From the NCBI GenBank assembly GCA_001778095.1, contig MFGA01000023.1, positions 46,811 to 110,810 of the forward strand: DNA of 64,000 nt, given 5' to 3'. The translations under genes and the position numbers were made by a program. Every line of letters starts with the position of its first letter. Position 1 is the stretch's first letter. The stretch is from Candidatus Falkowbacteria bacterium RIFOXYA2_FULL_38_12 (lineage in GTDB: Bacteria; Patescibacteriota; Patescibacteriia; XYB2-FULL-38-15). The notes below the pieces were generated by a model. It saw nothing but the letters and a program-made list of their open reading frames with translations, ran no database searches and had not been told where the DNA came from. Of this stretch, positions 1 to 64,000 are shown piece by piece.

Positions 1-243
1 AGAATAGATATACTCAACTGTCGCCTGATTGCCGATTCTTTTTGATCCAAATGTTTTTTTATCCAAAACGATAGCTTTAACGGTGCGCTCTATTTTCATT
101 TTTCCCAAGGGTCCACTGAAAATAACAAATTCTCTAAATCCCCTGCCTTCCATTTCGCCCAACTCTTCTTTTCCCTCCTCCACAATTTCAAACTTTTCTT
201 TAATTTTAGATTTTGCGTCAAGCCATTTTTCGTCAGTCATAGA
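1..243 (-). CDS. hypothetical protein, N-terminal 81 codons only (continues past window start)
   Basis: Reverse-complement of 1-243 reads ATG(243-241) MTDEKWLDAKSKIKEKFEIVEEGKEELGEMEGRGF...VEYIYS with no stop before the window edge. It is absent from the ORF track only because it is truncated. The overlapping plus-strand ORF 29-256 is low-complexity. Confidence 0.35.
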
Positions 244-293
244 AATTAAAAGTTAAAAGAAATAAATCAAATCAAAAAACTCCAAAGCTTAAG

Positions 294-1283
294 TTAATTC
301 GAGAAACTACGGGAGAGGCGGAGGCCAAGATAGTAACGTGCATAGCTGGGAGTGTTGGCAGTGACATGCAGCCGCCGAGCATCCGAATACCAGCCCGAGA
401 GCACGACCCCAGAACCGGAGAAGGATTTCATAAGCCATGTCCAGTCGTTTTCACCAAAATGTTTGTGATTTTCTTCAAAATACATTCTCTGAAGAATCTC
501 GCATTCTTCTAAAGACAGACTCTCGGCTTTGATTTTAATTTTTTGTCCGCTGATTTTTACTTCAAAATCAACAGGCAGATCCTGGCCTTTAGAGATTCTG
601 CTTTTAACCTCAGCTTGGTCCATACCCGTCAAGGCCATGATATCTTTCCACGTGGTAGCTTTGAGTAGCGGATGATCCGCCAAATTTTGCGAGGAATGAA
701 CTAAAATAATTTTATATTTGCTTTCCGGAACGGAACTAATATTTTGTTGATCTCCCACCAAACGGTAGTAGGTGGCGGCAACGTTGCCTTTGCCCGCACA
801 CTCACTCATGGTTTCAATAAGCTTGCTGTTGAGACATTCTTCTTTTGGCAGGTTGTCCGGAATAATGAGGATGGAGTCATAGTTATACTTTTCAATTTCA
901 CCTTTAATTTCCGTATAATTTTTTTTCCATATTTCCCTGACTACGGATTCGTTGATTTCTATACCGAGTTTAGACTTGTAGAATTCTTTTTGCTCTTCTA
1001 TGGTCTTATTAAAGTTGATTTCTATTTCTTGGTCTGCTTTTCGCTCTTCTTTACTAGTTATTTCTTCATATTGTAAATAAAGATCAAAAGCTTCTTGTTC
1101 AGCCTCCTTATCACCATATTCTTTCCATTTTTTCAATGCTTCCTCTATTCTTTTCCGCAAAAAAATTATCTTTTTTTCACTAGGAGTCAAGTCATTTTCC
1201 CTTTTACAAAGAAAACTTTGGCCATAAAAATTACTAGGTATTAATTCCTCTATTGTCGGCCTTTTCCTATAACCTTCTCTCAT
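294..1283 (-). CDS. hypothetical protein (329 aa), no recognisable family motif; GC-rich 3' tail
   Basis: Long uninterrupted ORF with a charged, coiled-coil-like middle. It is in same-strand operon context with rarA, with an 11-nt gap. Confidence 0.55.
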   Translation of the reverse strand: MREGYRKRPTIEELIPSNFYGQSFLCKRENDLTPSEKKIIFLRKRIEEALKKWKEYGDKEAEQEAFDLYLQYEEITSKEERKADQEIEINFNKTIEEQKEFYKSKLGIEINESVVREIWKKNYTEIKGEIEKYNYDSILIIPDNLPKEECLNSKLIETMSECAGKGNVAATYYRLVGDQQNISSVPESKYKIILVHSSQNLADHPLLKATTWKDIMALTGMDQAEVKSRISKGQDLPVDFEVKISGQKIKIKAESLSLEECEILQRMYFEENHKHFGENDWTWLMKSFSGSGVVLSGWYSDARRLHVTANTPSYARYYLGLRLSRSFSN

Positions 1284-1293
1284 AAAATTTAAA

Positions 1294-2571
1294 TTATTCT
1301 AAATATTTTCTTCCCTCTAACCCCTCTGGCATATATTCTTGCTCTACGGGTTTATTAAAATCCGGATTATATTTATATCCCGCGCCGTAACCGATATTTT
1401 TCATTAATTCTGTCGGCGCGTTTCGCAAGTGAAGCGGAACGGGATCATTGCCTCGTTCTTCAATGTCCTTTTTTACTTTTCCGTAGGCAATATAAAGAGA
1501 GTTTGATTTTGTCGCTTTAGCCAAATAGACAACCGCTTGAGCCAAAATCACATTGCATTCCGGAACGCCGATATAGTGGCAGGCGGTAAAAGCAGAAGAA
1601 GCTTGCACCAAAGCTTCCGGATCAGCCAAACCAATATCCTCTGAAGCAAAACGAATTAATCGGCGAGCGATGAAAAGCGGATCTTCTCCGGCTTCCAGCA
1701 TTCTCGCCATCCAATATAGCGAAGCGTCCGGATCGCTTCCCCGCATTGATTTATGAAGGGCGGAAATAATATTGTAATGTTCTTCTCCGGCGCGGTCATA
1801 AATCAAATTTGTCTTTTGCAGAGCCTCTGTGATTATCTCCTGATCCAATTGTACCATTTTTTGCTCTCCCTTGCGACTTGCTTTAATTGCTATTTCTAGC
1901 GCGTTCAAGGCAGTGCGCGCGTCGCCGTTGGACATTATTGCCAAAAAATCCAAAGTTTTTTCTGTCACTTGAATATCCAGATAACCGAATCCTTTTTCTT
2001 TGTCGGACATTGCTCGTTTTATTATCAATTTAAGATTTTCCGGACTCAAGGGCTTTATAACAAAAACTCGGCATCTTGATAAAAGCGCCGAATTAACCTC
2101 AAAAGAAGGATTTTCCGTGGTTGCCCCTATTAAAATAATGATTCCGTTTTCCACAAACGGCAAAAGGGCGTCTTGCTGGGCTTTATTCCAACGATGTATT
2201 TCATCAATAAATAAAATTGTCCGCTCATTTCGCATTTTTCGCTTATCCTCGGCCTCGCTTATTACCCTTTTCAAATCAGCTTTTCCGGAAGAAGTCGCGC
2301 TAATGCTCTCAAAATTTGATTTTGTCAGTTTGGCGACAATTTTTGCCAAGGTTGTTTTTCCCGAGCCGGGCGGTCCCCAAAAAAGCATAGAAAAAAGTTC
2401 GTCTTTTTCTATAGCGCGACGCAACAATTTTCCCTCACTGATAATTTCTTCTTGGCCAAAAAAATCATCCAATGTTTCCGGCCGGATTCTATCGGCAAGA
2501 GGAGCGTCTTTTTTCAAATATTGATTGAATTGGTTATCAAACAAACCAACTTTTTGATTTATTGGCGTCAT
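1294..2571 (-). CDS. rarA: replication-associated recombination protein A (RarA/MgsA AAA+ ATPase)
   Basis: Walker A GPPGSGKTT, Walker B LFIDEIHR and the C-terminal MgsA helical domain are present. The start is moved to MTPINQK (codon 2569-2571) because the ORF-track start at 2589 lies inside an intercistronic palindromic repeat. Confidence 0.85.
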   Translation of the reverse strand: MTPINQKVGLFDNQFNQYLKKDAPLADRIRPETLDDFFGQEEIISEGKLLRRAIEKDELFSMLFWGPPGSGKTTLAKIVAKLTKSNFESISATSSGKADLKRVISEAEDKRKMRNERTILFIDEIHRWNKAQQDALLPFVENGIIILIGATTENPSFEVNSALLSRCRVFVIKPLSPENLKLIIKRAMSDKEKGFGYLDIQVTEKTLDFLAIMSNGDARTALNALEIAIKASRKGEQKMVQLDQEIITEALQKTNLIYDRAGEEHYNIISALHKSMRGSDPDASLYWMARMLEAGEDPLFIARRLIRFASEDIGLADPEALVQASSAFTACHYIGVPECNVILAQAVVYLAKATKSNSLYIAYGKVKKDIEERGNDPVPLHLRNAPTELMKNIGYGAGYKYNPDFNKPVEQEYMPEGLEGRKYLE

Positions 2572-2584
2572 AATAAAAAAATAT

Positions 2585-2684
2585 GTCATTTTCGCCCGCC
2601 TTCGCTATGGCTCCGGCGAGACAAGCGCAGGAGGGAATCTACTTTTTTTAGAAGAGTGGATCCCCGCCTGCGCGAGGATGACAG
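2585..2684. repeat. degenerate member of the GTCATYCYGAGC...GGATGAC palindromic intercistronic element family
   Basis: Left end GTCATTTTCGCCCGCCTTCGC and right end GGATCCCCGCCTGCGCGAGGATGAC are seen. It is visibly GC-richer than the flanks and sits between the folC stop and the rarA start. Confidence 0.35.
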
Positions 2685-2689
2685 TAAAA

Positions 2690-3970
2690 TCAGAAACTGC
2701 TCAAATTTTTTAGAACAAACTCCTCGCTGTACCATTTTTTTCTTAATTCTCCGGCAAGAAAGAATGAACCGGTCACTAAAATAGCATCTTCAGGCGAAGC
2801 TAATTTCAAAACCATATCTAGCGCCTGACTTGGATCATGCAACACGGTTATTTTTGCTTTTGAATTTTTATAACGAGAAAAGAATTCCGCTAAATCTTTT
2901 GGCGGGGCGCATTTTCTTTCGCTAACCAGGTAACGAGTACAAAAAACATGATCGGCAACTGGCGCGATAATTTTTACAATTTCTTCCACTTCTTTATTTT
3001 TAGCAATGGAAAAAACTAAAAATAACTTTTTGTATTTTATTTTTTTAAGGTTGGCTATTGTGGAACTTATCTTGGAAAAATTGTGAGCTCCGTCAAGAAT
3101 AACGATCGGATTTTTTTGGACAATTTCAAAGCGACAAGGTAGCTTGGTTTTTTCGAGCCCAATCGCGATATCTTTTTCGCTTATGCCGATGTGACGCGCG
3201 ACGGCAGAAACAAGCGAGGCGTTAATTTCTTTTACGTCCTCGCTTTTATTTTTAATAAAATTGAATTTAACTTTTTCTTTTTGGCAAATTTCTTCAAAAA
3301 TTTTAAGCAAGCGCGGTCTTTGCTCTGTCGTGAAAAAAACCGAGCCCTTTTTTATAATCCCGGCTTTATCATAAGCAATCTTTTTTAATGTTTTTCCCAG
3401 AATATGCGTGTGGTCGTAATTGATATTGGTAATCACGGTGGCAACAGGATTTTGAATAATATTAGTTGCGTCATATCGCCCCCCGCATCCAACCTCGGCA
3501 ACAACCCAATCGCATTTTTTCCTCGCAAAATAAACTAGGGATATGGCAAAAAATAGTTCAAAGTAAGATGGCCCGCCGTATGGGCTGGTCACAAAAGCCT
3601 TGTCTATGTGTGGCTTTAAATACGCTAAAATATCCGCGAACTCATCGGGCGGAATATATTTATCATTAACCCTGATTTTTTCTATTGAGGTAGTGGCAAA
3701 AGGAGAAGTAAAAAGACCGACATTTTTCCCCGAGGCAAAAAGTACTTCTTGGAGCATCGTCGCTACCGTCCCCTTACCGGAAGTCCCCGTAACGTGAATA
3801 AACTTAAAATTTTTATCAGGATCTCCCAAAAGATGGAGAAAGTACCTCATTCTTTTTGTGTAGATACTCTCATCAATCTTGTGATCTTTTTTCATGTAAT
3901 CACTGGACAGAACATTGGAAAGACCCTCAATAAACCTCACCGCCTCATAGTATTTTTCAAACTTATCCAT
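2690..3970 (-). CDS. folC: bifunctional folylpolyglutamate synthase / dihydrofolate synthase
   Basis: Mur-ligase P-loop VTGTSGKGT, the DHFS/FPGS central domain motifs (ITNINYDH, ILDGAHN) and the C-terminal Mur ligase domain are present. Confidence 0.8.
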   Translation of the reverse strand: MDKFEKYYEAVRFIEGLSNVLSSDYMKKDHKIDESIYTKRMRYFLHLLGDPDKNFKFIHVTGTSGKGTVATMLQEVLFASGKNVGLFTSPFATTSIEKIRVNDKYIPPDEFADILAYLKPHIDKAFVTSPYGGPSYFELFFAISLVYFARKKCDWVVAEVGCGGRYDATNIIQNPVATVITNINYDHTHILGKTLKKIAYDKAGIIKKGSVFFTTEQRPRLLKIFEEICQKEKVKFNFIKNKSEDVKEINASLVSAVARHIGISEKDIAIGLEKTKLPCRFEIVQKNPIVILDGAHNFSKISSTIANLKKIKYKKLFLVFSIAKNKEVEEIVKIIAPVADHVFCTRYLVSERKCAPPKDLAEFFSRYKNSKAKITVLHDPSQALDMVLKLASPEDAILVTGSFFLAGELRKKWYSEEFVLKNLSSF

Positions 3971-3973
3971 AGT

Positions 3974-4678
3974 TTACGATAGACGACTCAGAAGACCGGC
4001 CCAAACATATTTTTTATCTACCAAAAATTCCAATTTGACCCATTTTTTTTCAACTAAAATATTCAAGACATTATTAAAAACCAAATACGTGGCCATAATG
4101 CCAAAGGCGAAGAGAATGCGTTCCATGGCAACGACCGGAATAAGGGATGTCCAGATCGCTTTAGAGAGACCAAAAACATAAAGATAAAGGGTGCTTCCGA
4201 CCGCGTGCGCCGTAAAAGTTGTTCCTAGGCTACGCCCCAGTAAAGATTTATCGCGGAGAAAATAGCAAACTATCGGGATCAGCCAATACATTGAATAATA
4301 CCAGGCTTGGCGGCCGATTGGGTGGGAGATAAAAGCAACGATGGCAATGGCCGGAATGATAATATTCGCTTTTCCTTTTTTGGCGAAATAAAGAGCGGCG
4401 AAGAGCATGGGAAAAAATTTAATGATCGTGCCCGGATCAATAACGTTTGCGCCATGGATTAAAAAGTTAGCCAATTGCATTAAAAAAATAGCAATAATTC
4501 CCGGGACTAAACCGATAAAACCGGAAGCAACCGGACCAAAAAAATCAAAAAGAGTAAATTTGGTTTTTGATCCGACGATCTGGGCAACGGGAACTTGCAA
4601 AGCGATTAACCCGATAACCGCAAAAATCACGATAAATAAAATGTTCTTTTTGTTAAAATAGTCTTTTATGTTTTTCAT
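3974..4678 (-). CDS. polytopic membrane protein (6 TM), ECF-transporter S-component-like; possibly folate-family substrate capture
   Basis: 234 aa with about six hydrophobic helices and no soluble domain. It lies immediately downstream of folC on the same strand. The function is inferred from context and architecture only. Confidence 0.4.
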   Translation of the reverse strand: MKNIKDYFNKKNILFIVIFAVIGLIALQVPVAQIVGSKTKFTLFDFFGPVASGFIGLVPGIIAIFLMQLANFLIHGANVIDPGTIIKFFPMLFAALYFAKKGKANIIIPAIAIVAFISHPIGRQAWYYSMYWLIPIVCYFLRDKSLLGRSLGTTFTAHAVGSTLYLYVFGLSKAIWTSLIPVVAMERILFAFGIMATYLVFNNVLNILVEKKWVKLEFLVDKKYVWAGLLSRLS

Positions 4679-4813
4679 AAATATTTGATATTAGAAAATG
4701 ATTAAATTTGTGCGTTCTCGCTAAAATAAAAATTAGACCATAGTTTTTTGATAGTGGTTAATTACGAGGAGATTATACCTTTTTTTCGGATTTTCGTCTA
4801 CTACAAATAATAT

Positions 4814-4842
4814 TTTACAATTCGGCATCATAGTGTTAAGAT
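4814..4842 (+). promoter_or_regulatory. sigma70-like promoter for tRNA-Pro
   Basis: The -35 TTTACA (4814-4819) is followed by a 17-nt spacer and an extended -10 TGtTAAGAT (4834-4842). The tRNA 5' end lies about 11 nt downstream. Confidence 0.35.
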
Positions 4843-4853
4843 AAAAACAATTT

Positions 4854-4925
4854 CGGGGACTAGTTCATCGGCAGAACGCTCGGTTCGGGACCGAGAGGCA
4901 GAGGGTTCAATTCCCTCGTCCCCGA
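4854..4925 (+). tRNA. tRNA-Pro(CGG)
   Basis: Manual fold: 7-bp acceptor CGGGGAC/GTCCCCG, D-arm GTTC-ATCGGCA-GAAC, anticodon stem CTCGG/CCGAG with loop TTCGGGA (U33, anticodon CGG, G37), T-arm GAGGG-TTCAATT-CCCTC, discriminator A. CCA is not encoded. The 3' trailer contains an 8-bp hairpin GACCACGC-TTA-GCGTGGTC (4955-4973). Confidence 0.85.
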
Positions 4926-5017
4926 TTTTAGTCCGCCGAAGCTTTAGCGGAAGCGACCACGCTTAGCGTGGTCAACGGACAGCTCAGCTGATCGACCAAA
5001 TAAGCTGTTTTTAAAAT

Positions 5018-6313
5018 ATGAATGAAAACGAATTTGATATTATAGTTGTCGGCGCCAGTTTCGCAGGAATGTCCTTTGTTCGCAACCTCCCAAGAAATTC
5101 AAATTTAAAAATTTTAGTAGTTGACGCAAAGGTGGCAATTGGCGCAACAGTTGAATCAACCGGACTCATAACCGAACATACAAGACGGTTATTCTCCGGT
5201 TTTTTTGATATAGACCAATATATAACCAATAAAATTACAACTATCGGTGTAATAACCACCGATTTCGAAGAATGCTTTTTCTCCAAACAACCAACGCCGT
5301 GGATTTACCAAACGGACACCAAAAAGCTTATCCAATCGCTAGCTTCCAATTTGCCTCCAAATGTAACCGTCTGGCCGGATACCTTTTATCTAGAAAACGA
5401 CAAGCCGGATGACTTTGGATGGATGAATATCACTCTTACGAAACAAGGGAAAAATGTTAATCTGAAAACAAAATTTTTGATTGGCGCCGATGGCGGAAAC
5501 TCAAGGGTGGCAAAAATAAATAATCTAGACGAAAATAAAAAATTCCTCTTCGGAATCGAGGAAGTTTATTTTGGAAAAATTAATCTCGGACCAAATCCTA
5601 ATGAAACAATTTACCATTTTTGGTTTGGCGAGTTTTCTCTAGGCTATGGCGGTTGGCTCTCCTCAACAATAATTGAGGGAAGGCCGGCCTTTCGTATCGG
5701 CCTTGCTAAAAAGATTGGCGACAGTAAAGATTCCAAGAAAATATTACAACAGTTCACGACAATACTTCTTCAGAAAAAAATTATTACGATTGAAAATCAA
5801 GACAACTCCTCTTGCGGGACTTACGGTAGCAACATCCCTATTGGTGGACCTCTCCAAAAATTTTATTGTACCGGGGTTATGTTAATTGGCGACGCAGCCG
5901 GATTCTGTGGAGCATTTTCCGCCGATGGCATAAAAGGCGCGGTGATTTCTGGTATTGAATCGGCAAAAATAGTCTCTACGTATCTTTCGTGTAAACTTCC
6001 CGACAACTCAATTTTGAAGAGCCTCCACACTAGAATGAACGCTCACCATAATGTAATCACATATTACAAAAAACAAATATTCTACCGTTTTGTCTGGGAC
6101 ATAATGCGATCAAATCGGACATTCAGGCAAATGTTTAAAATAATCAAGAAAGAAAAAGAGGGATTCTTAAAACAATTCTGCGACAGCAAGGAAAAAGGTA
6201 AGGGATTGATTTTTGTAGTTTTAAAATTACGCAATATTCCCAGCTTAATTTTATACGCCTTTTATTTATTAATAGATTTATTTAAAAGTAAATCCGTTAA
6301 AAACACTGATTAA
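5018..6313 (+). CDS. FAD-dependent oxidoreductase, geranylgeranyl-reductase family
   Basis: N-terminal dinucleotide-binding motif DIIVVGASFAG, and GADGGNSRVA and GDAAGF motifs typical of FixC/geranylgeranyl reductase-like flavoproteins. Confidence 0.7.
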   Translation: MNENEFDIIVVGASFAGMSFVRNLPRNSNLKILVVDAKVAIGATVESTGLITEHTRRLFSGFFDIDQYITNKITTIGVITTDFEECFFSKQPTPWIYQTDTKKLIQSLASNLPPNVTVWPDTFYLENDKPDDFGWMNITLTKQGKNVNLKTKFLIGADGGNSRVAKINNLDENKKFLFGIEEVYFGKINLGPNPNETIYHFWFGEFSLGYGGWLSSTIIEGRPAFRIGLAKKIGDSKDSKKILQQFTTILLQKKIITIENQDNSSCGTYGSNIPIGGPLQKFYCTGVMLIGDAAGFCGAFSADGIKGAVISGIESAKIVSTYLSCKLPDNSILKSLHTRMNAHHNVITYYKKQIFYRFVWDIMRSNRTFRQMFKIIKKEKEGFLKQFCDSKEKGKGLIFVVLKLRNIPSLILYAFYLLIDLFKSKSVKNTD

Positions 6314-6330
6314 GTTGATGGTTAAAAATA

Positions 6331-6360
6331 AAATCCGCTAGCCTTACCAGCGGATTTTTT
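6331..6360. terminator. bidirectional rho-independent terminator between convergent genes
   Basis: Stem AAATCCGCT / AGCGGATTT with a 9-nt loop, followed by TTTTTT on the plus strand and preceded by an A/T run, so it also works on the minus strand. Confidence 0.55.
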
Positions 6361-6381
6361 GTATAAAAATTTAATTTAAGA

Positions 6382-8091
6382 TTATTCCACTTCTTTTTCA
6401 ATATTTTTAATTTCTTTGCCGACAATTTCCGCAATATTGTTTATATCTCTTTTAATCTTTCTAATATTTTTCTCTTCCTCTGTAAATTTAATTTTTGATC
6501 TTCTCTTTTCCAGCAGTTTAGCCTGCTCTTGAATGTCTTCTTTTAGTAAATCAATCGTTCTGTAAAGAGCATATGTGGCTTCGCGGGCTTCTCTGCGGAT
6601 TTTTTTGCGAAGTGAGAAAAATTTATTTAGAACAAACGTAATGATGGCAAGCAAAAGAATAATAATCGCGACAACGGCAAGAGTTAGAAAATCTTGATCC
6701 CCTATTTTCTGCTGACCAACAACAAAAGAAACTTTATCGGTTGGTTTGCTCTTAGCGCCAACGCTATTCACTGCCTCTGCCCAAAATTCATAATTTCCCG
6801 CTGTTGCGGTTTCTTTCGCAGTAAAAATAAAATTTCCGCTTTTATCACTGTCTATAATATAGTTTTTTACATCCTTTCCCTGTTTTTGCAACCATAGGGA
6901 AACTCGGGTACCCGAGCCTGTTGCGCCTTTAAAAATAATTTTTTCTCCACTTTTGATTCCCTTCGGATAATCGATAATGTTGGGCATATCAAGTGGAGTA
7001 ATTTCAAATTCCGCCGAATCACCGACGGCATTACCCGCCTTATCTACAGCTCTTACATTTAAAATATGTTTACCAAAAATAAGCACCGAAGTTTCAAAAA
7101 TTCCATCTTCGTTTCCTTCCCAGATTTGCGTATTTTCTTTATCAATATCTATTTCATAGTAATCAATTCCGGATGTTCTATCTTCTGCTTGAATTTTAAA
7201 CTTAACCTTTGGATTAGTCAGATCTTCTCTCTTTTGCTCTTCTATTCTAAGACTAACTGGTTTTTCCATATCTATTTGAAAACGGAAATGAAAAATACTT
7301 CCCCAACCTGCGTCATTTTTTAAACGCGCGTGAAAATACCAAGTGCCATCCGACAAATCAAAAATCTCCTTAGATGTAATTGCTGATGTATAAGTTGTCG
7401 TTGGGGTAGATCGAGGTATTTTACTGATAAGCAACTGCGCTCCCTTTATTCCCTGCGGGACTGTCCAAACGAACTTTGCGTCTTCTGATGCATACCATTT
7501 GTCCTGATCCGGATGTGTTGGCGAAGAAATGTGCGGCGCGGAAGGCTTGTCGGAAATCACAGGCGCCGGCTTCACCTCGGGAGTAGTGGGAGTAGCGGCG
7601 CCTATGCTAAATTTAGCAGTTCCCAAACTTTTTAAAATATTTGTGCCATTTCCGTCGTTAGCTAAAACTGAACTTGAGGAAAAATTCAAAAGAGCCTCTC
7701 CGGCCTTTTTCGCTTTAAAGTTTATTGTAATAAGCTTTCCGCTGGCCCCCTTAAATCCCGGATTTAAAACGATACCCTCAAAATTTATTTTCCCCGTACT
7801 GTTTTGGAATGAAGGTTCTTGAACCCAGAGACTAAGAATAGAGCCACCTTTTGAGATAGAGGATACTTCTAATTGATCCTTGGGAAAAGAAACCGTTCCG
7901 GAAACCGCATTCATGACTTGGTCGGAACTTGAAACATAAATACCGACTGAAAAAGAAGAATTTGAAGAATATGACCAGCTGGATGGAGAAAAATATAAAT
8001 TGGCCGCTTTAGCAAAAGCCGGCCAACAAACAAAAAAAATAATCGCTGAAGAAAAAAATAATAAAATTTTTACTTTTTGCCTCCTCGCCAT
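6382..8091 (-). CDS. cell-surface protein: signal peptide, cohesin-like domain, Pro/Thr linker, Ig-like domains, single TM and ~80-aa charged coiled-coil cytoplasmic tail
   Basis: N-terminal hydrophobic signal. Residues ~40-150 share the pattern F.VG...V...NA..G...FP......G.SI...W...P...G.I.F.GI...NDG.GT with the next gene, which I read as cohesin-like. The SGIDYYEIDID motif is also shared with the paralog. C-terminal TM FLTLAVVAIIILLLAIITFVL is followed by a KR/E-rich tail. Confidence 0.5.
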   Translation of the reverse strand: MARRQKVKILLFFSSAIIFFVCWPAFAKAANLYFSPSSWSYSSNSSFSVGIYVSSSDQVMNAVSGTVSFPKDQLEVSSISKGGSILSLWVQEPSFQNSTGKINFEGIVLNPGFKGASGKLITINFKAKKAGEALLNFSSSSVLANDGNGTNILKSLGTAKFSIGAATPTTPEVKPAPVISDKPSAPHISSPTHPDQDKWYASEDAKFVWTVPQGIKGAQLLISKIPRSTPTTTYTSAITSKEIFDLSDGTWYFHARLKNDAGWGSIFHFRFQIDMEKPVSLRIEEQKREDLTNPKVKFKIQAEDRTSGIDYYEIDIDKENTQIWEGNEDGIFETSVLIFGKHILNVRAVDKAGNAVGDSAEFEITPLDMPNIIDYPKGIKSGEKIIFKGATGSGTRVSLWLQKQGKDVKNYIIDSDKSGNFIFTAKETATAGNYEFWAEAVNSVGAKSKPTDKVSFVVGQQKIGDQDFLTLAVVAIIILLLAIITFVLNKFFSLRKKIRREAREATYALYRTIDLLKEDIQEQAKLLEKRRSKIKFTEEEKNIRKIKRDINNIAEIVGKEIKNIEKEVE

Positions 8092-8939
8092 AGAATTATC
8101 GAAATCAAATATCCAATTACTATTACTAATATAGTTATTATAGCAAAAATTAAATATCTTTCATACCATTTTTCAATTTTCTGTCGCGGTAAAATAGCAA
8201 CTCTCTCGTTTCCCTTTCTATCTATGGCCTTTACTGTGATCTCTTTGCTTAAATTTTGATTTTCTAAAAGATATGGGCTTTCCGCTATAACGCATTTTTT
8301 CCCTTCGCATACTTCGTAATGATCAATCCCCGAGACTTTATCTTGACTGCTGAAAACTAAAAACTGCTTACCATTAAATATTTCCGGATCGCTTGTCATT
8401 ATCAATTCAATCGGCTCGGGAGGCTCAATATCTTTTTCCTCGGGAGCAATGGAAGATGGAAAAAGCTGGTCTTGTTTTAAAATATAAAAACCAGGGTTAG
8501 ATGTTTTTATATTTGCCTCTGTCCCCTCCCCGTCATTTTTTAATATTTTTACATTGTTAATTCCAAAAATACCCTGTCCTTCTTTAAGAGATTGAAATAC
8601 TGCCGAGAAAACCAAACCCTTTTTATCGGAATAGCCTCCGGGAATAATTCCCGAAAACATAATTTCTCCATTACTATTCTTTGGTTTGTCAATCCAAAAA
8701 TTAATAATGGAGTTGCCGTCTCTTATCTCTTTTAGAGAAATGATTTCTTCGGGGAATATTATTTTCCCCTCAATCGCGTTAATATCTTCATCTTCCGTAT
8801 TAACAAAAAATCCCGCTTCAAAGATATCGCCGACCCGAAAAGTTTGATTTTTTATTTCAAAAATCGTCTCTGCAGCGAAAGTAAAACGGGCTAAGAACAA
8901 AAAAAATAATATAAAAGTAAAAACAATAATTTTCCGCAT
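8070..8939 (-). CDS. cohesin-like domain protein with C-terminal membrane anchor (paralog of upstream gene)
   Basis: Signal peptide, a cohesin-like N-domain (NAIEGKIIFPEEIISLKEI...GEIMFSGIIPGG...LKNDGEGT), SGIDHYEV, and C-terminal TM LIFAIITILVIVIGYLISIILW followed by RGGKK. It overlaps the next gene by 22 nt. Confidence 0.5.
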   Translation of the reverse strand: MRKIIVFTFILFFLFLARFTFAAETIFEIKNQTFRVGDIFEAGFFVNTEDEDINAIEGKIIFPEEIISLKEIRDGNSIINFWIDKPKNSNGEIMFSGIIPGGYSDKKGLVFSAVFQSLKEGQGIFGINNVKILKNDGEGTEANIKTSNPGFYILKQDQLFPSSIAPEEKDIEPPEPIELIMTSDPEIFNGKQFLVFSSQDKVSGIDHYEVCEGKKCVIAESPYLLENQNLSKEITVKAIDRKGNERVAILPRQKIEKWYERYLIFAIITILVIVIGYLISIILWRGGKK

Positions 8940-8948
8940 AGTTTAAAA

Positions 8949-9992
8949 TTACCCCGTCCAGTAAAAAGCCATGATAGAAAAATCCACTATATTTATTTTT
9001 CCATCGTTATTTAATTTTTCCGCTTCTATTTTTTTAAAATCTGACGATAGGCTTCGTTTATACCAATAAGCGGCTATAGAAAAATCTATAAGATTAACTT
9101 TAAGGTCTCTGTTCAAATCTCCCTTAATTGAGATCTTTGTTGGCGCTTGATCCGATTCCGTTTCGGTTCCAACGGCAAAATTTACGGTTTTACTGAAAGA
9201 GCTAACCCCTCCTTCAAGAGCGGCCTTTGATTTTGTAGAATGCTTTCCCATCTCCAAGGGCGAAGTATCAAAGTTATATAAATATATACCTTCTTTGTCA
9301 GCATTTGTTTTTACAAAAAATTCTTCTTCTGAATTAACTGAAATTGTAACTTCAGCATTAGATGCGCTTTGACCGAAAATAGCAATATCTTCTCCTCTTT
9401 CAACAACGCTTTTATCAACTGCGATGGAGGGAGAAATAAAAATTCCACTTACTTGCGTCATCGCTCCTCTCGTAATAAAAACCGGAAATGTAAATAAGCT
9501 TGAACGCCTTCCCTGATTGTCTTCGCCATAAACGCCAAAAATATAATTTCCCGAAGACAAACCGGAAAGAGAAGCATTAAAGTTAGAATCCGGACCGGCA
9601 ATAGTAGTCAAAACAAGCTGGCCGTCTTTTAATATTCCGACCTTGCTTAATGGGTAGGCTCTTCCGGAAAAAATAACACTGGTGATAACAGCATCTCCTC
9701 CACCGCCTCCACTCCCACCGCCACCGCCGGATGTACAAGAAGAAGTATTAAAAGTACAATTTGCGTTGCACAACAAAGATCCGCCGGCATATCCTTTACT
9801 TACACAACTTGATCCAGCCAAATCAACTCCATCGCATTCTTCTCCCGACTCTTGAACATCATTCCCGCACAAAGCAAGAATTTCAATTCTTAAATTGGTC
9901 ACCCCGGAAACTGACGCGCCTTTTGGAAAAAAAATAAGAACGCAAAAAATAGCGAAGAAGAAAAAATATTTTATTTTTGATAAGAAAACCAT
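8949..9992 (-). CDS. secreted Cys-rich protein with C-terminal dockerin-like domain
   Basis: Signal peptide. CGNDVQESGEECDGVD...C matches the Myxococcus-type cysteine-rich repeat pattern C-G-N-x-x-x-E-x-G-E-E-C-D, followed by a Gly10 linker. The C-terminus GDLNRDLKVNLIDFSIAAYWYKRS...EKLNNDGKINIVDFSIMAFYW forms two dockerin-type calcium-binding repeats (D.N.DGK.N..D). Confidence 0.6.
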   Translation of the reverse strand: MVFLSKIKYFFFFAIFCVLIFFPKGASVSGVTNLRIEILALCGNDVQESGEECDGVDLAGSSCVSKGYAGGSLLCNANCTFNTSSCTSGGGGGSGGGGGDAVITSVIFSGRAYPLSKVGILKDGQLVLTTIAGPDSNFNASLSGLSSGNYIFGVYGEDNQGRRSSLFTFPVFITRGAMTQVSGIFISPSIAVDKSVVERGEDIAIFGQSASNAEVTISVNSEEEFFVKTNADKEGIYLYNFDTSPLEMGKHSTKSKAALEGGVSSFSKTVNFAVGTETESDQAPTKISIKGDLNRDLKVNLIDFSIAAYWYKRSLSSDFKKIEAEKLNNDGKINIVDFSIMAFYWTG

Positions 9993-9998
9993 AATTGG

Positions 9999-12900
9999 CT
10001 AATTAACGGCCGTAATGGTCAATACCATATCAATATCATAATCACTGGCGATTCCTTGTTCTCCGGGAATTTTTTGACTTATGGAAACCCCCTGCAACAC
10101 CCAATCACCGATGTCATCAGAACTAGCCGCTCCGGCAAGAATAGTAATGCTATTAACTGGTGTTTCGGCAACGGCATCAAAGGATGCCGAGGAACCCTTG
10201 GAAACATTATCAGTATCGCAAGCTCCACACTGACCGACCGTTAAAGTCGCAGTGGAAGGATTCACTGTCATTTGACCACCCACGGAATCGGCGTCATCAA
10301 CATCAACAGTATCAGTACATCCACCGCCTCCCGGGTCATTATAATCAAAATCGGAAGCCGCGCCATCCCAAACGTCTGTCGCCGGAGTTTCCGCCGCTAG
10401 AGTCAATGTCCAACCATTATTGGCGCCATTGTTATTATTAACATAAATTCGTTCCGTATTGGTGCCAAAGGAACCGGTTGTTGTCTGGCAAGCAAGACTA
10501 AATGCTCCCGAGCTCATCGCCATAGTCGGCGAACCAACCGAACTATAACCGACATTAACAATATCTGTGATTAAAAAGGCGTCGCTTTCTATAGTAATAA
10601 CCCCGGAAGAATAATCGTTCACGTCAAGGGCTATTCCATCGCTTGTTATACCATAGACATAGTACTCGCCGGCAACCATGCCCGTAGTATCCCACTCGCA
10701 AGTCGTCCCTCCTATTCCCTCAACTTGATTTTGGCATTCGTCTATTGCCGTTCCATCCAATCCACTCCCTGTAGAGTCATAATAAAAATCAACTGTAACA
10801 ACTTGTTCTCCATCGCTTAAACCGTAGGTGATATTAAAAGTATCTCCAATAGTAACCGTATCTGATATTCCATCTGGTTGAGAAATACTTAGAGAGGGGG
10901 CATTATTACTAGTTAAATCAATGACAGTATTCCCCATAAGATTATCTAAATCATTGTTGTACCAAACAGCATATAATCTTTCCTTATTCAACAAATTTCC
11001 TCTTAAATATCTAATATCATCAACCATCCCGCTTCCCAGCGCGCTTGATTCGGATCCCCAGTTGGCCCCGCCATCTGTAGATAATTTGTAATACACATTC
11101 ACGCTCGCATCCAGGGTTCCGCGCAAATACGCAACATAAATATTTTTATTGTCAACTTCATAATTTTGGTCAGTTATTGGCACCGGCATCATTACCGTCG
11201 CGTCATTTGTAAATAAATTTGTTTTTTGAGTAAATCCGTCTTCCCTCGAAAAATCATCAAAGTTCCAAAGTTCAATATTATTAGAAGAATCATCAGTGTA
11301 ATCTGCTAGAGCTAAAAAAACATCTCCAGTAGTTTTATTAATGGTGGCAGAGAACCATTGATCATAAATTGTATGATCCACTAAAGTAGCTATACTAGAC
11401 CAAGAATCCGGCCAAGTGTCAGCGGTTTCATTATAAATTTGATATTTAATCGCATTGTTAGCCGTTTGAGCTTTAATGGCAATAATGTCATCTCCAGTTT
11501 TAAGGGGAAGAAGTTGAATTTGATCACGCGCTACCGAGCTCCAAGTTGAGGGGGTTATATCGCTCCAAGTATCACCGACACCGTCGGTTGACTTGGAAAC
11601 TTTCCCTCCGACAGTATCAGTAAAATTGGCAGAAACAAATAACGCCCCGCCCGCCCCTCTTGTAATGCTTGGTGGGCCATCAACTGATTCGGTTATAGTG
11701 GTTGTTCCGGAAACAGCCATAACCACACTTCCCTTTAAAGTATCAGTGCTGGTATCAAGGTATGTATAATAGATATCATCCGAAGAATCGTCCGAAACTG
11801 CAATATGAATTTTTGTTCCACTAATATCGCCCGGGGTCCACTGATCATACCAAACCGAAATAGATGTACCATACACAGAGCCATCTATTGAGGTTGCTAT
11901 GTTATCCCAATTTTTTCCTCCATCCGTCGTTTTTTTATATGAAAAATATTCCGCAACGTCAATATAAAAAACATAACCAATTTGGTCAGTAGTAAAAACG
12001 ACCGAAGGAGATGGAGAAAATTCATCAGTAGTATCGGTAATTGAGGCGTCAATACTTACCTCAATCCCTGTCATTACAGTACTGCCATAAATATCATTTA
12101 GATCATCGTTGTACCAAACGATGTAAAGACGGCCATCGCTCAAAAAATTTCCGCGCAAAGATTTATGATCATCTCCAAACTCATTTAGCCTCACTGATTC
12201 GTCGCTCCAGGTACTCCCGCCATTAGCAGATTTTTTAAAATAGACATGCATGGTGTCTCCTAGCGTTCCCCGCAAATAAGAAACATAAATATCTCCATTA
12301 TTTTCATCTATAATGGGTACCGGCATCATTACTGTTGCATCATTATTAAATAAATTAGTTTGTTTGGAAAAACCTCCGCCCCGGCTACTGTCATCAAAAC
12401 TCCAAAACTCAATATCGTTAGTGGAGTCGCCTGTATAGCTTGCAAAGGTTAAAAAAACATCACCCGTTGATTTTTTAATAGACGCCGAAAACCATTGATC
12501 ATAAGTAGTATTTTCAACTAATGTAGCTATATTAGACCAAGAATCCGGCCAAGTATCGTTTGTTTCATCATAAATTTGATATTTAATGGCATCTGATCCG
12601 GTTTCGTCTTTGATGGCAATAATATCATTTCCGGTCTTGAGCGATAAAAGTTGAATTTGATCAATATTTACAGAGCTCCAAGTTGAGGGAGTAATATTAC
12701 CCCAAGTATCGCCGGCGCCATCGGTTGATTTGGAAATTTTTCCTCCGGCAGTGTTTGTAAAATTTCCTGATAAAAATAGGGCTCCTCCAGCGCCTTTTGT
12801 AATACCGGGCGAGCCGTCGTCATCCTCATCCAAGGTTGTTGTTCCGGAAATAACGCTTACCATGCTTCCTTTTAAAGTATCCGTGCTTGTATCAAGGAAA

Positions 12901-13460
12901 GTATAAAAAATATCGTCGGAAGCGTCATCGGAAGCGGCAATGTGAATTTTTGTTCCGGTAGTATCTCCCGGCGTCCATTGGTCGTACCAGACGGCAACCT
13001 TGGTCCATCCGGTGGTAGCTGAATCAATCGTAACTACCAAACCCCATGAAACTCCGCCATCAGCTGTTACTTTATAAACCAAATCTTGAGTGCTCGCGTC
13101 AATATAAAAAATATAACCGATCAAGCTGGTGGTAAAAACGACTGAAGGCGACGGACCATATTCGTCAGTGGCGTCGAGAGTAGTCGTATCAATCGTGCTC
13201 TCCGCCGCTTGCGCTTCTTCGGTTTCTGAAAAAAATAAAAACTGCGACCAGTTTGAAAAAATGAAAACAAAAATAAATAAAAAAACAAAAAAATCGCGCA
13301 AAAACTTTTTTTGCGCTAAAAAAACAAAACTAAATATTTTCAAGACTGTCTGCAAATATTTTTTCATTTCTCTTCCTATTTTTAGCGCGTGATTTTGTGC
13401 GGATTGAAATACTTTATTCAATAGGAGGCACTTTGATTTTTTCTCCTTCCTTGAGGCCAT
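9999..13460 (-). CDS. large secreted BNR/Asp-box repeat protein (two tandem ~390-aa propeller-like repeats) with C-terminal WxL-like domain
   Basis: Repeated S/T-x-D-G-x-x-W motifs (TADGGVSWG, STDGAGDTWG, SANGGSTWS, TTDGGKNWD, STDGVGDTWS, STDGGANWG). The two halves are ~60% identical. The C-terminal ~190 aa is ~75% identical to ORF 14583-15308 and carries NGWTLTLAA and DWVLQGV motifs. The start may instead be MKKYLQ at 13367; 13460 overlaps the upstream gene by 47 nt. Confidence 0.7.
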   Translation of the reverse strand: MASRKEKKSKCLLLNKVFQSAQNHALKIGREMKKYLQTVLKIFSFVFLAQKKFLRDFFVFLFIFVFIFSNWSQFLFFSETEEAQAAESTIDTTTLDATDEYGPSPSVVFTTSLIGYIFYIDASTQDLVYKVTADGGVSWGLVVTIDSATTGWTKVAVWYDQWTPGDTTGTKIHIAASDDASDDIFYTFLDTSTDTLKGSMVSVISGTTTLDEDDDGSPGITKGAGGALFLSGNFTNTAGGKISKSTDGAGDTWGNITPSTWSSVNIDQIQLLSLKTGNDIIAIKDETGSDAIKYQIYDETNDTWPDSWSNIATLVENTTYDQWFSASIKKSTGDVFLTFASYTGDSTNDIEFWSFDDSSRGGGFSKQTNLFNNDATVMMPVPIIDENNGDIYVSYLRGTLGDTMHVYFKKSANGGSTWSDESVRLNEFGDDHKSLRGNFLSDGRLYIVWYNDDLNDIYGSTVMTGIEVSIDASITDTTDEFSPSPSVVFTTDQIGYVFYIDVAEYFSYKKTTDGGKNWDNIATSIDGSVYGTSISVWYDQWTPGDISGTKIHIAVSDDSSDDIYYTYLDTSTDTLKGSVVMAVSGTTTITESVDGPPSITRGAGGALFVSANFTDTVGGKVSKSTDGVGDTWSDITPSTWSSVARDQIQLLPLKTGDDIIAIKAQTANNAIKYQIYNETADTWPDSWSSIATLVDHTIYDQWFSATINKTTGDVFLALADYTDDSSNNIELWNFDDFSREDGFTQKTNLFTNDATVMMPVPITDQNYEVDNKNIYVAYLRGTLDASVNVYYKLSTDGGANWGSESSALGSGMVDDIRYLRGNLLNKERLYAVWYNNDLDNLMGNTVIDLTSNNAPSLSISQPDGISDTVTIGDTFNITYGLSDGEQVVTVDFYYDSTGSGLDGTAIDECQNQVEGIGGTTCEWDTTGMVAGEYYVYGITSDGIALDVNDYSSGVITIESDAFLITDIVNVGYSSVGSPTMAMSSGAFSLACQTTTGSFGTNTERIYVNNNNGANNGWTLTLAAETPATDVWDGAASDFDYNDPGGGGCTDTVDVDDADSVGGQMTVNPSTATLTVGQCGACDTDNVSKGSSASFDAVAETPVNSITILAGAASSDDIGDWVLQGVSISQKIPGEQGIASDYDIDMVLTITAVN

Positions 13461-14565
13461 AAGGCGGTTGCAGTTTATTAACTTTAACCATTAGTTTCCA
13501 TGAAACGTTAAATTTCTTGGCTAGATCCTGAATTCCTTCTCCGGGATAGACTTCACAAACTATCCAATTTTTTTTGATCCACCTTTTTCTTTTTCGTGAT
13601 AACCATAAAAGGAAAATACTGAAAAATATAACTAAAAGAACGACTATCTCTATCGCTAATGCCGGAGCTTTAGGAAAGCTCCAAAACCAAACCGACGGAC
13701 CTTCGAGCCGAGTAATAAATTTTCCGCTCTTCACTCCCACTCCGGCTTCCGAATTATTGTCATACTCAACAACAAAATTAGAACGGAATAATCCGCCCCA
13801 GAACGGTTTTTTAAGCTCAAAATTCCAATCTGACGTTTCTCCGCGCAAAATCGGATATTCTCCGCCGTGGATAAAATAGGTTGATCCAAAAAAATATTTT
13901 GTTATCACTCTTGCGTTCGCTTCAATGGAAACGTTTCCTGTATTTTTCACAAAAGGACGCAACAAAAAACCATTTTTATCCGGTTTCACCGTAAAACCGA
14001 CAATTTCCACTTTCCGCACAAGAGTTCCCGGAATTGTGATAGCCACCCTAAGTCCTGTCCGAAAAGACAAGCTGGCGCCACTCCCGGCTTTAGCTTTTTC
14101 CTTTTTCTCTTGCATGACAATACAACCATTGTGTTCGCCAACGCTGGCGTTTTGAGGAACATTTATGGTAAACGGCACAATTTCACTTGTTCCGGGTGCA
14201 AGTGTTACTTCTGTTTTAAGAAGATTCATCCAAGCGCCAACATCTTTTTTTGCTTCTGAAGCTTGAGCGCAAGCAAAAGCTCCACCCGTAGATGGGGTGG
14301 AGTCAACTCCGTAAACAAGTATTGTTTTAGCTTCAGCGGAATTATTTACAGTCAATACACCTTCTTCCTGAATATCGCCCGGCTCAAGCGTGTGAATGAA
14401 GATAGATTCTGTGTGCGAATTTTCCTCTCTGGGATATGCCGGTCTTCCACCAAAGCCACCATACTCAATAGCTGAAACATTTCCGGCAAACAGTACTATC
14501 GTTAAAATTGCTAAAACAAAGCTAAAAAATCTTGATTTTTTGTTTTTAGCTCTCAATTTTTTCAT
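13414..14565 (-). CDS. cell-surface protein with signal peptide, beta-rich ectodomain, C-terminal TM and post-TM LysM domain (CscA/DUF916-like architecture)
   Basis: Signal FFSFVLAILTIVLFAGNVSA; TM LAIEIVVLLVIFFSIFLLWL followed by KRKRW; C-terminal CEVYPGEGIQDLAKKFNVSWKLMVKVNKLQPPYGLKEGEKIKVP matches LysM. The family call is by architecture and context only. Confidence 0.5.
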   Translation of the reverse strand: MKKLRAKNKKSRFFSFVLAILTIVLFAGNVSAIEYGGFGGRPAYPREENSHTESIFIHTLEPGDIQEEGVLTVNNSAEAKTILVYGVDSTPSTGGAFACAQASEAKKDVGAWMNLLKTEVTLAPGTSEIVPFTINVPQNASVGEHNGCIVMQEKKEKAKAGSGASLSFRTGLRVAITIPGTLVRKVEIVGFTVKPDKNGFLLRPFVKNTGNVSIEANARVITKYFFGSTYFIHGGEYPILRGETSDWNFELKKPFWGGLFRSNFVVEYDNNSEAGVGVKSGKFITRLEGPSVWFWSFPKAPALAIEIVVLLVIFFSIFLLWLSRKRKRWIKKNWIVCEVYPGEGIQDLAKKFNVSWKLMVKVNKLQPPYGLKEGEKIKVPPIE

Positions 14566-14582
14566 AGTTTAATACCCCCTTA

Positions 14583-15308
14583 TTATCCAGCGGCTACAAT
14601 TGAAAGAACCATATTAATATCGTAATCAGCCGCAGCTGCTTGTTCTGCGGGGATTTTCTGGCTTATAGCGACGCCCTGCAATGTCCAATCGCCAATATCA
14701 TCAGAACCGGCCGCTCCGGTAAGAACAGTGATACTATTGACTGGGGCAACATCAACAGCATCAAAAGCCGCCGAAGAACCTTTTGTGACATTAGTAACCA
14801 CACAACTTGCACATTGACCAACGGCTAAAGTTCCTGCCGCAGGATTGACTGTCATTTGACCACCGACCAAATCAACATCATCGTCATCGGTTGTATCAGT
14901 GCAACCGGAACCAGCGGGGTCGTTGTAATCAAAATCCGAGGCCGCGCCATCCCAGACATCCGTAGCCGGGGTTGCCGCCGCCAAACTTAATGTCCAACCG
15001 CCATCAGCGGCATCCGGATTTGTAACGTAAATCTGCTCTGATGCCGTGCCGAAAGAACCGGTTACGGTTTGACAAACCAAACTGAAATTTGCCGAACTCA
15101 TTGCCATTGTCGGACTGCCTACGGTAACATAAGTACCGTTAACAATATCTGTGGCAAGAGTACCGGCACCGATTGTTTGAGTAAAATTCGATGTTGACGA
15201 GGCAAAAACATAAGTGATGCCCCCAAATCCTCCGGCAACTATGATTGCTAGCGCCAAAGCGATTGCAATGTTTAGCCGTCTTAGGGCTTTTTGAACTAAT
15301 TTGTTCAT
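14583..15308 (-). CDS. small secreted WxL-like domain protein (paralog of the C-terminus of the 1153-aa protein)
   Basis: Signal/TM AIALALAIIVAGG, then a ~190-aa domain containing GGWTLSLAAATP and IGDWTLQGVAIS. The DNA is ~75% identical to 9999-10570. Confidence 0.6.
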   Translation of the reverse strand: MNKLVQKALRRLNIAIALALAIIVAGGFGGITYVFASSTSNFTQTIGAGTLATDIVNGTYVTVGSPTMAMSSANFSLVCQTVTGSFGTASEQIYVTNPDAADGGWTLSLAAATPATDVWDGAASDFDYNDPAGSGCTDTTDDDDVDLVGGQMTVNPAAGTLAVGQCASCVVTNVTKGSSAAFDAVDVAPVNSITVLTGAAGSDDIGDWTLQGVAISQKIPAEQAAAADYDINMVLSIVAAG

Positions 15309-15518
15309 AAAATTAATAAGCTAATTTAATTATATTTATTTAATAAAATGCTATACGCAAAACTTATCCACAGGGGAAATCTTATTTATATATTATAGCA
15401 CAATAACCAATAAGTAAGAATATTTTGTAAAGTCAACTGTCGGGAATCTTTTATAATTGTTTTATCCGGTTAATTTTGCTATCCTAGTATAATATTTAAA
15501 AAAAATAATCAAGAAAAA

Positions 15519-17900
15519 ATGTTAAAAAATTTTCTAAAAAAATATCTTTTATCTTTTGTTGTGTTTCTGACCGGAGGCGCGGTTCTGATTATTGAATTGG
15601 CGGCAACGAGAATTCTCTCTCCGTATTTTGGCAACACAATTTTTACCGTCTCCAGTATTATCAGCGTTATTTTAGGCGCGTTGAGCCTGGGCTATTATTT
15701 TGGCGGAAGACTGGCAGATCGTCGACCTTCTTTAAAATTATTTTTTTCAATTATTCTTTTTAGTGGCGTGTGCGTTATTATTTTAAAATTAATCATTGCT
15801 TCAATTTTACCAAAAATCGGCTATGCTTTTTCCTCAACCAACGGACCACTCGTTTTGTCTTTATTTTTATTTTTCTTTCCCAGTCTTTTGCTCGGCACCC
15901 TCTCCCCTTTTGCCGCAAAATTGCAAGAGGTTAGCCAGCCTGAATCCGGCATTGGCAAAATAACCGGCGGAATTTTCTTTTGGTCAACTTTGGGCAGCAT
16001 TGCCGGCAGTCTTCTTACCGGCTTCTTTTTGATTCCGCATTTCGGCGTAGCGGAAATTATCGGCGCGACCGGAATGGGGCTTACTCTCTTGGGGCTTGTT
16101 CCTCTTTTTATTTTAGGATTCAAGAAAAAAAATATTGTTGATTCAGCGTTATTGATTCTCCTTATCTTGGGTCTATTTTTTATCTCGCAAACACCGGAAA
16201 TAAGCGCTGAAAATAACATTGTTTTTCAAAAAGACGGCGTTTATGAAGAAATCACCGTTTACAATAATACCTATGCCGAAAAACCAGCGCTTTTTTTAAA
16301 ACAAGATAGGAGTCAATCGGCGGCGATGTTTTTGGATTCAGATGAACTAGTTTTTGATTACACAAAATATTATTCTCTTTACAAAATATTAAAACCAGAT
16401 CTGAAGGAAGCTCTGTTTATCGGTGGCGGAGCTTATTCAATGCCAAAAGCCTTGCTTGCCGAAACTGTGGATACCAAAATAGACGTCTCGGAAATTGAGC
16501 CGTCTCTTTTTGATTTGGGAAAAAAATACTTTCGCGTTCCGGACGATCCAAGACTTAAGAATTATATCGAAGATGGCCGAAGATTTCTTCATGATTCAAA
16601 TAAAAAATACGACTTTATTTTCAGCGATGTTTATTCTTCTTTTTATTCAGTACCGACGCACTTCACCACCAAGGAATTTTTTACGATAGCTAAAAATAAA
16701 TTAAGCGACGATGGAATTATTTTGGGAAATTTTATTGGCAGTCTTTCCCGCGCCGGAGATTCGCTTTTATTTTCCGAAATAAAAACATTTCAAACTGTTT
16801 TCCCCAACAGTTATTTTTTCGCCGTGAGATCGCCCTCCATAGCCGAAGCCCAGAATATTATTTTTTTGGGTTGGAATGGCGACAAAAAAATAGATTTTAA
16901 TGATCCCTTAATTAAAGAATTTCCCAATGAGATAATAAAAAATTTATCCGCAAAAAATATTGATATCAGTCGGTTTGAACTTTCAAAATACAAAGAATTG
17001 ACCGACAACCATTCCCCGACCGACTATTTGACCGGAAAATTTATTAAAAATTTAAATAACACGAACGAGGGAGATGAAATGCTAGCGCTCGTCTCTCAAC
17101 AATTACGCTACGGTCCGCGCTTTTTGAGCTCCCCCGGGCATGAAAAAGTAAAAAAATTCATAGTCGCGGAAATGTCGGCAACCGGAGCAACGGTCAAAAC
17201 GCAGACGTGGGAACACCTTTCCGCCGACGGCAATAAAAATATTTTAACCAATATAATCGGTCAATTTAATCCAAAGGCGGAAAAAAGAATATTACTCGGA
17301 ACACATTATGATAGTAAAAAATTCGCCAATCTTGATAAGGAAAAACCAAACGACCCGATACCCGGCGCTAATGATTCCGCTTCCGGCACGGCCGTTCTTT
17401 TGGAACTTGCCCGCTACCTTGCAAATCAAGAAAAAATTCCCGAGATAGGTATTGACCTGGTTTTCTTTGATGGAGAAGAAGGAGAGGAAAATTTGGAGAT
17501 AACCGATTGGCGTCCGCTCGGATCCGAATATTTCGCCGAACATTTGGATGAAATTTATAAAAATAAAATAAAGCCCGCGGGAGGCATTATTGTTGACTTG
17601 GTTTGCGATAAAGATTTGAAGATAAAAAAAGAGCCCAGCTCGCTTATCTCGGCTCCCAAAGAAACAAACGCATTTTGGGAATTAACAAAAACCCTTAATT
17701 TAAGCGGATTTAGCGACGAAACAAGCCAAGAAATCCGAGACGACCACACCGCCTTGAATAAAGCCGGAATACCAACATTTTTAGTTATTGACTTTGATTA
17801 TCCTTATTTTCATACCACGCAAGATACTTTGGATAAGTGCAGCGCCAGAAGTCTTGAAAATGTTTTTGGCGCGGTGGTGGGTTATGTTTATGGTTTGTAA
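15519..17900 (+). CDS. fused polytopic membrane / spermidine-synthase-like / M28 peptidase (glutaminyl-cyclase-like) protein
   Basis: ~8 N-terminal TM helices; class-I methyltransferase-like spermidine synthase fold (LFIGGGAYSMP, DFIFSDVYSS); C-terminal M28 motifs HYDSK, GANDSASGTAVLLELAR and FFDGEEGE. Confidence 0.65.
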   Translation: MLKNFLKKYLLSFVVFLTGGAVLIIELAATRILSPYFGNTIFTVSSIISVILGALSLGYYFGGRLADRRPSLKLFFSIILFSGVCVIILKLIIASILPKIGYAFSSTNGPLVLSLFLFFFPSLLLGTLSPFAAKLQEVSQPESGIGKITGGIFFWSTLGSIAGSLLTGFFLIPHFGVAEIIGATGMGLTLLGLVPLFILGFKKKNIVDSALLILLILGLFFISQTPEISAENNIVFQKDGVYEEITVYNNTYAEKPALFLKQDRSQSAAMFLDSDELVFDYTKYYSLYKILKPDLKEALFIGGGAYSMPKALLAETVDTKIDVSEIEPSLFDLGKKYFRVPDDPRLKNYIEDGRRFLHDSNKKYDFIFSDVYSSFYSVPTHFTTKEFFTIAKNKLSDDGIILGNFIGSLSRAGDSLLFSEIKTFQTVFPNSYFFAVRSPSIAEAQNIIFLGWNGDKKIDFNDPLIKEFPNEIIKNLSAKNIDISRFELSKYKELTDNHSPTDYLTGKFIKNLNNTNEGDEMLALVSQQLRYGPRFLSSPGHEKVKKFIVAEMSATGATVKTQTWEHLSADGNKNILTNIIGQFNPKAEKRILLGTHYDSKKFANLDKEKPNDPIPGANDSASGTAVLLELARYLANQEKIPEIGIDLVFFDGEEGEENLEITDWRPLGSEYFAEHLDEIYKNKIKPAGGIIVDLVCDKDLKIKKEPSSLISAPKETNAFWELTKTLNLSGFSDETSQEIRDDHTALNKAGIPTFLVIDFDYPYFHTTQDTLDKCSARSLENVFGAVVGYVYGL

Positions 17901-18499
17901 TAAATAACCCCTATGCCAGCCCACGGTCCCCAAGTTCGAATATCTCCCGGATCAATAAATTCTTTGTGTTTATGTAATTTTTTAATTTTTTCCCATAATC
18001 TCTCTACCTGGCATTTTGGTACTTTCGAATGAAAAACAATATCGTGGAAAACAACAATTCCATTTTCTTTAACTAATGGCGAGTAAAGTTCCCAGTCTTT
18101 TTTTACTCCTTTGTAGCCATGGTCGCCATCAATCATTAAAAAATCAATTTTTTCTCCACCAAGAACTTTAACGAGTTCGTTTTTTGTTTTTACCAATTGG
18201 GAATTTTTCCTAATAAAATATAATTTTTGATTCTTCTTACCATATTTTTTAAACCTCTTCATTTCGTTTATGGTGTATCCGCCGCCAAAAGGACCACCGG
18301 GAAGATCAATACTGACAACAATAGCATTCGGTTTGGCAATTTTACACCAAGCATAAAAAGTGCCACCTCTGGCAGTGCCAACCTCAACAACAGTATTTAA
18401 TTTACGTTTTTTAAGCAAACTAATTAAGGCTGATAGTTCCTTATTTTTTTGAACCGCTCCTTTTCTAATTGCCATTTTTGCAAGTTTTTGTGAATCCAT
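17888..18499 (-). CDS. class I SAM-dependent methyltransferase (CmcI/macrocin O-MTase-like)
   Basis: VVEVGTARGGTFYAW glycine-rich SAM motif, and DGDHGYKGVKKDWELY and VVFHDI motifs. Confidence 0.6.
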   Translation of the reverse strand: MDSQKLAKMAIRKGAVQKNKELSALISLLKKRKLNTVVEVGTARGGTFYAWCKIAKPNAIVVSIDLPGGPFGGGYTINEMKRFKKYGKKNQKLYFIRKNSQLVKTKNELVKVLGGEKIDFLMIDGDHGYKGVKKDWELYSPLVKENGIVVFHDIVFHSKVPKCQVERLWEKIKKLHKHKEFIDPGDIRTWGPWAGIGVIYYKP

Positions 18500-18585
18500 A
18501 ATCTATTTTTTAAAAAATACAAAAAAAAATTAAAAACTTTTTTGAAGCAATGATAAACTATTTTTATAATTCATAAATCATTACC

Positions 18586-18981
18586 TTATTGTAATTCTTT
18601 GATATTTAAAAATGTTTTTGGGTCATAACCGATAATCATAAAATCTACTTTTACGTTAGCGGGAATTCCTCCATACAACCTTCCGTCTGAAATATCAACG
18701 TATCTAAAATATCTAGAATCTCCACTCCTTTCATCATTTACTATTCCAGCTTTTTCAATGACACAACTAGGGTTTGTCGGTATACGAATAAAGATAAAGT
18801 CGTGATATTCTTGAATAGAGTAATACCATGTCCCTTGTTCCTTGCTGGGATGTTTTTTAACTTCGATATTTTCATCGCCAGCTATTCTAGTGCCATCCCA
18901 TTTAAATAAAGCGCTAATAACTTTATATTCAGACCACTTTTTTGTTAATAGTTCGTAAATCGCAATTGCATCTGCAATCAT
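18586..18981 (-). CDS. hypothetical protein (131 aa)
   Basis: ORF only; no motif recognised. Confidence 0.4.
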   Translation of the reverse strand: MIADAIAIYELLTKKWSEYKVISALFKWDGTRIAGDENIEVKKHPSKEQGTWYYSIQEYHDFIFIRIPTNPSCVIEKAGIVNDERSGDSRYFRYVDISDGRLYGGIPANVKVDFMIIGYDPKTFLNIKELQ

Positions 18982-18998
18982 ACTAAAATAATTTTAAT

Positions 18999-20258
18999 TT
19001 AACAACAATACAACTCCTTCGGAGTCTTCCCTTCTTCCATCTCCCCAAACGGATTGCCAAATTTCCTGATATTGGCAATCATTTTTTTATTTTCATCAGT
19101 TTCTAAGTTTTCTTTATTTATTTTCTCTCTAACCTTTTTCATCAATTCCGGCAGATCAATTTTAACCGGACAATTTTCCCGACAAGCGCCACACAAGGTG
19201 CAGGAATAACAGCCGGAGTCTTTTGCCCGCAAGAGGTTTACCATAAAAGCGGACATTATAATCCCCTTGCTTCCCAGATATTTATCTCCGTATTTTGTTC
19301 CAAGCTGATGATAGGCTGGACAGAGATTAATGCAAGCTCCGCAATTGATGCAGTATAACAATTCCTCTAAACCCTCTTCTAAAATTTTATCTCGCCCATT
19401 ATCCAATAAAACCAAATAAACTTCTTTCGCGCCTTGGGCGCCGATTATTAATTGCTTTTGAATATCAGCTGTTTTTGATGGTCCGGAAATTATGGAAACA
19501 TAGACCGGCCAATCAACTCCTGAAGCCCAAACAGTTGTCGCCCGAACAATCTTCATGGCGTCTTCAATTGTGGGAACAATCTTTTCCCAGCCGGCAATAA
19601 TAATATGTTTGTCCGGCAAGCGGGAAACCAAAGAAATGTTCCCCTCGTTTTCCAAAAGAACAATTCTTCCATCGGAAGTAATAACATTGGCTCCGGAAAT
19701 ACCTGTATCCGCTTCCTTGAATTTTCCTCTCAAATAACCTCTCACAAAAGTGGCGATATCTTTAGCGGTCGGCGTGACAGTTTCCCCAAGCTTATTTTTT
19801 ATAATTTCGGAAATTTCTTCCGGGGTCAGGTGATATGCCGGCGAGACCGGATGCATGTCTTGCTCTCCCGCGATACTCATAATAAAATCGCCTAGATCCG
19901 TGCTTACCAATTCTTTATCTTTTAAAATTTCATCTATCCCGATTTCGTCGGCGGCGGTGGTTTTTGCTTTAACAATCAGCTTACTCGTTGCGGTCAAGTC
20001 TTTAATAATTCTTTCCGCGTCCTTGGCGTCTTTTGCCTCAAAAACTTTTATGCCATTTTTTTCCAAGTTGGCAATGGTTTTTTGGCGTAAATTTTTTATA
20101 TCGCGAAAAGTCCGCTCTTTAATTTCTCGGACTTCATCTTTAAATTTATTTTCGTCAAAACCCAAATCAGCCAAAACTTTTTCTCTTTTGGCCTTATATT
20201 CCAAAACTACTTTCCAAATATTCTTTTTGATTTCCGGTGATAAAAAGTCTGTTTGCAT
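18999..20258 (-). CDS. LutB-like iron-sulfur protein (LUD domain + 2x[4Fe-4S] ferredoxin)
   Basis: CINCGACINLCP and CTLCGACRENCP ferredoxin motifs plus a LUD-type N-region. The start is moved to MQTDFLS (20256-20258) because the upstream 23 codons are a translation of GC-rich palindromes. Confidence 0.7.
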   Translation of the reverse strand: MQTDFLSPEIKKNIWKVVLEYKAKREKVLADLGFDENKFKDEVREIKERTFRDIKNLRQKTIANLEKNGIKVFEAKDAKDAERIIKDLTATSKLIVKAKTTAADEIGIDEILKDKELVSTDLGDFIMSIAGEQDMHPVSPAYHLTPEEISEIIKNKLGETVTPTAKDIATFVRGYLRGKFKEADTGISGANVITSDGRIVLLENEGNISLVSRLPDKHIIIAGWEKIVPTIEDAMKIVRATTVWASGVDWPVYVSIISGPSKTADIQKQLIIGAQGAKEVYLVLLDNGRDKILEEGLEELLYCINCGACINLCPAYHQLGTKYGDKYLGSKGIIMSAFMVNLLRAKDSGCYSCTLCGACRENCPVKIDLPELMKKVREKINKENLETDENKKMIANIRKFGNPFGEMEEGKTPKELYCC

Positions 20259-20267
20259 AAAGTTCCT

Positions 20268-20360
20268 TTTTCCCCTCCCTTGAGGGGAGGGGCTAGGGGA
20301 GGGTGGGATGCTTGAATTGTCGATCACCCCCTCCTTACCTCCCCCCTCAAGGGGGAGGAA
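20268..20360. repeat. GC-rich palindromic / G-tract region in an intercistronic spacer
   Basis: CCCCTCCCTTGAGGGGAGGGG and CCTCCCCCCTCAAGGGGGAGG self-complementary hairpins. The plus strand reads GGGGAGGGGCTAGGGGAGGGTGGG (five G-tracts). Confidence 0.5.
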
Positions 20361-20426
20361 CTCATTGATTATTTTTTTACTACTAATGAACTACCCCGCA
20401 GCAAGCTGACGGGGAAATTTATTTCA

Positions 20427-21143
20427 TTATATCAATTCCGAAAACTCTTTAACTTCAATCTCCCCTTCGGCATTATTTTTTAAATTAAGATAACATAAAG
20501 GACACGGCGTCACTAGTGTTTTCGCTCCTGTTTTTTTGGCCATCGCAATCCTATCTTTAGCGATTTTATTAGCAACATTCGGCTCATTTGATTGCACTCC
20601 TCCCCCGCCACCGCAACAAAAACTTTGATTGCAATTAAGTTCCATTTCTTTTATTTCGCATCCCAAATCACGAAGAATTTTCCTCGGCTCTTCAAAAACG
20701 CCCATTTCGCGACCGAGATGGCAGGGATCATGATAAGTTATTTCTTGGTTACCGATATCTTTCCTTCTCGCTATTTTTTTAATCTTACTCAAAGTTTCAG
20801 TCGTGTGCTCCACTTCTATGTTCCACTCGCTCCCCAATACTTTTGGGTATTCTTTTTTAAAAATCATAAAACAAGCCGGACAATGGGTAATTATCTTGCC
20901 AACAGAATGATCTTTAAAAATCTTCAAATTTTTTTGAGCTAACTCTTTAAAATCATCGGCATAACCCGCCTTTAAGGCCGGCGACCCGCAACAAACCTCA
21001 AGATCGGCCAGTTCAATAAAATCAACGCCATTATCGCGTAAAATAGCCTTGTAGTTGCCGACTAGCTCCTTGGCGACAAACTTACTTAGGCAACCGGGAT
21101 AGTAAAGAGTGTTTCCTTTAAATATCTTATTTAAGATAGACAT
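20427..21143 (-). CDS. LutA-like (Fe-S)-binding oxidoreductase with two CCG cysteine-rich domains
   Basis: CCGSPALKAG, HCPAC, HDPCHL and CCGGGGG/CPLC motifs typical of LutA/GlpC/HdrD-type CCG domains. The start is moved to MSILNK because the ORF-track start lies in the repeat at 21154-21253. Confidence 0.7.
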   Translation of the reverse strand: MSILNKIFKGNTLYYPGCLSKFVAKELVGNYKAILRDNGVDFIELADLEVCCGSPALKAGYADDFKELAQKNLKIFKDHSVGKIITHCPACFMIFKKEYPKVLGSEWNIEVEHTTETLSKIKKIARRKDIGNQEITYHDPCHLGREMGVFEEPRKILRDLGCEIKEMELNCNQSFCCGGGGGVQSNEPNVANKIAKDRIAMAKKTGAKTLVTPCPLCYLNLKNNAEGEIEVKEFSELI

Positions 21144-21153
21144 ATATTTCTCC

Positions 21154-21253
21154 GCGTCATTCTGAGCAAAGCGACCCCGCAAAAGGCGGGGCGCGTATGC
21201 GGGAAAATATTGCAGGCATTCGCCTGAGATCCTTCACTGCGTTCAGGATGACG
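21154..21253. repeat. palindromic intercistronic element, GTCATYCYGAGC family
   Basis: CGTCATTCTGAGCAAAGCGA...GCGCGTATGCGGG...GAGATCCTTCACTGCGTTCAGGATGACG. The right 45 nt are nearly identical to the reverse complement of the 47321-47423 copy. Confidence 0.6.
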
Positions 21254-21470
21254 ATACTGTCAAGAATTATTATAAATTCTTAAGTACAAATATCGTACCA
21301 CAAAAAACAAAAAATTCCCAGTCATGAGAATCTTTTGGCGAGAGACAACCTATTGCTTTGCGTATAAATTGTATTTTATAAGCAATTGGAGAAATTGCTT
21401 CTCACAATAGATCGCCCCTCATTTATAATGCTACTACAAATAAATGAAAAAGTCATTAAAAAATCACAAA

Positions 21471-22472
21471 CTATCTTTGCCAAAGCTTCTTACCAATCTC
21501 CCAAATGGAACTATCTCCTTGTTTGTAAAGCCAATACCACCATTCTACTCCCCAAACATAAGCCTTACTAAAACCGGTCTTTCTGGCAAAATCTATGTGA
21601 TTTTTAACACGTTCCGGTCCCATAAGCTCTTTTTGCTTTATAATTTCTTCCGGGGAATTGGAATCCATTCTTTTCCATGGTTCGGCTTGCAATTCCGAAA
21701 TTATTACCTCATTTCTTGATAACCCCAGCAAATTAGCCTTTAATCTATAAGTAAAAGGCGCAAAAAAATGATAAAAATAGCCAAAATAATGATTATAGAC
21801 AACTCTATAAATTGATATACCAAGATAATCGCCCAAGTGAGCCGTTCTAACCCATGACGAAACCTCTCCGCTATCGGTAATTAAAACCGGCCTCGTATCC
21901 AAAGATTTAACAAGAGCGATTTCTTCTTTCAAAAATTCCCTGTCCCCGGGCGGGCATTCGCCAAAAATATCAAATAACGGCTCGTTTTCCACCTGCCAAA
22001 CTTTAATTGCGGGAGATTTTTTGTAACGCGTAACTACTTCTCTTATAAATCCCAAAATCGCCTTTTGACGATCTTCTTTTACTTCTTTTCTCGCCCAAGC
22101 GGGCGTGTGGCATTCCGGCCAATGAGGCTGACGTTCCCCCAAAACCAACATCACCTCCACATTTCTTTTTTCCGCTTCAGCTATTTGCCAATCTAAATCT
22201 TTGAAAAAGTAAGAACCTTTTTGCGCTTCAATACCATTCCATTCCGACTCAAGACGCAAAAATTTTATACCTAATTCATCAACCATTGCCAAGTAAGTTT
22301 CTTGCCAATCCAAACCCAAAGACTCGGCATAGTACCGACTAAAATTGGCGCCGAATTTTATATCTTGATTTTTTTTATTCAAGGGAGATATCCAAGCAAA
22401 AATAAAAAACAAAAATGCCGCTACTAAAACGGTTAAAAATACAAATATAATTTTCTTAAAAAATTTTATCAT
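21471..22472 (-). CDS. membrane-anchored glycoside hydrolase (GH5/GH113-like TIM-barrel)
   Basis: N-terminal TM, WQVENEP (acid/base NEP) and ISELQAEPW (candidate nucleophile) motifs. Confidence 0.45.
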   Translation of the reverse strand: MIKFFKKIIFVFLTVLVAAFLFFIFAWISPLNKKNQDIKFGANFSRYYAESLGLDWQETYLAMVDELGIKFLRLESEWNGIEAQKGSYFFKDLDWQIAEAEKRNVEVMLVLGERQPHWPECHTPAWARKEVKEDRQKAILGFIREVVTRYKKSPAIKVWQVENEPLFDIFGECPPGDREFLKEEIALVKSLDTRPVLITDSGEVSSWVRTAHLGDYLGISIYRVVYNHYFGYFYHFFAPFTYRLKANLLGLSRNEVIISELQAEPWKRMDSNSPEEIIKQKELMGPERVKNHIDFARKTGFSKAYVWGVEWWYWLYKQGDSSIWEIGKKLWQR

Positions 22473-23824
22473 TAATATTGAAGTATTGCTTTTAGCGTCT
22501 TCATTTCTTTTGTTTTGTGCTTGATAATTTTTTCAATATTATATGCTCCGTATTTACCACCCTCAAGAAATCCCTGCATAGCGAGTCGCGCGAAAAAACC
22601 GCTTTTCATCCAATCAAAAAGCCATTCATTGACATATTGAACGTCTTCTTGATCCGTGCCCGAACCGATACTCATCAACCATTTTCTGTTAAATTTTTCT
22701 TGCGATCCGATCGGTGTGGACATAATTATAGGCAAACCTAGGGCTGTATAAAAAGATAACTCGCTCGGTTTTGTCCATAAAATATCCGTCTCGCGAAGAG
22801 CTTTGTTGAATTTTTTAAAATATTCGTCTTTACTGTTGGCAAAAATTATTTTTATATTTTTATCAAGATATCTCCCGAGCCCAATACTCCGAACATTCTC
22901 TCTAAAATATTGATTAATTTCATTTCTGATTCCGGCAACTAAAACTATTTTAATTTCATTTGTCTTTATTTTTGAAGATAAATTTTTAACGATTTGAACT
23001 CCCAACTCTCTTTGCGCTCCCGCTCCGCCGACCGCGAAAGTTATTGTCGGAGGACGATTTGATTTGGAATGAGGCCATTTCTTGCCCAGTCGTTCGGCAA
23101 TTGTCAATTTATATTTTTGAATAAAGGCATTCTCGGGATCAAGATGAATCAGTCTTTCAGCCAAATCATGTTTTAAAATATCCAAAGATTCTCCCCCAAT
23201 GTTTTCTTCGGGCAAGGGAAAACCGGTCAAAAAAATATTTTCCGTTTTTATTCCGTAAAGTTTCAGTCTTTCCACGACACGATAATTGGAAGCGAGATAC
23301 CTGATTCTGCTTTTACTTGGAGTAAGCGACACCCAGGCTCTTGAAATATCCGCATCGCAAATAACACAATATATGTCTCCGCTATACCCCCAAACTTCGG
23401 CCATAAACGCCGGAATAAAAAAGGTAGTGATGAGCGGCAATGGTTTTTTGTCCAAACGCTCAATAAAATGTTTTCCCCATTGTCTTTTTTTAATCAAAGA
23501 AAAAATCTCTCTTTGCTGAAAATTGGTTTTGGATAAATCTCTTTTCGGATAAAAAGAAGGAATCTCTTGAACCTTATCGTAAAGATCAAAAGCAAGCTCG
23601 CCAAAAAACGGAACTTTTTTAAAACGAGAAACAAACTCATAAAATTTTCGGCTGTCCTGCCAAATTTTATGATCTTTTTTTGGCATTCCCGGATAATTGC
23701 TGGCGTTAACTATTTTCCCGCCATAAGCAAATCTCTTTAGAGGATAGGCCGCCCTTTGGTGACCATAGCCCATATCTACGGAGACTATCCAAGCTTTTCC
23801 GTTGTTATTTTTTTCCCCCTTCAT
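22472..23824 (-). CDS. GT-B glycosyltransferase, MGDG-synthase/UgtP-like (diacylglycerol glycosyltransferase family)
   Basis: DMGYGHQRAAYPL N-terminal motif, a FAVGGAGAQRELG nucleotide-sugar loop, and a GT28-like C-half. Confidence 0.45.
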   Translation of the reverse strand: MKGEKNNNGKAWIVSVDMGYGHQRAAYPLKRFAYGGKIVNASNYPGMPKKDHKIWQDSRKFYEFVSRFKKVPFFGELAFDLYDKVQEIPSFYPKRDLSKTNFQQREIFSLIKKRQWGKHFIERLDKKPLPLITTFFIPAFMAEVWGYSGDIYCVICDADISRAWVSLTPSKSRIRYLASNYRVVERLKLYGIKTENIFLTGFPLPEENIGGESLDILKHDLAERLIHLDPENAFIQKYKLTIAERLGKKWPHSKSNRPPTITFAVGGAGAQRELGVQIVKNLSSKIKTNEIKIVLVAGIRNEINQYFRENVRSIGLGRYLDKNIKIIFANSKDEYFKKFNKALRETDILWTKPSELSFYTALGLPIIMSTPIGSQEKFNRKWLMSIGSGTDQEDVQYVNEWLFDWMKSGFFARLAMQGFLEGGKYGAYNIEKIIKHKTKEMKTLKAILQY

Positions 23825-23844
23825 TTTTTTATTTTAGACTCGGT

Positions 23845-24010
23845 TATTAGACTTGTTGCGTAATAATCCTTTCTACTGCAACTAGTAATTTTGGCTACAA
23901 ATCTTCTAAAGCTCCTCTGCTTATACTAATGTATAAACATCGTCGCTTTATAAGATTTTCGCCTAAAATTACCGCGTTTCGTAACGAAAGATTATTACGC
24001 AACAAGTCTA
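23845..24010. repeat. long-hairpin intercistronic element, copy A (structured RNA or MITE-like)
   Basis: 20-26-nt terminal inverted repeats TAGACTTGTTGCGTAATAAT / ATTATTACGCAACAAGTCTA; inner arms ...CAACTAGTAATTTTGGC / GCCTAAAATTACCGCG...; sub-hairpin CTTTCG-TTA-CGAAAG. It is related to copy B at 27977-28136 in reverse orientation. Confidence 0.6.
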
Positions 24011-24745
24011 TTATCTGAAATCTTGGTAGATTTTATTCAAAGGTTTTTTAAAAATCCACTCGCTGAAAAAATTTATAACATATTTTGCAATCAACCTTAT
24101 TCCGCCTTCTCCGCCAAATCTTCTTAGAGAAGAGCCGATTACCAGCTCTTTTGAAAATTCTATTTTTCCGATTTTAGCTATTCGCCTTGTCAGCTCCGTA
24201 TCTTCGCCATAAAATTCCAAATTTGTATTAAACCCCCCTATTTTTTCTAAGGCCTCGCGCCTCACGGCAAAATTCCCTCCGATAAGCATTATTCCCCCTT
24301 GACGAAAAACATACTTCCAAATTTTTTCTCCAACGGGCATTATGATATTATTGTAGATGGATTCAAGAAAGGCTACTATTTTTGAAATTTTTTCAAAATG
24401 GTAAGGACCCGATATACCGATCAATTCGGAGTCGTTCGTAAATTTTTTGATAACGATATTAAACCAATTTTTTGAGACTATGGAGTCGGCGTCAAAAAAA
24501 ACCAATATTTCCCCAGAGGAAGCCAAATAGCCGGCCTGCCTTGCTCGAGTAACTCCTTTTTTTGATTCATTGATAACCCTCACTCCCTTAAAATTTTTAG
24601 CGACCATCTCTGTTTTATCAGTTGAGGCATTATTTACAACAATAACTTCAAAATTATCCGGCAAATCGCTGGAAAAAATAGAATTTAAACATCGGGGAAG
24701 AAATCCTTCTTCATTGTAGGCGGGAACAACTATGGATACTTTCAT
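24011..24745 (-). CDS. glycosyltransferase family 2
   Basis: VSIVVPAYNEE, FFDADS (DxD) and the GT2 catalytic core. Confidence 0.8.
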   Translation of the reverse strand: MKVSIVVPAYNEEGFLPRCLNSIFSSDLPDNFEVIVVNNASTDKTEMVAKNFKGVRVINESKKGVTRARQAGYLASSGEILVFFDADSIVSKNWFNIVIKKFTNDSELIGISGPYHFEKISKIVAFLESIYNNIIMPVGEKIWKYVFRQGGIMLIGGNFAVRREALEKIGGFNTNLEFYGEDTELTRRIAKIGKIEFSKELVIGSSLRRFGGEGGIRLIAKYVINFFSEWIFKKPLNKIYQDFR

Positions 24746-24812
24746 AAATCTTTCTGCCGTTATTCTGCGATAATTATATCACAGAATAGAGTAATCTACT
24801 AAGAATATTTTT

Positions 24813-25277
24813 CTAGTAGTGGTACTCTTTACCACTCATAATCGCCGATGCTCGATAAATTTGTTCCAAGAGGATCATTCTGGCCATTTCGTGAGGAAAA
24901 GTCATTTTGGAAAGGGATAATTTTCGATATGGATTTTCTAAAATGTTTTCATGAAATCCAAGCGCTCCCCCGATTACAAAAATAATTCTTTCATTTTTAT
25001 CTTCAAGAAATTCTGCGAATTCATGAGAAGAAAAATTTTTTCCTTTTTCGTCCAGAATAATAATATTTCCCTCATTTTTCTCTAAAAATTTCAAGATCTT
25101 CTCCCCTTCTATCTTTTTCGCTTTATCTTTATCCGATTCTCTTTTAAAAGGCTCTGCTTCAATTTCTTCAACATCTATCTTGGCGTACGGACTCAATCTT
25201 TTTAAATACTCGCCTATCGCTTCACGAAAATAATCTTTTTTGATTTTTCCCACAGCCAAAATTGTTATTCTCATCAT
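24813..25277 (-). CDS. rlmH: 23S rRNA (pseudouridine1915-N3)-methyltransferase RlmH
   Basis: SPOUT-fold motifs ILDEKGK, VIGGALGF and the expected ~155-aa length. Confidence 0.8.
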   Translation of the reverse strand: MMRITILAVGKIKKDYFREAIGEYLKRLSPYAKIDVEEIEAEPFKRESDKDKAKKIEGEKILKFLEKNEGNIIILDEKGKNFSSHEFAEFLEDKNERIIFVIGGALGFHENILENPYRKLSLSKMTFPHEMARMILLEQIYRASAIMSGKEYHY

Positions 25278-25340
25278 AAGATTATTCTATTTTATAAAAC
25301 CATCCGGTTTTTTAAATAATTCTGTTTTGGAGAAAATTTT

Positions 25341-26729
25341 TTAAAGATTTATCCGATAGTCGCAATAATGAAATATCTCTTCTCTATTATCTGCTATTAG
25401 AATTGTATTGTTTTTGTTTATGATTTTTCTAAAAATATCTACCATGACTGGAATATCCTTAAGATGCAAACCTCTCGTCGGAGTATCAAAGATGTAAACA
25501 GTCCTATCACCTAATTTTTTTGAAAGAATATTTGCGACTCTTACTCTCTGGGATTCTCCTCCGCTTAAAGAACCTGATTTTTGTCCAAGAACCAAATAGC
25601 CCAAACCTACTTCCTGCAAAAATTTTAATTTTCTTACTATTAGGGTATCTGTTTTAAATATTTCTAATGCCTCATCAATTGTCATATTTGTGACTTCTTC
25701 AATGTTTTTACCCTTATAGTAAACTTTTAAAACATCTCTTGAAAAATCATTTTTTGACTCTAAAATGCTATTAGAAATAATAAAATCGGACTTTGTTAAT
25801 CCTAATTGCTTTGATAATTTTTCATTTGCAAAAATTTCTCTTATGTTGTCCCAAACTTTTGCATAGGTCGCGAGCGTGCTTGATGGATGATCTCCGATTG
25901 GAGATTGGGGCACAATAAATGACCTGCGCACATTTGATTTACCGTCAACATTGACCGTTTTTAATTTGATTTTCCATGCATTTTTTCCTTTAAATAAAGC
26001 ACGATAAGTGACATCCAATAATGTTGACTTGCCAGAACCTGAACAGCCAGTTAGGCAAACTATACTTATGAGCGGAAATATAAAACTGTAATTGTTAAAA
26101 TTTCTAGCGGATATTTTTGAAATTGTAACTACTTTGCCCTTCTTGATAGTTTCATGTTTAAGTAAGTCTTTATTTACATTAAAAACATATTCGGCTGTAA
26201 TAGTACCGGACTTTTTAAATTCAGTTAAGTTTCCCTCAAAAATCAATTTCCCTCCATATCGTCCAGCACCTGGACCAAGCTCTATTATATAATCAGCATT
26301 AGCAATTATTTCCTTGTTATGTTCAACTGCGATTATTGAATATCCTTGCTTAACCTTATCTTTCAATATTTTTAAAATCGATTTTCGTTCTTTTTCACAA
26401 AATCCAGCACAGGGCTCGTCAACTATCAACAAATCTTCCTTGTGAATCATGTCCAATTTCTTTTTTAATTTATCAAAATTAAATTCGCCCAAACTCAATT
26501 TTGTATCCCTTGGAAGAATTACTTTTTGCTCAAGAATATCAACAACCTTCGGTAGATTTTTTATATCCCATTTGTTCTTGATCGAATTATTATATAGTAC
26601 CTCATGAACTAAGGTGGATTTACCGCTTCCGCTCGGACCAACAATAGCAACCAATTTTTGCAATGGTATTTTAACTGAAAATCCTTTCAGATTGTTCTTT
26701 GTTATATCTTTTACTATTATGTATTTCAT
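25341..26729 (-). CDS. minimal UvrA-like tandem ABC ATPase (no Zn-finger or insertion domains)
   Basis: Half 1 has GPSGSGKST, LLIVDEP, VEHN and the UvrA-specific ADYIIELGPGAG but a degenerate signature LSLGE. Half 2 has GCSGSGKST and LSGGESQR but FDTPT instead of DEPT and IADN instead of IEHN. Confidence 0.65.
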   Translation of the reverse strand: MKYIIVKDITKNNLKGFSVKIPLQKLVAIVGPSGSGKSTLVHEVLYNNSIKNKWDIKNLPKVVDILEQKVILPRDTKLSLGEFNFDKLKKKLDMIHKEDLLIVDEPCAGFCEKERKSILKILKDKVKQGYSIIAVEHNKEIIANADYIIELGPGAGRYGGKLIFEGNLTEFKKSGTITAEYVFNVNKDLLKHETIKKGKVVTISKISARNFNNYSFIFPLISIVCLTGCSGSGKSTLLDVTYRALFKGKNAWKIKLKTVNVDGKSNVRRSFIVPQSPIGDHPSSTLATYAKVWDNIREIFANEKLSKQLGLTKSDFIISNSILESKNDFSRDVLKVYYKGKNIEEVTNMTIDEALEIFKTDTLIVRKLKFLQEVGLGYLVLGQKSGSLSGGESQRVRVANILSKKLGDRTVYIFDTPTRGLHLKDIPVMVDIFRKIINKNNTILIADNREEIFHYCDYRINL

Positions 26730-26949
26730 TGGACTAACTTAAATAATTAAATTTATAAAAATAAAAAGGGATGAATGCCTCAACAATCGCTGTTAAAATT
26801 GAAGAAAATAAAAGAATGAGGCCGGTAATCTTATGTTTTTTGGCCTCATGCCAATATAACTTTAATGTTTTTTTGGTATTATTTTTCATTTCAAATTATT
26901 TTTTAATACTACCTTCATTAATTATAGATTAAATTACGAAATAATAAAA

Positions 26950-26979
26950 ATCGGACGCTTTTAAGGCATCCGATTTTTA
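26950..26979. terminator. rho-independent terminator downstream of the major pilin gene
   Basis: ATCGGACGC-TTTTAAG-GCATCCGAT hairpin with T-runs on both sides (bidirectional). Confidence 0.55.
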
Positions 26980-26998
26980 GTTTCTTTTTTTAAAAAAA

Positions 26999-27439
26999 TT
27001 ACTGTGTGGAACTGATAGCCGCCCCTAATTCAGCTGACCCGGCCGTAAGAGTTACCCGACCAGTGTCTCCATCTCTAATGATAGTATATCCCGTATCATA
27101 ATCAGCGCAACTGGTATATGAACCTGCTGAAGGATCAAATGGTAATGATGACATGTAGTTGGGAACTAAACAAGCGCAGATGTCGTAACCGGCTACCGAG
27201 ACAGCAGTTGCGACAATAGGAATAACTCCTTCGGCGCAAGTAAATGTTCCTTGATTTTCCGCTGTATTCTGCTGAATGGCGTTCAAGATGGCCGGAAGAT
27301 GGGACCAACGTTGAGAATTACGCGCTGAAGCAAATTGTCTTGCCGGATTTAAGGCAATGATCACCGCTCCGGCGATAACCGCGATAAGAGCTATTACGAT
27401 AAGTAGCTCTATCAAGGTAAAACCTTTGTTTTTCATCAT
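26999..27439 (-). CDS. type IV pilin (major pilin candidate)
   Basis: Class III signal MMKNKG|FTLIELLIVIALIAVIAG with Glu+5; 146 aa with 4 Cys; strong terminator downstream. Confidence 0.8.
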   Translation of the reverse strand: MMKNKGFTLIELLIVIALIAVIAGAVIIALNPARQFASARNSQRWSHLPAILNAIQQNTAENQGTFTCAEGVIPIVATAVSVAGYDICACLVPNYMSSLPFDPSAGSYTSCADYDTGYTIIRDGDTGRVTLTAGSAELGAAISSTQ

Positions 27440-27576
27440 AGTTAATTAGGCGCCATCAAAATTTTCTGATTGCTACTTTTAAAAGTGGCAGAAAGAAAAA
27501 AGATGGACATTATTTATAATTAATATATTATACCTCATTACAAGGAAAAATAATATTATATCTGTGGAAAACTTTT

Positions 27577-27972
27577 TTAAAAATCTTCCACTTCTTCCCA
27601 CGAATCAACAACGACCGGTAAACGTGACGATAAGACCGCCTGCATTTTCGCGGATTGATTGCCTCGAGAAGCCTCCGCTTTTATTGTCCATGGCGGGCCC
27701 GGATTAATAGCTAAAATATTACAGAGAAGCGTTCCGTTATTTATTGTCTCACTTCCTTGATAATTAATATTTCTTCCTAGTCTATCAATGGCAAGTTCAA
27801 TGCAAGCGTTTGCCGCGCTTAAAGAAATTTTTTTATTTTTGGCCGCTTCAATAATTTGTATTTCGCGCATAAAGGAAGAAGTCCCGGTTAAAGCCATACT
27901 AAGCATCACTACCGATAAAATCAAAACTGATATAATCATGGCCGCTCCATTTTGATTTAGCTTCTTGATCAT
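27577..27972 (-). CDS. pilus-associated protein with non-canonical prepilin-like N-terminus (PilX/TadE-like)
   Basis: KLNQNGAAMIISVLILSVVM N-terminal TM lacks Glu+5. Assigned by pilus-operon context. Confidence 0.4.
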   Translation of the reverse strand: MIKKLNQNGAAMIISVLILSVVMLSMALTGTSSFMREIQIIEAAKNKKISLSAANACIELAIDRLGRNINYQGSETINNGTLLCNILAINPGPPWTIKAEASRGNQSAKMQAVLSSRLPVVVDSWEEVEDF

Positions 27973-27976
27973 AATT

Positions 27977-28136
27977 TAGACCCGCTGAATAATAATCTTT
28001 CGTTACGAAACGCAGTAATTTTAGGCGAAAATTGTGAAAAGCGAGGAGGGATATTGGTAATACCTCGACGAGATTTGAACAATTTACAGCCAAAATTACA
28101 AGTTGCAGTAGAAAGGATTATTGTTCAGTGGGTCTA
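27977..28136. repeat. long-hairpin intercistronic element, copy B
   Basis: Terminal inverted repeats TAGACCCGCTGAATAATAAT / ATTATTGTTCAGTGGGTCTA (with G-U-compatible differences). Inner arms match copy A in reverse orientation (…AATCTTTCGTTACGAAACGCAGTAATTTTAGGCGAAAAT…). It fills the gap between the stop at 28138 and the start codon at 27972. Confidence 0.6.
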
Positions 28137-28137
28137 G

Positions 28138-28644
28138 TTAACGACGAATGACCGCCGTATCACTTAAGGAATAATTTGATTGCGCTCTACCAATCGCTCC
28201 GCGTAATTCACCGACCATTTCTATTTTCACGGAAGATGGATCGCTATCAAGTCCGACAAAAGACAGGCCGGTTATTTCCACCTCATCTGAAGTTATTTCG
28301 ATTGTCTCGGCATTTCCTTCCTTTATCATAATTACGCCATTCACCAAAGAAAAAATCGTGGGATTTCTTGTCGGATCAGTCATCGTGATTGTTAACTCAT
28401 CATCCTCCACACCGATAATCGGCGAAGAAATACCTGAAGCTGAAAAAACTTTTCTTTTTATGCTATCTATGGCAAATCTCATATTTTCTTCCAGAATCAG
28501 GGATGATCTGGTCTTAACCCTGCTATTTAAAACGGCGCTTGTTAGAAGAACAATACTACCGACAATAAGACCGATTAGAGCGATATATATTAACGTTTCA
28601 ATAAGGGTCGACCCTGTGGATTTTAATTCTTTTTTTGACGGCAT
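28138..28644 (-). CDS. minor pilin / pseudopilin (prepilin-type N-terminal domain)
   Basis: STG|STLIETLIYIALIGLIVG with Glu+5. Confidence 0.65.
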   Translation of the reverse strand: MPSKKELKSTGSTLIETLIYIALIGLIVGSIVLLTSAVLNSRVKTRSSLILEENMRFAIDSIKRKVFSASGISSPIIGVEDDELTITMTDPTRNPTIFSLVNGVIMIKEGNAETIEITSDEVEITGLSFVGLDSDPSSVKIEMVGELRGAIGRAQSNYSLSDTAVIRR

Positions 28645-28649
28645 AAATT

Positions 28650-30071
28650 TTATTGCGAAGTGATTATCCTAAGAGCGTCGTTAGATCGAACTGAAACATA
28701 GACTGTGTTATCTTCAAAGGCGATATCTGTCGCAATTTGAGAAAAATTCAGATTACTATAGGCAATTATATTTGACGGATCGGAAACATTAAAAATTTGA
28801 AATTCTCCGTTGGAATACGATGTGGCAAAAAACCCCAAACTATCAGCTGCAAAAACGCTATTAACACTTGAGCCAAAATTTGATGATCCAAGGAGAGTAG
28901 GATTATCCGCGCTTGAAACGTCGATAATAGCGATCTCGTGATGTTCGTCATGATCTCCGCCGACAGTGCGAACTAAATATGCTTTATTATCTTGGCTATT
29001 AATATATATCCCCTTTCCGTCTTCGGTTGCTCCCAAAATATCCAGCGATGCTGATATTACGGGATTAACCGGATCACTGACGTTAACGACGATAAATTCT
29101 CCTGAATCCTTAGCTGTTGATAAAAATACTCTTTCGCCAAAAACGGCAATGTCGTTGACATTAGCATCAATTTCAAGTGAGCCAACGACGCTGGGATTAG
29201 CCGGATTTGAAACATTAACAATATAAAACTCTTGGCTACTTGATTTTTCTGAACCGACATAAGCATATTGTCCAAATATAGCCACACTTAACCCGTCTTC
29301 AGTATTCCCAGGAAAACCAACCGACGAAACAAGAAGAGGATTATTTGTATTGGAAATATCAATTATCTGCAATTGATTGCCGTTAATGTTGGCAACATAA
29401 GCGTAATTTCCGCTAATAGCTACTGAATTTAAACCATCACCAGTCTTTAGGGAACTGACCAAAAGAGGATTATTGCCATTAGTTGCGTTAACAATAAAAA
29501 AATCCGCTTTTTTTGAATCATTTGCTGTCGCGGTCAGATAGATGAATTTATCCCTAACCGCAATAGAAGTCGCGGATTCTCCTGCTCCAAGATCAACACT
29601 CCCGAGTGTTTGCGGATTGCTCCAATCTCCCGAAAGCAACGGCTCAAAAAGATTTCGCCAATTAGACAAAACGCTGGTTAAAGTAATTGTCTGATTTCTT
29701 AAATAACTGGGAGTCCAGGTTACTGTTGAGGTAATCATTCTCTCATTTACTCCTAATTCGGAAACTGAAATAGAGCGAGTATAGCCATCTTCATTTACGT
29801 CAGATTCCCCTTCAAATGTCCATTTATTTTCGGATATTTTTAAGCCATGATTTCCCAAAGCAAGCAGATCCCAATCACGATCGCGAATGGTTCTTGCGCC
29901 CTCCAAGCCCTCTTCCGCTAAAGATATCGCTTGGGTTCCATCACGAACTATTTCCAAACTTTTAAATTGACTACCAAGCAAAACAAAAACTGTTCCTGCG
30001 GCGACAGCAAAGAGACCAAGCGCGAGAATAACTTCCAAAAGGGATTGTCCTTTGTTATTTATTTTCTTCAT
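28650..30071 (-). CDS. pilin-like protein fused to LVIVD-repeat beta-propeller (candidate pilus tip adhesin)
   Basis: KG|QSLLEVILALGLFAVA prepilin-type N-terminus, then ≥6 repeats of the form YAYV..(x)..I(I/V)(D/N)(I/V)S(N/D)P.NP.L(V/I)(G/S)S, which are LVIVD-type propeller blades. Confidence 0.6.
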   Translation of the reverse strand: MKKINNKGQSLLEVILALGLFAVAAGTVFVLLGSQFKSLEIVRDGTQAISLAEEGLEGARTIRDRDWDLLALGNHGLKISENKWTFEGESDVNEDGYTRSISVSELGVNERMITSTVTWTPSYLRNQTITLTSVLSNWRNLFEPLLSGDWSNPQTLGSVDLGAGESATSIAVRDKFIYLTATANDSKKADFFIVNATNGNNPLLVSSLKTGDGLNSVAISGNYAYVANINGNQLQIIDISNTNNPLLVSSVGFPGNTEDGLSVAIFGQYAYVGSEKSSSQEFYIVNVSNPANPSVVGSLEIDANVNDIAVFGERVFLSTAKDSGEFIVVNVSDPVNPVISASLDILGATEDGKGIYINSQDNKAYLVRTVGGDHDEHHEIAIIDVSSADNPTLLGSSNFGSSVNSVFAADSLGFFATSYSNGEFQIFNVSDPSNIIAYSNLNFSQIATDIAFEDNTVYVSVRSNDALRIITSQ

Positions 30072-30076
30072 AAAAA

Positions 30077-30565
30077 TTATTCGTTTGAAATCAAGCCTTG
30101 GCTATTAACACTAATCATCTTTGTTTTATTGTTTAAAGTAAAAGTAATTTCTACCGGGTTTTCCGGAATCCCATCAAGACGATGAAAAATAATTTCACTT
30201 GGCACTTCCTCTTGTCCGGAAGAAATTAAAAGCGCGCTACTGAAGTTGGTAATAAGATCAAATGCCTGGATACGATCATTAAAATTTTCCCCTTGAAAAC
30301 GAACAATATAATTTGGGAAAATCGCTACACCCCAAACAGAATCCGATGTCCCGGAAATTGAATCAGCTTGAGCCGCTTTTAATTCATTCTTGGTTAGCTC
30401 TACGGCTCTTTCAAGTTCTTGCGTAACAACAAATTGATTGCCAAAAAGAGCCAATGATCCTACGGCCATGGCTCCGATTGCCAAAACAATCAAAAGTTCT
30501 ATCAGGGTAAACCCCCGATTTTTTTTAATACTCCCCAAAAAGGGCTCCTTCATAAATATAATCAA
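30077..30565 (-). CDS. minor pilin (GspH/FimT-like prepilin)
   Basis: NRG|FTLIELLIVLAIGA with Glu+5. Confidence 0.7.
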   Translation of the reverse strand: MIIFMKEPFLGSIKKNRGFTLIELLIVLAIGAMAVGSLALFGNQFVVTQELERAVELTKNELKAAQADSISGTSDSVWGVAIFPNYIVRFQGENFNDRIQAFDLITNFSSALLISSGQEEVPSEIIFHRLDGIPENPVEITFTLNNKTKMISVNSQGLISNE

Positions 30566-31698
30566 CCCGAAAAACTTTGAGTTAACTGGTATATCGGCGT
30601 AATCACGGAAAGAGCCACGAAGCCAACCATTATTCCGACAAGCATCAAAACAAACGGCTCAATCATGGTAGACAAATTTCTTGTCATGGTATCTATTTCT
30701 CTGTCTGAAAAATCAGCCAAAGCGGTCAGACTTTCCGAGAGACGACCGGTGCGTTCTCCTATCACAACCATGTTTGCCGAAGTTTTGGTAAATAATAATT
30801 TTAGCTTGCATAATTGTCCACCGACCGCCTCTCCTCGCTCAATCAAATCCGCTATTCTATTAATTTCTCTTTTATAAACAAGATTGGTCAACGAGTCGGC
30901 AGTGATTTTTAAAGCAGGAACTATTTTAATCCCGCTCAAAAGAAGAATTCCAAAAACGCGCGAAAATTGCATAACTTGTATTTCTCTAAAAAGCCTCCCC
31001 AAAATCGGCAATCTGATAAAAAAACCGTGAACAATTATTTTTATTTTTTCTATTCTAAAAAGAAAAACAAAAACCACAGAGATGACTATCAAAAAAGCTA
31101 AAATAAACGGCCAATAAGTCGAAAAACCGTTTGCTCCGGCCAAGAGCATTCTAGTGGTAAAGGGCAATTTCAAATCCATTGAAGAAAAGAGGGGTAACAA
31201 CTGCGGTAACATAAAAAAACCTAAATATATCCCGACCCCCAGCGCCCCGCAAAAAACTATCGCGGGATAAAGAAGAGCATTTCTGACTTTACCTTGGAGG
31301 TCTTGGGTTTTTTCAAGCTGGGCCGCCAAATATTTCAATGTTGACTGAAGCGTTCCGGAGGTCTCCCCCACCTTCACTAAATTAACGAAAAACGGATCAA
31401 ATATTTTTTGAAATTTATTTAAGCTAAAAGCCAAAACTTGTCCGCCCGATAAATCTTTAACGGCAATTCCTAAAATATATTTTAATGATTTTGAATCTGT
31501 CTGTTCGTGAAGTGTCTCCAAGGCTTCTCTTAGTGGTATCCCGGCTTCAAGCATAACTGATAGATGTTTAGCTAATAAAATTTTATCTCTAATTTTAACA
31601 CTCAAAAAATAAACCTTCTTTTCTTTGACGGTTTTAATTTTTGCGATTTTTTTGACTTCTTCTTTTTTTTCAGTCACTGATGATTTTTTTGAATCCAT
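30562..31698 (-). CDS. pilC: type IV pilus assembly platform protein PilC (GspF family)
   Basis: Two T2SS-F domains, three TM segments and a typical ~380-aa length. It overlaps the next gene by 4 nt. Confidence 0.8.
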   Translation of the reverse strand: MDSKKSSVTEKKEEVKKIAKIKTVKEKKVYFLSVKIRDKILLAKHLSVMLEAGIPLREALETLHEQTDSKSLKYILGIAVKDLSGGQVLAFSLNKFQKIFDPFFVNLVKVGETSGTLQSTLKYLAAQLEKTQDLQGKVRNALLYPAIVFCGALGVGIYLGFFMLPQLLPLFSSMDLKLPFTTRMLLAGANGFSTYWPFILAFLIVISVVFVFLFRIEKIKIIVHGFFIRLPILGRLFREIQVMQFSRVFGILLLSGIKIVPALKITADSLTNLVYKREINRIADLIERGEAVGGQLCKLKLLFTKTSANMVVIGERTGRLSESLTALADFSDREIDTMTRNLSTMIEPFVLMLVGIMVGFVALSVITPIYQLTQSFSG

Positions 31699-31702
31699 AT
31701 TA

Positions 31703-33007
31703 TTAATCGCGGATTACTCTCAATATCTCTGCGATGGAAGTAACTCCGGCAACTGCCTTATTAAAACCGTCTTCAAGCATGGTGGTCATCCCCCCTTGTT
31801 TTGCGGCAACCCTGATTTCATCGGCATTAGCTCGGCGCATAATAAGCCTTCTGATCGGTTCTGTCACTTCAAGTACTTCAAAAATACCGCTTCTTTTTGT
31901 ATATCCGGTATTGTTGCAAGCACTACAACCGTTTTCTTTCCAAAAACTTTTATACTTTTTTAATAATTCATTGGGAATAACGGCGGAAAGAGAAGCTGTC
32001 TCTTCACGCGTAAGAGTATACTGACTCCGGCATTTTTCACAAAGACGACGAACGAGTCTCTGGCCAATCGCTATATTTACCGTTGAGGCGATTAAAAAAG
32101 GCTCCGCGCCCATATCAAGCAACCTGGGCAAAGTTGTTGCCGCATCGTTTGTGTGGATAGTGGAAAGTAATAAATGTCCGGTCATAGCGGCATTAATAGC
32201 GATGCCCGAAGTCTCTTCGTCACGAATTTCTCCCACCATGATTATATTTGGGTCTTGACGAACGATCGAACGCAGACCGGCGGCAAAAGTAAGATTCGTT
32301 TGGGTGTTGACTTGGATTTGAGTGACACCGGCGACAGAATATTCAATCGGATCTTCTATTGTGACAATGGAAACATTTCTTGAATTTAAAATTTTTAGAA
32401 TAGAATAAAGCGTTGACGTTTTTCCCGATCCGGTCGGCCCTGTCGCCAAAATCATTCCGTATGGTTTTTTAATATATCTCTGCAAAATATCCAAATCGCG
32501 AGCGGAAAAACCAAGCTCAATCAAATCCAAAGCGCGCGCTTCGCCGACAAGAAGCCTCATGACCACATTTTCTTCGTGATAAGTTGGAATAATGGAAACG
32601 CGAAGATCAATTTCATTTGTCCCTTCAATTACCTTAAACCTGCCGTCTTGCGCCATAAAATGTTCGTCAGTGCGAAGACCGGCTAAAACTTTTATGCGAG
32701 AAATAATAAGAGGATGAAGTTCTTTTTTTAAGGAAAGAACATCATGAAGAACGCCATCTATGCGATAGCGAATTAAAACCGAACTTGGTTGAGGATCAAT
32801 GTGAATATCCGAAGCGGATGATTCCCACGCTTTTTTAACAATCAAAGCAACTAAATCCGTGATTGAATGAGGTCCTTCCAATTCTTTCAAGTCGCGCACT
32901 AATTGAGTTTTTTTAGTTTGCTCTATGCTCGCCTCAATAAGTTCGTCAAAACTTTTCTTATCCTCTTTTTTAACCAAAATTTCTTTTGTGTTTTTCTTTT
33001 CCCCCAT
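31703..33007 (-). CDS. pilB: type IV pilus assembly ATPase PilB (GspE family)
   Basis: Walker A GPTGSGKTST, Asp box, His box, and a C-terminal tetracysteine CEKC...CSAC. Confidence 0.8.
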   Translation of the reverse strand: MGEKKNTKEILVKKEDKKSFDELIEASIEQTKKTQLVRDLKELEGPHSITDLVALIVKKAWESSASDIHIDPQPSSVLIRYRIDGVLHDVLSLKKELHPLIISRIKVLAGLRTDEHFMAQDGRFKVIEGTNEIDLRVSIIPTYHEENVVMRLLVGEARALDLIELGFSARDLDILQRYIKKPYGMILATGPTGSGKTSTLYSILKILNSRNVSIVTIEDPIEYSVAGVTQIQVNTQTNLTFAAGLRSIVRQDPNIIMVGEIRDEETSGIAINAAMTGHLLLSTIHTNDAATTLPRLLDMGAEPFLIASTVNIAIGQRLVRRLCEKCRSQYTLTREETASLSAVIPNELLKKYKSFWKENGCSACNNTGYTKRSGIFEVLEVTEPIRRLIMRRANADEIRVAAKQGGMTTMLEDGFNKAVAGVTSIAEILRVIRD

Positions 33008-33058
33008 AGTATTTATAATTCATTTATTATAGCATAAAAAAACATTTTAAAAAAGAAA

Positions 33059-33081
33059 AAGAGCTCTTCCGGCTCTTTTTT
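33059..33081. terminator. rho-independent terminator (bidirectional)
   Basis: AAGAGC-TCTTCCG-GCTCTT followed by TTTTT, and preceded by AAAAAGAAAAA. Confidence 0.5.
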
Positions 33082-33103
33082 ATCTCCAATGTTGTAATAT
33101 ATT

Positions 33104-34234
33104 TTATATGCTCCCCGCGGCTTCTCTCATAACCGCGACAACCTGTTCGTTTATTGTTTTTGGATCAAGTGTTTTTCTTAGATTGTTTAACTGTTTAGGT
33201 AATATTTCTTGGCCGCAAAGTTGTTTTGCTCTTATCGCTACTTCTTTCAAATTATCAAAAGACATAACCATATTATCAAGCCCGGCCATATGCAAAATAT
33301 CTGCGCAACCCATCTTGTCGCTGACTAAAACGGGGATACCGAGACAAACCGCTTCCATCGGAACATTCCCAAAAGTCTCAAAAAGAGACGGCGCAATAAT
33401 CAAACCCTGCGATTTATAAAATTGATAAAGACCTTCCTGGCGCATCGGCGCTAATAAATTTATTGTCTTGGGAATATTTTTTATTTTTTCGCGTTTAGTC
33501 ACAAAAGTGGCCACGTGATCCCAATTTTGTTTTTTCAAAATTTTATGCACATCAAAAAAAGCCTTGAAATTTTTAATAGCATCCCATCTCCCAACAGCGG
33601 CGATTCTTCTTTCGACTGATCTGTCTATATCTATTTTGGGAGTATTTACCGGATTGGGAATAACATAAGCTCTTTCTATCGGTCTTCTGTAAACTTTTTT
33701 TTCAACGACGTCTCGACAAAGCTGGGACGGGAAGATAAAAGAAAAAACTCTTTTCCTGAAAGATTTTTCCATCGCTAAAAAAATGCTTCTCTCTCTTGGC
33801 TTAAATTTAAAAGTTTCCAAAGACAATACTCCGGCGTACCGCAAAACTATCGGTATTCCCAATTCGTGAGCGGCAATAGATATTATCCATGGCAGATAAT
33901 AAGTTCCGTTTAAAAATAAAACGTCGGGCATTTCTCTTCTTAAAATTTTTTTGACCATACTGATTATCGGCCGATAGTACTTTTCTACGTCTTTCAAACT
34001 CTTTGCCCTCTCCAACGCCTTATTCAAGGGAAGATCATGAATATTAAAAATATGTTGCTCAAACCAATCGGGAGAAAGATGCCAAAAAGAAGTCGCTCCT
34101 CTCATGTGGCGACGAGCGTTTAATTCAATCCCAATAACTCCCTTACCTGTTCCATTTAGAAAAGTCAATAAATTAACATTGGAAGTGCCTATCCCGCCAA
34201 GATAATCTCTAGTAACATTCATTGCGATTCGCAT
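33104..34234 (-). CDS. glycosyltransferase family 4 (GT-B, retaining)
   Basis: ETFGNVPMEA (EX7E motif) in the C-terminal half. Confidence 0.65.
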   Translation of the reverse strand: MRIAMNVTRDYLGGIGTSNVNLLTFLNGTGKGVIGIELNARRHMRGATSFWHLSPDWFEQHIFNIHDLPLNKALERAKSLKDVEKYYRPIISMVKKILRREMPDVLFLNGTYYLPWIISIAAHELGIPIVLRYAGVLSLETFKFKPRERSIFLAMEKSFRKRVFSFIFPSQLCRDVVEKKVYRRPIERAYVIPNPVNTPKIDIDRSVERRIAAVGRWDAIKNFKAFFDVHKILKKQNWDHVATFVTKREKIKNIPKTINLLAPMRQEGLYQFYKSQGLIIAPSLFETFGNVPMEAVCLGIPVLVSDKMGCADILHMAGLDNMVMSFDNLKEVAIRAKQLCGQEILPKQLNNLRKTLDPKTINEQVVAVMREAAGSI

Positions 34235-34287
34235 AAATAAATTTTAATTTACCGGAACCTTCAAGGCGCCGTTTAATCTAAAACATT

Positions 34288-34725
34288 TTAATTTCCCAAA
34301 AGGCTTGCTGGTGTCACCCATTTTCCCGCTCCCAAAGCATTGCAAGATTTCGCCTGATAGCCAGCCTCTTCGGGTGTAATCGGCGCATACGACCAAATAA
34401 TACTTTCAGTGATTGTCCCTCCGGTCGCTTGACATCCACCTAAATCGGAATAAGGACAAGCGTCAAGAGAAAATTTTCCTTCCACGCAAGATAATTTCAT
34501 TCTTTCTTCGGTAAACACTTCTCCAATAAAATCAACGCAAGTGCCTTTACTATCAATAACATTACAGCTACCCCGCACTTTTGGCTTAGTGGTTGTTTCA
34601 ATTATCGGCTTAATATCTTCTTCGTAATCCACTCTCTGATCTTCAGGCATGTCGTCACTGCAACCGGCGCCCATAGTTAGTAAAACTGAAAGAACAGTAA
34701 ACAGCAAAATTTTTATTTTAGGCAT
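34288..34725 (-). CDS. Cys-rich secreted lipoprotein-like protein (145 aa)
   Basis: Signal peptide ending LTMGAGC; 8 further cysteines. Confidence 0.45.
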   Translation of the reverse strand: MPKIKILLFTVLSVLLTMGAGCSDDMPEDQRVDYEEDIKPIIETTTKPKVRGSCNVIDSKGTCVDFIGEVFTEERMKLSCVEGKFSLDACPYSDLGGCQATGGTITESIIWSYAPITPEEAGYQAKSCNALGAGKWVTPASLLGN

Positions 34726-34838
34726 ACTTTTTTAATAATTTATTATAAATATAAACTATATTCAGTATACCAAAAAAGATACTTTTAAGCATCTTTTTAT
34801 TGTTAGGCATTACTAATATTATTATACAGCGATTTATT

Positions 34839-36074
34839 TTATTGATGACGACCAAAATTTCTATTCCTGTTTCGCCCATTAAAAGGCCTGTTGTTTTGAC
34901 CTCTACTGTTTCCCCTATCAACACCAACGTAAACCGCGCGACGAGGTGGCAGGATAGGCAAAGCCAAAACCGGAATTGTTTTTTTAATCAAGCGTTCAAT
35001 ATCTCTAACATCTCGACGTTCTTCCGGAGTAGCAAACGAGACCGCCTTGCCGAATTTATCAGCTCGGCCGGTTCGTCCGATTCTATGGATATATCCTTCG
35101 GCGTTGTCGGGTAAATCATAATTTACGACAAGCGAAATATCTTTAACGTCAATACCGCGAGAAGCGATATCGGTCGCTACAAGGACGCGAAATCTTCCGG
35201 ACTTAAATCCTTCAAGAGCCGCTTTTCTTTGAGCGAGAGATTTATTGGAATGAATTTCGATAGCCGCGTGTCCCATGGCGCGTACATTGGTCGTGATTTT
35301 TTTTGCTCCGAACTTTGTGCGGGAAAAAACCAAAACTGTTCCGGACGTATCGGATAAAATTTTATCCAAAAGTTGAATTTTTGCTTCTTTGGAAATAATA
35401 AATAATTCTTGTTCCACGTTTTTCGCGGCGGTGCCCGAAGGCGCAACTTCAATGCGTAAGGGCATTTTCATATAGCGCGCGGCAATTTCCGCGATCGCGC
35501 TAGGCATAGTCGCCGAAAACATCAAAGTTTGGCGTTCGCGTGGAAGAATCCCAAAAATTTGTTTTATAGCCGGCATAAAACCAATATCAAGCATCCTATC
35601 AGCTTCGTCCAAAACAACCATATTCACTTTTTTCAAGGAAAGCTTTTTTTGGCGAGCAAGATCAATCAATCTTCCCGGAGTGGAAACTAAAATATGAGGC
35701 TCGCGACGGATATCCATAATCTGTCCGTGAGAGGAAGCGCCACCGATCAAAACCGCGGTACGCAAACCAAAACTTCTGCCAATATTTTGAAGTACTTCAT
35801 TTACCTGCAAAGCTAATTCGCGAGTAGGCAAAAGGATTAATCCTTGGCCATTATTTTGGCTAAGCAATTGAAGCATAGGTACGCCAAAAGCCAAAGTTTT
35901 TCCCGTGCCGGTTTGAGCGATACCCACAATATCTTTTCCATCCAAAGCGGCGGGGATACACTGATGCTGAATCGGCGTTGGAGAATTGAACTGCAGACGG
36001 TTTAAAATCCCGAGTAATTCGGGAGCAATACCTAGCGCGTTAAAGCTAGGCACAACATTATTTGTTTGTGTCAT
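34839..36074 (-). CDS. DEAD-box ATP-dependent RNA helicase with RG-rich tail
   Basis: Q-motif, GKTLAF, DEAD, SAT and HRIGRTGRA motifs; C-terminal RGNSRGQNNRPFNGRNRNRNFGR. The start is set to MTQTNN (36072-36074). Confidence 0.85.
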   Translation of the reverse strand: MTQTNNVVPSFNALGIAPELLGILNRLQFNSPTPIQHQCIPAALDGKDIVGIAQTGTGKTLAFGVPMLQLLSQNNGQGLILLPTRELALQVNEVLQNIGRSFGLRTAVLIGGASSHGQIMDIRREPHILVSTPGRLIDLARQKKLSLKKVNMVVLDEADRMLDIGFMPAIKQIFGILPRERQTLMFSATMPSAIAEIAARYMKMPLRIEVAPSGTAAKNVEQELFIISKEAKIQLLDKILSDTSGTVLVFSRTKFGAKKITTNVRAMGHAAIEIHSNKSLAQRKAALEGFKSGRFRVLVATDIASRGIDVKDISLVVNYDLPDNAEGYIHRIGRTGRADKFGKAVSFATPEERRDVRDIERLIKKTIPVLALPILPPRRAVYVGVDRGNSRGQNNRPFNGRNRNRNFGRHQ

Positions 36075-36193
36075 AAAAAAATGTGACCCGATTTTCCGCT
36101 GGGCCACAAATTGACACAAGAGATTCGAGTCGTTGGCCTTTTAATACGGCCAATGATTAGTTAAGATATCTTATTATGACACGGAAAGATTCA

Positions 36194-36251
36194 CTTGTCA
36201 ATGGCAAATTTCCTTGACAAGAGTTAAATTACGATTTAAGTGTGCTATAAT
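36194..36251 (+). promoter_or_regulatory. operator-like palindrome plus extended -10 promoter in a divergent intergenic region
   Basis: CTTGTCAA-N12-TTGACAAG perfect 8-bp inverted repeat (36194-36221), and TGCTATAAT extended -10 (36243-36251) 24 nt upstream of the ATG at 36275. Confidence 0.4.
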
Positions 36252-36274
36252 TACTTAATCATTTACGCAAAAAT

Positions 36275-36847
36275 ATGAACCCTGAACAATATATTGACCA
36301 TAAAAATGAAGAAAAACCATTCAATTTACTGGAAATATCGTTGACTTCAGAAAAAAACTTAGAGACATTGAAGAGACAAATCTCCCCGCTCCTTGGAGAA
36401 GAAGCTACGGAACAGTGTGTTTTTGTTTTAAACTCTATGGCCGCCGATGATTACAGAAATCATTGCAAGGATGCTACTCAAGAATTCGGCCGAAAGCTAG
36501 CAGAAAATTTTGGTGGCGAAGAGTCTTTTTTCGACCTCGCCCCCCCCTGCCGATATAGCGACACGCGAAGCAACAGTTCTTTAAATAAAGTAAACTACTC
36601 CGGAAAATACCATAGTGTCGGTTTGATCGAATTTAAAGTTCCCGACAAAAAACCCTTCTCTATCATCTTTGATTTAACTTATGGCGTTGTCTCGGGAAAT
36701 AAAAATCAAGATAAAATTTTAGTTATTCAAACCCCGGAAAGTGGAGAAAAAGTGATGGAAGTGCTAAAAGAACATTATGGCGGAAAATGGAGCAGAAGTT
36801 TTTTCTTCAACAAGGAAAATGGCAATTTTGTCTTTTGCGAAGAATAA
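36275..36847 (+). CDS. hypothetical protein (190 aa)
   Basis: ORF with promoter and terminator; no motif recognised. Confidence 0.5.
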   Translation: MNPEQYIDHKNEEKPFNLLEISLTSEKNLETLKRQISPLLGEEATEQCVFVLNSMAADDYRNHCKDATQEFGRKLAENFGGEESFFDLAPPCRYSDTRSNSSLNKVNYSGKYHSVGLIEFKVPDKKPFSIIFDLTYGVVSGNKNQDKILVIQTPESGEKVMEVLKEHYGGKWSRSFFFNKENGNFVFCEE

Positions 36848-36870
36848 AATACGTAAATTATAGAAACTTA

Positions 36871-36900
36871 AAACGCTTCATTTTAGAAGCGTTTTTTATT
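36871..36900 (+). terminator. rho-independent terminator
   Basis: AAACGCTTC-ATTTTA-GAAGCGTTT followed by TTTTTTATTTT. Confidence 0.7.
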
Positions 36901-36974
36901 TTGATATTTACACAATTACAGTAACCCGTAAGTATCGAACCCACAATGCTTCTTTTCCCTACCTGCCGATGCCA

Positions 36975-37045
36975 CGGGGGCGGAAGGAATCGAACCCTCG
37001 TCCCTGGTTTTGGAGACCAGTGTTCTACCACTGAACTACACCCCC
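36975..37045 (-). tRNA. tRNA-Trp(CCA)
   Basis: Reverse-complement fold GGGGGTG-TA-GTTC-AGTGGT-AGAAC-A-CTGGT-CTCCAAA-ACCAG-GGAC-GAGGG-TTCGATT-CCTTC-CGCCCCC-G, anticodon CCA. ORF 36858-37076 is rejected. Confidence 0.85.
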
Positions 37046-37136
37046 ATGGCTTTGGCGGGAGGAAAAAACATGACACTAACCTCGCTAAGCTCCCATGCTA
37101 TAAACTCTAAATTCGAAATTCAAATATCTCCCCTTT

Positions 37137-37215
37137 GTCATTTCGAGCTTGTCGAGAAATCTCATACAGTGAATTGTGGTAAGGGGTGAGATCCCTCGAC
37201 AAGCTCGGGATGACG
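37137..37215. repeat. palindromic element, GTCATYYCGAGC family variant (79-nt hairpin)
   Basis: GTCATTTCGAGCTTGTCGAGAAATCTC - 24-nt loop - GAGATCCCTCGACAAGCTCGGGATGAC, a ~27-bp stem. Confidence 0.6.
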
Positions 37216-37365
37216 AGTTAGATCAGCCTGTTTTGGATTTTGGTCATTTGATATTTGGATTTGTTTAGGATTTGGTGCTTAGGATTTAGGATTTTGATTA
37301 TTTCTAAAATTACTTCTGCTATCACGGTAAGGTGATGTAAAAAAAGAGAATACGCTCGCGCTATC

Positions 37366-38931
37366 TTACTGTATAGAATTAAAAACCGGCGCGAGGAAAT
37401 TGTCAATCGGAACGTAATTATCGGTTAGGACAATCGCCTTTTTTTCTTCCAAAAATTTTGTAACTTCTTCATTCTCGGCAAAATATCCGATTTCCTCCGG
37501 CGAATCTCTTTCGTCTCCGCTCCCAGCTTCCGCCGTTGTCCATAAAACCTCGCCCCATTTATTTATATCCAATTCCGTCTCTCCGGCTAAAATGACAAAA
37601 GTATTTCTTTTATCTATTTCCCAGTTACTCGCAAGGGGCGCGAGATAAACATAAGGGAAAATTTCTCGCATTGTTTTCAAAAATGATCCAACAAATTTTC
37701 CGTATTTGTAATTATCAATCACATTCACTGCGTAATATCCATCCGGGGCGAGATGCTCTTTTATTATTTTTCCGAATTCCAGTGTTGTCAGGTGATAAGG
37801 CACGGCAAAATCATTAAACGCATCGCCAAAGATAAGATCGTATTTTTTTTCCGCCGACGCTTTGGCTAAAAACATTCGCGCGTCCGCGTTGGTTGTTTTT
37901 ATTTTTGTCTCCGGATTTAAACTTAAATGTTCATAGTTGAACTTTGTCACTCCGGGATCGATTTCGGCCACTTCCAAAGAGCTCTCGGGGTATATCTTTT
38001 CAAAATATCTCGGCAAAGTATATCCCCCGCCACCCAGAAAAAACGCTTCAAAATTACTTTCTCCGGTTTGTTTTATTCTATAATCCGTAAGAATTTTATA
38101 GAACCTTTCATAGTCGTAAGTTAAAACATCTTCATTGCCGGGGTAGACAAAACTGTGAACTAAGTGGTCGAGTCTTAAAACATATCCATTAACTCCACCG
38201 TCCAGAGTTTGCGCTCGGGCGTTAATGCAATAATAATTTGTTTCTTCTTGGCAATTTTTTGGAATAAAAAAGCTAAAAACCAAAAGGCATCCAAAAATAA
38301 TATTTGTTTTTTCTTTTAAAAAATCTTTGGCGCTTTTTCCAAAGATAAGAATAAAAAAACTTATCAAAACAAGGGCAACCGAAACTCCGATCACTATTAT
38401 TTTTGTTCCGAAAAAAGAGATTAAAAAATATCCCGTGGCAAATGTCCCCAAGATACTTCCCAGGGCGCTGAAGGCGTAAATGCGTCCAACGGTTTGACCG
38501 GCCTTTTCGAGGTTATCAAGATCAAACTTAACAACCATCGGAGAAATGCAACCTAAAAATAAACTGGCGGGAAAAAAAACAAAGAAAGAAAAAATAAAAG
38601 TCGCGAGAGGTATGGGGATCATCTCCGTCTTACCCAAAAGATTTCCAATAAACGGCACTGAATAAAGAACCCCGATACTGGAAATTCCGGCGAGAAAAAA
38701 AACACTGCTTAAAACTTTTTTGGACAGATTGCGATCGGCTACTCGTCCGCCCAAATAATTGCCGATACTTACTCCCCCTAGAATTATTCCTATTACGCTT
38801 GTCCAAGTATAAAGAGAGACCCCAAGATATGGAGCCATAATTCGTCCGGCAACGAGCTCTAAAACCATCAAGCAAAAACTGCTTGCGAAGATGATCAAAT
38901 TAGGAAATTTGAGACTTTCCTTATTCTCCAT
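37366..38931 (-). CDS. fused polytopic membrane / spermidine-synthase-like protein (paralog of 15519-17900 without M28 domain)
   Basis: ~8 TM helices followed by FFLGGGGYTLP and DLIFGDAFND motifs. The N-terminal LELVAGRIMAPYLG aligns to IIELAATRILSPYFG of the paralog. Confidence 0.65.
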   Translation of the reverse strand: MENKESLKFPNLIIFASSFCLMVLELVAGRIMAPYLGVSLYTWTSVIGIILGGVSIGNYLGGRVADRNLSKKVLSSVFFLAGISSIGVLYSVPFIGNLLGKTEMIPIPLATFIFSFFVFFPASLFLGCISPMVVKFDLDNLEKAGQTVGRIYAFSALGSILGTFATGYFLISFFGTKIIVIGVSVALVLISFFILIFGKSAKDFLKEKTNIIFGCLLVFSFFIPKNCQEETNYYCINARAQTLDGGVNGYVLRLDHLVHSFVYPGNEDVLTYDYERFYKILTDYRIKQTGESNFEAFFLGGGGYTLPRYFEKIYPESSLEVAEIDPGVTKFNYEHLSLNPETKIKTTNADARMFLAKASAEKKYDLIFGDAFNDFAVPYHLTTLEFGKIIKEHLAPDGYYAVNVIDNYKYGKFVGSFLKTMREIFPYVYLAPLASNWEIDKRNTFVILAGETELDINKWGEVLWTTAEAGSGDERDSPEEIGYFAENEEVTKFLEEKKAIVLTDNYVPIDNFLAPVFNSIQ

Positions 38932-39132
38932 TTGACTATGGGTTATTTCGTTTCTTTATGGGTTGTGTGTTTTTTGCACCACTTGCAATATTTTTCCAAC
39001 TCAAGTCTGTTTTTTATCGTCTTTTTATTTTTGTGGGAAAAATAATTGATGCGATGACAGACCGAACACTCCATTTTGATTAAATTGTCTTGAGACATAA
39101 TATTAATTTATTTTTATTTAAAAATTATTTTA

Positions 39133-39207
39133 TGGAGCCACCTCTCGGATTTGAACCGAGGACCTACTGTTTACAAAACAGTTGCTCTGCCGCTGAGCTA
39201 AGGTGGC
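39133..39207 (-). tRNA. tRNA-Thr(UGU)
   Basis: Reverse-complement GCCACCT-TA-GCTC-AGCGGC-AGAGC-A-ACTGT-TTTGTAA-ACAGT-AGGTC-CTCGG-TTCAAAT-CCGAG-AGGTGGC-T-CCA; CCA is encoded. Confidence 0.85.
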
Positions 39208-39217
39208 ATTATCTCTA

Positions 39218-39302
39218 TGGTGGGCAGGCAAGGATTTGCACCTTGGAAGGCGTGAGCCAGCAGATTTACAGTCTGCCCCGTTTGACTACTTCGGTACCTG
39301 CC
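39218..39302 (-). tRNA. tRNA-Tyr(GUA), type II with long variable arm
   Basis: Reverse-complement GGGCAGG-TA-CCG-AAGTAGTCAAA-CGG-G-GCAGA-CTGTAAA-TCTGC-TGGCTCACGCCTTC-CAAGG-TGCAAAT-CCTTG-CCTGCCC-A-CCA. Confidence 0.8.
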
Positions 39303-39399
39303 CTTTTTTTCAAAGCCGATGCGCCCCCGCAAATGCGGGGTTACCATGCCCCGCAAATGCGGGGTACCAACTGAGCTACATCCATGGCTTTTTCTACAA
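39303..39399 (-). pseudogene. tRNA-Thr-like remnant with D/anticodon and variable/T arms replaced by CCCCGCAAATGCGGGG hairpins
   Basis: The reverse complement reads GGATGTAGCTCAGTTGGTA-[CCCCGCATTTGCGGGG]-CATGGTAA-[CCCCGCATTTGCGGGG]-GCGCATCGGCTTT, and so preserves the acceptor, D-loop, anticodon loop CATGGTAA and 3' end of tRNA-Thr(GGU). Confidence 0.55.
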
Positions 39400-39472
39400 A
39401 GCCGATGCGCGGATTCGAACCGCGGACCTACTCCTTACCATGGAGTTGCTCTACCAACTGAGCTACATCGGC
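39400..39472 (-). tRNA. tRNA-Thr(GGU)
   Basis: Reverse-complement GCCGATG-TA-GCTC-AGTTGGT-AGAGC-A-ACTCC-ATGGTAA-GGAGT-AGGTC-CGCGG-TTCGAAT-CCGCG-CATCGGC-T; CCA is not encoded. Confidence 0.8.
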
Positions 39473-39724
39473 ATTTTTTAACATCTGACTCATTTCTAAT
39501 TCTAACTGTTTTCCACCTTTTAAACTTTTCAAATATCTTTCATATCTTGCCGCTTCCAACTTAGTATCAAATGCTTTAAAACAAGCTAATTCCAACGGCC
39601 GTCTATTCTTTGTGGACGGGTTTGCTCCGTTATTATGAAACTTAAGCCGCACTTCAAGATTATTAGTATGCCCTATGTATCTTCGTCCATCTTTCAGTGA
39701 TTTTAAAATATACGTATAAAACAT
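39428..39724 (-). CDS. GIY-YIG nuclease family protein (UPF0213/YazA-YhbQ-like, ~99 aa)
   Basis: MFYTYILKSLKDGRRYIGHTNNLEVRLKFHN...NRRPLELACFKAFDTKLEAARYERYLKS matches GIY-x10-YIG, the conserved Arg, Glu and the C-terminal helix. The start is set at the internal Met; the upstream 32 codons translate tRNA-fragment/hairpin DNA. The 3' end reads 45 nt into tRNA-Thr(GGU). Confidence 0.7.
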   Translation of the reverse strand: MFYTYILKSLKDGRRYIGHTNNLEVRLKFHNNGANPSTKNRRPLELACFKAFDTKLEAARYERYLKSLKGGKQLELEMSQMLKNADVAQLVEQLHGKE

Positions 39725-39796
39725 AGACTCCTTACCATGCCCCGCAAATGCGGGGTACCAACTGACCTGCCCCGCTTCTGCGGGGGCTACATCGGC
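39725..39796 (-). repeat. second tRNA-Thr 5'-half remnant with inserted GC hairpins
   Basis: Reverse-complement GCCGATGTAG-[CCCCCGCAGAAGCGGGGC]-AGGTCAGTTGGTA-[CCCCGCATTTGCGGGG]-CATGGTAAGGAGTCT-ATG. The tRNA anticodon-arm sequence supplies an AAGGAG Shine-Dalgarno 3 nt before the GIY-YIG start. Confidence 0.55.
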
Positions 39797-39881
39797 ATTT
39801 AATCTATTCGGGTAAAACAAAAAAACAACTCATGGTAAAGTTTTTGGATTACGAGACTAGCCGAGCAAAAACTTGGTCGGT

Positions 39882-40667
39882 CTAGCCAATATCCCTTATT
39901 CTTTCTTCAAATTCTTCTATTTTTTTATTCTCCGGATTAGCTTCTCTCAATTTTTGAAGAGCATTTTTGGCCAATTCTTTATTCCCTATTATTATACTTA
40001 TATCAGTTAAAAAATCAAGGCTTTTTGGTTTTGTCGGCTCCAGTTCTACGGCCTTGGAAAAAAACTTCAACGCCTTCATATTCTCTCCCTTTTGCTTTAA
40101 AAGCATTCCCAAATCAATTAAAACCTCTATATCGCGCGGATTGAGCTTTAAAATATACTGTAAAGTCTCTATCGCATAATCGTAGTTTTTTTGCTCGGAA
40201 TACAGGTTTCCCAATTTTTTATAAGCTTCTACGTTTTTATGATCCAGGCTTATTATCTCTATAAATATCTTCTCCGCCCCTTCTGTCTTTTCTTCTTTGA
40301 TCAATTCGTCCGCGGCAAAAAAAAGTTTCTTTATTTCAATTTCTTTTTCTTCCAGAGTCAATTTCGGCGATATTTTTTTCTTAGCATGTCTTTTTTCCCA
40401 ATCTGATATTTTATTATATTTTTCTTTAAAAATTCTTTTTATTTTTAAAATTATCGGAATAATCAAAGAAAAAATTCCCTTCTTAAAACTTTCCACTTTT
40501 CGCTCAAGTCTGGAAGCGATAATTTTTTCTTTTTGTTTTGCTTCCCTCTCGCTTTTTATTGATTCTATATCAATGGAGGCTAAAACCGGAAATTTTCTAA
40601 CTATAATAACAATTATCCCCACCAGGCAAACAATCGTAATTACAAGCGGAATAATATCGTAAGACAT
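39882..40667 (-). CDS. membrane-anchored tetratricopeptide-repeat protein
   Basis: N-terminal TM IIPLVITIVCLVGIIVIIV, then ≥3 TPR-like repeats (AYKKLGNLYSEQKNYDYAIETLQYILKLNP...). Confidence 0.6.
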   Translation of the reverse strand: MSYDIIPLVITIVCLVGIIVIIVRKFPVLASIDIESIKSEREAKQKEKIIASRLERKVESFKKGIFSLIIPIILKIKRIFKEKYNKISDWEKRHAKKKISPKLTLEEKEIEIKKLFFAADELIKEEKTEGAEKIFIEIISLDHKNVEAYKKLGNLYSEQKNYDYAIETLQYILKLNPRDIEVLIDLGMLLKQKGENMKALKFFSKAVELEPTKPKSLDFLTDISIIIGNKELAKNALQKLREANPENKKIEEFEERIRDIG

Positions 40668-40684
40668 AAATATTTTTTAGATAA

Positions 40685-41473
40685 CTATTTTTTTCTCTTC
40701 GGACACGAAAAACTCTTTACCATTTTCACTAATTTATCCGCTTCGAGCGAAGCGCTCCCGACAAGGACGCCGTCAATCCCATCTTGGCAGATAAAACTAT
40801 CAATATTGTCAGGATTAACGCTTCCTCCGTAAATTACTCTCAAGTCTTTAGCCACTATTTTTTCGGAATAAGATTTGAATAAAACTTTTCTAATCAAGTG
40901 GTGTGAATAAGCCGCGTCTTCCGGCTCTACCGCTTGGCCGATTCCAATAACCCAAACCGGTTCATAGGCGATAATTATTTTCCTAAACTCATTTTTTTTA
41001 ACGCCCTCAAGAGCTCTGCCGACTTGCCTGCCTATGACAGAATCTCTTTGTCCTCTCTTCCTTTCTTCAAATGTTTCTCCGACGCAGACAACCGGCGTTA
41101 AACCAAACTTTAAAGCGGTTCTGACTTTTTGATTTATCATTTGATCGCTTTCCCACAAATTTTCTCTCCGTTCCGAATGACCGATGATGGCGTACTGGCA
41201 ATTGACTTCTTTCAACATTTTCGGCGATATTTCTCCGGTAAAGGCGCCCTTTTCTTCCCAAAAAATATTTTGCGCGCCCAACTTTATTTTACTTTTCTTT
41301 TGATTAAAATAATTATTTATTGCCCATAAGCTTAAAAAAGATGGACAGACGACAACGTCATTTTTTTCAGTGTCTTTATTTTTCTTTAACAAACTGTCTA
41401 TTTTTTTAACCAAATCTAGCGACTCCTCAACGTTTAGATTCATCTTCCAATTGGCAATGAAGATTTGTTTCAT
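40685..41473 (-). CDS. tpiA: triose-phosphate isomerase
   Basis: IIGHSERR, AYEPVWVIGIGQA (catalytic Glu) and GGSV motifs. Confidence 0.9.
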   Translation of the reverse strand: MKQIFIANWKMNLNVEESLDLVKKIDSLLKKNKDTEKNDVVVCPSFLSLWAINNYFNQKKSKIKLGAQNIFWEEKGAFTGEISPKMLKEVNCQYAIIGHSERRENLWESDQMINQKVRTALKFGLTPVVCVGETFEERKRGQRDSVIGRQVGRALEGVKKNEFRKIIIAYEPVWVIGIGQAVEPEDAAYSHHLIRKVLFKSYSEKIVAKDLRVIYGGSVNPDNIDSFICQDGIDGVLVGSASLEADKLVKMVKSFSCPKRKK

Positions 41474-42753
41474 AAAAAAGAATTTAAATTTATTTTTTTT
41501 ATAAATTCTTCTTCGTTAACCGGACCGATAATAGCCAAGTTTAGTTTCTCACCCAAAAAAATATCATTGGCGACTTTTTTTATATCATCTCCACTAACGG
41601 AAAAAATCTTTTTCAATTTTTCTTCCGGCGTCAAAACCTCTTTCATTAAAAGTTCCTGTTTCGCGTACCAGTCGGCAACACTGCTTGAATCTTCAAGACT
41701 TAAAATAAGCCTTCCCTTAATACAATCTTTCGCTCTCTTTAATTCCTCTTCTTTTACACCGAATTTCTTCACCTTTTGCAGTTCCTCCAAGATCGCTTTT
41801 ATGGCCGGCATTATTCTCGTTTTATCAAGTCCCGCTTGGATAACAACATTACCCGCATCCTCATATACATTGGAGTACGACCTGATAAAATAGCAAAGAC
41901 CTCTTTTTTCTCGTATTGAAATAAAAAGCCTGGAGCTCATGTTACCACCCAGAATAACGCTCAAAAGATTGAGGGCATAAACTTGGGGATCGAAATATGA
42001 ATAAGCGGGAAACCCCAACGCTAATTGAATTTGCTCTGTTTCTTTATTTTTAATTTTTATTTTGGGATGATTATTTTTCTCCGGATAAACAAATTTTTCA
42101 AAAACCGGTTTTGCCTTTTTCCCATTTTCGCCAAAATATTTTTCCGTTAGCTCATTGATTTTTTTATTTTTCAAATTGCCGGTCAAGACAAGAACCGTGT
42201 TATTCGGAGTATAATATTTTTCTCTGTAGTCAATCATTTTCTTTCGGGAAAAACCATTGATTCCCTTAACCGTTCCGGCAATACTTCTCCCCAAGGGATG
42301 ATCGCTACCAAATAAATTTTCTTCAAACAAATCATCAATAAACATCATCGGATTATCCTCGTACATTCTTATCTCTTCGGAAATCACGCCTTTTTCTTTT
42401 TCCAGTTCCCCTTCTTCAAATTTTGAATTTAAAAGCATGTCGGACAAAACATCCAAAGCCAATTCCAGTTTTTCCGCGTCAACTTTTACATAGTAGCCGG
42501 TATAGTCTCTCGAAGTAAAAGCATTGTATTCGGCGCCAACTCTGTCCAAATCTTTTGAAAGAGCAAGAGTATTCGGCCGTTTTTTCGTCCCCTTAAACAT
42601 CATGTGTTCAATAAAATGGGAAATGCCATTTTCTGATTTTGTCTCGTATCGCGAGCCAACCTTAAACAAAACCAAGGCGGTTATTGCCTCTGTCCCTTCA
42701 ATATTAGCTGTAATCAGACGTAATCCGTTTTTAAGTGTGGTTTTTTGAAACAT
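41470..42753 (-). CDS. M16 family zinc peptidase (insulinase/pitrilysin-like)
   Basis: Inverted zinc motif HFIEHMMFKGT (HxxEH) and Glu downstream; M16 N- and C-domains. Confidence 0.8.
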   Translation of the reverse strand: MFQKTTLKNGLRLITANIEGTEAITALVLFKVGSRYETKSENGISHFIEHMMFKGTKKRPNTLALSKDLDRVGAEYNAFTSRDYTGYYVKVDAEKLELALDVLSDMLLNSKFEEGELEKEKGVISEEIRMYEDNPMMFIDDLFEENLFGSDHPLGRSIAGTVKGINGFSRKKMIDYREKYYTPNNTVLVLTGNLKNKKINELTEKYFGENGKKAKPVFEKFVYPEKNNHPKIKIKNKETEQIQLALGFPAYSYFDPQVYALNLLSVILGGNMSSRLFISIREKRGLCYFIRSYSNVYEDAGNVVIQAGLDKTRIMPAIKAILEELQKVKKFGVKEEELKRAKDCIKGRLILSLEDSSSVADWYAKQELLMKEVLTPEEKLKKIFSVSGDDIKKVANDIFLGEKLNLAIIGPVNEEEFIKKINLNSFL

Positions 42754-44085
42754 TTAAAATTTATTTTTTAAATAATTAACCAATTCTTTTATTTCAATTC
42801 TTTCTTGCTCCATTGTATCCCTGTCGCGCACAGTCACTTTTTTATCTTCTAGCGAATCAAAATCTACCGTGACACAATATGGCGTGCCGATTTCATCCTG
42901 CCGGCGATAACGTTTGCCAATACTTTGTGTCTCATCGTATTCCGCGAAAAAATTCCTAGACACTTCTTTATAAATTTCTTTGGCAACATTTGATAGTTCT
43001 TCTTTTTTTGACAATGGTAAAATGGCCACCTTTATCGGCGCAATATGTTTTGGGATCTTTAGAACAACTCTTGTTTCCGTCTCTCCCTCTTTTGTAGTCG
43101 GCGCCTCTTCTTCGCAATACGCCTCAACAAGGACGGCAAGAACGGATCTGTCAACGCCGAATGTCGGCTCAATAACGTGAGGAATGTATTTTTCTCCACT
43201 CTCCGGATCAGTATAGACTAGGTCTACTCCGCTTGAATTAGAATGATTTTTTAAATCAAAATCCGTGCGATAAGCCAGACCATAAAGTTCACTTTTTCCA
43301 AACGGAAAATCATATTCAATATCAACCGTTCTTTTTGAATAATGCGCTCTTTCCCCATCCGGAACTTCCAGATTATGAATATGTTCTTTGGATAAACCCA
43401 AATAATTCATCCATTCGTACATTTCGGCAAGCCAATATTCAAAACTTTTTTGCCAATCATTTTCTTTTATAAAATACTCTATTTCCATTTGTTCAAACTC
43501 GCGTGTTCTAAAAATAAAATTGCCCGGGGTTATTTCGTTTCTAAAAGCCTTGCCGATTTGAGCAATGCCAAACGGGATTCTCTTGCGACTGGTTTCCAAA
43601 ACTTGGCGAAAATCAACAAACATCGCTTGGGCTGTCTCCGGACGAAAATAAGCGACGTTGGCGGATTCTTCCGCAGGACCAATGAAGGTTTTAAACATTA
43701 AATTAAACTGTTTTGCAGTAGTAAGCTCTCCTTCGCAATCGGGACAAGTCTTCCCCTCAATGTGATCCGCCCTGAAACGATTATGGCATTTTTTACATTC
43801 AACTAGCGGATCTGTAAAATTTTTCAAGTGGCCGCTGGCTTCCCAAACTTTTGGATTCATAACTAAGGCGGCATCAAGACCAACCATATCTCCTCTTTCT
43901 TGAACAAATCTCTTCCACCAAGCCTGTTTGATATTATTTTTTAATTCCACTCCCAGTGGACCATAATCCCAAGAGTTAGCCATCCCTCCATAAATTTCCG
44001 ATCCGGGAAAAATAAAACCACGCCTCTTGCAGAGAGAGACAATTTTATCCATTAATTCACTTCCCCCTTGTTTTTTCTCATCCAT
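42754..44085 (-). CDS. glyQS: glycine--tRNA ligase (class II, alpha2 type)
   Basis: FIFPGSEIYGG, class II motifs 2 and 3, a Zn-binding C..C..HIEG..C insertion, and a C-terminal anticodon-binding domain. Confidence 0.85.
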   Translation of the reverse strand: MDEKKQGGSELMDKIVSLCKRRGFIFPGSEIYGGMANSWDYGPLGVELKNNIKQAWWKRFVQERGDMVGLDAALVMNPKVWEASGHLKNFTDPLVECKKCHNRFRADHIEGKTCPDCEGELTTAKQFNLMFKTFIGPAEESANVAYFRPETAQAMFVDFRQVLETSRKRIPFGIAQIGKAFRNEITPGNFIFRTREFEQMEIEYFIKENDWQKSFEYWLAEMYEWMNYLGLSKEHIHNLEVPDGERAHYSKRTVDIEYDFPFGKSELYGLAYRTDFDLKNHSNSSGVDLVYTDPESGEKYIPHVIEPTFGVDRSVLAVLVEAYCEEEAPTTKEGETETRVVLKIPKHIAPIKVAILPLSKKEELSNVAKEIYKEVSRNFFAEYDETQSIGKRYRRQDEIGTPYCVTVDFDSLEDKKVTVRDRDTMEQERIEIKELVNYLKNKF

Positions 44086-44122
44086 ATCTTAACTTGCTTA
44101 ATTTACTTAATTCTTATTTTAC

Positions 44123-44686
44123 TCAAATAGTCATTAATTCATTTTCTTTTTTATCGCCAATCGCTTTTATCTCGTCATTTTGCGTTTTCACAAATTTATC
44201 CAATTCTTCTTGCGCCCTGAATTTTTCGTCTTCACTAATTTCCTTATTTTTTTCCGCTTCGTTAATTTCATCTTTTATTCCATCGCGAACATTTCTGGCA
44301 CTTATTCTGGATTGTTCCAATTTTTGCCCTAGAATCTTGATTAAATCCCTACGATTTTCTTCGGTAAGGGTCGGCATTGATAAACGAATTTTTGTTCCCT
44401 CATTAACCGGATTAATGCCGATATTTGCCGCCAAAATCCCTTTTTCTATATCTTTAACCAATCCCTTGTCCCATGGCTCAATGACTAAGGTTTTTGGATC
44501 GGCGATAATAATATTAGCCAATCCTCTTATCGGTGTTCTTGTCCCGTAGGCTTCAACCACTACATTATCAACAATAGATGAATGGGCTCGTCCGGTTCTT
44601 AAAGAGGAAATTTCCGACTTAAAATGCTCAATAACTTTTAAAAACTCTTCTTTGTTTTTTTCAACGAAATTGTTCATAGTCTTCAA
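44123..44686 (-). CDS. frr: ribosome recycling factor
   Basis: 187 aa; LRTGRA, IEPWDK and LTEENRRDL conserved blocks. Confidence 0.9.
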   Translation of the reverse strand: MKTMNNFVEKNKEEFLKVIEHFKSEISSLRTGRAHSSIVDNVVVEAYGTRTPIRGLANIIIADPKTLVIEPWDKGLVKDIEKGILAANIGINPVNEGTKIRLSMPTLTEENRRDLIKILGQKLEQSRISARNVRDGIKDEINEAEKNKEISEDEKFRAQEELDKFVKTQNDEIKAIGDKKENELMTI

Positions 44687-44692
44687 ATTATT

Positions 44693-46219
44693 TTAAAATT
44701 TTTCTAATACCTTTTCTATTATATCATTCCAATTTATCTCATTATTTTCTTCATTAAATTTACTAGATAAAATTTTCATTATCCCTTCTCTTACATTTTC
44801 CAAGGTTGCCATTCCTTCGTTTATATAGCTCTGCGCATCTTCATTTTCTTTAATTATGTCTGTTATGGAGCTTTCCACTAATCCCTTAAAATTATCGATT
44901 TTTTTATTTATCTTTTTAGAATCTTTACCATCTAAATTATTAGTAAAATTTTCAAATTCTGTTTTTTTGAGATTATCCTTCAATGCACTAATATTATTAG
45001 CAATAAAAATTAAAAAATTAATTTCCCTAACAAATTCTCTATTTTTTTCGGGAACTTCTCTATTTTTATCCTTTTTTACATCTCCTTCTCTTGTCTGAGC
45101 AGATGAATCTACTAATTTTATTTCCTCAATAGGCCTACCTTGCCATGGCTTACCCTCTATTTCCTTCCCCGTCAATAGTCTTATTTGCCCTTTTAAAACA
45201 TGATCTTGTATTCTCCTTGCTTCAGTTTTATCTTTAACGGTTAACATCAATTGAGCGATAATCTCACCTTCTTGAGTTACTAGCTCGGATATTATCAGAT
45301 CTCTTTCGTCTTCTGCTTCTCTTAAATATTTTACCTTTTCATTATCTATAGAATCAGTATGACCAAACTTATTTGTGCATTTATATTCTGTATGACTATT
45401 AGGATTATCGCGAGTAGGCGGGTAATTAGTAACATCAAATTTTTTTTCACAAACGGGACAATCCGTACAATAGACTGCTATTGCTTCTTTTATTTTTTGC
45501 AATGATTCATGAAGTGTATCAAGTATTTTTTCTATTTCAAGTAATTCTTTGTTATAATCTTCCTCAAACTTTTCTTCCTTTTTAGTGTTTATAAAATCGT
45601 ATCTTTCCCAAACCTCTTCCAATCCTCCCTCTCCCTCCCACTTCAAGCCAAGTTCGTGACAATTGTCTTTATCCATCGTCTTTATTTTAGACCATACTCT
45701 TTCTAGTGTCTGCCTTATTACATCCCGCTTAATGCTATTTTCCATGTCAGTCGCTACCTGTACTTTTTCATCTTCATCTTCAAAAATTCCCAAATCAATC
45801 ATTTTAATAGCTCCGGTTTCAAATCTTTCTTTTAATGCAATTATTGAATCGACGTTTTGTCCTAAAAATATTTCTGAATAATGTTCTATGATTTCCTTTC
45901 GTGTTTCCTCTTCTGCCTTTTTTGCTTTTTCCACATGCTCTTGATTGGGAGTCCACCTGCCCATCATCATGCCGATAGGAGACTTTTCTTTGATTTTTTG
46001 ACGAAAATAAGTTCCATTATGCTGAATTATATACTTCAAAAAAGGAATTTCTCGTAAAATATTTTCTTCCACTTCCCTTTGTTTCTGTTTATCTTCCAGA
46101 TCATCTGAATCTAAGGTTGCCCAAGATTCCGAAGCAAATGCTAGGTATCTTGCAAAATCTAAAATTTTTTCTTTTTGTATTAATTCCCTTCTCTCTTCTG
46201 ATGGAAATTCATTGACCAT
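44693..46219 (-). CDS. hypothetical highly charged coiled-coil protein with CxxC...CxxC cluster (508 aa)
   Basis: ORF; Cys cluster CTDCPVCEKKF...YKCTNKFGH; no TM; no family recognised. Confidence 0.5.
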   Translation of the reverse strand: MVNEFPSEERRELIQKEKILDFARYLAFASESWATLDSDDLEDKQKQREVEENILREIPFLKYIIQHNGTYFRQKIKEKSPIGMMMGRWTPNQEHVEKAKKAEEETRKEIIEHYSEIFLGQNVDSIIALKERFETGAIKMIDLGIFEDEDEKVQVATDMENSIKRDVIRQTLERVWSKIKTMDKDNCHELGLKWEGEGGLEEVWERYDFINTKKEEKFEEDYNKELLEIEKILDTLHESLQKIKEAIAVYCTDCPVCEKKFDVTNYPPTRDNPNSHTEYKCTNKFGHTDSIDNEKVKYLREAEDERDLIISELVTQEGEIIAQLMLTVKDKTEARRIQDHVLKGQIRLLTGKEIEGKPWQGRPIEEIKLVDSSAQTREGDVKKDKNREVPEKNREFVREINFLIFIANNISALKDNLKKTEFENFTNNLDGKDSKKINKKIDNFKGLVESSITDIIKENEDAQSYINEGMATLENVREGIMKILSSKFNEENNEINWNDIIEKVLEKF

Positions 46220-46222
46220 ATT

Positions 46223-47281
46223 TTATTTCTTAATCGTTAATGTCCCCAGGTAAACAATATTACCTTCGTTGGGATCAACTAAAAGATAGCTGGCAGCGCG
46301 CGCTGTTGGCATTTTTTTAGTCACCCAACTTGCTCCGCCATCCACTGATTTATATATTGTTGAAGAAGTGCCGTAATAAATTTCATTTCCATTTTTTGGA
46401 TTGATGGCTAGAGAATAAATTTGCACATCTCCGGAAGGGGTCAACAAATTCATCGCCTGCCATGTTTCTCCCCCGTCAGTCGTTTTTATCATCCCATATT
46501 TTGTATCAGCCAAAAAAGTATTATCTTTGGAAAGATCGGAAACCATATTCCTTACAGTCTTTGCTCCCTTAAACTCTTTTAATTTGGGGGTTAGGTCAAC
46601 CCAAGTTTTTCCAGCATCAATTGATTTAAAAATTCCGTCTTTAGTTGTTCCTGCGTAAACAATCTTTCTATCTTTTTTGTCAACCAAAATTTTTACCAGA
46701 CCGCTGTCAAACCTATTCGCCACGAGCCAACTGGCTCCACTATCAACTGATTTTAATAAATCTCCCGTGGCAAGACCGGCGTAGATTACCGAAGGATTAT
46801 CCAGGTCAGTCGCCATTGTAGTTATTACTCCCTCAGCCCTTGAATCAACATAAGTCGCCTGCCATGAACGAGCGCAATCTATTGTTTTTAAAATTTTATT
46901 GCCAACTGCGGCATAAATCGCGCATTTATTTTTTGAATCAACGACTATATCATTAACTTTCCCGGAGGCCAAACCGGCGACCCTCTGCCACGATTCCGCA
47001 CCGTCAAGCGTGTAGAGAAGACCATTGTTTGCTGTTCCAAGATAAATTGTTTTTGAGTCTTGCGGATCAAAGACCAAAACCGAAACATCAACATTGGCAA
47101 TATTAACATTGCCTTTGACCGACGAAACCGCGATTTTTTGTTGCCATTTTTCGGCCTTATCAATTGATTTAAACACTCCGCCGGTTCCGCTTGTTTCACT
47201 TGATCCTTTTAGGCTGATACAGCTTGCTCCGGTAAAAACCAAAATGGCGAGCAAGGAGAAAAGAAGATAGACTTTTTTCAT
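46223..47281 (-). CDS. BNR/Asp-box repeat lipoprotein (Ycf48-like beta-propeller)
   Basis: Start moved to MKKVYLLFSLLAILVFTGASC (lipobox) because the upstream 35 codons lie in a palindromic repeat. Six S-x-D-x-G-x-x-W motifs (TLDGAESWQ, TIDCARSWQ, SVDSGASWL, SIDAGKTWV, TTDGGETWQ, SVDGGASWV). Confidence 0.7.
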   Translation of the reverse strand: MKKVYLLFSLLAILVFTGASCISLKGSSETSGTGGVFKSIDKAEKWQQKIAVSSVKGNVNIANVDVSVLVFDPQDSKTIYLGTANNGLLYTLDGAESWQRVAGLASGKVNDIVVDSKNKCAIYAAVGNKILKTIDCARSWQATYVDSRAEGVITTMATDLDNPSVIYAGLATGDLLKSVDSGASWLVANRFDSGLVKILVDKKDRKIVYAGTTKDGIFKSIDAGKTWVDLTPKLKEFKGAKTVRNMVSDLSKDNTFLADTKYGMIKTTDGGETWQAMNLLTPSGDVQIYSLAINPKNGNEIYYGTSSTIYKSVDGGASWVTKKMPTARAASYLLVDPNEGNIVYLGTLTIKK

Positions 47282-47320
47282 AAACACATAAATTTTATAG
47301 GTCTTCAGCCTGCCATGCAG

Positions 47321-47423
47321 GTCGTCATCCTGAACGCAGTGAAGGATCTCGGGCGAATGCCCGCAACATTCTTTTCTAGCCCGCATATGCGGGAGATTCT
47401 TCGCTCCGCTCAGAATGACGCAG
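47321..47423. repeat. palindromic intercistronic element, GTCATYCYGAGC family
   Basis: GTCGTCATCCTGAACGCAGTGAAGGATCTC...CCCGCATATGCGGG...GAGATTCTTCGCTCCGCTCAGAATGACG. It is a near-identical reverse-orientation relative of 21154-21253. Confidence 0.6.
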
Positions 47424-47448
47424 AGAAAACCATTTATTTTGTTAAATT

Positions 47449-48423
47449 CTATAATAGCAACATCAGATTTTCCACAACAAGCCGCGGATTAAAATTTTCT
47501 CCAAGGTATCGGCTGGCTTTTTTTATTTCTCGGGACAGTTTAAAAAACAAACTTCCGTCAAAATTATCGGCTATTTTCTTTAACTCATTTTCAAAAACGG
47601 AATTAAAAACCAACTCTCGGCATCCATTTTGGAGCAATGCCATATCGCGTAAAAGTGTAAGCCAGACATTAAAAAAATTATTCAAAGAAGTGATCAGCTC
47701 TTGCGTATCTTTTTTTTCTTTAAAAACTTTTTCAAAAAAACTCATCTTCTCGGTAAAAGTTTCCGCGCTCATTGCCGTAATCAATCCCGTTGCTGTTTTT
47801 TTGTAATCGGAAAATGATGCCTCGCCCTCTTCATCTTTATTTTTCCAAAAATCAATCGCGAGTCCCGGTTTTCCCCAAGAGGCGCTGGCGAGATCCCGCG
47901 CGTCGTCTCGCTTGGCCCCCAGATCAATCAAGTGTTTATAAATTTCTTCATTGGCCACCGGAAAAAAATTAAAAACTTGGCAACGGGAAACCACTGTCGC
48001 GGGCAGAGAATTAACGCTCGAAGCGATCAAGATTATCACCGTTTTTGCCGTTGGCTCTTCTAAGGTTTTCAAAAGACTGTTAGCCGCCTCAATACTCAAT
48101 AACTCCGCTTCTTCTATAATACCAATTTTATAGGAATTTAAAAAGGAGCTCAAGGATAATTTATGCTCCAGCTCCCTTATTTGCTCAATACCGATGTTTT
48201 TTGTTAATTTATTTTCTTTCTCGTTATATCCTCTTTCCACAAAATGGATGTCGGGATGATTGACAATTGTCTTTTGAAGCAGAATTTCTGAAAAATTTTC
48301 CGCGATTGTCCTTTTGCCCAGTTTTCTCGCTCCACAAAACAAATAAGCGTGAGACACGCTATCGTTTTTGATACTTCTTTCCAAAAAACTGACTATATTT
48401 TTATGACCGATAATGTTTTGCAT
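47449..48423 (-). CDS. holB: DNA polymerase III subunit delta'
   Basis: HAYLFCGARKLGKRT degenerate P-loop, SRCQ sensor motif, ~320 aa. Confidence 0.75.
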   Translation of the reverse strand: MQNIIGHKNIVSFLERSIKNDSVSHAYLFCGARKLGKRTIAENFSEILLQKTIVNHPDIHFVERGYNEKENKLTKNIGIEQIRELEHKLSLSSFLNSYKIGIIEEAELLSIEAANSLLKTLEEPTAKTVIILIASSVNSLPATVVSRCQVFNFFPVANEEIYKHLIDLGAKRDDARDLASASWGKPGLAIDFWKNKDEEGEASFSDYKKTATGLITAMSAETFTEKMSFFEKVFKEKKDTQELITSLNNFFNVWLTLLRDMALLQNGCRELVFNSVFENELKKIADNFDGSLFFKLSREIKKASRYLGENFNPRLVVENLMLLL

Positions 48424-48461
48424 AAGTTTAAATAATCAGCTACCAAACAACCACACAAAAC

Positions 48462-48641
48462 TTGACATTTTCTCTATTTTATGTTTTAAATAAAGGAAAG
48501 GAGGCGAGAAATGAAGCGCTTTATGGTTCCGCGCACAGCTCATTGTCCTGACGGGCAATGAGCTGGGACGTTCATGGCCCCCGCATGAACGTCCTACGGA
48601 GAAGGGGGAGGAGCATCATCTTTAAATGCTCCTTATTTTTT
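48462..48641 (+). other. compact plus-strand unit: promoter (TTGACA-17/18-TTAAAT), SD AAGGAGG, 16-codon ORF MKRFMVPRTAHCPDGQ (48511-48561), two hairpins and intrinsic terminator
   Basis: TTGACA at 48462-48467; AAGGAGG 6 nt before ATG 48511; hairpins CAGCTCATTG/CAATGAGCTG and GGACGTTCATG/CATGAACGTCC; terminator GGAGCAT-N9-ATGCTCC followed by TTATTTTTT (48610-48641). It lies between two minus-strand genes. Confidence 0.45.
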
Positions 48642-48650
48642 ACTTAAATT

Positions 48651-49403
48651 CTAGTATTTTTCTGCGACTTTCCAAACTAAATTAAAAATTGCTCGCAGAG
48701 AATCACTTATATTTTTATTTTCAATAATTACTCCTATGATTTTACCCCTGCAAACACTTATTGAAATTTTATTTCCATAAATAACAATTTCCGTTGAAAA
48801 AGAAAATTTATCTTGCGAAATATAACGTCTTTCAATCACTCCTTCTTTCTGTTTTAATATTGGACCGCTTTTGCTAGTATAAAGAACTTTTATTGGAATA
48901 CTACCTATTCTTTTTAAAAAAGTATGCCTAAAATCATTATCACCAGGAGGAAAAATCTTATAATACTCGTCTAAGGATACTATTTCCTCTAAGCTCTCAC
49001 ACTTTGAGTTCAAAGCATCTTCTCGTATGGCTTCTAAACCATCTATACCTTCAAAAAATCTAACTTTTGGCTTTTCGTCGGCATTAGAAAAAATCATTTT
49101 CAATTCCGGGATCATATCACCAAGCTGTTTGATTTTTGTCCCGACTTCCGCCTCTTCTTTCTTAAGCAAAGTCATTAATTGATCCGGCGACTCGGCAGTA
49201 AAAAATCTCTTTTTTCCTTTTTCAAAAGAGCTCATCAATCCACGACCGATTAAGGATTCTATCATTACATAAGTCGTCGCCCTGTTCACTCCCGCCTTTT
49301 GAGCAATAACCTGAACCGGCGAGGGACCCAACTCCAAAGAAGACAAATAAACCTTTGCCTCTTTGTCTGACAAGCCTAATTTTTGCAATTCTTTATCTAG
49401 CAT
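48651..49403 (-). CDS. TrmB-family transcriptional regulator
   Basis: N-terminal winged HTH (LSDKEAKVYLSSLELGPSPVQVIAQKAGVNRATTYVMIESLIGRGL) and a TrmB C-terminal domain. Confidence 0.7.
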   Translation of the reverse strand: MLDKELQKLGLSDKEAKVYLSSLELGPSPVQVIAQKAGVNRATTYVMIESLIGRGLMSSFEKGKKRFFTAESPDQLMTLLKKEEAEVGTKIKQLGDMIPELKMIFSNADEKPKVRFFEGIDGLEAIREDALNSKCESLEEIVSLDEYYKIFPPGDNDFRHTFLKRIGSIPIKVLYTSKSGPILKQKEGVIERRYISQDKFSFSTEIVIYGNKISISVCRGKIIGVIIENKNISDSLRAIFNLVWKVAEKY

Positions 49404-49591
49404 AAATTTTATTTCTAATTTTAATTGTTATTGAAGATTAACATAATTTGGGAGGGAAAGCAACTTAAAAAATTAGTTAAAAGTGTAAAGTTAAAAATTA
49501 AAAGTTACAGTCCAAAGTTAAAAATTGTCGTTATTTTAACCTTAAACCTTAAACCTTTAACCGTAACTTTTCACTTTGCATTTTTCACTTT

Positions 49592-50989
49592 TCACTTCAA
49601 CAATCCTTCCCCCACTCTCCACACATCCCCTGCTCCCATTGTAATAACAACATCGCCACTTTTTACCTCTTCGGATAAAAAATCCACCACCTCGGGAATT
49701 GTCCCGAGATACAGGGCATCTTTGCCTTGTTTTTTTAATACTTCAACTATATCTCTGGAATGCACCTCGCCTATTTTTTCCCTTGCCGAGCCGTAAATAT
49801 CAAGAACAATTATTTTATCCGCGTCATCAAAGGATTGAATAAAATCCGAAAGCAAAGCTTTTGTTCTGGAAAAGGTGTGTGGATGGAAAATGCACCAAAT
49901 TCTATTTTCAGGATATTTTTCTCTCGCAGCCTTTAAGGTAACCCTGATTTCAGTCGGATGATGGCCGTAGTCATCTATAATCGTAATTCCATCAATTTCC
50001 CCTTTTATCTCAAATCGCCGCACTGTTCCCAGAAAACCGCCAAGCGCTCTTTTTATATCCTCCAGCCTATAACCGAGCTGTGAGGCTGTTGCAACGACCG
50101 CCAGCGCGTTTAAAACATTATGATTGCCAAAAAGTTTAGTTTTAAAAGTTCCTTGGGAAACATTACCCTTAAAAACATCAAATATTGTTTCCCCTCCTTC
50201 TAATTTAATATTTTTCGCTTGCCTCGCCGTAGTTTGACGAAGGCGGGCTTGCCATTCTCCATTATTTAGTCCATAAGAAATTATTTCGCAAGAAGCGTCC
50301 TTGGAAATTTCTTCTACTTTTTTATCATCAAAACACGCTGTTAAAAATCCATCTCGCGGAATCTTTTTGATAAAATCTTGAAACGCCAGAATATAATCAT
50401 TCTCGGTTTTAAAAAAATCGGGATGATCATATTCAACACTGGTTAAAATTATTCCCAAAGGATCAAGATGCAAAAACTTATTTTGATATTCATCAGCCTC
50501 CACAACAATATTCCTTCCCTTGCCAACTCTAGCATTCCCACCGAATTGCGGCACAGCCGAACCAACCACGACCGTGGGGTCGGCTCCAAGCTCGGCCAAG
50601 ACAAAACCAAGCATGGCCGTTGTTGTCGTTTTTCCGTGCGTACCCGAAACGGCGATACACTCCCCTTCTTTGGAAATCAAGCCAAGAGCTTCCGGATAGC
50701 TTAGAATCGGTATGTTTTTATTTTTCGCCATCGCCAACTCTAAATTATTTTCCGCGTAGGCGGTTGAATAAATTATTAGTTCAGGCTTTTCCGCTTCCAG
50801 ATTGGCGAAATTGAAACCTTCGTAAACTTTTATCCCTCTCTTTTTTAATATTTCATCGGTAAAAAACTTTTCTTCTGTGTCCGAACCAACCACTTCCTTG
50901 CCCCTAGAATTAAAAATCTCGGCAAGAGCAGTCATGCCCACACCCTTTACCCCGATCATGTATATTTTTTTATAATCGTTCAAGTTCAT
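49592..50989 (-). CDS. murC: UDP-N-acetylmuramate--L-alanine ligase
   Basis: GVKGVGMTALAE, GTHGKTTTTAM and DDYGHHPTEI motifs. Confidence 0.9.
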   Translation of the reverse strand: MNLNDYKKIYMIGVKGVGMTALAEIFNSRGKEVVGSDTEEKFFTDEILKKRGIKVYEGFNFANLEAEKPELIIYSTAYAENNLELAMAKNKNIPILSYPEALGLISKEGECIAVSGTHGKTTTTAMLGFVLAELGADPTVVVGSAVPQFGGNARVGKGRNIVVEADEYQNKFLHLDPLGIILTSVEYDHPDFFKTENDYILAFQDFIKKIPRDGFLTACFDDKKVEEISKDASCEIISYGLNNGEWQARLRQTTARQAKNIKLEGGETIFDVFKGNVSQGTFKTKLFGNHNVLNALAVVATASQLGYRLEDIKRALGGFLGTVRRFEIKGEIDGITIIDDYGHHPTEIRVTLKAAREKYPENRIWCIFHPHTFSRTKALLSDFIQSFDDADKIIVLDIYGSAREKIGEVHSRDIVEVLKKQGKDALYLGTIPEVVDFLSEEVKSGDVVITMGAGDVWRVGEGLLK

Positions 50990-51008
50990 ATTTAGAGATA
51001 TAAACTTA

Positions 51009-51737
51009 TCACTTTTTAGCTATTGTGACAAGGTTCCATCCATCCCAGGGGCTAGTTTTTCTTCCCCTGTTTGAATAGAAATTTTCTATTATTTTAAAAT
51101 TACTTTTTTTGACTAGACCTCTTAATTCCCTTAAAGTAAAAGCATGCACATACCTCCTCGCCTCCGCCTTCCCGGTCTCAAAATTTTTCCAAGGAATAAG
51201 CGCGTCAAAAAAATCAAGCTTACTTCTAAAAATAATTTTTAAAAAGATATTTTTAAGAACATGGGCTAAATAACTTTTTTGGAATAAATTCCAATTAGTC
51301 ATAATCAAAATTCCATTTTCTTTTAAGGACCTTCCCGCTTTTTCAAGAACCTCTTGCCTTAATCTTTTCCCTGGAATGTGGTGCAAAACAGCAATCATGA
51401 AAATAACGTCGTATTTTTTAGAATCATCGAAATTAAGAACATCTCCAACGTAAAAACGGCGACTATTGCCCTCTCCCCATTCCTTTTTAGCCGCTTCTAT
51501 TAATTTTTCCGAATTATCAATACCAGTATAATCAATTGACTTTTCCTTCAAAAATCCGTATAATCTACCATTACCGCAACCCAGATCCAAAACTCTATCC
51601 CCTTCCTTTATATACTTAACAAAAGTATCCGCTTCTCCCCAAAACGCTTTTTTGCGGGTTAGGGAAAAGCGGTCGGCAATTTTATTGTAATCATTGCTAA
51701 CCTTCAACAATAATTCATTTTCTATTTCTTTCTTCAT
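51009..51737 (-). CDS. class I SAM-dependent methyltransferase
   Basis: VLDLGCGNGR motif I and post-I acidic residue. Confidence 0.7.
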   Translation of the reverse strand: MKKEIENELLLKVSNDYNKIADRFSLTRKKAFWGEADTFVKYIKEGDRVLDLGCGNGRLYGFLKEKSIDYTGIDNSEKLIEAAKKEWGEGNSRRFYVGDVLNFDDSKKYDVIFMIAVLHHIPGKRLRQEVLEKAGRSLKENGILIMTNWNLFQKSYLAHVLKNIFLKIIFRSKLDFFDALIPWKNFETGKAEARRYVHAFTLRELRGLVKKSNFKIIENFYSNRGRKTSPWDGWNLVTIAKK

Positions 51738-51757
51738 ATTTTTTTATTCACAAAAAA

Positions 51758-53365
51758 ATGCAAAATATCCTGGAAAAAATTGTTTATAAGCTTCTCGCGA
51801 AAAATCCTTCAACACGAGATGAACTGGCCGAAATCAAGCGTCAGGTTGCGGGAAAAGAAAAAATGGCTTCCCCTGGTAACGCTAAAATTTTTAATATTTA
51901 TCAAAAACTTTTAAAGAAAAAAAAGATTGGACGAAATGAAAAGCTGGAAGCGATCTTAAAAAAAAGAGCAGTGAGGACAATCTCGGGGGTTGCTCCCGTG
52001 GCGATTCTTACCAAACCTTATCCTTGCCCCGGGAAATGCGCTTACTGCCCTACAGAAAAGGATATGCCTAAAAGCTATTTATCCAATGAACCGGCAGTAA
52101 TGCGAGCTATTCTCTGCGACTTCAGCCCCGTCCGCCAAGTAAACGCGCGCATTAAGGCGCTGGAAGCAAACGGACATCCGACCGACAAACTGGAAATTAT
52201 TGTGATCGGAGGGACATGGTCGGCTCTGCCCCCAACTTACCAAAAATGGTTTATAAAAAAATGCTTTGATACAGCCAACAATATTGATTCTAAAATCAAG
52301 AAAAAAACTAAAAATTTGGCCGAGGCGCAAAAAATAAACGAGACAGCTAAACACCGTATCATTGGCATCACTCTTGAGACGCGTCCGGATTTTATCACCC
52401 CTGAAGAAATAAGGCTAATGCGCGAGCTCGGATGCACAAGAGTTGAGCTGGGAGTGCAAAGCGTCTATGATTCTATTTTACAGAAAAATAATCGCGGACA
52501 CAATGTTTCAAAAACAATAGAGGCAACCAAATTGTTAAAAGACGCCGGCTTTAAGATCTGCTACCATATGATGCCAAACCTGCCGGGATCAACCCCGACC
52601 CTGGATTTAAAAATGTTTAAGGAAATTTTTAATAACCCAAAATTTCAACCTGACATGATTAAGATCTACCCTTGCGTTGTTACGAAGGGATCCGAACTTT
52701 ACAAATGGTGGAAAAGTGGTGAATACAAAAGTTATACAGAGTCCCAACTAATAAATCTTTTGATTAAAATGAAAAAAGTTGTTCCGATTTACGTTCGTAT
52801 TAATCGTTTAATCAGAGATATTCCTACCACAAGTATTGAATCGGGAAACATGGTCTCCAATTTGCGAGAAGTTTTACAGAAAAAAATGCTTGGCGAAGGA
52901 GTAATGTGCAAGTGCATTAGATGTCGGGAAGTTGGACACCAAAAAAATCAAATATCAAATTTTAAATCTATCAAATTATTTACTACCGAATACCTCGCCT
53001 CTGGCGGAAAAGAATATTTTTTAAGTTTTGAGTCGCTTAACAGAAAAATATTGTATGCCTTTCTACGCTTAAGAATTACTGCAATAAATACTATTAATAA
53101 TTTTAAAGAGCTTAAAGACGCCGCCCTTATAAGAGAACTTCATACCTTTGGCCACTTAGTGCCAATAGACGAAACATTTCTGGGAGCCAGCCAACACCTT
53201 GGTTTAGGAAAAAAATTAATGAATGAGGCGGAAAAAATAGTTAAAAAAAATAAACTAAAAAAAATAGCAGTAATATCTGGCGTTGGGGTAAGAGAATACT
53301 ACAAAAAATTAGGGTATAAAAAAGAAAACACTTATATGGTAAAATACCTAGAGAACGATCTCTAG
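51758..53365 (+). CDS. elp3: Elp3-homolog tRNA modification enzyme (radical SAM + GNAT)
   Basis: Radical SAM CPGKCAYCP, the Elp3 central domain, and a C-terminal GNAT fold (AVISGVGVREYYKKLGY). Confidence 0.75.
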   Translation: MQNILEKIVYKLLAKNPSTRDELAEIKRQVAGKEKMASPGNAKIFNIYQKLLKKKKIGRNEKLEAILKKRAVRTISGVAPVAILTKPYPCPGKCAYCPTEKDMPKSYLSNEPAVMRAILCDFSPVRQVNARIKALEANGHPTDKLEIIVIGGTWSALPPTYQKWFIKKCFDTANNIDSKIKKKTKNLAEAQKINETAKHRIIGITLETRPDFITPEEIRLMRELGCTRVELGVQSVYDSILQKNNRGHNVSKTIEATKLLKDAGFKICYHMMPNLPGSTPTLDLKMFKEIFNNPKFQPDMIKIYPCVVTKGSELYKWWKSGEYKSYTESQLINLLIKMKKVVPIYVRINRLIRDIPTTSIESGNMVSNLREVLQKKMLGEGVMCKCIRCREVGHQKNQISNFKSIKLFTTEYLASGGKEYFLSFESLNRKILYAFLRLRITAINTINNFKELKDAALIRELHTFGHLVPIDETFLGASQHLGLGKKLMNEAEKIVKKNKLKKIAVISGVGVREYYKKLGYKKENTYMVKYLENDL

Positions 53366-53392
53366 TTTTAAATCTTTAACCTTTAACTCAAT

Positions 53393-53806
53393 ATGAAGCA
53401 AGACGAAAATAAAGACCTTTTATTGGAAAATGTGCTTATCGCTTCCGGTCCGGTAATTATTGAATGCGACAAAGTTCTTTTAAATAAACATGGCGATAAA
53501 AAGGAATGGAAATTTCCGGGTGGAGATATTTATGAAAAATCAGGAACTTTTGAGGAATGGGCTATCCGACGATCCAAAGAGGAAATGGGAATTGATTGCG
53601 AAATTGTGCGACCACTAAAACCGATGATTTTATGGCACGAAGACAAAACAATTATTTTGATTCATTATTTAGCCAGAAGAATTTCGGATAAAATTGAACC
53701 GGCAAAATTTATAGATGCCTGGGATTGGGTTGATATCAAAAATCTACCGGAAGATTGCGCTCCGAATATAAAACCGGTGATTGACGAATATTTAAAGACG
53801 AGGTAA
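53393..53806 (+). CDS. NUDIX hydrolase
   Basis: Nudix box GGDIYEKSGTFEEWAIRRSKEEMGI (GX5EX7REUXEEXGU). Confidence 0.8.
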   Translation: MKQDENKDLLLENVLIASGPVIIECDKVLLNKHGDKKEWKFPGGDIYEKSGTFEEWAIRRSKEEMGIDCEIVRPLKPMILWHEDKTIILIHYLARRISDKIEPAKFIDAWDWVDIKNLPEDCAPNIKPVIDEYLKTR

Positions 53807-53874
53807 AAAAGTATATGATCTAATTTTTTATACAACCGATCAATTTTATTATCTTTAAATTTAATTATAATTTT

Positions 53875-55122
53875 ATGACATATTTAAAAGAAACCGATCC
53901 CGAAATCGCAAATTTAATTGAAAAAGAAATAAACCGTCAAAGAAACGGGCTGGAAATGATCCCATCGGAAAATTTTGTCTCCTTGGCTGTGCTGGAAGCC
54001 CTGGGAAGCGTTCTGACTAATAAATATTCTGAAGGTTATTCGGGTAAACGTTACTACGGAGGTTGTGAATTTATCGATGGGGTGGAAGACCTAGCCATTT
54101 CTCGCGCCAAAGAACTTTTTGGCGCCGAGCACGTCAATGTTCAACCTTTATCCGGCGCGCCTGCCAATATTGCTGTTTATTTTGCTCTCTTGCAACCAGG
54201 CGACACCGTTTTGGGTATGGATCTTTCTCACGGCGGACATTTGACGCACGGCCATCCGGTTACCTATATGACAAAAATTTTTAATTTTGTCCGCTACAAA
54301 ACCAATGCCGAGGGAAATATAGATTTGAATGATTTAAGAAAAATGGCCATTTTGCATAAACCAAAAATAATCTTAGTCGGCTATTCAGCCTACTCGCGAG
54401 AAATAGAATACGCAAAAATAAAAGAAATTGCCGATGAGGTTGGGGCCGTCACCATGGCTGATATTGCCCATATCGCCGGATTGATTGCCGCAGGAGAAAT
54501 GAATAACCCTGTGCCAATTTTTGATGTTGTGACAACAACAACTCATAAGACCTTGCGCGGTCCGCGAGGTGGGATGATAATGTGCAAGAAAAAATTCGCT
54601 AAAGATATTGATAAATCAGTTTTTCCGGGATTTCAAGGCGGTCCGCACGAAAATAATATTGCTGCTAAGGCCATAGCCTTTAAAGAAGCGATGGAGCCAG
54701 CCTTTAGAGAATATGCGGCGCAAATTAAAAAAAATGCTAAAACCTTAGAACAAGAATTTAAAAAAATGGATTATAAAATATGTTTTGGCGGTACGGATAA
54801 CCATTTATTATTAATTGATCTCACCAATAAAAATATCTCCGGAAAAGAGGCAACAATCGCTTTAGACAAGGCCGGCATCACTGTCAATAAAAATATGGTG
54901 CCGGACGACCCCAGGAGCCCCATGGATCCTTCAGGTATTCGCCTTGGCACACCGGCCATAACTACCCGCGGAATGAAAGAAAATGAAATGATAATTGTCG
55001 CAAGCTTAATTAATGAGGCCGTAATGAATTGGCAAAATGAAGATCTTCTTGCCGATATTAAAAACCGTGTTCTTAAACTAACTCAAAATTTTCCCCTTTA
55101 TCCGGAATTGAATATCGCCTAA
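53875..55122 (+). CDS. glyA: serine hydroxymethyltransferase
   Basis: PLP-lysine motif TTTTHKTLRGPRGG, GYSGKRYYGG and SENF motifs. Confidence 0.9.
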   Translation: MTYLKETDPEIANLIEKEINRQRNGLEMIPSENFVSLAVLEALGSVLTNKYSEGYSGKRYYGGCEFIDGVEDLAISRAKELFGAEHVNVQPLSGAPANIAVYFALLQPGDTVLGMDLSHGGHLTHGHPVTYMTKIFNFVRYKTNAEGNIDLNDLRKMAILHKPKIILVGYSAYSREIEYAKIKEIADEVGAVTMADIAHIAGLIAAGEMNNPVPIFDVVTTTTHKTLRGPRGGMIMCKKKFAKDIDKSVFPGFQGGPHENNIAAKAIAFKEAMEPAFREYAAQIKKNAKTLEQEFKKMDYKICFGGTDNHLLLIDLTNKNISGKEATIALDKAGITVNKNMVPDDPRSPMDPSGIRLGTPAITTRGMKENEMIIVASLINEAVMNWQNEDLLADIKNRVLKLTQNFPLYPELNIA

Positions 55123-55155
55123 AAAAGGCACATAAAAGGGTGTTCCCGTATTTGC

Positions 55156-55995
55156 ATGAATATTATTGATGGTAAAAAAATCGCCACGGAAATCCGCGAC
55201 GGTGTAAAAAAAGAAATTTCCTCTCTCAGAATAACCCCGGGCTTGGCCGTTATTTTAGTTGGCGCTGATCCAGCCTCACATCTTTATGTAAGTTTAAAAG
55301 AACGAGCTTCAAAAGAGGCTGGAATTCACTTCGAAAAATATTTATTTTTTGCCACCGAACCGCAAGAAAAAATAATCCAAAAAATAAAAGATTTAAATGC
55401 TGATCCTAAAATTAATGGAATCCTCGTCCAACTTCCATTGCCTTCGCAATTTAATGAAAATAAAATTATAGAGAGTATCAGTCCGGAAAAAGACGTTGAC
55501 GGCTTTCATCCAAAAAATATTGAGAAATTACTTTCCGGAAAAAAAACTATCGTCTCCCCTCTTATTTCCGGCATAATGGAATTAATAGGATCAACTGACA
55601 AAGAAATTAAAAACAAAAGAATCGCCATTCTAGCCAATAGCAAAATTTTTGCCGAGCCTCTTCAAAAAATGTTCAAAGGGAGCGACGTTCGAATAACTCT
55701 TTCCCCTGCCGATCCCGAGCCATTTGTCCGCAATGCCGACATTATAATTATCGCCCTTGGACGACCGAATTTATTAAAAGGAGATATAATAAACAAAGAG
55801 GCTATTATCATTGACATCGGGACAAATCATCTCCCCGACGGATCAACAACCGGGGACGTTGATATTGAATCTTTTCGAGAAAAAAAATGTTGGGTAACTC
55901 CTGTCCCCGGTGGCGTTGGTCCCATGACCGTGGCTATGCTTTTGCATAACATCTTAGAGATGGCGAAAAACCAATCTGGCGTATCCCCAGAGTGA
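55156..55995 (+). CDS. folD: bifunctional methylenetetrahydrofolate dehydrogenase / methenyl-THF cyclohydrolase
   Basis: GILVQLPLP, DVDGFH and PVPGGVGPMTVAML motifs. Confidence 0.9.
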   Translation: MNIIDGKKIATEIRDGVKKEISSLRITPGLAVILVGADPASHLYVSLKERASKEAGIHFEKYLFFATEPQEKIIQKIKDLNADPKINGILVQLPLPSQFNENKIIESISPEKDVDGFHPKNIEKLLSGKKTIVSPLISGIMELIGSTDKEIKNKRIAILANSKIFAEPLQKMFKGSDVRITLSPADPEPFVRNADIIIIALGRPNLLKGDIINKEAIIIDIGTNHLPDGSTTGDVDIESFREKKCWVTPVPGGVGPMTVAMLLHNILEMAKNQSGVSPE

Positions 55996-56027
55996 TTTCC
56001 TTCAATTTTGTTTTTTCCAAAAAAATG

Positions 56028-56068
56028 CACAGCGCTTTATGGCTATGCATTTTTATTATTTTTTCTAT
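56028..56068. terminator. bidirectional rho-independent terminator between convergent folD and permease genes
   Basis: AAAAATGCA-N16-TGCATTTTT palindromic stem with A and T runs on both sides. Confidence 0.5.
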
Positions 56069-56089
56069 TTTCCCAAAATGAAGTTTGTT

Positions 56090-57229
56090 TTAACCAATCT
56101 CCGGAAAAACCAATTTATAAACTATACCCAAAATAAAAATAGCCATTAATAAATAAATTACAAGTGCGGAAATCCGGATACTGTATTCCGGTTTTCTTTT
56201 TCCTATTTTTTTCGCCTTTTTCCAAATCAAAATGATCAGTAGTCCTTCAAACCCGCTGAAAATCGCCCCCACCAAAGCAATCATCGTTATAAAATTGGGT
56301 TGGTTTAACAAAAAAATTATAAGAGGAATAAAACAAGCCAATACCCAAGCTAAAAATCTATTTAATTTAAAATCCTGCTCAAAGGTATCTTTTAAATTCA
56401 AACCTAGGACTAAAAAAGAAGTGGCAATCGCCAAAAATCCGAAAACCGCCCCTAGAAAAATTATTTTGTTTCCCAAGGCTCCACTAAGACCGCTTATTGC
56501 TTCTATTGTTGTGTTCTCTCCACTGACTCCGATAACAACAAAAGCGAAAAGTATGGTAATAACAATAGGAATCAATGTCCCCCATTTTATAGCTTTTTCC
56601 AAGTTTTTTTCTTGTCCTTTTAACATTTCTTTCATCTGCGGAATCGCTGCCGCTCCTCCGAGGGCAAAAAGAATCACCCCATAGGGAAGAAAAATATTTT
56701 GAATATTTGTTATTTGCAGGTTTGGATACCAGACATGAGGCAAGCCTAAAAAGAAAATTACACCTATAACAACAAGAAGAATAGCCGTCATAAAAAACTC
56801 AACATAAGAAACCAGCTTTAGACCCGACAAAACAAGAAGAGATGAAGCGCCCCAAAAAACAAGCTGATAAGCAATAAGGCTCCCGCCGATTACGGGTGAC
56901 AAAATCATTTCCAAAAATTGACCGCCAATGATTACATAGGCAATGATTGCTCCCCAAAAAGATAATACTTGGGTGATACTGGCGATTACTTTTCCCCATT
57001 TTCCGAGATAGATTGAGGCATAGCCAACAAGCCGATGCTGTCCTTTAGTGCGCAGAGTCACTTCTCCGTAAAGAAGATGAACCATGAGCAAGATAGCGCC
57101 GATCACCCAAATATAAAAAAACCCGGTAATAAAACCAACTTCTTTGATGGCATAAGGAATACCAAAAATTCCCACTCCGATTATCATGCCAATAAGCGCG
57201 GCGACCGTGTGATAAAATTTTTTTGTCAT
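56090..57229 (-). CDS. amino-acid permease, HAAAP (Mtr/TnaB/TyrP-like aromatic amino acid) family
   Basis: 11 predicted TM helices; N-terminal GMIIGVGIFGIPYA motif. Confidence 0.5.
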   Translation of the reverse strand: MTKKFYHTVAALIGMIIGVGIFGIPYAIKEVGFITGFFYIWVIGAILLMVHLLYGEVTLRTKGQHRLVGYASIYLGKWGKVIASITQVLSFWGAIIAYVIIGGQFLEMILSPVIGGSLIAYQLVFWGASSLLVLSGLKLVSYVEFFMTAILLVVIGVIFFLGLPHVWYPNLQITNIQNIFLPYGVILFALGGAAAIPQMKEMLKGQEKNLEKAIKWGTLIPIVITILFAFVVIGVSGENTTIEAISGLSGALGNKIIFLGAVFGFLAIATSFLVLGLNLKDTFEQDFKLNRFLAWVLACFIPLIIFLLNQPNFITMIALVGAIFSGFEGLLIILIWKKAKKIGKRKPEYSIRISALVIYLLMAIFILGIVYKLVFPEIG

Positions 57230-57332
57230 ATTGTTAATTAATTATAAAATAAATAAATAATAACAGCAATATTTCTAACTTTTTTGAATTTGGTATATAA
57301 TAAAAAAATGCGTATAAAATAAAAGATGTTGC

Positions 57333-58769
57333 ATGAAAATTGACTTCTTGGATAAAATAAACGAAAAAGAAATAAAAAAAAGGCCGCTCTATATAAGATC
57401 GGCTGTTGTTTTAGCTATAATAACTCCTTTATTCTTTTTCCAACTGACTTCAATCGGCAATCTCTTCCGTCCTTTTTTCAGAATGAACCAAAACTTAGAA
57501 AATACTGAATTTCAAAATATCGCGGAATGGGTCGGACAAATCGGTCAAATAATCAGAAGTGGTGATAAGTCGCTCGAAGGAGAAAGAGATGATCGCATTA
57601 ACATTCTTCTTTTGGGAATGGGCGGAGCGGGGCACGACGGAGCCTATCTTACCGATACCATGATTTTGGCGAGTATAAAAACAAAAGAAAAAAAGATATC
57701 AATGATTTCCATTCCACGCGATCTGACTGTCCCCATCGACGGCTACGGCTGGCGAAGAGTAAATAATATCAACGCCTTTGCCGAGGCAAAAGAAAAAGGT
57801 AGTGGCAGTCAAACTACCGCAAAAACTCTTAGCCAAATTTTCAAGATTCCCATACATTATTATATAAGGGCTGATTTCAAGGGATTCCAGAAGCTGGTTG
57901 ATCGGTTGGGCGGGGTTTCTGTTTACGTGGATCGAGCTTTTGTTGACAACCAATACCCCACTCTTGATGAAAAGTACCAAGTTCTTACTTTTAACGAAGG
58001 TTGGCAAGTTATGGATGGCGACAAGGCTCTAAAATTTGTCCGTTCAAGACACGGCTCAAACGGCGAAGCTTCCGACTTTGCCAGAAGCAAACGCCAACAA
58101 AAGATTTTAATAGCTTTGAAAGATAAAATTTTCTCTTTTAGCACTATCTTCAATCCGCTGAAATTACAAGGAATCTACAGCGATATTAGTAGCTCCATTG
58201 ACACAAACCTAAAAATGTGGGAGATTATGAGACTGAGAAAAATCATTGAGAGCATTGACACAAGCACAATTATCAACAAGGTTATAAGCGATGAAAAAGG
58301 TAATTTTTTAGTGGCGGCAAATATTGACGGAGCTTATGTCTTACAACCCAAAACCGGTAATTTTGATGAAATTAATTCAATGATAAAAAATATTTTTGAA
58401 AGTACTGAGCCCAAGGAAGAACACAAACCGATTCCACTTAGAGTAGAGGTACAAAATGGAACAAAGAAAAATGGCTTGGCTTCAAAAACTTCAAAAGACA
58501 TAGAAGGTCTTGGATACGAGGTAACTAAAATTTGTAACGCTATAGAGCAGGATTACGAAAAAACGATTATCTACGACCTTACGGCAGGAAAGAGAAGAAA
58601 AGAACTGGATATTTTAAGAGAAAAATTAAATGCCGATGTTTCCTTTTCTCCACCGTCATGGCTTGTAAACCCGGCGACCCCATCCCAAGTTGATATTGAC
58701 ACTCCTTCTCCGATAAGCAATGAATCGCCTATAGATTTTTTAATAATACTGGGAGCTAATATTGAATAA
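57333..58769 (+). CDS. LCP-family (LytR-CpsA-Psr) cell-envelope phosphotransferase with LytR_C domain
   Basis: N-terminal TM; RINILLLGMGGAGHDGAYLTDTMILASI, SIPRDL and KFVRSRHGS conserved blocks; C-terminal LytR_C (VEVQNGTKKNGLA). Confidence 0.75.
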   Translation: MKIDFLDKINEKEIKKRPLYIRSAVVLAIITPLFFFQLTSIGNLFRPFFRMNQNLENTEFQNIAEWVGQIGQIIRSGDKSLEGERDDRINILLLGMGGAGHDGAYLTDTMILASIKTKEKKISMISIPRDLTVPIDGYGWRRVNNINAFAEAKEKGSGSQTTAKTLSQIFKIPIHYYIRADFKGFQKLVDRLGGVSVYVDRAFVDNQYPTLDEKYQVLTFNEGWQVMDGDKALKFVRSRHGSNGEASDFARSKRQQKILIALKDKIFSFSTIFNPLKLQGIYSDISSSIDTNLKMWEIMRLRKIIESIDTSTIINKVISDEKGNFLVAANIDGAYVLQPKTGNFDEINSMIKNIFESTEPKEEHKPIPLRVEVQNGTKKNGLASKTSKDIEGLGYEVTKICNAIEQDYEKTIIYDLTAGKRRKELDILREKLNADVSFSPPSWLVNPATPSQVDIDTPSPISNESPIDFLIILGANIE

Positions 58770-60192
58770 AGCCTCGTCCCCTAATAATTGGGCTAAAGCT
58801 AATAGTATGATAGAAATAGAAAATAAACCGACAATAGCTATAGTCGGACGGTCTAACGTAGGAAAATCAACTCTCTTTAATAAATTAATTGAGAGGCCAA
58901 AAGCGATTGTTTTCCCCGTAGCCGGAACAACTAGAGATAGAAATTACGGCCGAGCCCTTTGGCAGGGATATGAGCTTATTTTTGTTGATACCGGTGGCAT
59001 AGAAGATTCTAAGATTATTGACAAGGAGATAAGAAAACAAGTTGATATTGCTATAAAAAAAGCGCATCTGCTTCTTTTTGTAGTTGATTTGAGGGATGGA
59101 CTAATGCCTCAAGACGTAAAAATATCCAAAATTTTAAATAAGTTAAAAAAACCGGTTATTTTAGTCGGCAATAAGGCAGATACTCCTTCTCTAAGAATGC
59201 TATCGGAAAACAAGGAGTGGTTGCGATTGAATCTGGGAACGCCTGTCGCGGTTTCCGCTTCTATGGGAATGGGCACGGGAGATCTTTTGGATAAAATATT
59301 CGCGAAAATAAAAGAAAACAAAAACCCATTGGAAGAAATTTCTAAAAACGACGGCGAAGAAATAATCAAAGTGGCGATTGTCGGAAAACCAAATGTGGGC
59401 AAATCGTCTCTGCTCAATACTCTTTTGGGACAAGAAAGAGTTTTGGTAAGCGACGCGCCTTTTACCACGCGCGAGCCACAAGATATTTTATTAAGACAAG
59501 ATGGCCAACTTTTTCTTCTGATTGATACTGTCGGAATGAGAAAGTCTGCTAGAGTGGAATCCGGTTTGGAAAAAATAGGAGTAAAAAGAAGTATAAACGC
59601 GATAAGAAGAGCTGACGTTATTATTTTCGTTACCGAAGTGGACAAACCATTAACCATCCAAGACAAACACTTATCTCAAGTTATTCTGGAAAGCAACGCC
59701 GGACTGATCATCGTCGCGAATAAATGGGATCTTATCCCAGAAAAAAATACACAGACAATGAATTACTATATTGATTATTATCATCGTTTTTTTCCATATT
59801 TAAATTGGGCAATGATAGCGCCAGCTTCGGCAAAAACCGGAGAAAAAATAAAAAAAATACTTGATCTGTCCGCTTTGGTCAATAAAAAAAGAAATCGCTA
59901 CGTAGATTCGGAAGAATTAAAAAATTTCTTAAAGAAAACTCTTCTGCAACATAAAGCCATAATCCATCGCAAAAAGAATATGAGCGCGCGACCAAAAATT
60001 GTCGGTCTGACTCAAGAAGGAAACCGCCCGCCGAAATTCAATTTACTCACTACATCAAAAGAAAAACTTCCCGAAGGTTTAGTTAAATTTATTGAAAAAA
60101 GATTAAGGGAAAATTTTGACTTTACCGGCACTCCCATAAAAATGGAAGTGAGGCAGATAAAAAAAGGCGATTTTATCAACCAACAAATATAA
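58762..60192 (+). CDS. der: ribosome biogenesis GTPase Der (EngA)
   Basis: Two G-domains (GRSNVGKSTLFN/DTGG and GKPNVGKSSLLN/DTVG/NKWD) and a C-terminal KH-like domain. Confidence 0.85.
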   Translation: MNKASSPNNWAKANSMIEIENKPTIAIVGRSNVGKSTLFNKLIERPKAIVFPVAGTTRDRNYGRALWQGYELIFVDTGGIEDSKIIDKEIRKQVDIAIKKAHLLLFVVDLRDGLMPQDVKISKILNKLKKPVILVGNKADTPSLRMLSENKEWLRLNLGTPVAVSASMGMGTGDLLDKIFAKIKENKNPLEEISKNDGEEIIKVAIVGKPNVGKSSLLNTLLGQERVLVSDAPFTTREPQDILLRQDGQLFLLIDTVGMRKSARVESGLEKIGVKRSINAIRRADVIIFVTEVDKPLTIQDKHLSQVILESNAGLIIVANKWDLIPEKNTQTMNYYIDYYHRFFPYLNWAMIAPASAKTGEKIKKILDLSALVNKKRNRYVDSEELKNFLKKTLLQHKAIIHRKKNMSARPKIVGLTQEGNRPPKFNLLTTSKEKLPEGLVKFIEKRLRENFDFTGTPIKMEVRQIKKGDFINQQI

Positions 60193-60194
60193 TT

Positions 60195-60767
60195 ATGAAA
60201 ATAATTATCGGTCTCGGCAACCCCGGTTCAAAATACGACAAGACAAGACACAATGTCGGCTTTGATCTTGTTTCTTTTTACGCCGATTCGGAAAAGTCCC
60301 ATTTCTCCGAATGGAAAACAAACAAAAAATTTGATTCCGAAATAGCCGAAGGAAAAATAAACGGAGAAAAAATAATTCTCGCTAAGCCCCAGACTTTCAT
60401 GAACGACAGTGGCCGAGCGGTTTTTAATATCGCTAAATTCTATAAAGTTGCGCCTCGGGACATTCTTGTCGTTCACGACGACATTGATTTGCCGTTGGGA
60501 AAAATAAGAATAAAAAAAACCGGATCATCCGGCGGGCACCGCGGAATTGAATCCATTATTGAATCTTTGGGGAGCGAACAATTTATTCGTTTAAAAATCG
60601 GCGTTGGCTTTCCGGAAAATAAAAAAATTGACGCCGCAAAACTTGTTTTGAAAAAAATATCCAAAGTCGAAAATAAAATTATTGATGAAACAAAAAAAAG
60701 AATTGCCGAAGCAATCTCAATGATTATGGAAAACAAAGAAGATGAAGCAATGAATCGTTTTAACTAA
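60195..60767 (+). CDS. pth: peptidyl-tRNA hydrolase
   Basis: IGLGNPG, HN(V/I)GF and VVHDDID motifs. Confidence 0.9.
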   Translation: MKIIIGLGNPGSKYDKTRHNVGFDLVSFYADSEKSHFSEWKTNKKFDSEIAEGKINGEKIILAKPQTFMNDSGRAVFNIAKFYKVAPRDILVVHDDIDLPLGKIRIKKTGSSGGHRGIESIIESLGSEQFIRLKIGVGFPENKKIDAAKLVLKKISKVENKIIDETKKRIAEAISMIMENKEDEAMNRFN

Positions 60768-61009
60768 GTCGTTTTAAAATTGGATTTTTTCCAAAATTCC
60801 GCCTACCAGCGTAAAGACCTTTCCGAGAACGGAAAAATCTTTAACTTCTGGCTACTTACTAGGTTAGGAGGGGTAACTTCGCTTTCACCGCTAATAGACG
60901 GAACCCTGAAACAAATCATACTTCCTTAATACTACCATCATTTTCAAAATTTTGTCAAAGAGAAATAACATAATTATCTTTTTCCTCTAGCCGTGGAGAA
61001 AACCAGAAA

Positions 61010-62110
61010 ATGAACCTTAATGAAGACATAAAATATTGGGTTGCCTTTTCAAGAGTTCCAAAAATTGGAGCGACTCGGCTCGCGCGATTATACGGTTTTT
61101 TCAGTTCAATGCAAGAGGCCTGGCAGGCTTCTTTTTCTGACTTAATGTCCTCCGGATTGGAAGAAAAAATCGTTAATGAATTTTTTGCGGAAAAAAATTC
61201 CATTGATCCCGACGCGGAATGGAAAAAATTAGAAAAAGAAAATATTAAAGTAGTTACGATAGGCGACAAACATTATCCGAAATTATTAAAAGAAATTTGG
61301 AATCCCCCATCGCTCCTCTACTACAAGGGAACTTTACCGGAAAACGAAGAATATACTATCGGAGTTGTCGGCACGAGAAAAATAAGCAACTATGGAAAAC
61401 AAATTATTCCTCAAGTCGTCAATGATCTGGTAAAAAACGGTTTTACTATTGTGAGCGGTCTGGCTCTTGGTGTTGATGCTTTGGCGCATAAGACGACTGT
61501 TGATTGTAAAGGAAAGACTGTCGCTGTACTCGGATCGGGAATAGACGAACAAAATATTTATCCGACTCAAAACAGATATCTCGCTTCTGAAATAATAAAA
61601 AATGGCGGAGCGGTTATTTCCGAATATCCACTCGGCACCATAGCCTTCCCGGGAAATTTTCCCTTTCGCAACAGAATAATTTCGGGACTATCGCTCGGCA
61701 CGCTTGTTATTGAAGCGGCTGAAGAATCCGGAGCTCTTATTACTGCCAAATACGCCCTGGATCAAAATAGAGAAGTTTTCGCCGTGCCCGGCAGTATTTT
61801 TAGCCCGACCTCGGCTGGCCCGAATAAATTGATTAAGATGGGAGCGCGAGTTGTTACCTCAATTGATGATATTCTCGAAACTCTTAACTTGGCAAACGCG
61901 ACTGAATTTATCAAGAATAAAAAAATCATTCCGCAGTCGCCGGAAGAAGAAAAAATCTCCACTATTTTGACTCAAGAACCTATGCATATTGATAAAGTAA
62001 TCTTAGGATCGGGGCTTGACGCCGCGAGAGTTGGAGCTATACTTACACTTATGGAAATGAAAGGTCTCGTAAAAAACTTAGGTGGAATGAATTATATTAT
62101 AATAAAATAA
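61010..62110 (+). CDS. dprA: DNA processing protein DprA
   Basis: Rossmann-like DprA core (GVVGTRKISNYG, GLALGVDALAH, FAVPGSIF) and a C-terminal winged-helix. Confidence 0.8.
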   Translation: MNLNEDIKYWVAFSRVPKIGATRLARLYGFFSSMQEAWQASFSDLMSSGLEEKIVNEFFAEKNSIDPDAEWKKLEKENIKVVTIGDKHYPKLLKEIWNPPSLLYYKGTLPENEEYTIGVVGTRKISNYGKQIIPQVVNDLVKNGFTIVSGLALGVDALAHKTTVDCKGKTVAVLGSGIDEQNIYPTQNRYLASEIIKNGGAVISEYPLGTIAFPGNFPFRNRIISGLSLGTLVIEAAEESGALITAKYALDQNREVFAVPGSIFSPTSAGPNKLIKMGARVVTSIDDILETLNLANATEFIKNKKIIPQSPEEEKISTILTQEPMHIDKVILGSGLDAARVGAILTLMEMKGLVKNLGGMNYIIIK

Positions 62111-62116
62111 TCTTAT

Positions 62117-64000
62117 ATGAATTTAGTCATCGTGGAATCTCCAACAAAAGCAAAAACTATTTCCCGTTTTTTAGGGAAGGATTTTGTAGTTAGATCTTCC
62201 TTTGGACACTTGAGGGATCTCCCGCAAAGAGAGATGGGAATTGACATAGAAAATAACTTCAAACCCCATTATGTTGTCCCCAGAAAAAATCAAAAAATTG
62301 TCACTGAACTTAAAAAATTTGCCGGAAAAGCAAAATATATCTACTTTGCGTCTGATGAGGACCGTGAAGGAGAAGCTATTTCTTGGCACTTGGCAGAAAT
62401 TTTAAAACCAAAAAAAGATCAATCAAAAAGAATCGCTTTTCATGAAATCACTGAAGAAGCTATTCTTCGCGCCATAGAAAACCCGCGAGAGATCGACCAA
62501 AATATGGTGGATGCCCAACAAGCTCGGCGCGTTTTGGATCGCTTGGTCGGCTACGAAATATCCCCTTTTCTTTGGAAAAAAATAACCAAAGGACTGTCTG
62601 CTGGACGCGTCCAATCGGTCGCTGTACGACTTATCGTAGAGCGAGAAGGGGAAATAAAAAAATTTGTTCCGGAAGAATATTGGGATATTTCCGGAGAATT
62701 CAAAAAAGAAAAAGGAGAGGAAAATATCACCGCCAAACTGAATAAAATAAATGGAGAAACTTTAGATAAATTTTATATAAAATCAAAAGATGGCGCGGAT
62801 AAAATATTAAAAGATCTGGACGGTTCTCTTTATTCAGTCAAAAATATTGAGAAAAAAGAAACAAAGCGCTCTCCCCACCCGCCATTTACAACTTCCACCT
62901 TGCAACAAGAGGCGAACAGACGCTTGGGATTTTCCGCCAAACAAACCATGATGCTCGCCCAACAACTTTACGAAGGAGTTGACTTGGGAAGCGCCGGATC
63001 GGTCGGTCTTATCACCTATATGAGAACCGATTCCTTAAATTTGGCCGAGAAATTTTTAGAAGAAGCAAAATCTTTTATTTCAAAATCTTTTGGAAAAGAA
63101 TATTCTTCCGCCGCGCCAAAAAAATATACAACAAAATCAAAACTGGCCCAAGAGGCGCACGAAGCAATCAGACCGACGAATGTTTCCAATGATCCGGAAA
63201 AAATAAAAAGCTATCTGAATGATAATCAATATAAACTTTATAATTTGATTTGGCGCCGAGCGGTCGCCTCGCAGATGCCGGAAGCAGTTCTTACGAGTAC
63301 CGCCATTGATATTGCCGCGGAAAAAAATAATTTAGAAGATGAATATACTTTTAGAGCGAACGGATTGGTAGTCAAATTTGATGGGTTTTTAAAAGTTTAT
63401 GGAACAAATCAAGAAACCATTCTTCCCGCCTTTTCTCTTGAAGAAGTTTTGCAACTTATCGGATTAACGCCGGCGCAACACTTCACCGAACCTCCCAGCC
63501 GTTATAGTGATGCTTCTTTAGTTAAAGCTCTGGAAGAATACGGCATCGGTCGTCCATCAACTTACGCGCCGACCATTTCTACGATTATTGAGCGGGGCTA
63601 TGTGGAAAAAATAGAAAATAGAAGATTAAAGCCAACAGATATCGCTTTTGTGGTTAATAAAGTTTTAGAAGAACATTTCCCACAAATTGTTGATTATCAA
63701 TTTACGGCAAAAATGGAAAATAATCTTGATGAAATCGCCGAAGGAAAAAAAGAATGGGTACCGGTCATCAGCGACTTCTACGGACCTTTCAAAGAAAATC
63801 TGGAAAAGAAGTATAAAGAAATAAAAAAAGTTGAAGAGGAGACCGACGAAAAATGCGAAAAGTGCGGAGCGCCAATGGTGATTAAGATGGGAAGGTTTGG
63901 GAAATTTATGGCCTGCAGCGGATTTCCGGAATGTAAAAATATAAAATCATTGAAAAAAAAGGGGGCAAACGGAGAAGAAATTGCTCCCGAGACCACTGAC
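62117..64000 (+). CDS. topA: DNA topoisomerase I, 5' 628 codons (runs off the window end)
   Basis: TOPRIM start MNLVIVESPTKAKTI, DEDREGEAI, active-site SAGRVQS/Tyr region, and C-terminal Zn ribbon CEKCGAPMV...CSGFPEC. It is open to the window edge, hence absent from the ORF track. Confidence 0.85.
   Translation, partial: MNLVIVESPTKAKTISRFLGKDFVVRSSFGHLRDLPQREMGIDIENNFKPHYVVPRKNQKIVTELKKFAGKAKYIYFASDEDREGEAISWHLAEILKPKKDQSKRIAFHEITEEAILRAIENPREIDQNMVDAQQARRVLDRLVGYEISPFLWKKITKGLSAGRVQSVAVRLIVEREGEIKKFVPEEYWDISGEFKKEKGEENITAKLNKINGETLDKFYIKSKDGADKILKDLDGSLYSVKNIEKKETKRSPHPPFTTSTLQQEANRRLGFSAKQTMMLAQQLYEGVDLGSAGSVGLITYMRTDSLNLAEKFLEEAKSFISKSFGKEYSSAAPKKYTTKSKLAQEAHEAIRPTNVSNDPEKIKSYLNDNQYKLYNLIWRRAVASQMPEAVLTSTAIDIAAEKNNLEDEYTFRANGLVVKFDGFLKVYGTNQETILPAFSLEEVLQLIGLTPAQHFTEPPSRYSDASLVKALEEYGIGRPSTYAPTISTIIERGYVEKIENRRLKPTDIAFVVNKVLEEHFPQIVDYQFTAKMENNLDEIAEGKKEWVPVISDFYGPFKENLEKKYKEIKKVEEETDEKCEKCGAPMVIKMGRFGKFMACSGFPECKNIKSLKKKGANGEEIAPETTD

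Follow-up and report, generated by a model that had tools for sequence, protein, structure and literature searches.

Two long hairpins lie 4 kb apart, in opposite orientation, in the window, as we call the whole 64,000-nt stretch of a Candidatus Falkowbacteria metagenome-assembled genome (MAG) analysed here. They are 83% identical, and both are full-length members of what is defined below as subfamily I of a larger family. Copy A (positions 23848–24010, minus strand; 163 nt, central module type 2, nhmmer E = 3e-45) directly adjoins the TAA stop codon (24011–24013) of the upstream GT2 glycosyltransferase gene (24011–24745, minus strand). Copy B (27977–28136, plus strand; 160 nt, central module type 1, nhmmer E = 1.4e-45) sits in a type IV pilus-like operon with N_methyl pseudopilins, PilC and PilB, between an upstream pilin-like gene (28138–28644, minus strand), which has a GSTLIE prepilin-type N-terminus and no Pfam match, and a downstream gene of 131 aa (27577–27972, minus strand). 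An earlier note on this DNA had already recognized the two hairpins of about 160 nt and their opposite orientation, and only the start of copy A has been moved, by 3 nt, to 23848. The note had also placed each of them exactly in the gap between a stop codon and the next start codon, which is nearly the case for copy B, where the stop codon (28138–28140), 1 nt, the element, 4 nt and the ATG at 27972 follow one another, but not for copy A. Here 23 nt separate the element from the downstream ATG (23824), including a 13-nt solo terminus-like piece, TAGACTCGGTTAT (23835–23847), which adjoins copy A, forms part of an unexplained extra 16 nt absent from relatives, and may be the leftover of an earlier element. 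Of the two glycosyltransferases that the note saw around copy A, the GT2 assignment stands, while the downstream gene (22472–23824, minus strand), taken for a GT-B enzyme, instead matches Pfam DUF6938 and is called a GT28 C-terminal domain protein by one source.

Both copies end in termini that pair with their own partner, as had been claimed. In copy A, TAGAC followed by the hypervariable 9-mer TTGTTGCGT (23848–23861) is the perfect complement of the 9-mer ACGCAACAA followed by GTCTA (23997–24010), and in copy B TAGAC with the 9-mer CCGCTGAAT (27977–27990) pairs with GTTCAGTGG and GTCTA (28123–28136), two positions being G·T or G·U on the plus strand. Inside the termini of copy A lie two conserved arms, AATAATCCTTTCTACTGCAACTAGTAATTTTGGC (23862–23895, plus strand) and ATTTTCGCCTAAAATTACCGCGTTTCGTAACGAAAGATTATT (23953–23996, plus strand), the second of which holds a local mini-hairpin, TTTCG-TAA-CGAAA; the conserved inner arms and the differing 20-nt termini had been quoted exactly. 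Every strand of both copies folds into a single long hairpin, with RNA energies of −50 to −78.7 kcal/mol (z from −8.2 to −13.4 against shuffles) and values of −29.8 to −45.4 under DNA parameters (z from −7.6 to −12.1 against shuffles), so that the comparison with shuffled controls proposed in the earlier note comes out far in favour of both copies. The better-folding element strand, hereafter the S strand, is the minus strand in copy A, in the same sense as the mRNA of the genes around it, and the plus strand in copy B, which is antisense to the neighbouring pilus-operon genes. The conserved arms occur nowhere else in the window (chance expectation, 0–0.05 matches), and nhmmer and mismatch searches of the window returned no copies beyond A and B.

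Census and anatomy of the family

The family comprises about 25 distinct loci in groundwater metagenomes, together with copies in Magasanikbacteria and Saccharibacteria MAGs, all of them drawn from metagenome assemblies; L007 and L015 are among the copies that prove chimeric or recombinant. An exact-pattern scan returned three loci in GTDB genomes (two in Magasanikbacteria and one in Saccharibacteria) and 31 loci in JGI metagenomes, 30 of which are real. Searches with nhmmer recovered a second subfamily (II) that has only its ends in common with subfamily I, conservation between the two being limited to the outer ~35 nt at each end. The 64-kb window holds two copies, and L001 has four family matches in 8 kb.

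The AT-rich element opens with (T)AGAC and a 9-bp helix of hypervariable sequence, continues with conserved arms that are asymmetric and a centre that is modular, and closes with GTCT(A). It sits at or beside stop codons, usually with T and A just outside its AGAC...GTCT ends, and ranges in length from 55 to 168 nt; deletion derivatives of 55, 85 and 139 nt are known, and forms that have lost the whole interior still persist. Family-wide, the arms show a mean pairwise identity of 90–92%, as against a column identity of 41–46% in the 9-mers, and a GTAG/CTAC motif (TTGCAGTAGAAAGG) is carried in the conserved arm. Every copy retains the asymmetric internal loops and the loop with tandem G·A. A conserved small ORF within the element was considered by eye and dropped, since both the ATG and the frame vary between central types.

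Pairing, covariation and strand specificity

In an alignment of 22 copies, 97.4% of cells are paired, as compared with 40–48% in slid controls, and 27 of 59 pairs show double changes, a level that none of 500 shuffles reaches; these compensatory changes could stem from hairpin-templated mutation or gene conversion instead of selection. The 9-bp helix is free in sequence and constant in pairing. The claim that pairing is maintained across divergent copies, made originally from copies A and B, extends in this way to the family, and the further copies and covariation that were to be sought in related genomes have both been found. An origin of the variable stems from guide or target sequences was also considered and rejected, the longest matches of the 9-mers being 4.5 nt to their own flanks and 4.6 nt to the flanks of other loci.

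Three features favour the same strand of the element regardless of gene direction, namely the base pairing, the wobble G·U pairs and the internal loop with tandem G·A. Wobble pairs make up about 9% of paired cells, and G·U exceeds A·C by 24:7 within the variable helix and by 114:15 overall, the latter ratio overstating the number of independent events because common descent accounts for many of the G·U cells, which repeat the same conserved positions. RNAalifold assigns −59.6 kcal/mol to the S strand and −42.0 kcal/mol to its complement. The structure was itself derived on the favoured strand, a bias from which the per-copy comparison of minimum free energies (MFE) is free: here the same element strand folds better in 22 of 22 copies, with means of −71.2 and −56.0 kcal/mol, and the four subfamily II copies all show the same strand bias. 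The pair lying between the two tandem G·A motifs (columns 72/102) is C-G in 11 copies and G-C in 10. Central type 1 had been considered as an inverted type 2, but their difference at the G·A loop amounts to a C-G to G-C flip, and a true inversion is found only between L026 and L030, whose central 72 nt are exactly inverted.

Between co-directional genes, the orientation of the S strand is divided about 7 to 5 across the family, being antisense at about 7 of 12 loci, and the element is also found between convergent or divergent genes (about 6 loci). The S strand is sense in copy A, antisense in copy B and of either orientation across the family, which makes a dedicated RNA regulator between cistrons unlikely. 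The fact that the two ends co-evolve to pair on one particular strand suggests that the element is recognized or moved as a folded single strand.

Insertion, turnover and resemblance to known elements

Comparison with related contigs reveals insertion or loss of the element as one discrete unit, with AGAC...GTCT as its limits. The site of copy A is filled by it only in the window strain and is empty in L033, L044 and L047–L051. The spacer between the GT2 and DUF6938 genes measures 186 nt in the window as against 5–6 nt in L033 and L047–L051, the DUF6938 gene of these relatives beginning 5–6 nt past the GT2 stop. L033 is 93% identical to the window at the nucleotide level in the DUF6938 gene and 94–97% in the immediate flanks, and L047–L051 are about 92% identical; in L043, a more distant relative, the same junction carries a subfamily II element. 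A second polymorphic site lies at 34752–34760, where the minus strand of the window reads ...ATATAGTTTATA... and is an empty target, and where the syntenic L033 carries a 160-nt subfamily II element with AGT on both sides. The site of copy B is also occupied in the syntenic L033, by an element whose centre and left stem differ from those of copy B.

At 4 of 25 loci, among them both demonstrated polymorphic insertions (ATT and AGT), the same 3-mer stands on either side of AGNC...GNCT. The flanking 3-mers differ at the other 21, and an A-N-T flank is seen on the left at 13 of 25 loci (52%) and on the right at 28%, against a background of 9%. A TA duplication of the Correia/IS630 type was rejected, since the clean filled/empty pair formed by L033 and the window requires an additional 3 nt. 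The sequence of the element also changes rapidly in place. The flanks of L018 and L029 are 99.5–100% identical (0–2 differences in 800 nt) and their elements differ at 14 positions in 160 nt; furthermore, stems and centres are reassorted across loci, the right stem ATTCAGCGGGTCTA recurring at three or more of them.

[quoted passage not shown] Judged by the definition used here (PMC11602168; PMC3184786), the copies are short and free of transposase (55–168 nt, within 50–800 bp), are dispersed in the genome or lineage, and differ between filled and empty orthologous sites. The whole element is a foldback, its outer ~35 nt per end being common to both subfamilies against an expected terminal inverted repeat (TIR) of at least 10–15 bp, although it is atypical in having 9 hypervariable bp inside it: the TIRs of classical MITEs are their most conserved part, whereas this 9-bp stretch is the least conserved part here. 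With identical 3-mers lacking at 21 of 25 loci and 16 unexplained extra nt at copy A, a target-site duplication (2–10 bp in the definition) is not secure.

An autonomous insertion sequence or transposase with matching ends was not found in the window or in L001, nor was any parent element or transposase in about 350 kb of inspected flanks. Pfam searches for transposases and integrases returned no match in the window at E ≤ 1e-8, across all but about 10 short ones of its 55 ORFs of at least 90 aa, and none in L001 among nine ORFs of at least 110 aa at E ≤ 1e-3. When the 227 ORFs surrounding the copies were compared all against all, only syntenic orthologues emerged and no neighbour gene family recurred. 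Scans for intrinsic terminators and internal promoters gave nothing above shuffle expectation, the only promoter-like match combining the conserved AATAAT, read as the −10 box, with a −35 that occurs by chance in flanking sequence. With Rfam 15 at gathering thresholds only tRNAs pass in the window and the element matches no curated family; a permissive search returned only MIR821, a plant miRNA, at 40 bits against a threshold of 249, a spurious match to a generic long hairpin. Copy A has no blastn match (word size 11) in E. coli (5,426 genomes, 20,395 records), and a phage or plasmid origin was discarded after pattern scans of viral contigs and blastn searches of phage and plasmid collections had all come back empty.

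Among known systems, the closest in behaviour are two families of enterobacterial and neisserial repeats. ERIC/IRU sequences of the Enterobacteriaceae are 127-bp imperfect palindromes, classed as MITEs, with orientation-dependent effects on mRNA (PMC3184786; PMC10969869). They resemble the element described here, from bacteria of the candidate phyla radiation (CPR), in being non-coding, multi-copy, whole-length imperfect palindromes of 100–170 bp with T/A at their ends, in facing either way within intergenic gaps that are transcribed, and in having internal deletion and insertion variants. They share no sequence similarity with it, however, and the CPR element differs in its host clade, in its hypervariable 9-bp subterminal helix with compensatory changes, and in a folding bias tied to the element strand and not to the transcript. 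Correia elements (CREE/NEMIS) of Neisseria measure 104–157 bp and may contain −10-like boxes (PMC3184786; PMC10969869). They likewise occur in long versions and in short ones with internal deletions, are present or absent at given sites among close strains and form a hairpin RNA on co-transcription, but possess well-conserved 26-bp TIRs and a TA duplication, whereas the flank repeat of the CPR element, if real, is of 3 nt (A-N-T) and its TIR is partly free to vary. Mobility has also been inferred from orthologous empty and filled sites for Nezha-type MITEs, which have a stable predicted structure (PMC3184786); Nezha has its TIR and direct repeat in common with ISNpu3, whereas no parent IS was found for the CPR element.

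Other likenesses are more partial. REP/BIME-RAYT (HUH Y1) and IS200/IS605 systems recognize a hairpin on one strand and show strand-specific structure, and the GTAG/CTAC of the CPR arm recalls them, GTAG being the sole resemblance to REP-RAYT or PATE criteria. REPs, in contrast, are GC-rich hairpins of 20–40 nt, and IS200/IS605 elements have a separate hairpin at each end, a fixed 4–5-nt target and no duplication. The CPR element is 160 nt long and AT-rich, its ends pair with each other, its flanks vary, and no RAYT, TnpA or other Y1 transposase gene was seen near its copies. The attC sites of integrons and the attP(+) site of CTX phage resemble it in conserving structure over sequence in part of the site, in having one active strand and in their extrahelical or mismatched bases, but they have other end motifs (RYYYAAC...GTTRRRY in attC, against AGAC/GTCT); the CPR element forms no arrays, has no integrase Pfam match at E ≤ 1e-8, and is itself the unit gained or lost.

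Origin of the elements and significance for Patescibacteria

We consider it probable that the family of copies A and B consists of short, non-coding, non-autonomous, MITE-like foldback mobile elements that occupy the very short spaces between genes in Patescibacteria/CPR genomes, with ERIC and Correia as their closest counterparts in behaviour. The best reading of the evidence is that this is a previously undescribed, ERIC/Correia-like MITE family new to the CPR, and that the element probably acts as a folded single strand. The conserved asymmetric arms would provide a putative binding site for a trans-acting protein, be it a transposase or a recombinase, and the substrate or intermediate would be a folded single strand (ssDNA or RNA) with both ends paired. 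Propagation may then be limited to copies that still fold on the S strand, which would explain the copy-specific compensatory stems, and stems and centres might be shuffled by recombination, template switching and inversion between and within copies. Where an operon is read through, a hairpin of −50 to −79 kcal/mol probably alters mRNA stability or translational coupling. In copy B the ATG lies only 4 nt beyond the element, so that any ribosome-binding site falls within the terminal stem, and its burial probably adds to the same effects, which we take to be incidental, a side effect rather than the element's reason for existing.

The effects on mRNA could conversely be the very reason for the hairpin, selected by the host as a stability barrier, RNase III/E site, attenuator or coupling switch in polycistronic mRNA. 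This is unlikely, even though both window copies form very stable hairpins within co-directional operons, the stem of copy B comes within 4 nt of the start codon, covariation with G·U is typical of RNA helices, and actions of Correia and ERIC on mRNA through RNase III and RNase E are documented (PMC10969869; PMC3184786). The better-folding strand is antisense at copy B and at the majority of co-directional loci, some loci are convergent or divergent, and the GT2–DUF6938 junction works element-free in six related contigs. Neither a terminator-like tail nor a conserved promoter was found, and there is no Rfam match save the spurious plant hairpin. The dedicated intercistronic processing, stability or attenuator RNA proposed in the earlier note is on these grounds not upheld. 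The tandem G·A motifs, the C-G/G-C flip between them, the strand-specific G·U, the conserved internal loops flanked by covarying helices and a wobble frequency usual for RNA could also denote a mobile or stand-alone structured RNA, that is, a ~160-nt RNA gene of S polarity (protein-binding, ribozyme-like or retro-mobile) spreading by reverse transcription or as a selfish gene. Such a gene is quite unlikely given ends defined at the DNA level with flank repeats, the persistence of interior-less deletion forms, the lack of an internal or conserved external promoter and of a match to any ribozyme or other RNA family in Rfam, and the finding of no reverse transcriptase in the window, in L001 or among the ORFs around the copies.

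It is doubtful, though less so, that the covariation is a mutational by-product, generated in a decaying MITE by quasi-palindrome intrastrand template switching or by gene conversion between copies and with no selection on the fold. Much of the turnover fits this idea, including the fast divergence of the L018 and L029 elements relative to their flanks, the exact central inversion between L026 and L030, the reassorted stems and centres with their recurrent right stem, and the recombinant or chimeric copies L007 and L015. Template switching, however, perfects palindromes, yet the asymmetric and tandem G·A loops are kept in every copy; it cannot produce a consistent strand bias, whether in the variable helix or in the folding of all 22 copies, and leaves unexplained how well-conserved arms stand beside divergent 9-mers. 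A folded-ssDNA recombination site, analogous to attC or to CTX-phage attP(+), at which a tyrosine recombinase would capture or exchange adjacent genes, is very unlikely. One strand folds better, unpaired bases are conserved amid paired arms, the element lies right after stop codons, and the organism carries DprA together with a type IV pilus operon, from which it can be argued that ssDNA enters the cell. Against this idea, the ends are not those of attC, the window has no integrase match at E ≤ 1e-8, copies form no arrays but lie dispersed, facing either way, among housekeeping genes (mraZ-rsmH, for instance), and the element itself is polymorphic while the neighbouring gene is not.

There is also some possibility, though it is less likely than not, that the family represents a new kind of CPR foldback transposon or mobile structured RNA, moved as one folded strand with its ends paired. 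If so, a protein would recognize the element by its conserved asymmetric loops (CG/A, GA/ACG and the tandem G·A motif), the 9-bp helix would serve as a spacer of free sequence needing only to pair, and the partner would be an undescribed transposase or recombinase, possibly working on ssDNA from competence uptake.

The genomes of CPR/Patescibacteria are very small and gene-dense, and their mobile-element repertoire is, to our knowledge, poorly characterised. A literature search returned no paper tying the CPR to repeats of this kind, and Patescibacteria go unmentioned in the main text of a large MITE survey from 2024. In these genomes, 160-nt hairpins have invaded even the 5-nt intercistronic junctions of core operons (GT2–GT28-like, pilus genes, mraZ-rsmH), and near-identical arms are common to lineages as far apart as Falkowbacteria, Magasanikbacteria and Saccharibacteria. 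Turnover is faster in the elements than in the sequences flanking them, and their covariation signal is clean and strand-specific. On the one hand, they are of practical use as strain-level markers and are to be reckoned with as a source of assembly chimeras in CPR metagenomes; on the other hand, they offer a handle for tracing the enzyme that moves them.

Copies A and B and their relatives

The two hairpin elements of the window are present as the earlier note described them, copy A at 23848-24010 and copy B, inverted relative to it, at 27977-28136; they are 83% identical overall, and an nhmmer profile found no third family copy in the window. The inner arms quoted in that note were recovered to the letter, neither having a second occurrence in the window (chance expectation 0-0.05 matches), the 20-nt termini are unlike between copies and each complementary to its own partner, and the plus strand of copy B holds two G·T(U) pairs. 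On all strands, both copies fold into one long hairpin that beats dinucleotide shuffles, with RNA parameters (-50 to -78.7 kcal/mol; z -8.2 to -13.4) and with DNA parameters (-29.8 to -45.4 kcal/mol; z -7.6 to -12.1).

The neighbours of copy A are a GT2 gene at 24011-24745 and, at 22472-23824, a DUF6938/GT28-C-like gene; copy B separates two pilin-like genes in an operon of the type IV pilus type, which also encodes PilC, PilB and N_methyl proteins. The claim that each copy exactly fills its intergenic gap holds only nearly for B and fails for A, which touches the upstream stop codon and leaves 23 nt to the next ATG. Within this remainder, directly beside copy A, lies a 13-nt fragment (23835-23847; TAGACTCGGTTAT) that resembles a solitary element terminus; it belongs to 16 additional nt missing from every relative with an empty site, and could be a scar left by some earlier element or else an aberrant end. 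The pilus-like operon (26999-33007) encodes PilB T2SSE and PilC T2SSF along with an LVIVD-repeat pseudopilin and several of the N_methyl type; since DprA (61010-62110) is present too, the host is probably competent for natural transformation, taking up ssDNA.

Further copies, which the earlier note had proposed to look for, were found in GTDB genomes and JGI metagenomes. An exact scan for TTTCGTAACGAAAGATTATT in GTDB, at one genome per species, returned three loci (Magasanikbacteria MAG, two; Saccharibacteria MAG, one), and the pattern TTCGTAACGAAAGATT-N12-GTCT returned 31 in JGI metagenomes, among them one chance match, two copies cut by contig ends and two chimeric or recombinant ones. Alignments A2 and A3 comprise ~22 distinct full-length copies of 160-168 nt. 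The nhmmer profile also retrieved a second subfamily (subfamily II: L033:1592-1751, L029, L030 and L024) and more divergent copies in Magasanikbacteria, which share only the outer ~35 nt per end and have unrelated interiors. One Magasanikbacteria contig (L001:1-8000; JACRFU010000073.1) carries four family members in 8 kb of housekeeping genes, a local density far above that of the Falkowbacteria window; one of them, 85 nt long, sits precisely in the gap between mraZ and rsmH.

On the forward strand the element reads (T)AGAC, a hypervariable 9-mer, AATAATC and C-TTTCTACTGCAAC-N2-GTAATTTTGGC up to a central module, followed by ATTTTCGC-N3-AAAATTAC-YGCG-TTTCGTAACGAAAG-ATTATT, a second hypervariable 9-mer and GTCT(A). 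Mean pairwise column identity is 95% and 87% in the termini, 92% and 90% in the arms, 69% in the centre, and 46% and 41% in the two 9-mers, of which 17 and 21 distinct forms occur among 22 copies. There are two main centre types (type 2 in copy A, type 1 in copy B), and the shorter forms (139, 85 and 55 nt) have lost internal sequence between short direct repeats. The TAG at the element's end doubles as the stop codon of the adjoining long ORF at no fewer than four loci.

Empty and filled sites

The contig L033, which keeps synteny with window positions 21764-36206 (identity 85-97%), is empty at the GT2/DUF6938 junction (...AGATAATAAAAATGAAGG) that copy A fills in the window (...AGATAA[TAGAC...163 nt...GTCTA]ATAACCGAGTCTAAAATAAAAAAATGAAGG). 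The junction measures only 5-19 nt in five relatives of ~92% identity (L047-L051) and in one of 72% (L044), and the 186-nt gap is present in all eight contigs that encode the identical protein. Copy A is accordingly derived, an insertion specific to its lineage. At the same junction L043, with 78% nt identity, bears the end of a subfamily-II element; the site was either hit twice or occupied and then remodelled. Conversely, a subfamily-II element is present in L033 (ATAT-AGT-[AGCCCC...GGGTCT]-AGT-TTATA) where the window is empty at about 34755 (ATATAGTTTATA). The copy B site is filled in both, with differing centre type and left stem. The element is, or recently was, mobile.

The evidence on target-site duplication, which the earlier note had said would support a MITE, points both ways. 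With the element bounded as AGNC...GNCT, the two 3-nt flanks match each other at 4 of 25 loci (AAT in L014 and L002, ATT at copy A, AGT around the subfamily-II copy of L033), and A-N-T is enriched in them (52% and 28% on the two sides vs 9% background). Flank identity and enrichment suggest that an A-N-T target may be duplicated over 3 bp; this would not account for the extra 16 nt at copy A.

Pfam searches found no transposase or integrase among the window ORFs of at least 90 aa, all but about 10 short ones of which were covered (E <= 1e-8), or among nine L001 ORFs of at least 110 aa (E <= 1e-3). No gene family recurs beside copies, and no parent IS with the same ends was found in the window and L001 ORFs or the copy neighbourhoods.

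Other repeats were observed as well. Unrelated to copies A and B, a second family of hairpin repeats (CGTCATTCTGAGC[A/G]AAGCGA...GAGATCCTTCACTGCGTTCAGGATGACG) occurs at window 21147-21254, 47322-47428 (inverted copy) and 37137-37214, and at L043:1430-1500; the L043 member separates DUF6938 and GH42-like genes that overlap in the window, so this family also looks insertion-polymorphic. Tandem paralogous ~1.1-kb repeats (D1-D5; 72-79% identity) occupy 9999-14890, in and around a 1,153-aa ORF without a Pfam match, and the block around them (5018-15308) holds large ORFs with no Pfam match at 1e-8. In the tRNA cluster, a 37-nt direct repeat (TTACCATGCCCCGCAAATGCGGGGTACCAACTGAGCT; 97% identity) containing a GC hairpin and an apparent tRNA-end fragment lies on both sides of the tRNA-Thr gene (39341-39377 and 39732-39768).

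Conserved pairing on one strand

The strand with the better fold, here called S (minus at copy A, plus at copy B), is the reverse complement of the forward strand and is the one shown in alignment A3. RNAalifold predicts 59 pairs on S (-59.6 kcal/mol) and 51 on the forward strand (-42.0). Standard pairs make up 97.4% of 1,296 cells on S, against 85.4% in shuffles and 40-48% in slid registers; 27 pairs have changed on both sides (17.5 ± 1.6 in shuffles), and the covariation score of 0.367 (0.136 in shuffles) was matched by 0 of 500 shuffles, bearing out the proposal that pairing is kept across divergent copies. Several pair types occur at each position of the variable 9-bp helix. The ratio of G·U to A·C cells is 114:15 overall and 24:7 in this helix, a tally in which many cells are the same conserved positions in copies related to one another. 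The MFE is lower on S in 22/22 copies (mean -71.2 vs -56.0 kcal/mol), a comparison free of the bias that arises from deriving the structure on S itself, and the same strand bias is found in four subfamily-II copies despite their unrelated interiors. On S, the conserved central "mismatches" form two tandem G·A/A·G motifs with a single Watson-Crick pair between them (columns 72/102; type 2 has C-G, 11 copies, and type 1 has G-C, 10 copies), and would read pyrimidine-pyrimidine on the other strand; two asymmetric loops in the arms, CG/A and GA/ACG, are retained in all copies. The asymmetric ends are conserved, and the subterminal helix is free in sequence yet constrained to pair.

S is the mRNA sense strand at copy A and antisense at copy B; among loci with co-directional flanking genes it is antisense at about seven and sense at about five, and the flanking genes are convergent at about four loci and divergent at about two. 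The strand bias is a property of the element, independent of gene direction. Promoter and terminator scans of the element gave nothing above shuffle expectation. Given this family-wide mixture of orientations and the null scans, the dedicated intercistronic function (RNA processing, stability or attenuation) raised in the earlier note cannot account for the conservation of a strand-specific fold. Transcripts reading through the element are likely to be affected incidentally, by analogy with the effects of Correia elements (RNase III) and ERIC elements (RNase E) (PMC10969869, PMC3184786).

Turnover and the nature of the family

Between contigs L018 and L029, 14 differences, mostly stem transitions, fall inside the element, while the flanks are 99.5-100% identical. 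L026:1520-1682 and L030:834-996, the same locus in two strains (flanks 99% identical), show a flip/flop polymorphism in which the central 72 nt are exactly inverted between GTAATTTT/AAAATTAC repeats. All combinations of stem class and centre type are seen, with one right stem at three or more loci, and L007:893-1052 and L015:374-538 join the left stem and flank of one locus to the right of another, their stems being unpaired; these are either real rearrangements by inter-copy recombination or metagenome assembly chimeras. The variable 9-mers bear no relation to their own flanks. Divergence concentrated in the element, the central inversion and the reassorted stems and centres therefore indicate that recombination, template switching or gene conversion is frequent both between copies and within them, some cases perhaps being assembly chimeras.

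Compensation could be purely mutational, arising by quasi-palindrome template switching, a process that accounts for the speed of turnover and for the central inversion but leaves both the strand bias and the preserved asymmetric loops unexplained. Because the ends covary, and one strand alone keeps a geometry compatible with wobble and G·A pairs, a selection filter most likely acts on the folded single strand with the element ends paired. A putative trans-acting enzyme that reads the conserved arms might have this folded strand, as ssDNA or RNA, for its substrate or intermediate.

The family consists of dispersed, non-coding foldback repeats with insertion polymorphism and is, by its behaviour, an ERIC/Correia-type MITE-like repeat; the MITE alternative of the earlier note agrees with the small size, the many dispersed copies, the terminal inverted repeats and the empty and filled sites. 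It has no sequence kinship with ERIC/REP, a search of E. coli genomes giving no match, and searches of phages, plasmids and IMG/VR gave none either; it lacks the defining features of attC and REP-RAYT systems, and it matches no Rfam family; a literature search found no account of such repeats in CPR. The family unusually combines a strand bias intrinsic to the element with a paired helix that is hypervariable and lies within the inverted repeat, and for this reason there is some chance, in our estimate a rather low one, that the family represents a mechanistically new, single-strand-dependent mobile element.

Follow-up and report, generated by a model that had tools for sequence, protein, structure and literature searches.

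A GIY-YIG nuclease gene set between an intact tRNA-Thr gene and hairpin-bearing partial tRNA copies suggests a family of selfish tRNA-gene cassettes in Patescibacteria

The window (the whole stretch analysed, 64,000 nucleotides of Candidatus Falkowbacteria bacterium RIFOXYA2_FULL_38_12, contig MFGA01000023.1) carries on its minus strand a compact locus that reads, in order, a 5' mimic of tRNA-Thr(GGU) with two GC hairpins, a GIY-YIG open reading frame (ORF), an intact tRNA-Thr(GGU) gene, and a double-hairpin pseudo-tRNA (Table 1). Between the mimic and the ORF stands CT, followed by the start codon ATG at 39724-39722; the AAGGAG that lies 4 nt ahead of this codon is the 3' strand of the anticodon stem, here unpaired. 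At its other end the ORF overlaps the intact tRNA gene by 45 nt, which supply its final 14 codons and its stop codon (TAG at 39430-39428, tRNA positions 43-45). The calls of ARAGORN and Rfam (E ≤ 1) in this region are limited to three tRNAs, Thr-GGU, Tyr, and Thr-UGU, and include neither of the two remnants; the intact tRNA-Thr(GGU) is presumably functional. Both remnants lack the 3' strand of the D stem and the 5' strand of the anticodon stem, and the downstream copy lacks the T arm as well. A preliminary description had listed all of these pieces, distinguished the intact gene from its remnants, derived the ribosome-binding site from the anticodon arm, assigned the protein to the UPF0213 type, and given the 45-nt overlap, and in each of these respects it was correct. 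Three details needed adjustment: the ORF encodes 98 aa from its ATG rather than 99; the recurring 14-mer CAAAGCCGATGCGC starts at 39311 and 39397 (spacing 86 nt, direct repeat family D6) rather than at 39308 and 39396; and of the hairpins described as perfect, three are exact copies, while the upstream fragment's first hairpin departs from the exact 16-mer in its loop.

Table 1. Features of the tRNA-Thr(GGU) locus and its surroundings, with positions in the window
Feature	Position	Strand	Content	Evidence
TPR protein gene, upstream neighbour	39882..40667	-	anchor for finding cassette-free alleles	
Block 1, absent from sister strain	39485..39798	-	AT, mimic, and ORF body, ~314 nt	alignment A2, window vs L069
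Upstream tRNA-Thr(GGU) 5' mimic	39727..39796	-	tRNA positions 1-10, hairpin X (39770-39785), AGGTC and D-loop AGTTGGTA, hp1 (39740-39755) in place of positions 22-30, then positions 31-43	sequence; repeat families D2, D3, D4, D9
Mimic, sequence order	39796-39727	-	GCCGATGTAG, hairpin CCCCGCAGAAGCGGGG (39785-39770), C, AGGTCAGTTGGTA, hairpin CCCCGCATTTGCGGGG (39755-39740), CATGGTAAGGAGT	
GIY-YIG ORF, UPF0213/Slx1-like type, stand-alone	39428..39724	-	98 aa	PF01541, 1zg2, model fold
Intact tRNA-Thr(GGU)	39400..39472	-		ARAGORN; Rfam tRNA 71.2 bits; cloverleaf minimum-free-energy fold
Block 2, absent from sister strain	39309..39395	-	pseudo-tRNA and duplicated spacer, 87 nt	L069 alignment, D6 repeat
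Downstream double-hairpin pseudo-tRNA-Thr	39314..39388	-	acceptor 5' strand split by ATG; positions 4-21, hp1 (39349-39364), C31 and anticodon loop, hp2 (39325-39340) in place of anticodon 3' strand, variable loop, and T arm, then positions 63-73	sequence
Pseudo-tRNA, sequence order	39388-39314	-	GCC-ATG-GATGTAGCTCAGTTGGTA, hairpin (39364-39349), CATGGTAA, hairpin (39340-39325), GCGCATCGGCT	
Context common to sister strain	38943..39303	-	tRNA-Tyr 39218-39303, tRNA-Thr(UGU) 39133-39207, rpmG 38943-39098	

With ≤3 mismatches allowed and both strands counted, the hairpin pattern occurs 11 times in the window, where shuffles predict 0.34; nine of these matches fall on the four hairpins of the locus. 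Elsewhere in the window no other GIY-YIG gene or tRNA fragment was found. A permissive Rfam search (E ≤ 1) of 38500-40500 returned the three tRNAs and one chance plastid match, with no intron or ribozyme, and a sigma-70 and terminator scan of 38900-40000 did no better than shuffles, with no clear promoter upstream of the mimic. The blocks of 314 and 87 nt hold no further ORF, and the tRNA 5' end is among the parts duplicated. The plus-strand ORFs at 39090-39374, 39203-39481, and 39319-39564 run antisense across the tRNA genes and are best treated as artefacts.

The ORF product matches PF01541 as its sole Pfam domain (63.9 bits against a cut-off of 22.6, E 1.7e-17, residues 2-71). Across 22 homologues G19, R27, N32, E63, and K67 are invariant and Y6, Y17, and H31 are at least 90% conserved; the catalytic-type residues that the GIY-YIG superfamily requires (two Tyr motifs, Arg, His/Asn, and Glu) are thus present. 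The AlphaFold model (pLDDT 85.9) has three strands plus helices in an alpha/beta GIY-YIG fold, for which the best PDB folds are UPF0213 BH0048 and Slx1 (Foldseek probability 1.00). Foldseek E values are 2e-4 to 1e-3 for Slx1/UPF0213 (Slx1 ~1e-3, TM 0.6), compared with 0.5-0.7 for I-TevI and 1.8 for UvrC, and the sequence itself matches 1zg2 (UPF0213 BH0048) at E 5e-8, 1ywl at E 1e-4, and the SLX1 homologue 7wme at E 6e-3. By predicted fold and by sequence, the protein is a member of the Slx1/UPF0213 lineage, of the structure-selective type, and is not close to the I-TevI/Seg homing lineage. The I-TevI/Seg-type family model TIGR01453 scored only 16.3 bits against a cut-off of 56, the match to a PHROG homing-endonuclease family was weak (E 7e-3), and no PADLOC defence or type III toxin-antitoxin family was matched at E ≤ 0.01. 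The protein ends after the catalytic core with no DNA-binding domain, its C-terminal ~15 aa being tRNA-encoded and poorly predicted. Among 12 in-register ORFs pN is 0.07-0.24 and pS 0.46-0.76, given as proportions since synonymous sites are near saturation. From pN far below pS, the conserved Tyr, Arg, His, Glu, and Asn, and the confident GIY-YIG fold, all read from sequence, it appears that the ORF is a functional gene under purifying selection.

Comparison of the ~60 closest proteins among 120 listed homologues reveals where other ORFs end relative to the tRNA. In 27 of them the sequence ends ..AQLVEQLHGKE, which places the stop codon at tRNA positions 43-45; another ~17 (counted by eye) end in P-L/M/S/R, which places it at positions 8-10, and at least six (up to ~9 by eye) read through the hairpin mimic. 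The proteins cluster according to the tRNA that they flank, each clade being tied to one tRNA species.

The pattern of D-loop, CCCC..GGGG hairpin, and anticodon loop was found at six loci in a genome scan and at 45 in a metagenome scan, and all 51 adjoin a tRNA-Thr(GGU) cluster on the same strand, with an intact tRNA within 500 nt in 39 of the 51 and a GIY-YIG match in 31. This set was selected by the hairpin pattern; look-ups anchored on the protein and free of hairpin bias (P0027, P0003, P0020, and P0055) uncovered the same hairpin in four of four. The architecture is the same in ENA, JGI, NCBI, and Logan assemblies of many samples, and a scan of viral contigs for the mimic pattern gave 0 matches and hence no sign of phage origin. 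Pseudo-tRNAs of the hp1 plus hp2 type seen in the window also lie 3' of tRNA-Thr at loci L014, L035, L038, L046, L059, and L060. The same sandwich recurs at Trp (L020, L024), Tyr (L016, L051), Gln (L030, L066, L067), and Ser (L068) genes, in the layout intact tRNA, ORF, and partial copy with a GC hairpin at the D-, anticodon-, or T-loop position. The ORF stands between a functional tRNA copy and a displaced partial duplicate at Thr (the window and more than 30 loci), Trp, Tyr, Gln, and Ser alike, and the hairpin of the partial copy lies at the ORF-proximal end in every tRNA type. This recurrence at many tRNA genes of ultra-small bacteria points to an undescribed family of selfish tRNA-gene cassettes; our literature search found no description of the architecture, its UPF0213/YhbQ query returning mostly unrelated matter.

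Of the 102 copies in this collection, 101 have an unchanged CCCCGC/GCGGGG stem, while the loops vary in sequence and in length (3 to 5 nt). The hairpin occupies one fixed position in the Thr family, replacing positions 22-30 in more than 100 copies, and 117 of the 132 such hairpins in the 349 kb of loci scanned lie within Thr mimics. Of the 15 others, at least seven are in other pseudo-tRNAs, and the remainder are terminator-like or belong to repeat elements. Because the stem is invariant where the loops vary and the synonymous sites of the ORF are near saturation, the hairpin is, on this comparative evidence, a conserved module of the element family and a functional part rather than a product of decay, with a role that we infer below. 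The preliminary view of the hairpins as decay scars is contradicted by their occurrence at the same tRNA position in the 51 other loci, and its alternative of an engineered-looking mimic is unnecessary, since the feature occurs naturally and is found widely in metagenomes sampled at many sites and built with many assemblers. Stems that never vary leave no covariation to assess. The downstream remnant of the window is predicted to fold (-42.8 kcal/mol, z -4.6) into an acceptor stem and a long GC helix that the anticodon loop closes, a minimum-free-energy fold in which the two hairpins pair with each other in nested fashion; at other loci the spacers differ from this arrangement and the acceptor strands are degenerate. 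An origin of the hairpins by palindromic fill-in at hairpin-opened DNA ends was considered and rejected, as the flanking tRNA sequence does not recur in inverted form in the stems.

Alleles with and without the cassette further characterize the locus. A sister strain, covered at this locus by five independent contigs (L069-L073), is 94.7% identical in TIM and 93.5% in TPR and has no ORF, mimic, or remnant, both blocks of Table 1 being absent. The last 12 nt of the ORF, ATGTTAAAAAAT (39484-39473), align with the leader of the sister's tRNA, GTGTTAAAAAT; the limits of Block 2 are ambiguous within the repeat GCGCATCGGCTTTG. The mimic begins 2 nt after GATTAA, and the sister's tRNA begins 11 nt after it. 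The sister allele may itself be a loss, since its leader resembles a relic of the ORF 3' end, and two alleles do not give the direction of gain or loss. Elsewhere, L031 and L054 differ by exactly one 306-nt unit of ORF and mimic, and a single population (L005, L007, L022, L025, L050, and L055) holds 0, 1, or 2 ORFs with 1-5 mimics. Decayed ORFs are frameshifted in L011, internally deleted in L020, and split in L040, L042, and L061. The GIY-YIG protein is 79% and 71% identical to those of L009 and L001, while TIM is 48% and 46% and TPR 39% and 44% identical, and the intermediate relatives L075, L077, and L079 have no GIY-YIG gene. Presence/absence polymorphism and a patchy distribution with similarity exceeding that of the flanking genes, both expected of homing-endonuclease genes, are thus found here, and they support the proposal in the preliminary description of a mobile GIY-YIG element tied to tRNA. 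The same text had held that this arrangement without a GIY-YIG gene would weaken mobility; such loci do exist (~20), but at least five of them (L020, L022, L025, L055, and L030) keep ORF remnants, and L054/L015 are exactly one unit apart from the occupied allele. The ORF-less loci fit loss after invasion rather than an argument against mobility.

The adjacent intact tRNA equals the cassette-free tRNA of the sister over positions 8-53, and the spare copies are hairpin-disrupted. The acceptor pair is A5:T68 in all three Thr copies of the window and T5:A68 in the sister, so that native and imported copies are indistinguishable in the window. L031 has an ORF-distal mimic that agrees with the local tRNA (GCCGTTG) and an ORF-proximal one that looks foreign (GCCGACA).

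We propose that the locus is a mobile, homing-type selfish cassette with a minimal (~85 aa) Slx1-like GIY-YIG nuclease, spreading via tRNA-derived homology, a reading that we regard as probable, if modestly so. On a chromosome without the cassette, the nuclease would break the cognate tRNA gene within or close to the region from the D-loop to the anticodon stem, a target suggested by the positions of the hairpins and by the precedent of SegB, and homologous recombination with a cassette-bearing copy would repair the break. The homology arms would be tRNA sequences (mimic positions 1-21 at one end and the full tRNA at the opposite end), which would allow the cassette to enter any genome with that tRNA, whatever its flanks. 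The outcome is the observed series of mimic, ORF, and intact tRNA, in which the duplication preserves tRNA function. The ORF borrows AAGGAG, the freed anticodon-stem strand, as ribosome-binding site and a stop codon from the tRNA, and it probably uses the tRNA promoter too, since it lies immediately 3' of the sister strain's tRNA start; promoter sharing is read from the sister alignment and from a perfect TTGACA-17-TATAAT noted by eye upstream of the L054/L031 mimic. Selection would keep the hairpin, which may abolish the spare copy's nuclease site and its tRNA fold, free the ribosome-binding site, and cut the repeat to stretches of ≤21 nt, slowing deletion by recombination. Unequal recombination between copies then amplifies them in tandem, leaves solo mimics and downstream pseudo-tRNAs, and leads to ORFs that decay or are lost, as the loci display.

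Some observations sit uneasily with this scheme. The protein has no DNA-binding domain and belongs to a structure-selective lineage. The same hairpin is present in ORF-less downstream pseudo-tRNAs, which a role in ORF expression leaves unexplained. Furthermore, as the adjacent tRNA is identical to the empty allele over positions 8-53, a tRNA-directed nuclease should also cut its own host copy. The mimics could instead be active partners of the nuclease, the GC hairpin or DNA cloverleaf serving as a branched target or the mimics acting as decoy RNAs that restrain a tRNA-directed nuclease; we consider this doubtful but deserving of a place. If the hairpin or cloverleaf were recognised, homing would be structure-guided and need no DNA-binding domain, and active mimics would provide a first function for part of the large UPF0213 family and a new system of nuclease and nucleic-acid partner made of tRNA parts.

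Two independent phenomena might also be superimposed, with tandem tRNA duplicates arising by slippage and later being colonised by small mobile palindromes rich in GC, comparable to the GC clusters in the AT-rich mitochondrial DNA of yeast, that survive in non-essential spare copies only; the GIY-YIG gene would merely ride along in a highly expressed tRNA operon, neither making nor needing the hairpins. ORF-less multi-hairpin pseudo-tRNAs are consistent with this (the pseudo-Tyr of L014 with three hairpins, the L059 array, L035, L038, and L060), as is GIY-free L075, with GC-rich inserts and a pseudo-Trp fragment between tRNAs. The CCCGC..GCGGG core also serves as a plain terminator stem (e.g., L041:4429), and the loop AAAT is the reverse complement of the loop ATTT, which would be expected if the palindromes inserted in both orientations or if loops flipped. 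However, the Thr hairpin keeps to its single site, an ORF-proximal hairpin accompanies every tRNA type, the ORF is found in 31 of the 51 hairpin-selected loci with relics in at least five ORF-less ones, its start context and stop codon are built from mimic and tRNA, and hairpins are nearly absent from the remaining intergenic DNA of these loci, all of which makes superposition unlikely.

An RNA-level system akin to type III toxin-antitoxins, in which the nuclease acts against tRNA-Thr or tRNA-like RNA and the transcribed mimic is a neutralising decoy, seems to us quite improbable. The hairpin-stabilised mimic, often in tandem upstream of the gene, would display the D-loop and anticodon loop. 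RNA-related roles have been suggested for a TrmH-fused Slx1-like domain (PMC1564403). Tandem mimic arrays do stand upstream of the ORF or tRNA in L003, L008, L025, L027, and L050, each protein clade keeps to one tRNA species, the downstream remnant is predicted to fold stably (see above), and a decoy would resolve the self-immunity problem. Against it, every characterised GIY-YIG enzyme is to our knowledge a DNase, there is no PADLOC match, and no common RNA fold is conserved, the acceptor 5' strand being degenerate or absent in many mimics and the invariant stems giving no covariation. The exact junctions between ORF end and tRNA segment and the unit-sized indels are what insertion or recombination at the DNA level predicts.

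Very unlikely, in our judgment, is a resident host repair nuclease whose translation is tuned by a tRNA-Thr-mimic leader that binds ThrRS or RNase P (cf. the E. coli thrS operator). The retained anticodon loop, the AAGGAG just before the ATG, and purifying selection on the ORF suit such a gene; on the other hand, the gene is missing from the closest sister strain and intermediate relatives, its copy number is polymorphic and its decay frequent, it recurs at five tRNA species in ORF-up or ORF-down layouts, and ORF-less mimics also lie downstream of tRNAs. Misread intron exons, att duplications of an integrase island, or chimeric assembly joins, suggested by the group I introns of Patescibacteria tRNA genes, Thr(GGU) included (PMC13011429), and by contigs that frequently end at this locus, are largely refuted and keep next to no probability: there is no Rfam intron or ribozyme at E ≤ 1, splicing is unnecessary because a complete uninterrupted tRNA is present, no integrase is found and the duplications include tRNA 5' ends, and ENA, JGI, NCBI, and Logan assemblies agree on the architecture.

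Bacteria very commonly encode small stand-alone GIY-YIG proteins (UPF0213, Slx1-like), to which no role has been assigned; the present locus, together with ~60 related ones, suggests that at least several of their clades represent selfish cassettes, each adapted to a particular tRNA gene. The cassette is built economically, with a likely tRNA promoter, an anticodon-stem ribosome-binding site, and a tRNA stop codon all borrowed, and the cassette keeps its host alive by duplicating the tRNA segment that it interrupts. The conserved hairpin marking the spare copy is a new feature that may show how the element avoids self-destruction or deletion. If the nuclease is site- or structure-specific at ~85 aa, it would rank with the smallest known targeting nucleases. 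In practical terms, such cassettes break metagenome assemblies at tRNA clusters and give rise to tRNA-like pseudogenes and spurious ORF extensions in annotation, and they may carry tRNA alleles between Patescibacteria lineages.

Among known systems, the type III toxin-antitoxin ToxIN also combines tandem short repeats, a hairpin, and a nuclease gene, ToxN being an RNase of unrelated fold. The cassette repeats could likewise act as an RNA decoy; the ToxIN repeats, however, are not tRNA-derived, whereas the cassette has no PADLOC match and many of its mimics are 3' of a tRNA or ORF-less. The best matches in both sequence and fold are the Slx1/UPF0213 proteins BH0048 (1zg2), EF2693 (1ywl), and At-HIGLE (7wme). 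We know of no report of function, mobility, or tRNA linkage for bacterial UPF0213 proteins, and our literature search found none for bacterial UPF0213/Slx1-like proteins. Prokaryotic Slx1-like proteins have been described as a minimal stand-alone GIY-YIG domain, and RNA-related roles were suggested from the fusion of such a domain to the tRNA G18 methyltransferase TrmH (PMC1564403). In eukaryotes, Slx1 is a repair nuclease that acts structure-selectively and requires Slx4, unlike the stand-alone protein here.

Phage T4 offers two further parallels. Its homing endonuclease gene mobA, reportedly described with the 50-nt gene 60 bypass insert by Bonocora et al. in 2011, travels with a short hairpin-forming insert that disrupts its own site in the adjacent essential gene; the rescue there is translational bypassing, whereas in the cassette it is tRNA duplication, with hairpin protection proposed. 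SegB, a protein of ~220 aa with a DNA-binding region, resembles the cassette in that its GIY-YIG gene is embedded among tRNA genes and missing in close relatives. It is a free-standing homing endonuclease of the T4 tRNA gene cluster whose 27-bp site includes a conserved T-loop motif of tRNA genes, which cleaves inside tRNA genes and whose homing takes flanking tRNA genes along (PMC2330249). Recognition of a T-loop motif by SegB gives a direct reason why hairpins would eliminate the loop motifs of a tRNA from its spare copies. In contrast to this phage protein of I-TevI-like lineage, encoded by a gene more than twice the length of the window ORF (a 687-bp fragment was cloned for expression, PMC2330249), the cassette has an ~85-aa catalytic core of Slx1/UPF0213 lineage on a Patescibacteria chromosome and is flanked by partial, hairpin-interrupted copies of its target tRNA, which SegB lacks.

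The closest logical match to mimic, ORF, and intact tRNA is provided by the mORFs of fungal mitochondria (Allomyces atp6; Glomus atp6, atp9, cox2, and nad3), in which an endonuclease ORF and a replacement gene end insert into an essential gene to yield a working hybrid gene, while the displaced native end is left behind as a partial duplicate that is not expressed; the ORF may share the reading frame of its host gene, and the elements spread horizontally (PMC3630166). mORFs, mostly with LAGLIDADG enzymes, target organellar protein-coding genes rather than a tRNA gene, and, unlike them, the cassette duplicates either the 5' or the 3' tRNA end. mORF immunity comes from synonymous divergence of the imported end, whereas the copies in the cassette are nearly identical and the spare one is marked by the conserved hairpin.

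Reading the window on its minus strand, we conclude with good confidence that it holds a member of a recurrent cassette family, in which a GIY-YIG ORF is flanked by an intact tRNA on one side and by a partial, hairpin-interrupted copy of that tRNA on the other. Three complete tRNAs are the sole calls at the locus by ARAGORN and Rfam (E ≤ 1). The upstream mimic, a hairpin-bearing partial copy of tRNA-Thr(GGU), retains tRNA positions 1-10, the D-loop, and positions 31-43, with one hairpin between G10 and the D-loop and a second (hp1, CCCCGCATTTGCGGGG) replacing positions 22-30; the downstream piece retains positions 4-21, C31 with the anticodon loop, and positions 63-73, and everything between these segments is replaced by hp1 and an identical second hairpin. 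The hairpin pattern (≤3 mismatches, both strands) has 11 matches vs 0.34 expected, 9 of them on the four hairpins of this locus. The preliminary description of the locus thus stands save for small details: the ORF encodes 98 aa rather than 99, the two copies of the 14-nt repeat begin at 39311 and 39397, and one of the hairpins taken to be identical is a loop variant.

Features of the tRNA-Thr locus in the window and hairpin positions in partial copies of other tRNAs
Feature	Position	Strand	Remark
tRNA-Thr 5' mimic	39796-39727	minus	sequence
GIY-YIG ORF	ATG at 39724, stop TAG at 39430-39428	minus	dinucleotide CT between mimic and ATG
Intact tRNA-Thr(GGU)	39472-39400	minus	final 45 nt of ORF overlap tRNA
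Second tRNA-like piece	39388-39314	minus	11-nt spacer separates it from intact tRNA-Thr(GGU)
tRNA-Tyr, tRNA-Thr(UGU), rpmG	after second tRNA-like piece, in that order	minus	
Hairpin in Gln partial copy	D-loop 18/19		
Hairpin in Tyr partial copy	anticodon loop 34/35		
Hairpin in Tyr partial copy, further case	variable arm/T stem junction		
Hairpin in Trp partial copy	anticodon loop to T-loop		
Hairpin in Ser partial copy	T-loop 56/57		

The order mimic, ORF, tRNA is found around all three homologues whose context was inspected. A scan for the mimic pattern (D-loop, CCCC..GGGG hairpin, anticodon loop) yielded 6 loci in the genome collection, 45 in metagenomes, and none in viral contigs. All mimics adjoin a tRNA-Thr(GGU) cluster, on its strand; an intact tRNA lies within 500 nt in 39 of the 51 loci, and a GIY-YIG match is present in 31 (domain full length in 26 of these), many of the remaining loci being truncated by contig ends. 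The comparison contigs L001-L006, L009, L011, L012, L014, and L016 very often end or show N runs in or just after the locus; cassette repeats evidently break short-read assemblies, so that copy numbers are lower bounds. A variant order (mimic, intact tRNA-Thr, ORF, pseudo-tRNA) occurs at L062:2270-2450 and in L037 and L057, the pseudo-tRNA-Thr of L062 bearing at least five hairpins, among which hp1 is doubled (CCCCGCAAATGCGGG-CTTG-CCCCGTATCTGCGGGGG). Head-to-tail arrays of hairpin-bearing tRNA-Thr copies are seen at L059:1-290 and L027:2040-2300 (71-nt and 76-nt units, at least four and three copies, respectively); in L059, the tRNA 3' end is fused straight to the D-loop (GGCT|CAG), as if recombined at the common GCT.

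The ends of the ORF are themselves built from tRNA. Among 120 listed homologues, mostly from Patescibacteria where the source is named, 27 of the ~60 closest end in ..AQLVEQLHGKE, which is translated tRNA-Thr positions 1-42, with positions 43-45 as the stop; at least six others (up to ~9 by eye) read through a hairpin-bearing mimic, and in ~17 (also an eye count) the TAG of tRNA positions 8-10 is the stop codon. This survey indicates that the Thr-clade ORF, lacking a stop codon of its own, is always joined to 5' sequence of tRNA-Thr.

More distant GIY-YIG proteins, on the same contigs and elsewhere, adjoin Trp, Tyr, Gln, and Ser tRNAs; the contig with the Ser example is probably from Bacteroidota, as the neighboring gene encodes a Por_Secre_tail domain. 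In each case, the ORF is flanked by the intact tRNA and a partial copy of that same tRNA, with a GC hairpin at a loop position near the ORF-proximal end, and in a neighbor-joining tree, the GIY-YIG proteins cluster by the tRNA that they flank. Pseudo-tRNAs with at least three hairpins but no ORF also exist, such as the pseudo-Thr of L062 and a pseudo-Tyr just upstream of the real tRNA-Tyr in L014 (5327-5470), which has hairpins in the D-loop, anticodon loop, and variable arm and no nuclease gene nearby. At L007:655-735 (also in L008, L022, L025, L026, L050, and L055), a copy of the last 21 nt of tRNA-Tyr lies downstream of that tRNA; before it stand GGTTCG and, within the T-loop, two inserted GC hairpins (TCCTGTCATCCGACAGGA, CGCCACGTCGGATGACGTGGCG). 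With no ORF present, it looks like the relic of a Tyr-type cassette. At L075:3406-3517 and 4045-4200, a GIY-free genome has long stretches of structured GC-rich sequence inserted between tRNA-Thr and tRNA-Tyr and, past tRNA-Trp, a fragment similar to the T-loop and T stem of Trp (CCGATTCCTTCC). In the window, a short T-loop-like string (GGGTTCGATAC; 36930-36973, minus) follows tRNA-Trp at a distance of ~30 nt; it may have arisen by chance or be the faint trace of a Trp-type pseudo-copy. GC-rich palindromic intergenic repeats such as CCCCTCCCTTGAGGGGAGGGG, with GTCAT..CTGAGC-type inverted repeats around CCCCGCAAAAGGCGGGG, at 20270-20360, 21150-21270, and 37100-37260 are unrelated to tRNA sequence and appear to belong to different repeat families of the genome.

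The cassette is gained or lost in whole units. One aquifer population includes alleles with two, one, or no ORFs, the number of mimics ranging from one to five; where the ORF is missing, the unit retains its final 13 nt. L031 and L054, with identical flanks, differ by exactly one 306-nt unit (ORF plus mimic). Decayed ORFs show a frameshift (L011), an internal deletion (L020), or splitting (L040, L042, L061). To find alleles of the window locus, we used the upstream TPR gene as an anchor, whose 93%-identical homologue lies on five independent spanning contigs from a sister strain. All five read TPR, tRNA-Thr(GGU), tRNA-Tyr, tRNA-Thr(UGU), rpmG, with no ORF, mimic, or downstream remnant across the locus; in a pairwise alignment with one of them, L069, the window has two extra blocks of ~314 nt and 87 nt and is otherwise collinear. 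The mimic begins 2 nt after the motif GATTAA in the window, where the sister tRNA begins 11 nt after it, so the mimic takes the place of the tRNA behind whichever promoter drives the operon. The sister tRNA leader (GTGTTAAAAAT, L069:2745-2758) resembles the conserved last codons of the ORF (ATGTTAAAAAAT, window 39484-39473); the "empty" allele may thus once have hosted a cassette and lost it, and the direction of change is not readable from two alleles. The cassette is likewise missing from more distant relatives (TIM ~51% identical), and GIY-YIG proteins 71-79% identical to that of the window recur in still more distant genomes (TIM 46-48%, TPR 39-44%). Judged from these identities, the patchy, over-similar distribution is the pattern expected from horizontal spread.

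We next consider the hairpin, which the preliminary description read as part of a mobile-element scar shaped by insertion, duplication, and decay. Its stem, CCCCGC/GCGGGG (6+6 nt), is identical in 101 of 102 mimic copies, although the search pattern fixed only the outer four pairs and left the inner pairs free, whereas the loop varies in sequence and in length (3 to 5 nt); five loci found via the protein alone have the same stem. The tRNA-like arms could owe their likeness to gene conversion with the neighboring tRNA, but the hairpin has no such master copy, which argues that it is selected rather than a product of decay. Reverse-complement loop pairs occur (AAAT in 19 copies and ATTT in 4, including the window; ATCT in 42 and AGAT in 1), and from these the palindrome seems to flip or to insert in either orientation. 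We judge it unlikely that the hairpins are independent mobile palindromes. In favor are the pseudo-tRNAs stuffed with hairpins but devoid of an ORF, and the occurrence of this stem elsewhere as an ordinary terminator. Across the 349 kb of fetched loci, Thr mimics account for 117 of 132 relaxed-type hairpins; of the remaining 15, at least seven belong to pseudo-copies of further tRNAs, and the others resemble terminators or form part of repeat elements.

The ORF product matches PF01541, with the UPF0213 proteins BH0048 and EF2693 and then an SLX1 homologue as its closest solved relatives. An AlphaFold model from 22 homologues has a confident core (pLDDT 86) and a poorly predicted, tRNA-encoded end of 10-15 residues; in Foldseek, it groups with UPF0213 and Slx1 (E 2e-4 to 1e-3, TM ~0.6), the I-TevI catalytic domain being distant (E 0.5-0.7), and the product scores well under the cut-off of TIGR01453, the group I intron endonuclease family. 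Catalytic-type positions are conserved, and a second domain is absent; the protein corresponds to the minimal Slx1-like form that Dunin-Horkawicz et al. (PMC1564403) described in prokaryotes. Across 12 in-register ORFs, nonsynonymous differences (0.07-0.24 per site) are far below synonymous ones (0.46-0.76), indicating that the protein is maintained and that the copies are old.

The conserved gene, tRNA-welded ends, unit-sized duplication, loss, and decay, absence in the nearest relative, excess similarity, and tRNA-specific lineages fit a selfish homing-type cassette, and we lean toward this explanation as a whole, mechanism included. Its specific steps, the cleavage target and the role of the hairpin, are more tentative, with slightly less than an even chance of being right. 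The tRNA-derived segments flanking the ORF would act as portable homology arms; the hairpin would take a recognition motif and the tRNA fold out of the spare copy, make AAGGAG available for translation, and cut uninterrupted identity with the real tRNA to at most 21 nt, which in turn may retard recombinational deletion of the ORF. One misfit for homing is self-immunity: the intact tRNA beside the ORF equals the sister tRNA over positions 8-53, so a tRNA-directed enzyme would also cut its own host copy. Possibly the enzyme, a member of the structure-selective Slx1 lineage that has no DNA-binding module, recognizes DNA structure, or RNA. An RNA decoy or toxin-antitoxin-like system is a still poorer prospect than independent palindromes; folded as RNA, the downstream remnant (39303-39399) is predicted to have its two identical hairpins base-paired to one another, so that the anticodon loop caps a long GC helix and the acceptor stem has a 3-nt bulge (-42.8 kcal/mol, z -4.6), a fold that, by eye, is not common to the other loci checked. 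A host regulatory leader is very improbable, and an intron, island, or assembly artefact is hardly credible.

No account of small GIY-YIG genes with flanking tRNA copies interrupted by hairpins turned up in our full-text literature search, and a recent survey of Patescibacteria tRNA introns (PMC13011429) does not mention GIY-YIG. Two precedents make the mechanism plausible. T4 SegB, a GIY-YIG homing endonuclease that, like the window ORF, is encoded amid tRNA genes, recognizes a T-loop motif and cuts within tRNA genes (PMC2330249). Mobile endonuclease ORFs of fungal mitochondria enter essential genes with a replacement gene end, leaving the native end as a partial duplicate (PMC3630166), and so share with the cassette an endonuclease gene beside a partial duplicate of its target. 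The cassette is thus of an already known kind, a free-standing endonuclease gene with target-gene duplication; new are its target, bacterial chromosomal tRNA genes, its enzyme of the minimal Slx1-like type, its conserved hairpin module, and its borrowed expression signals.
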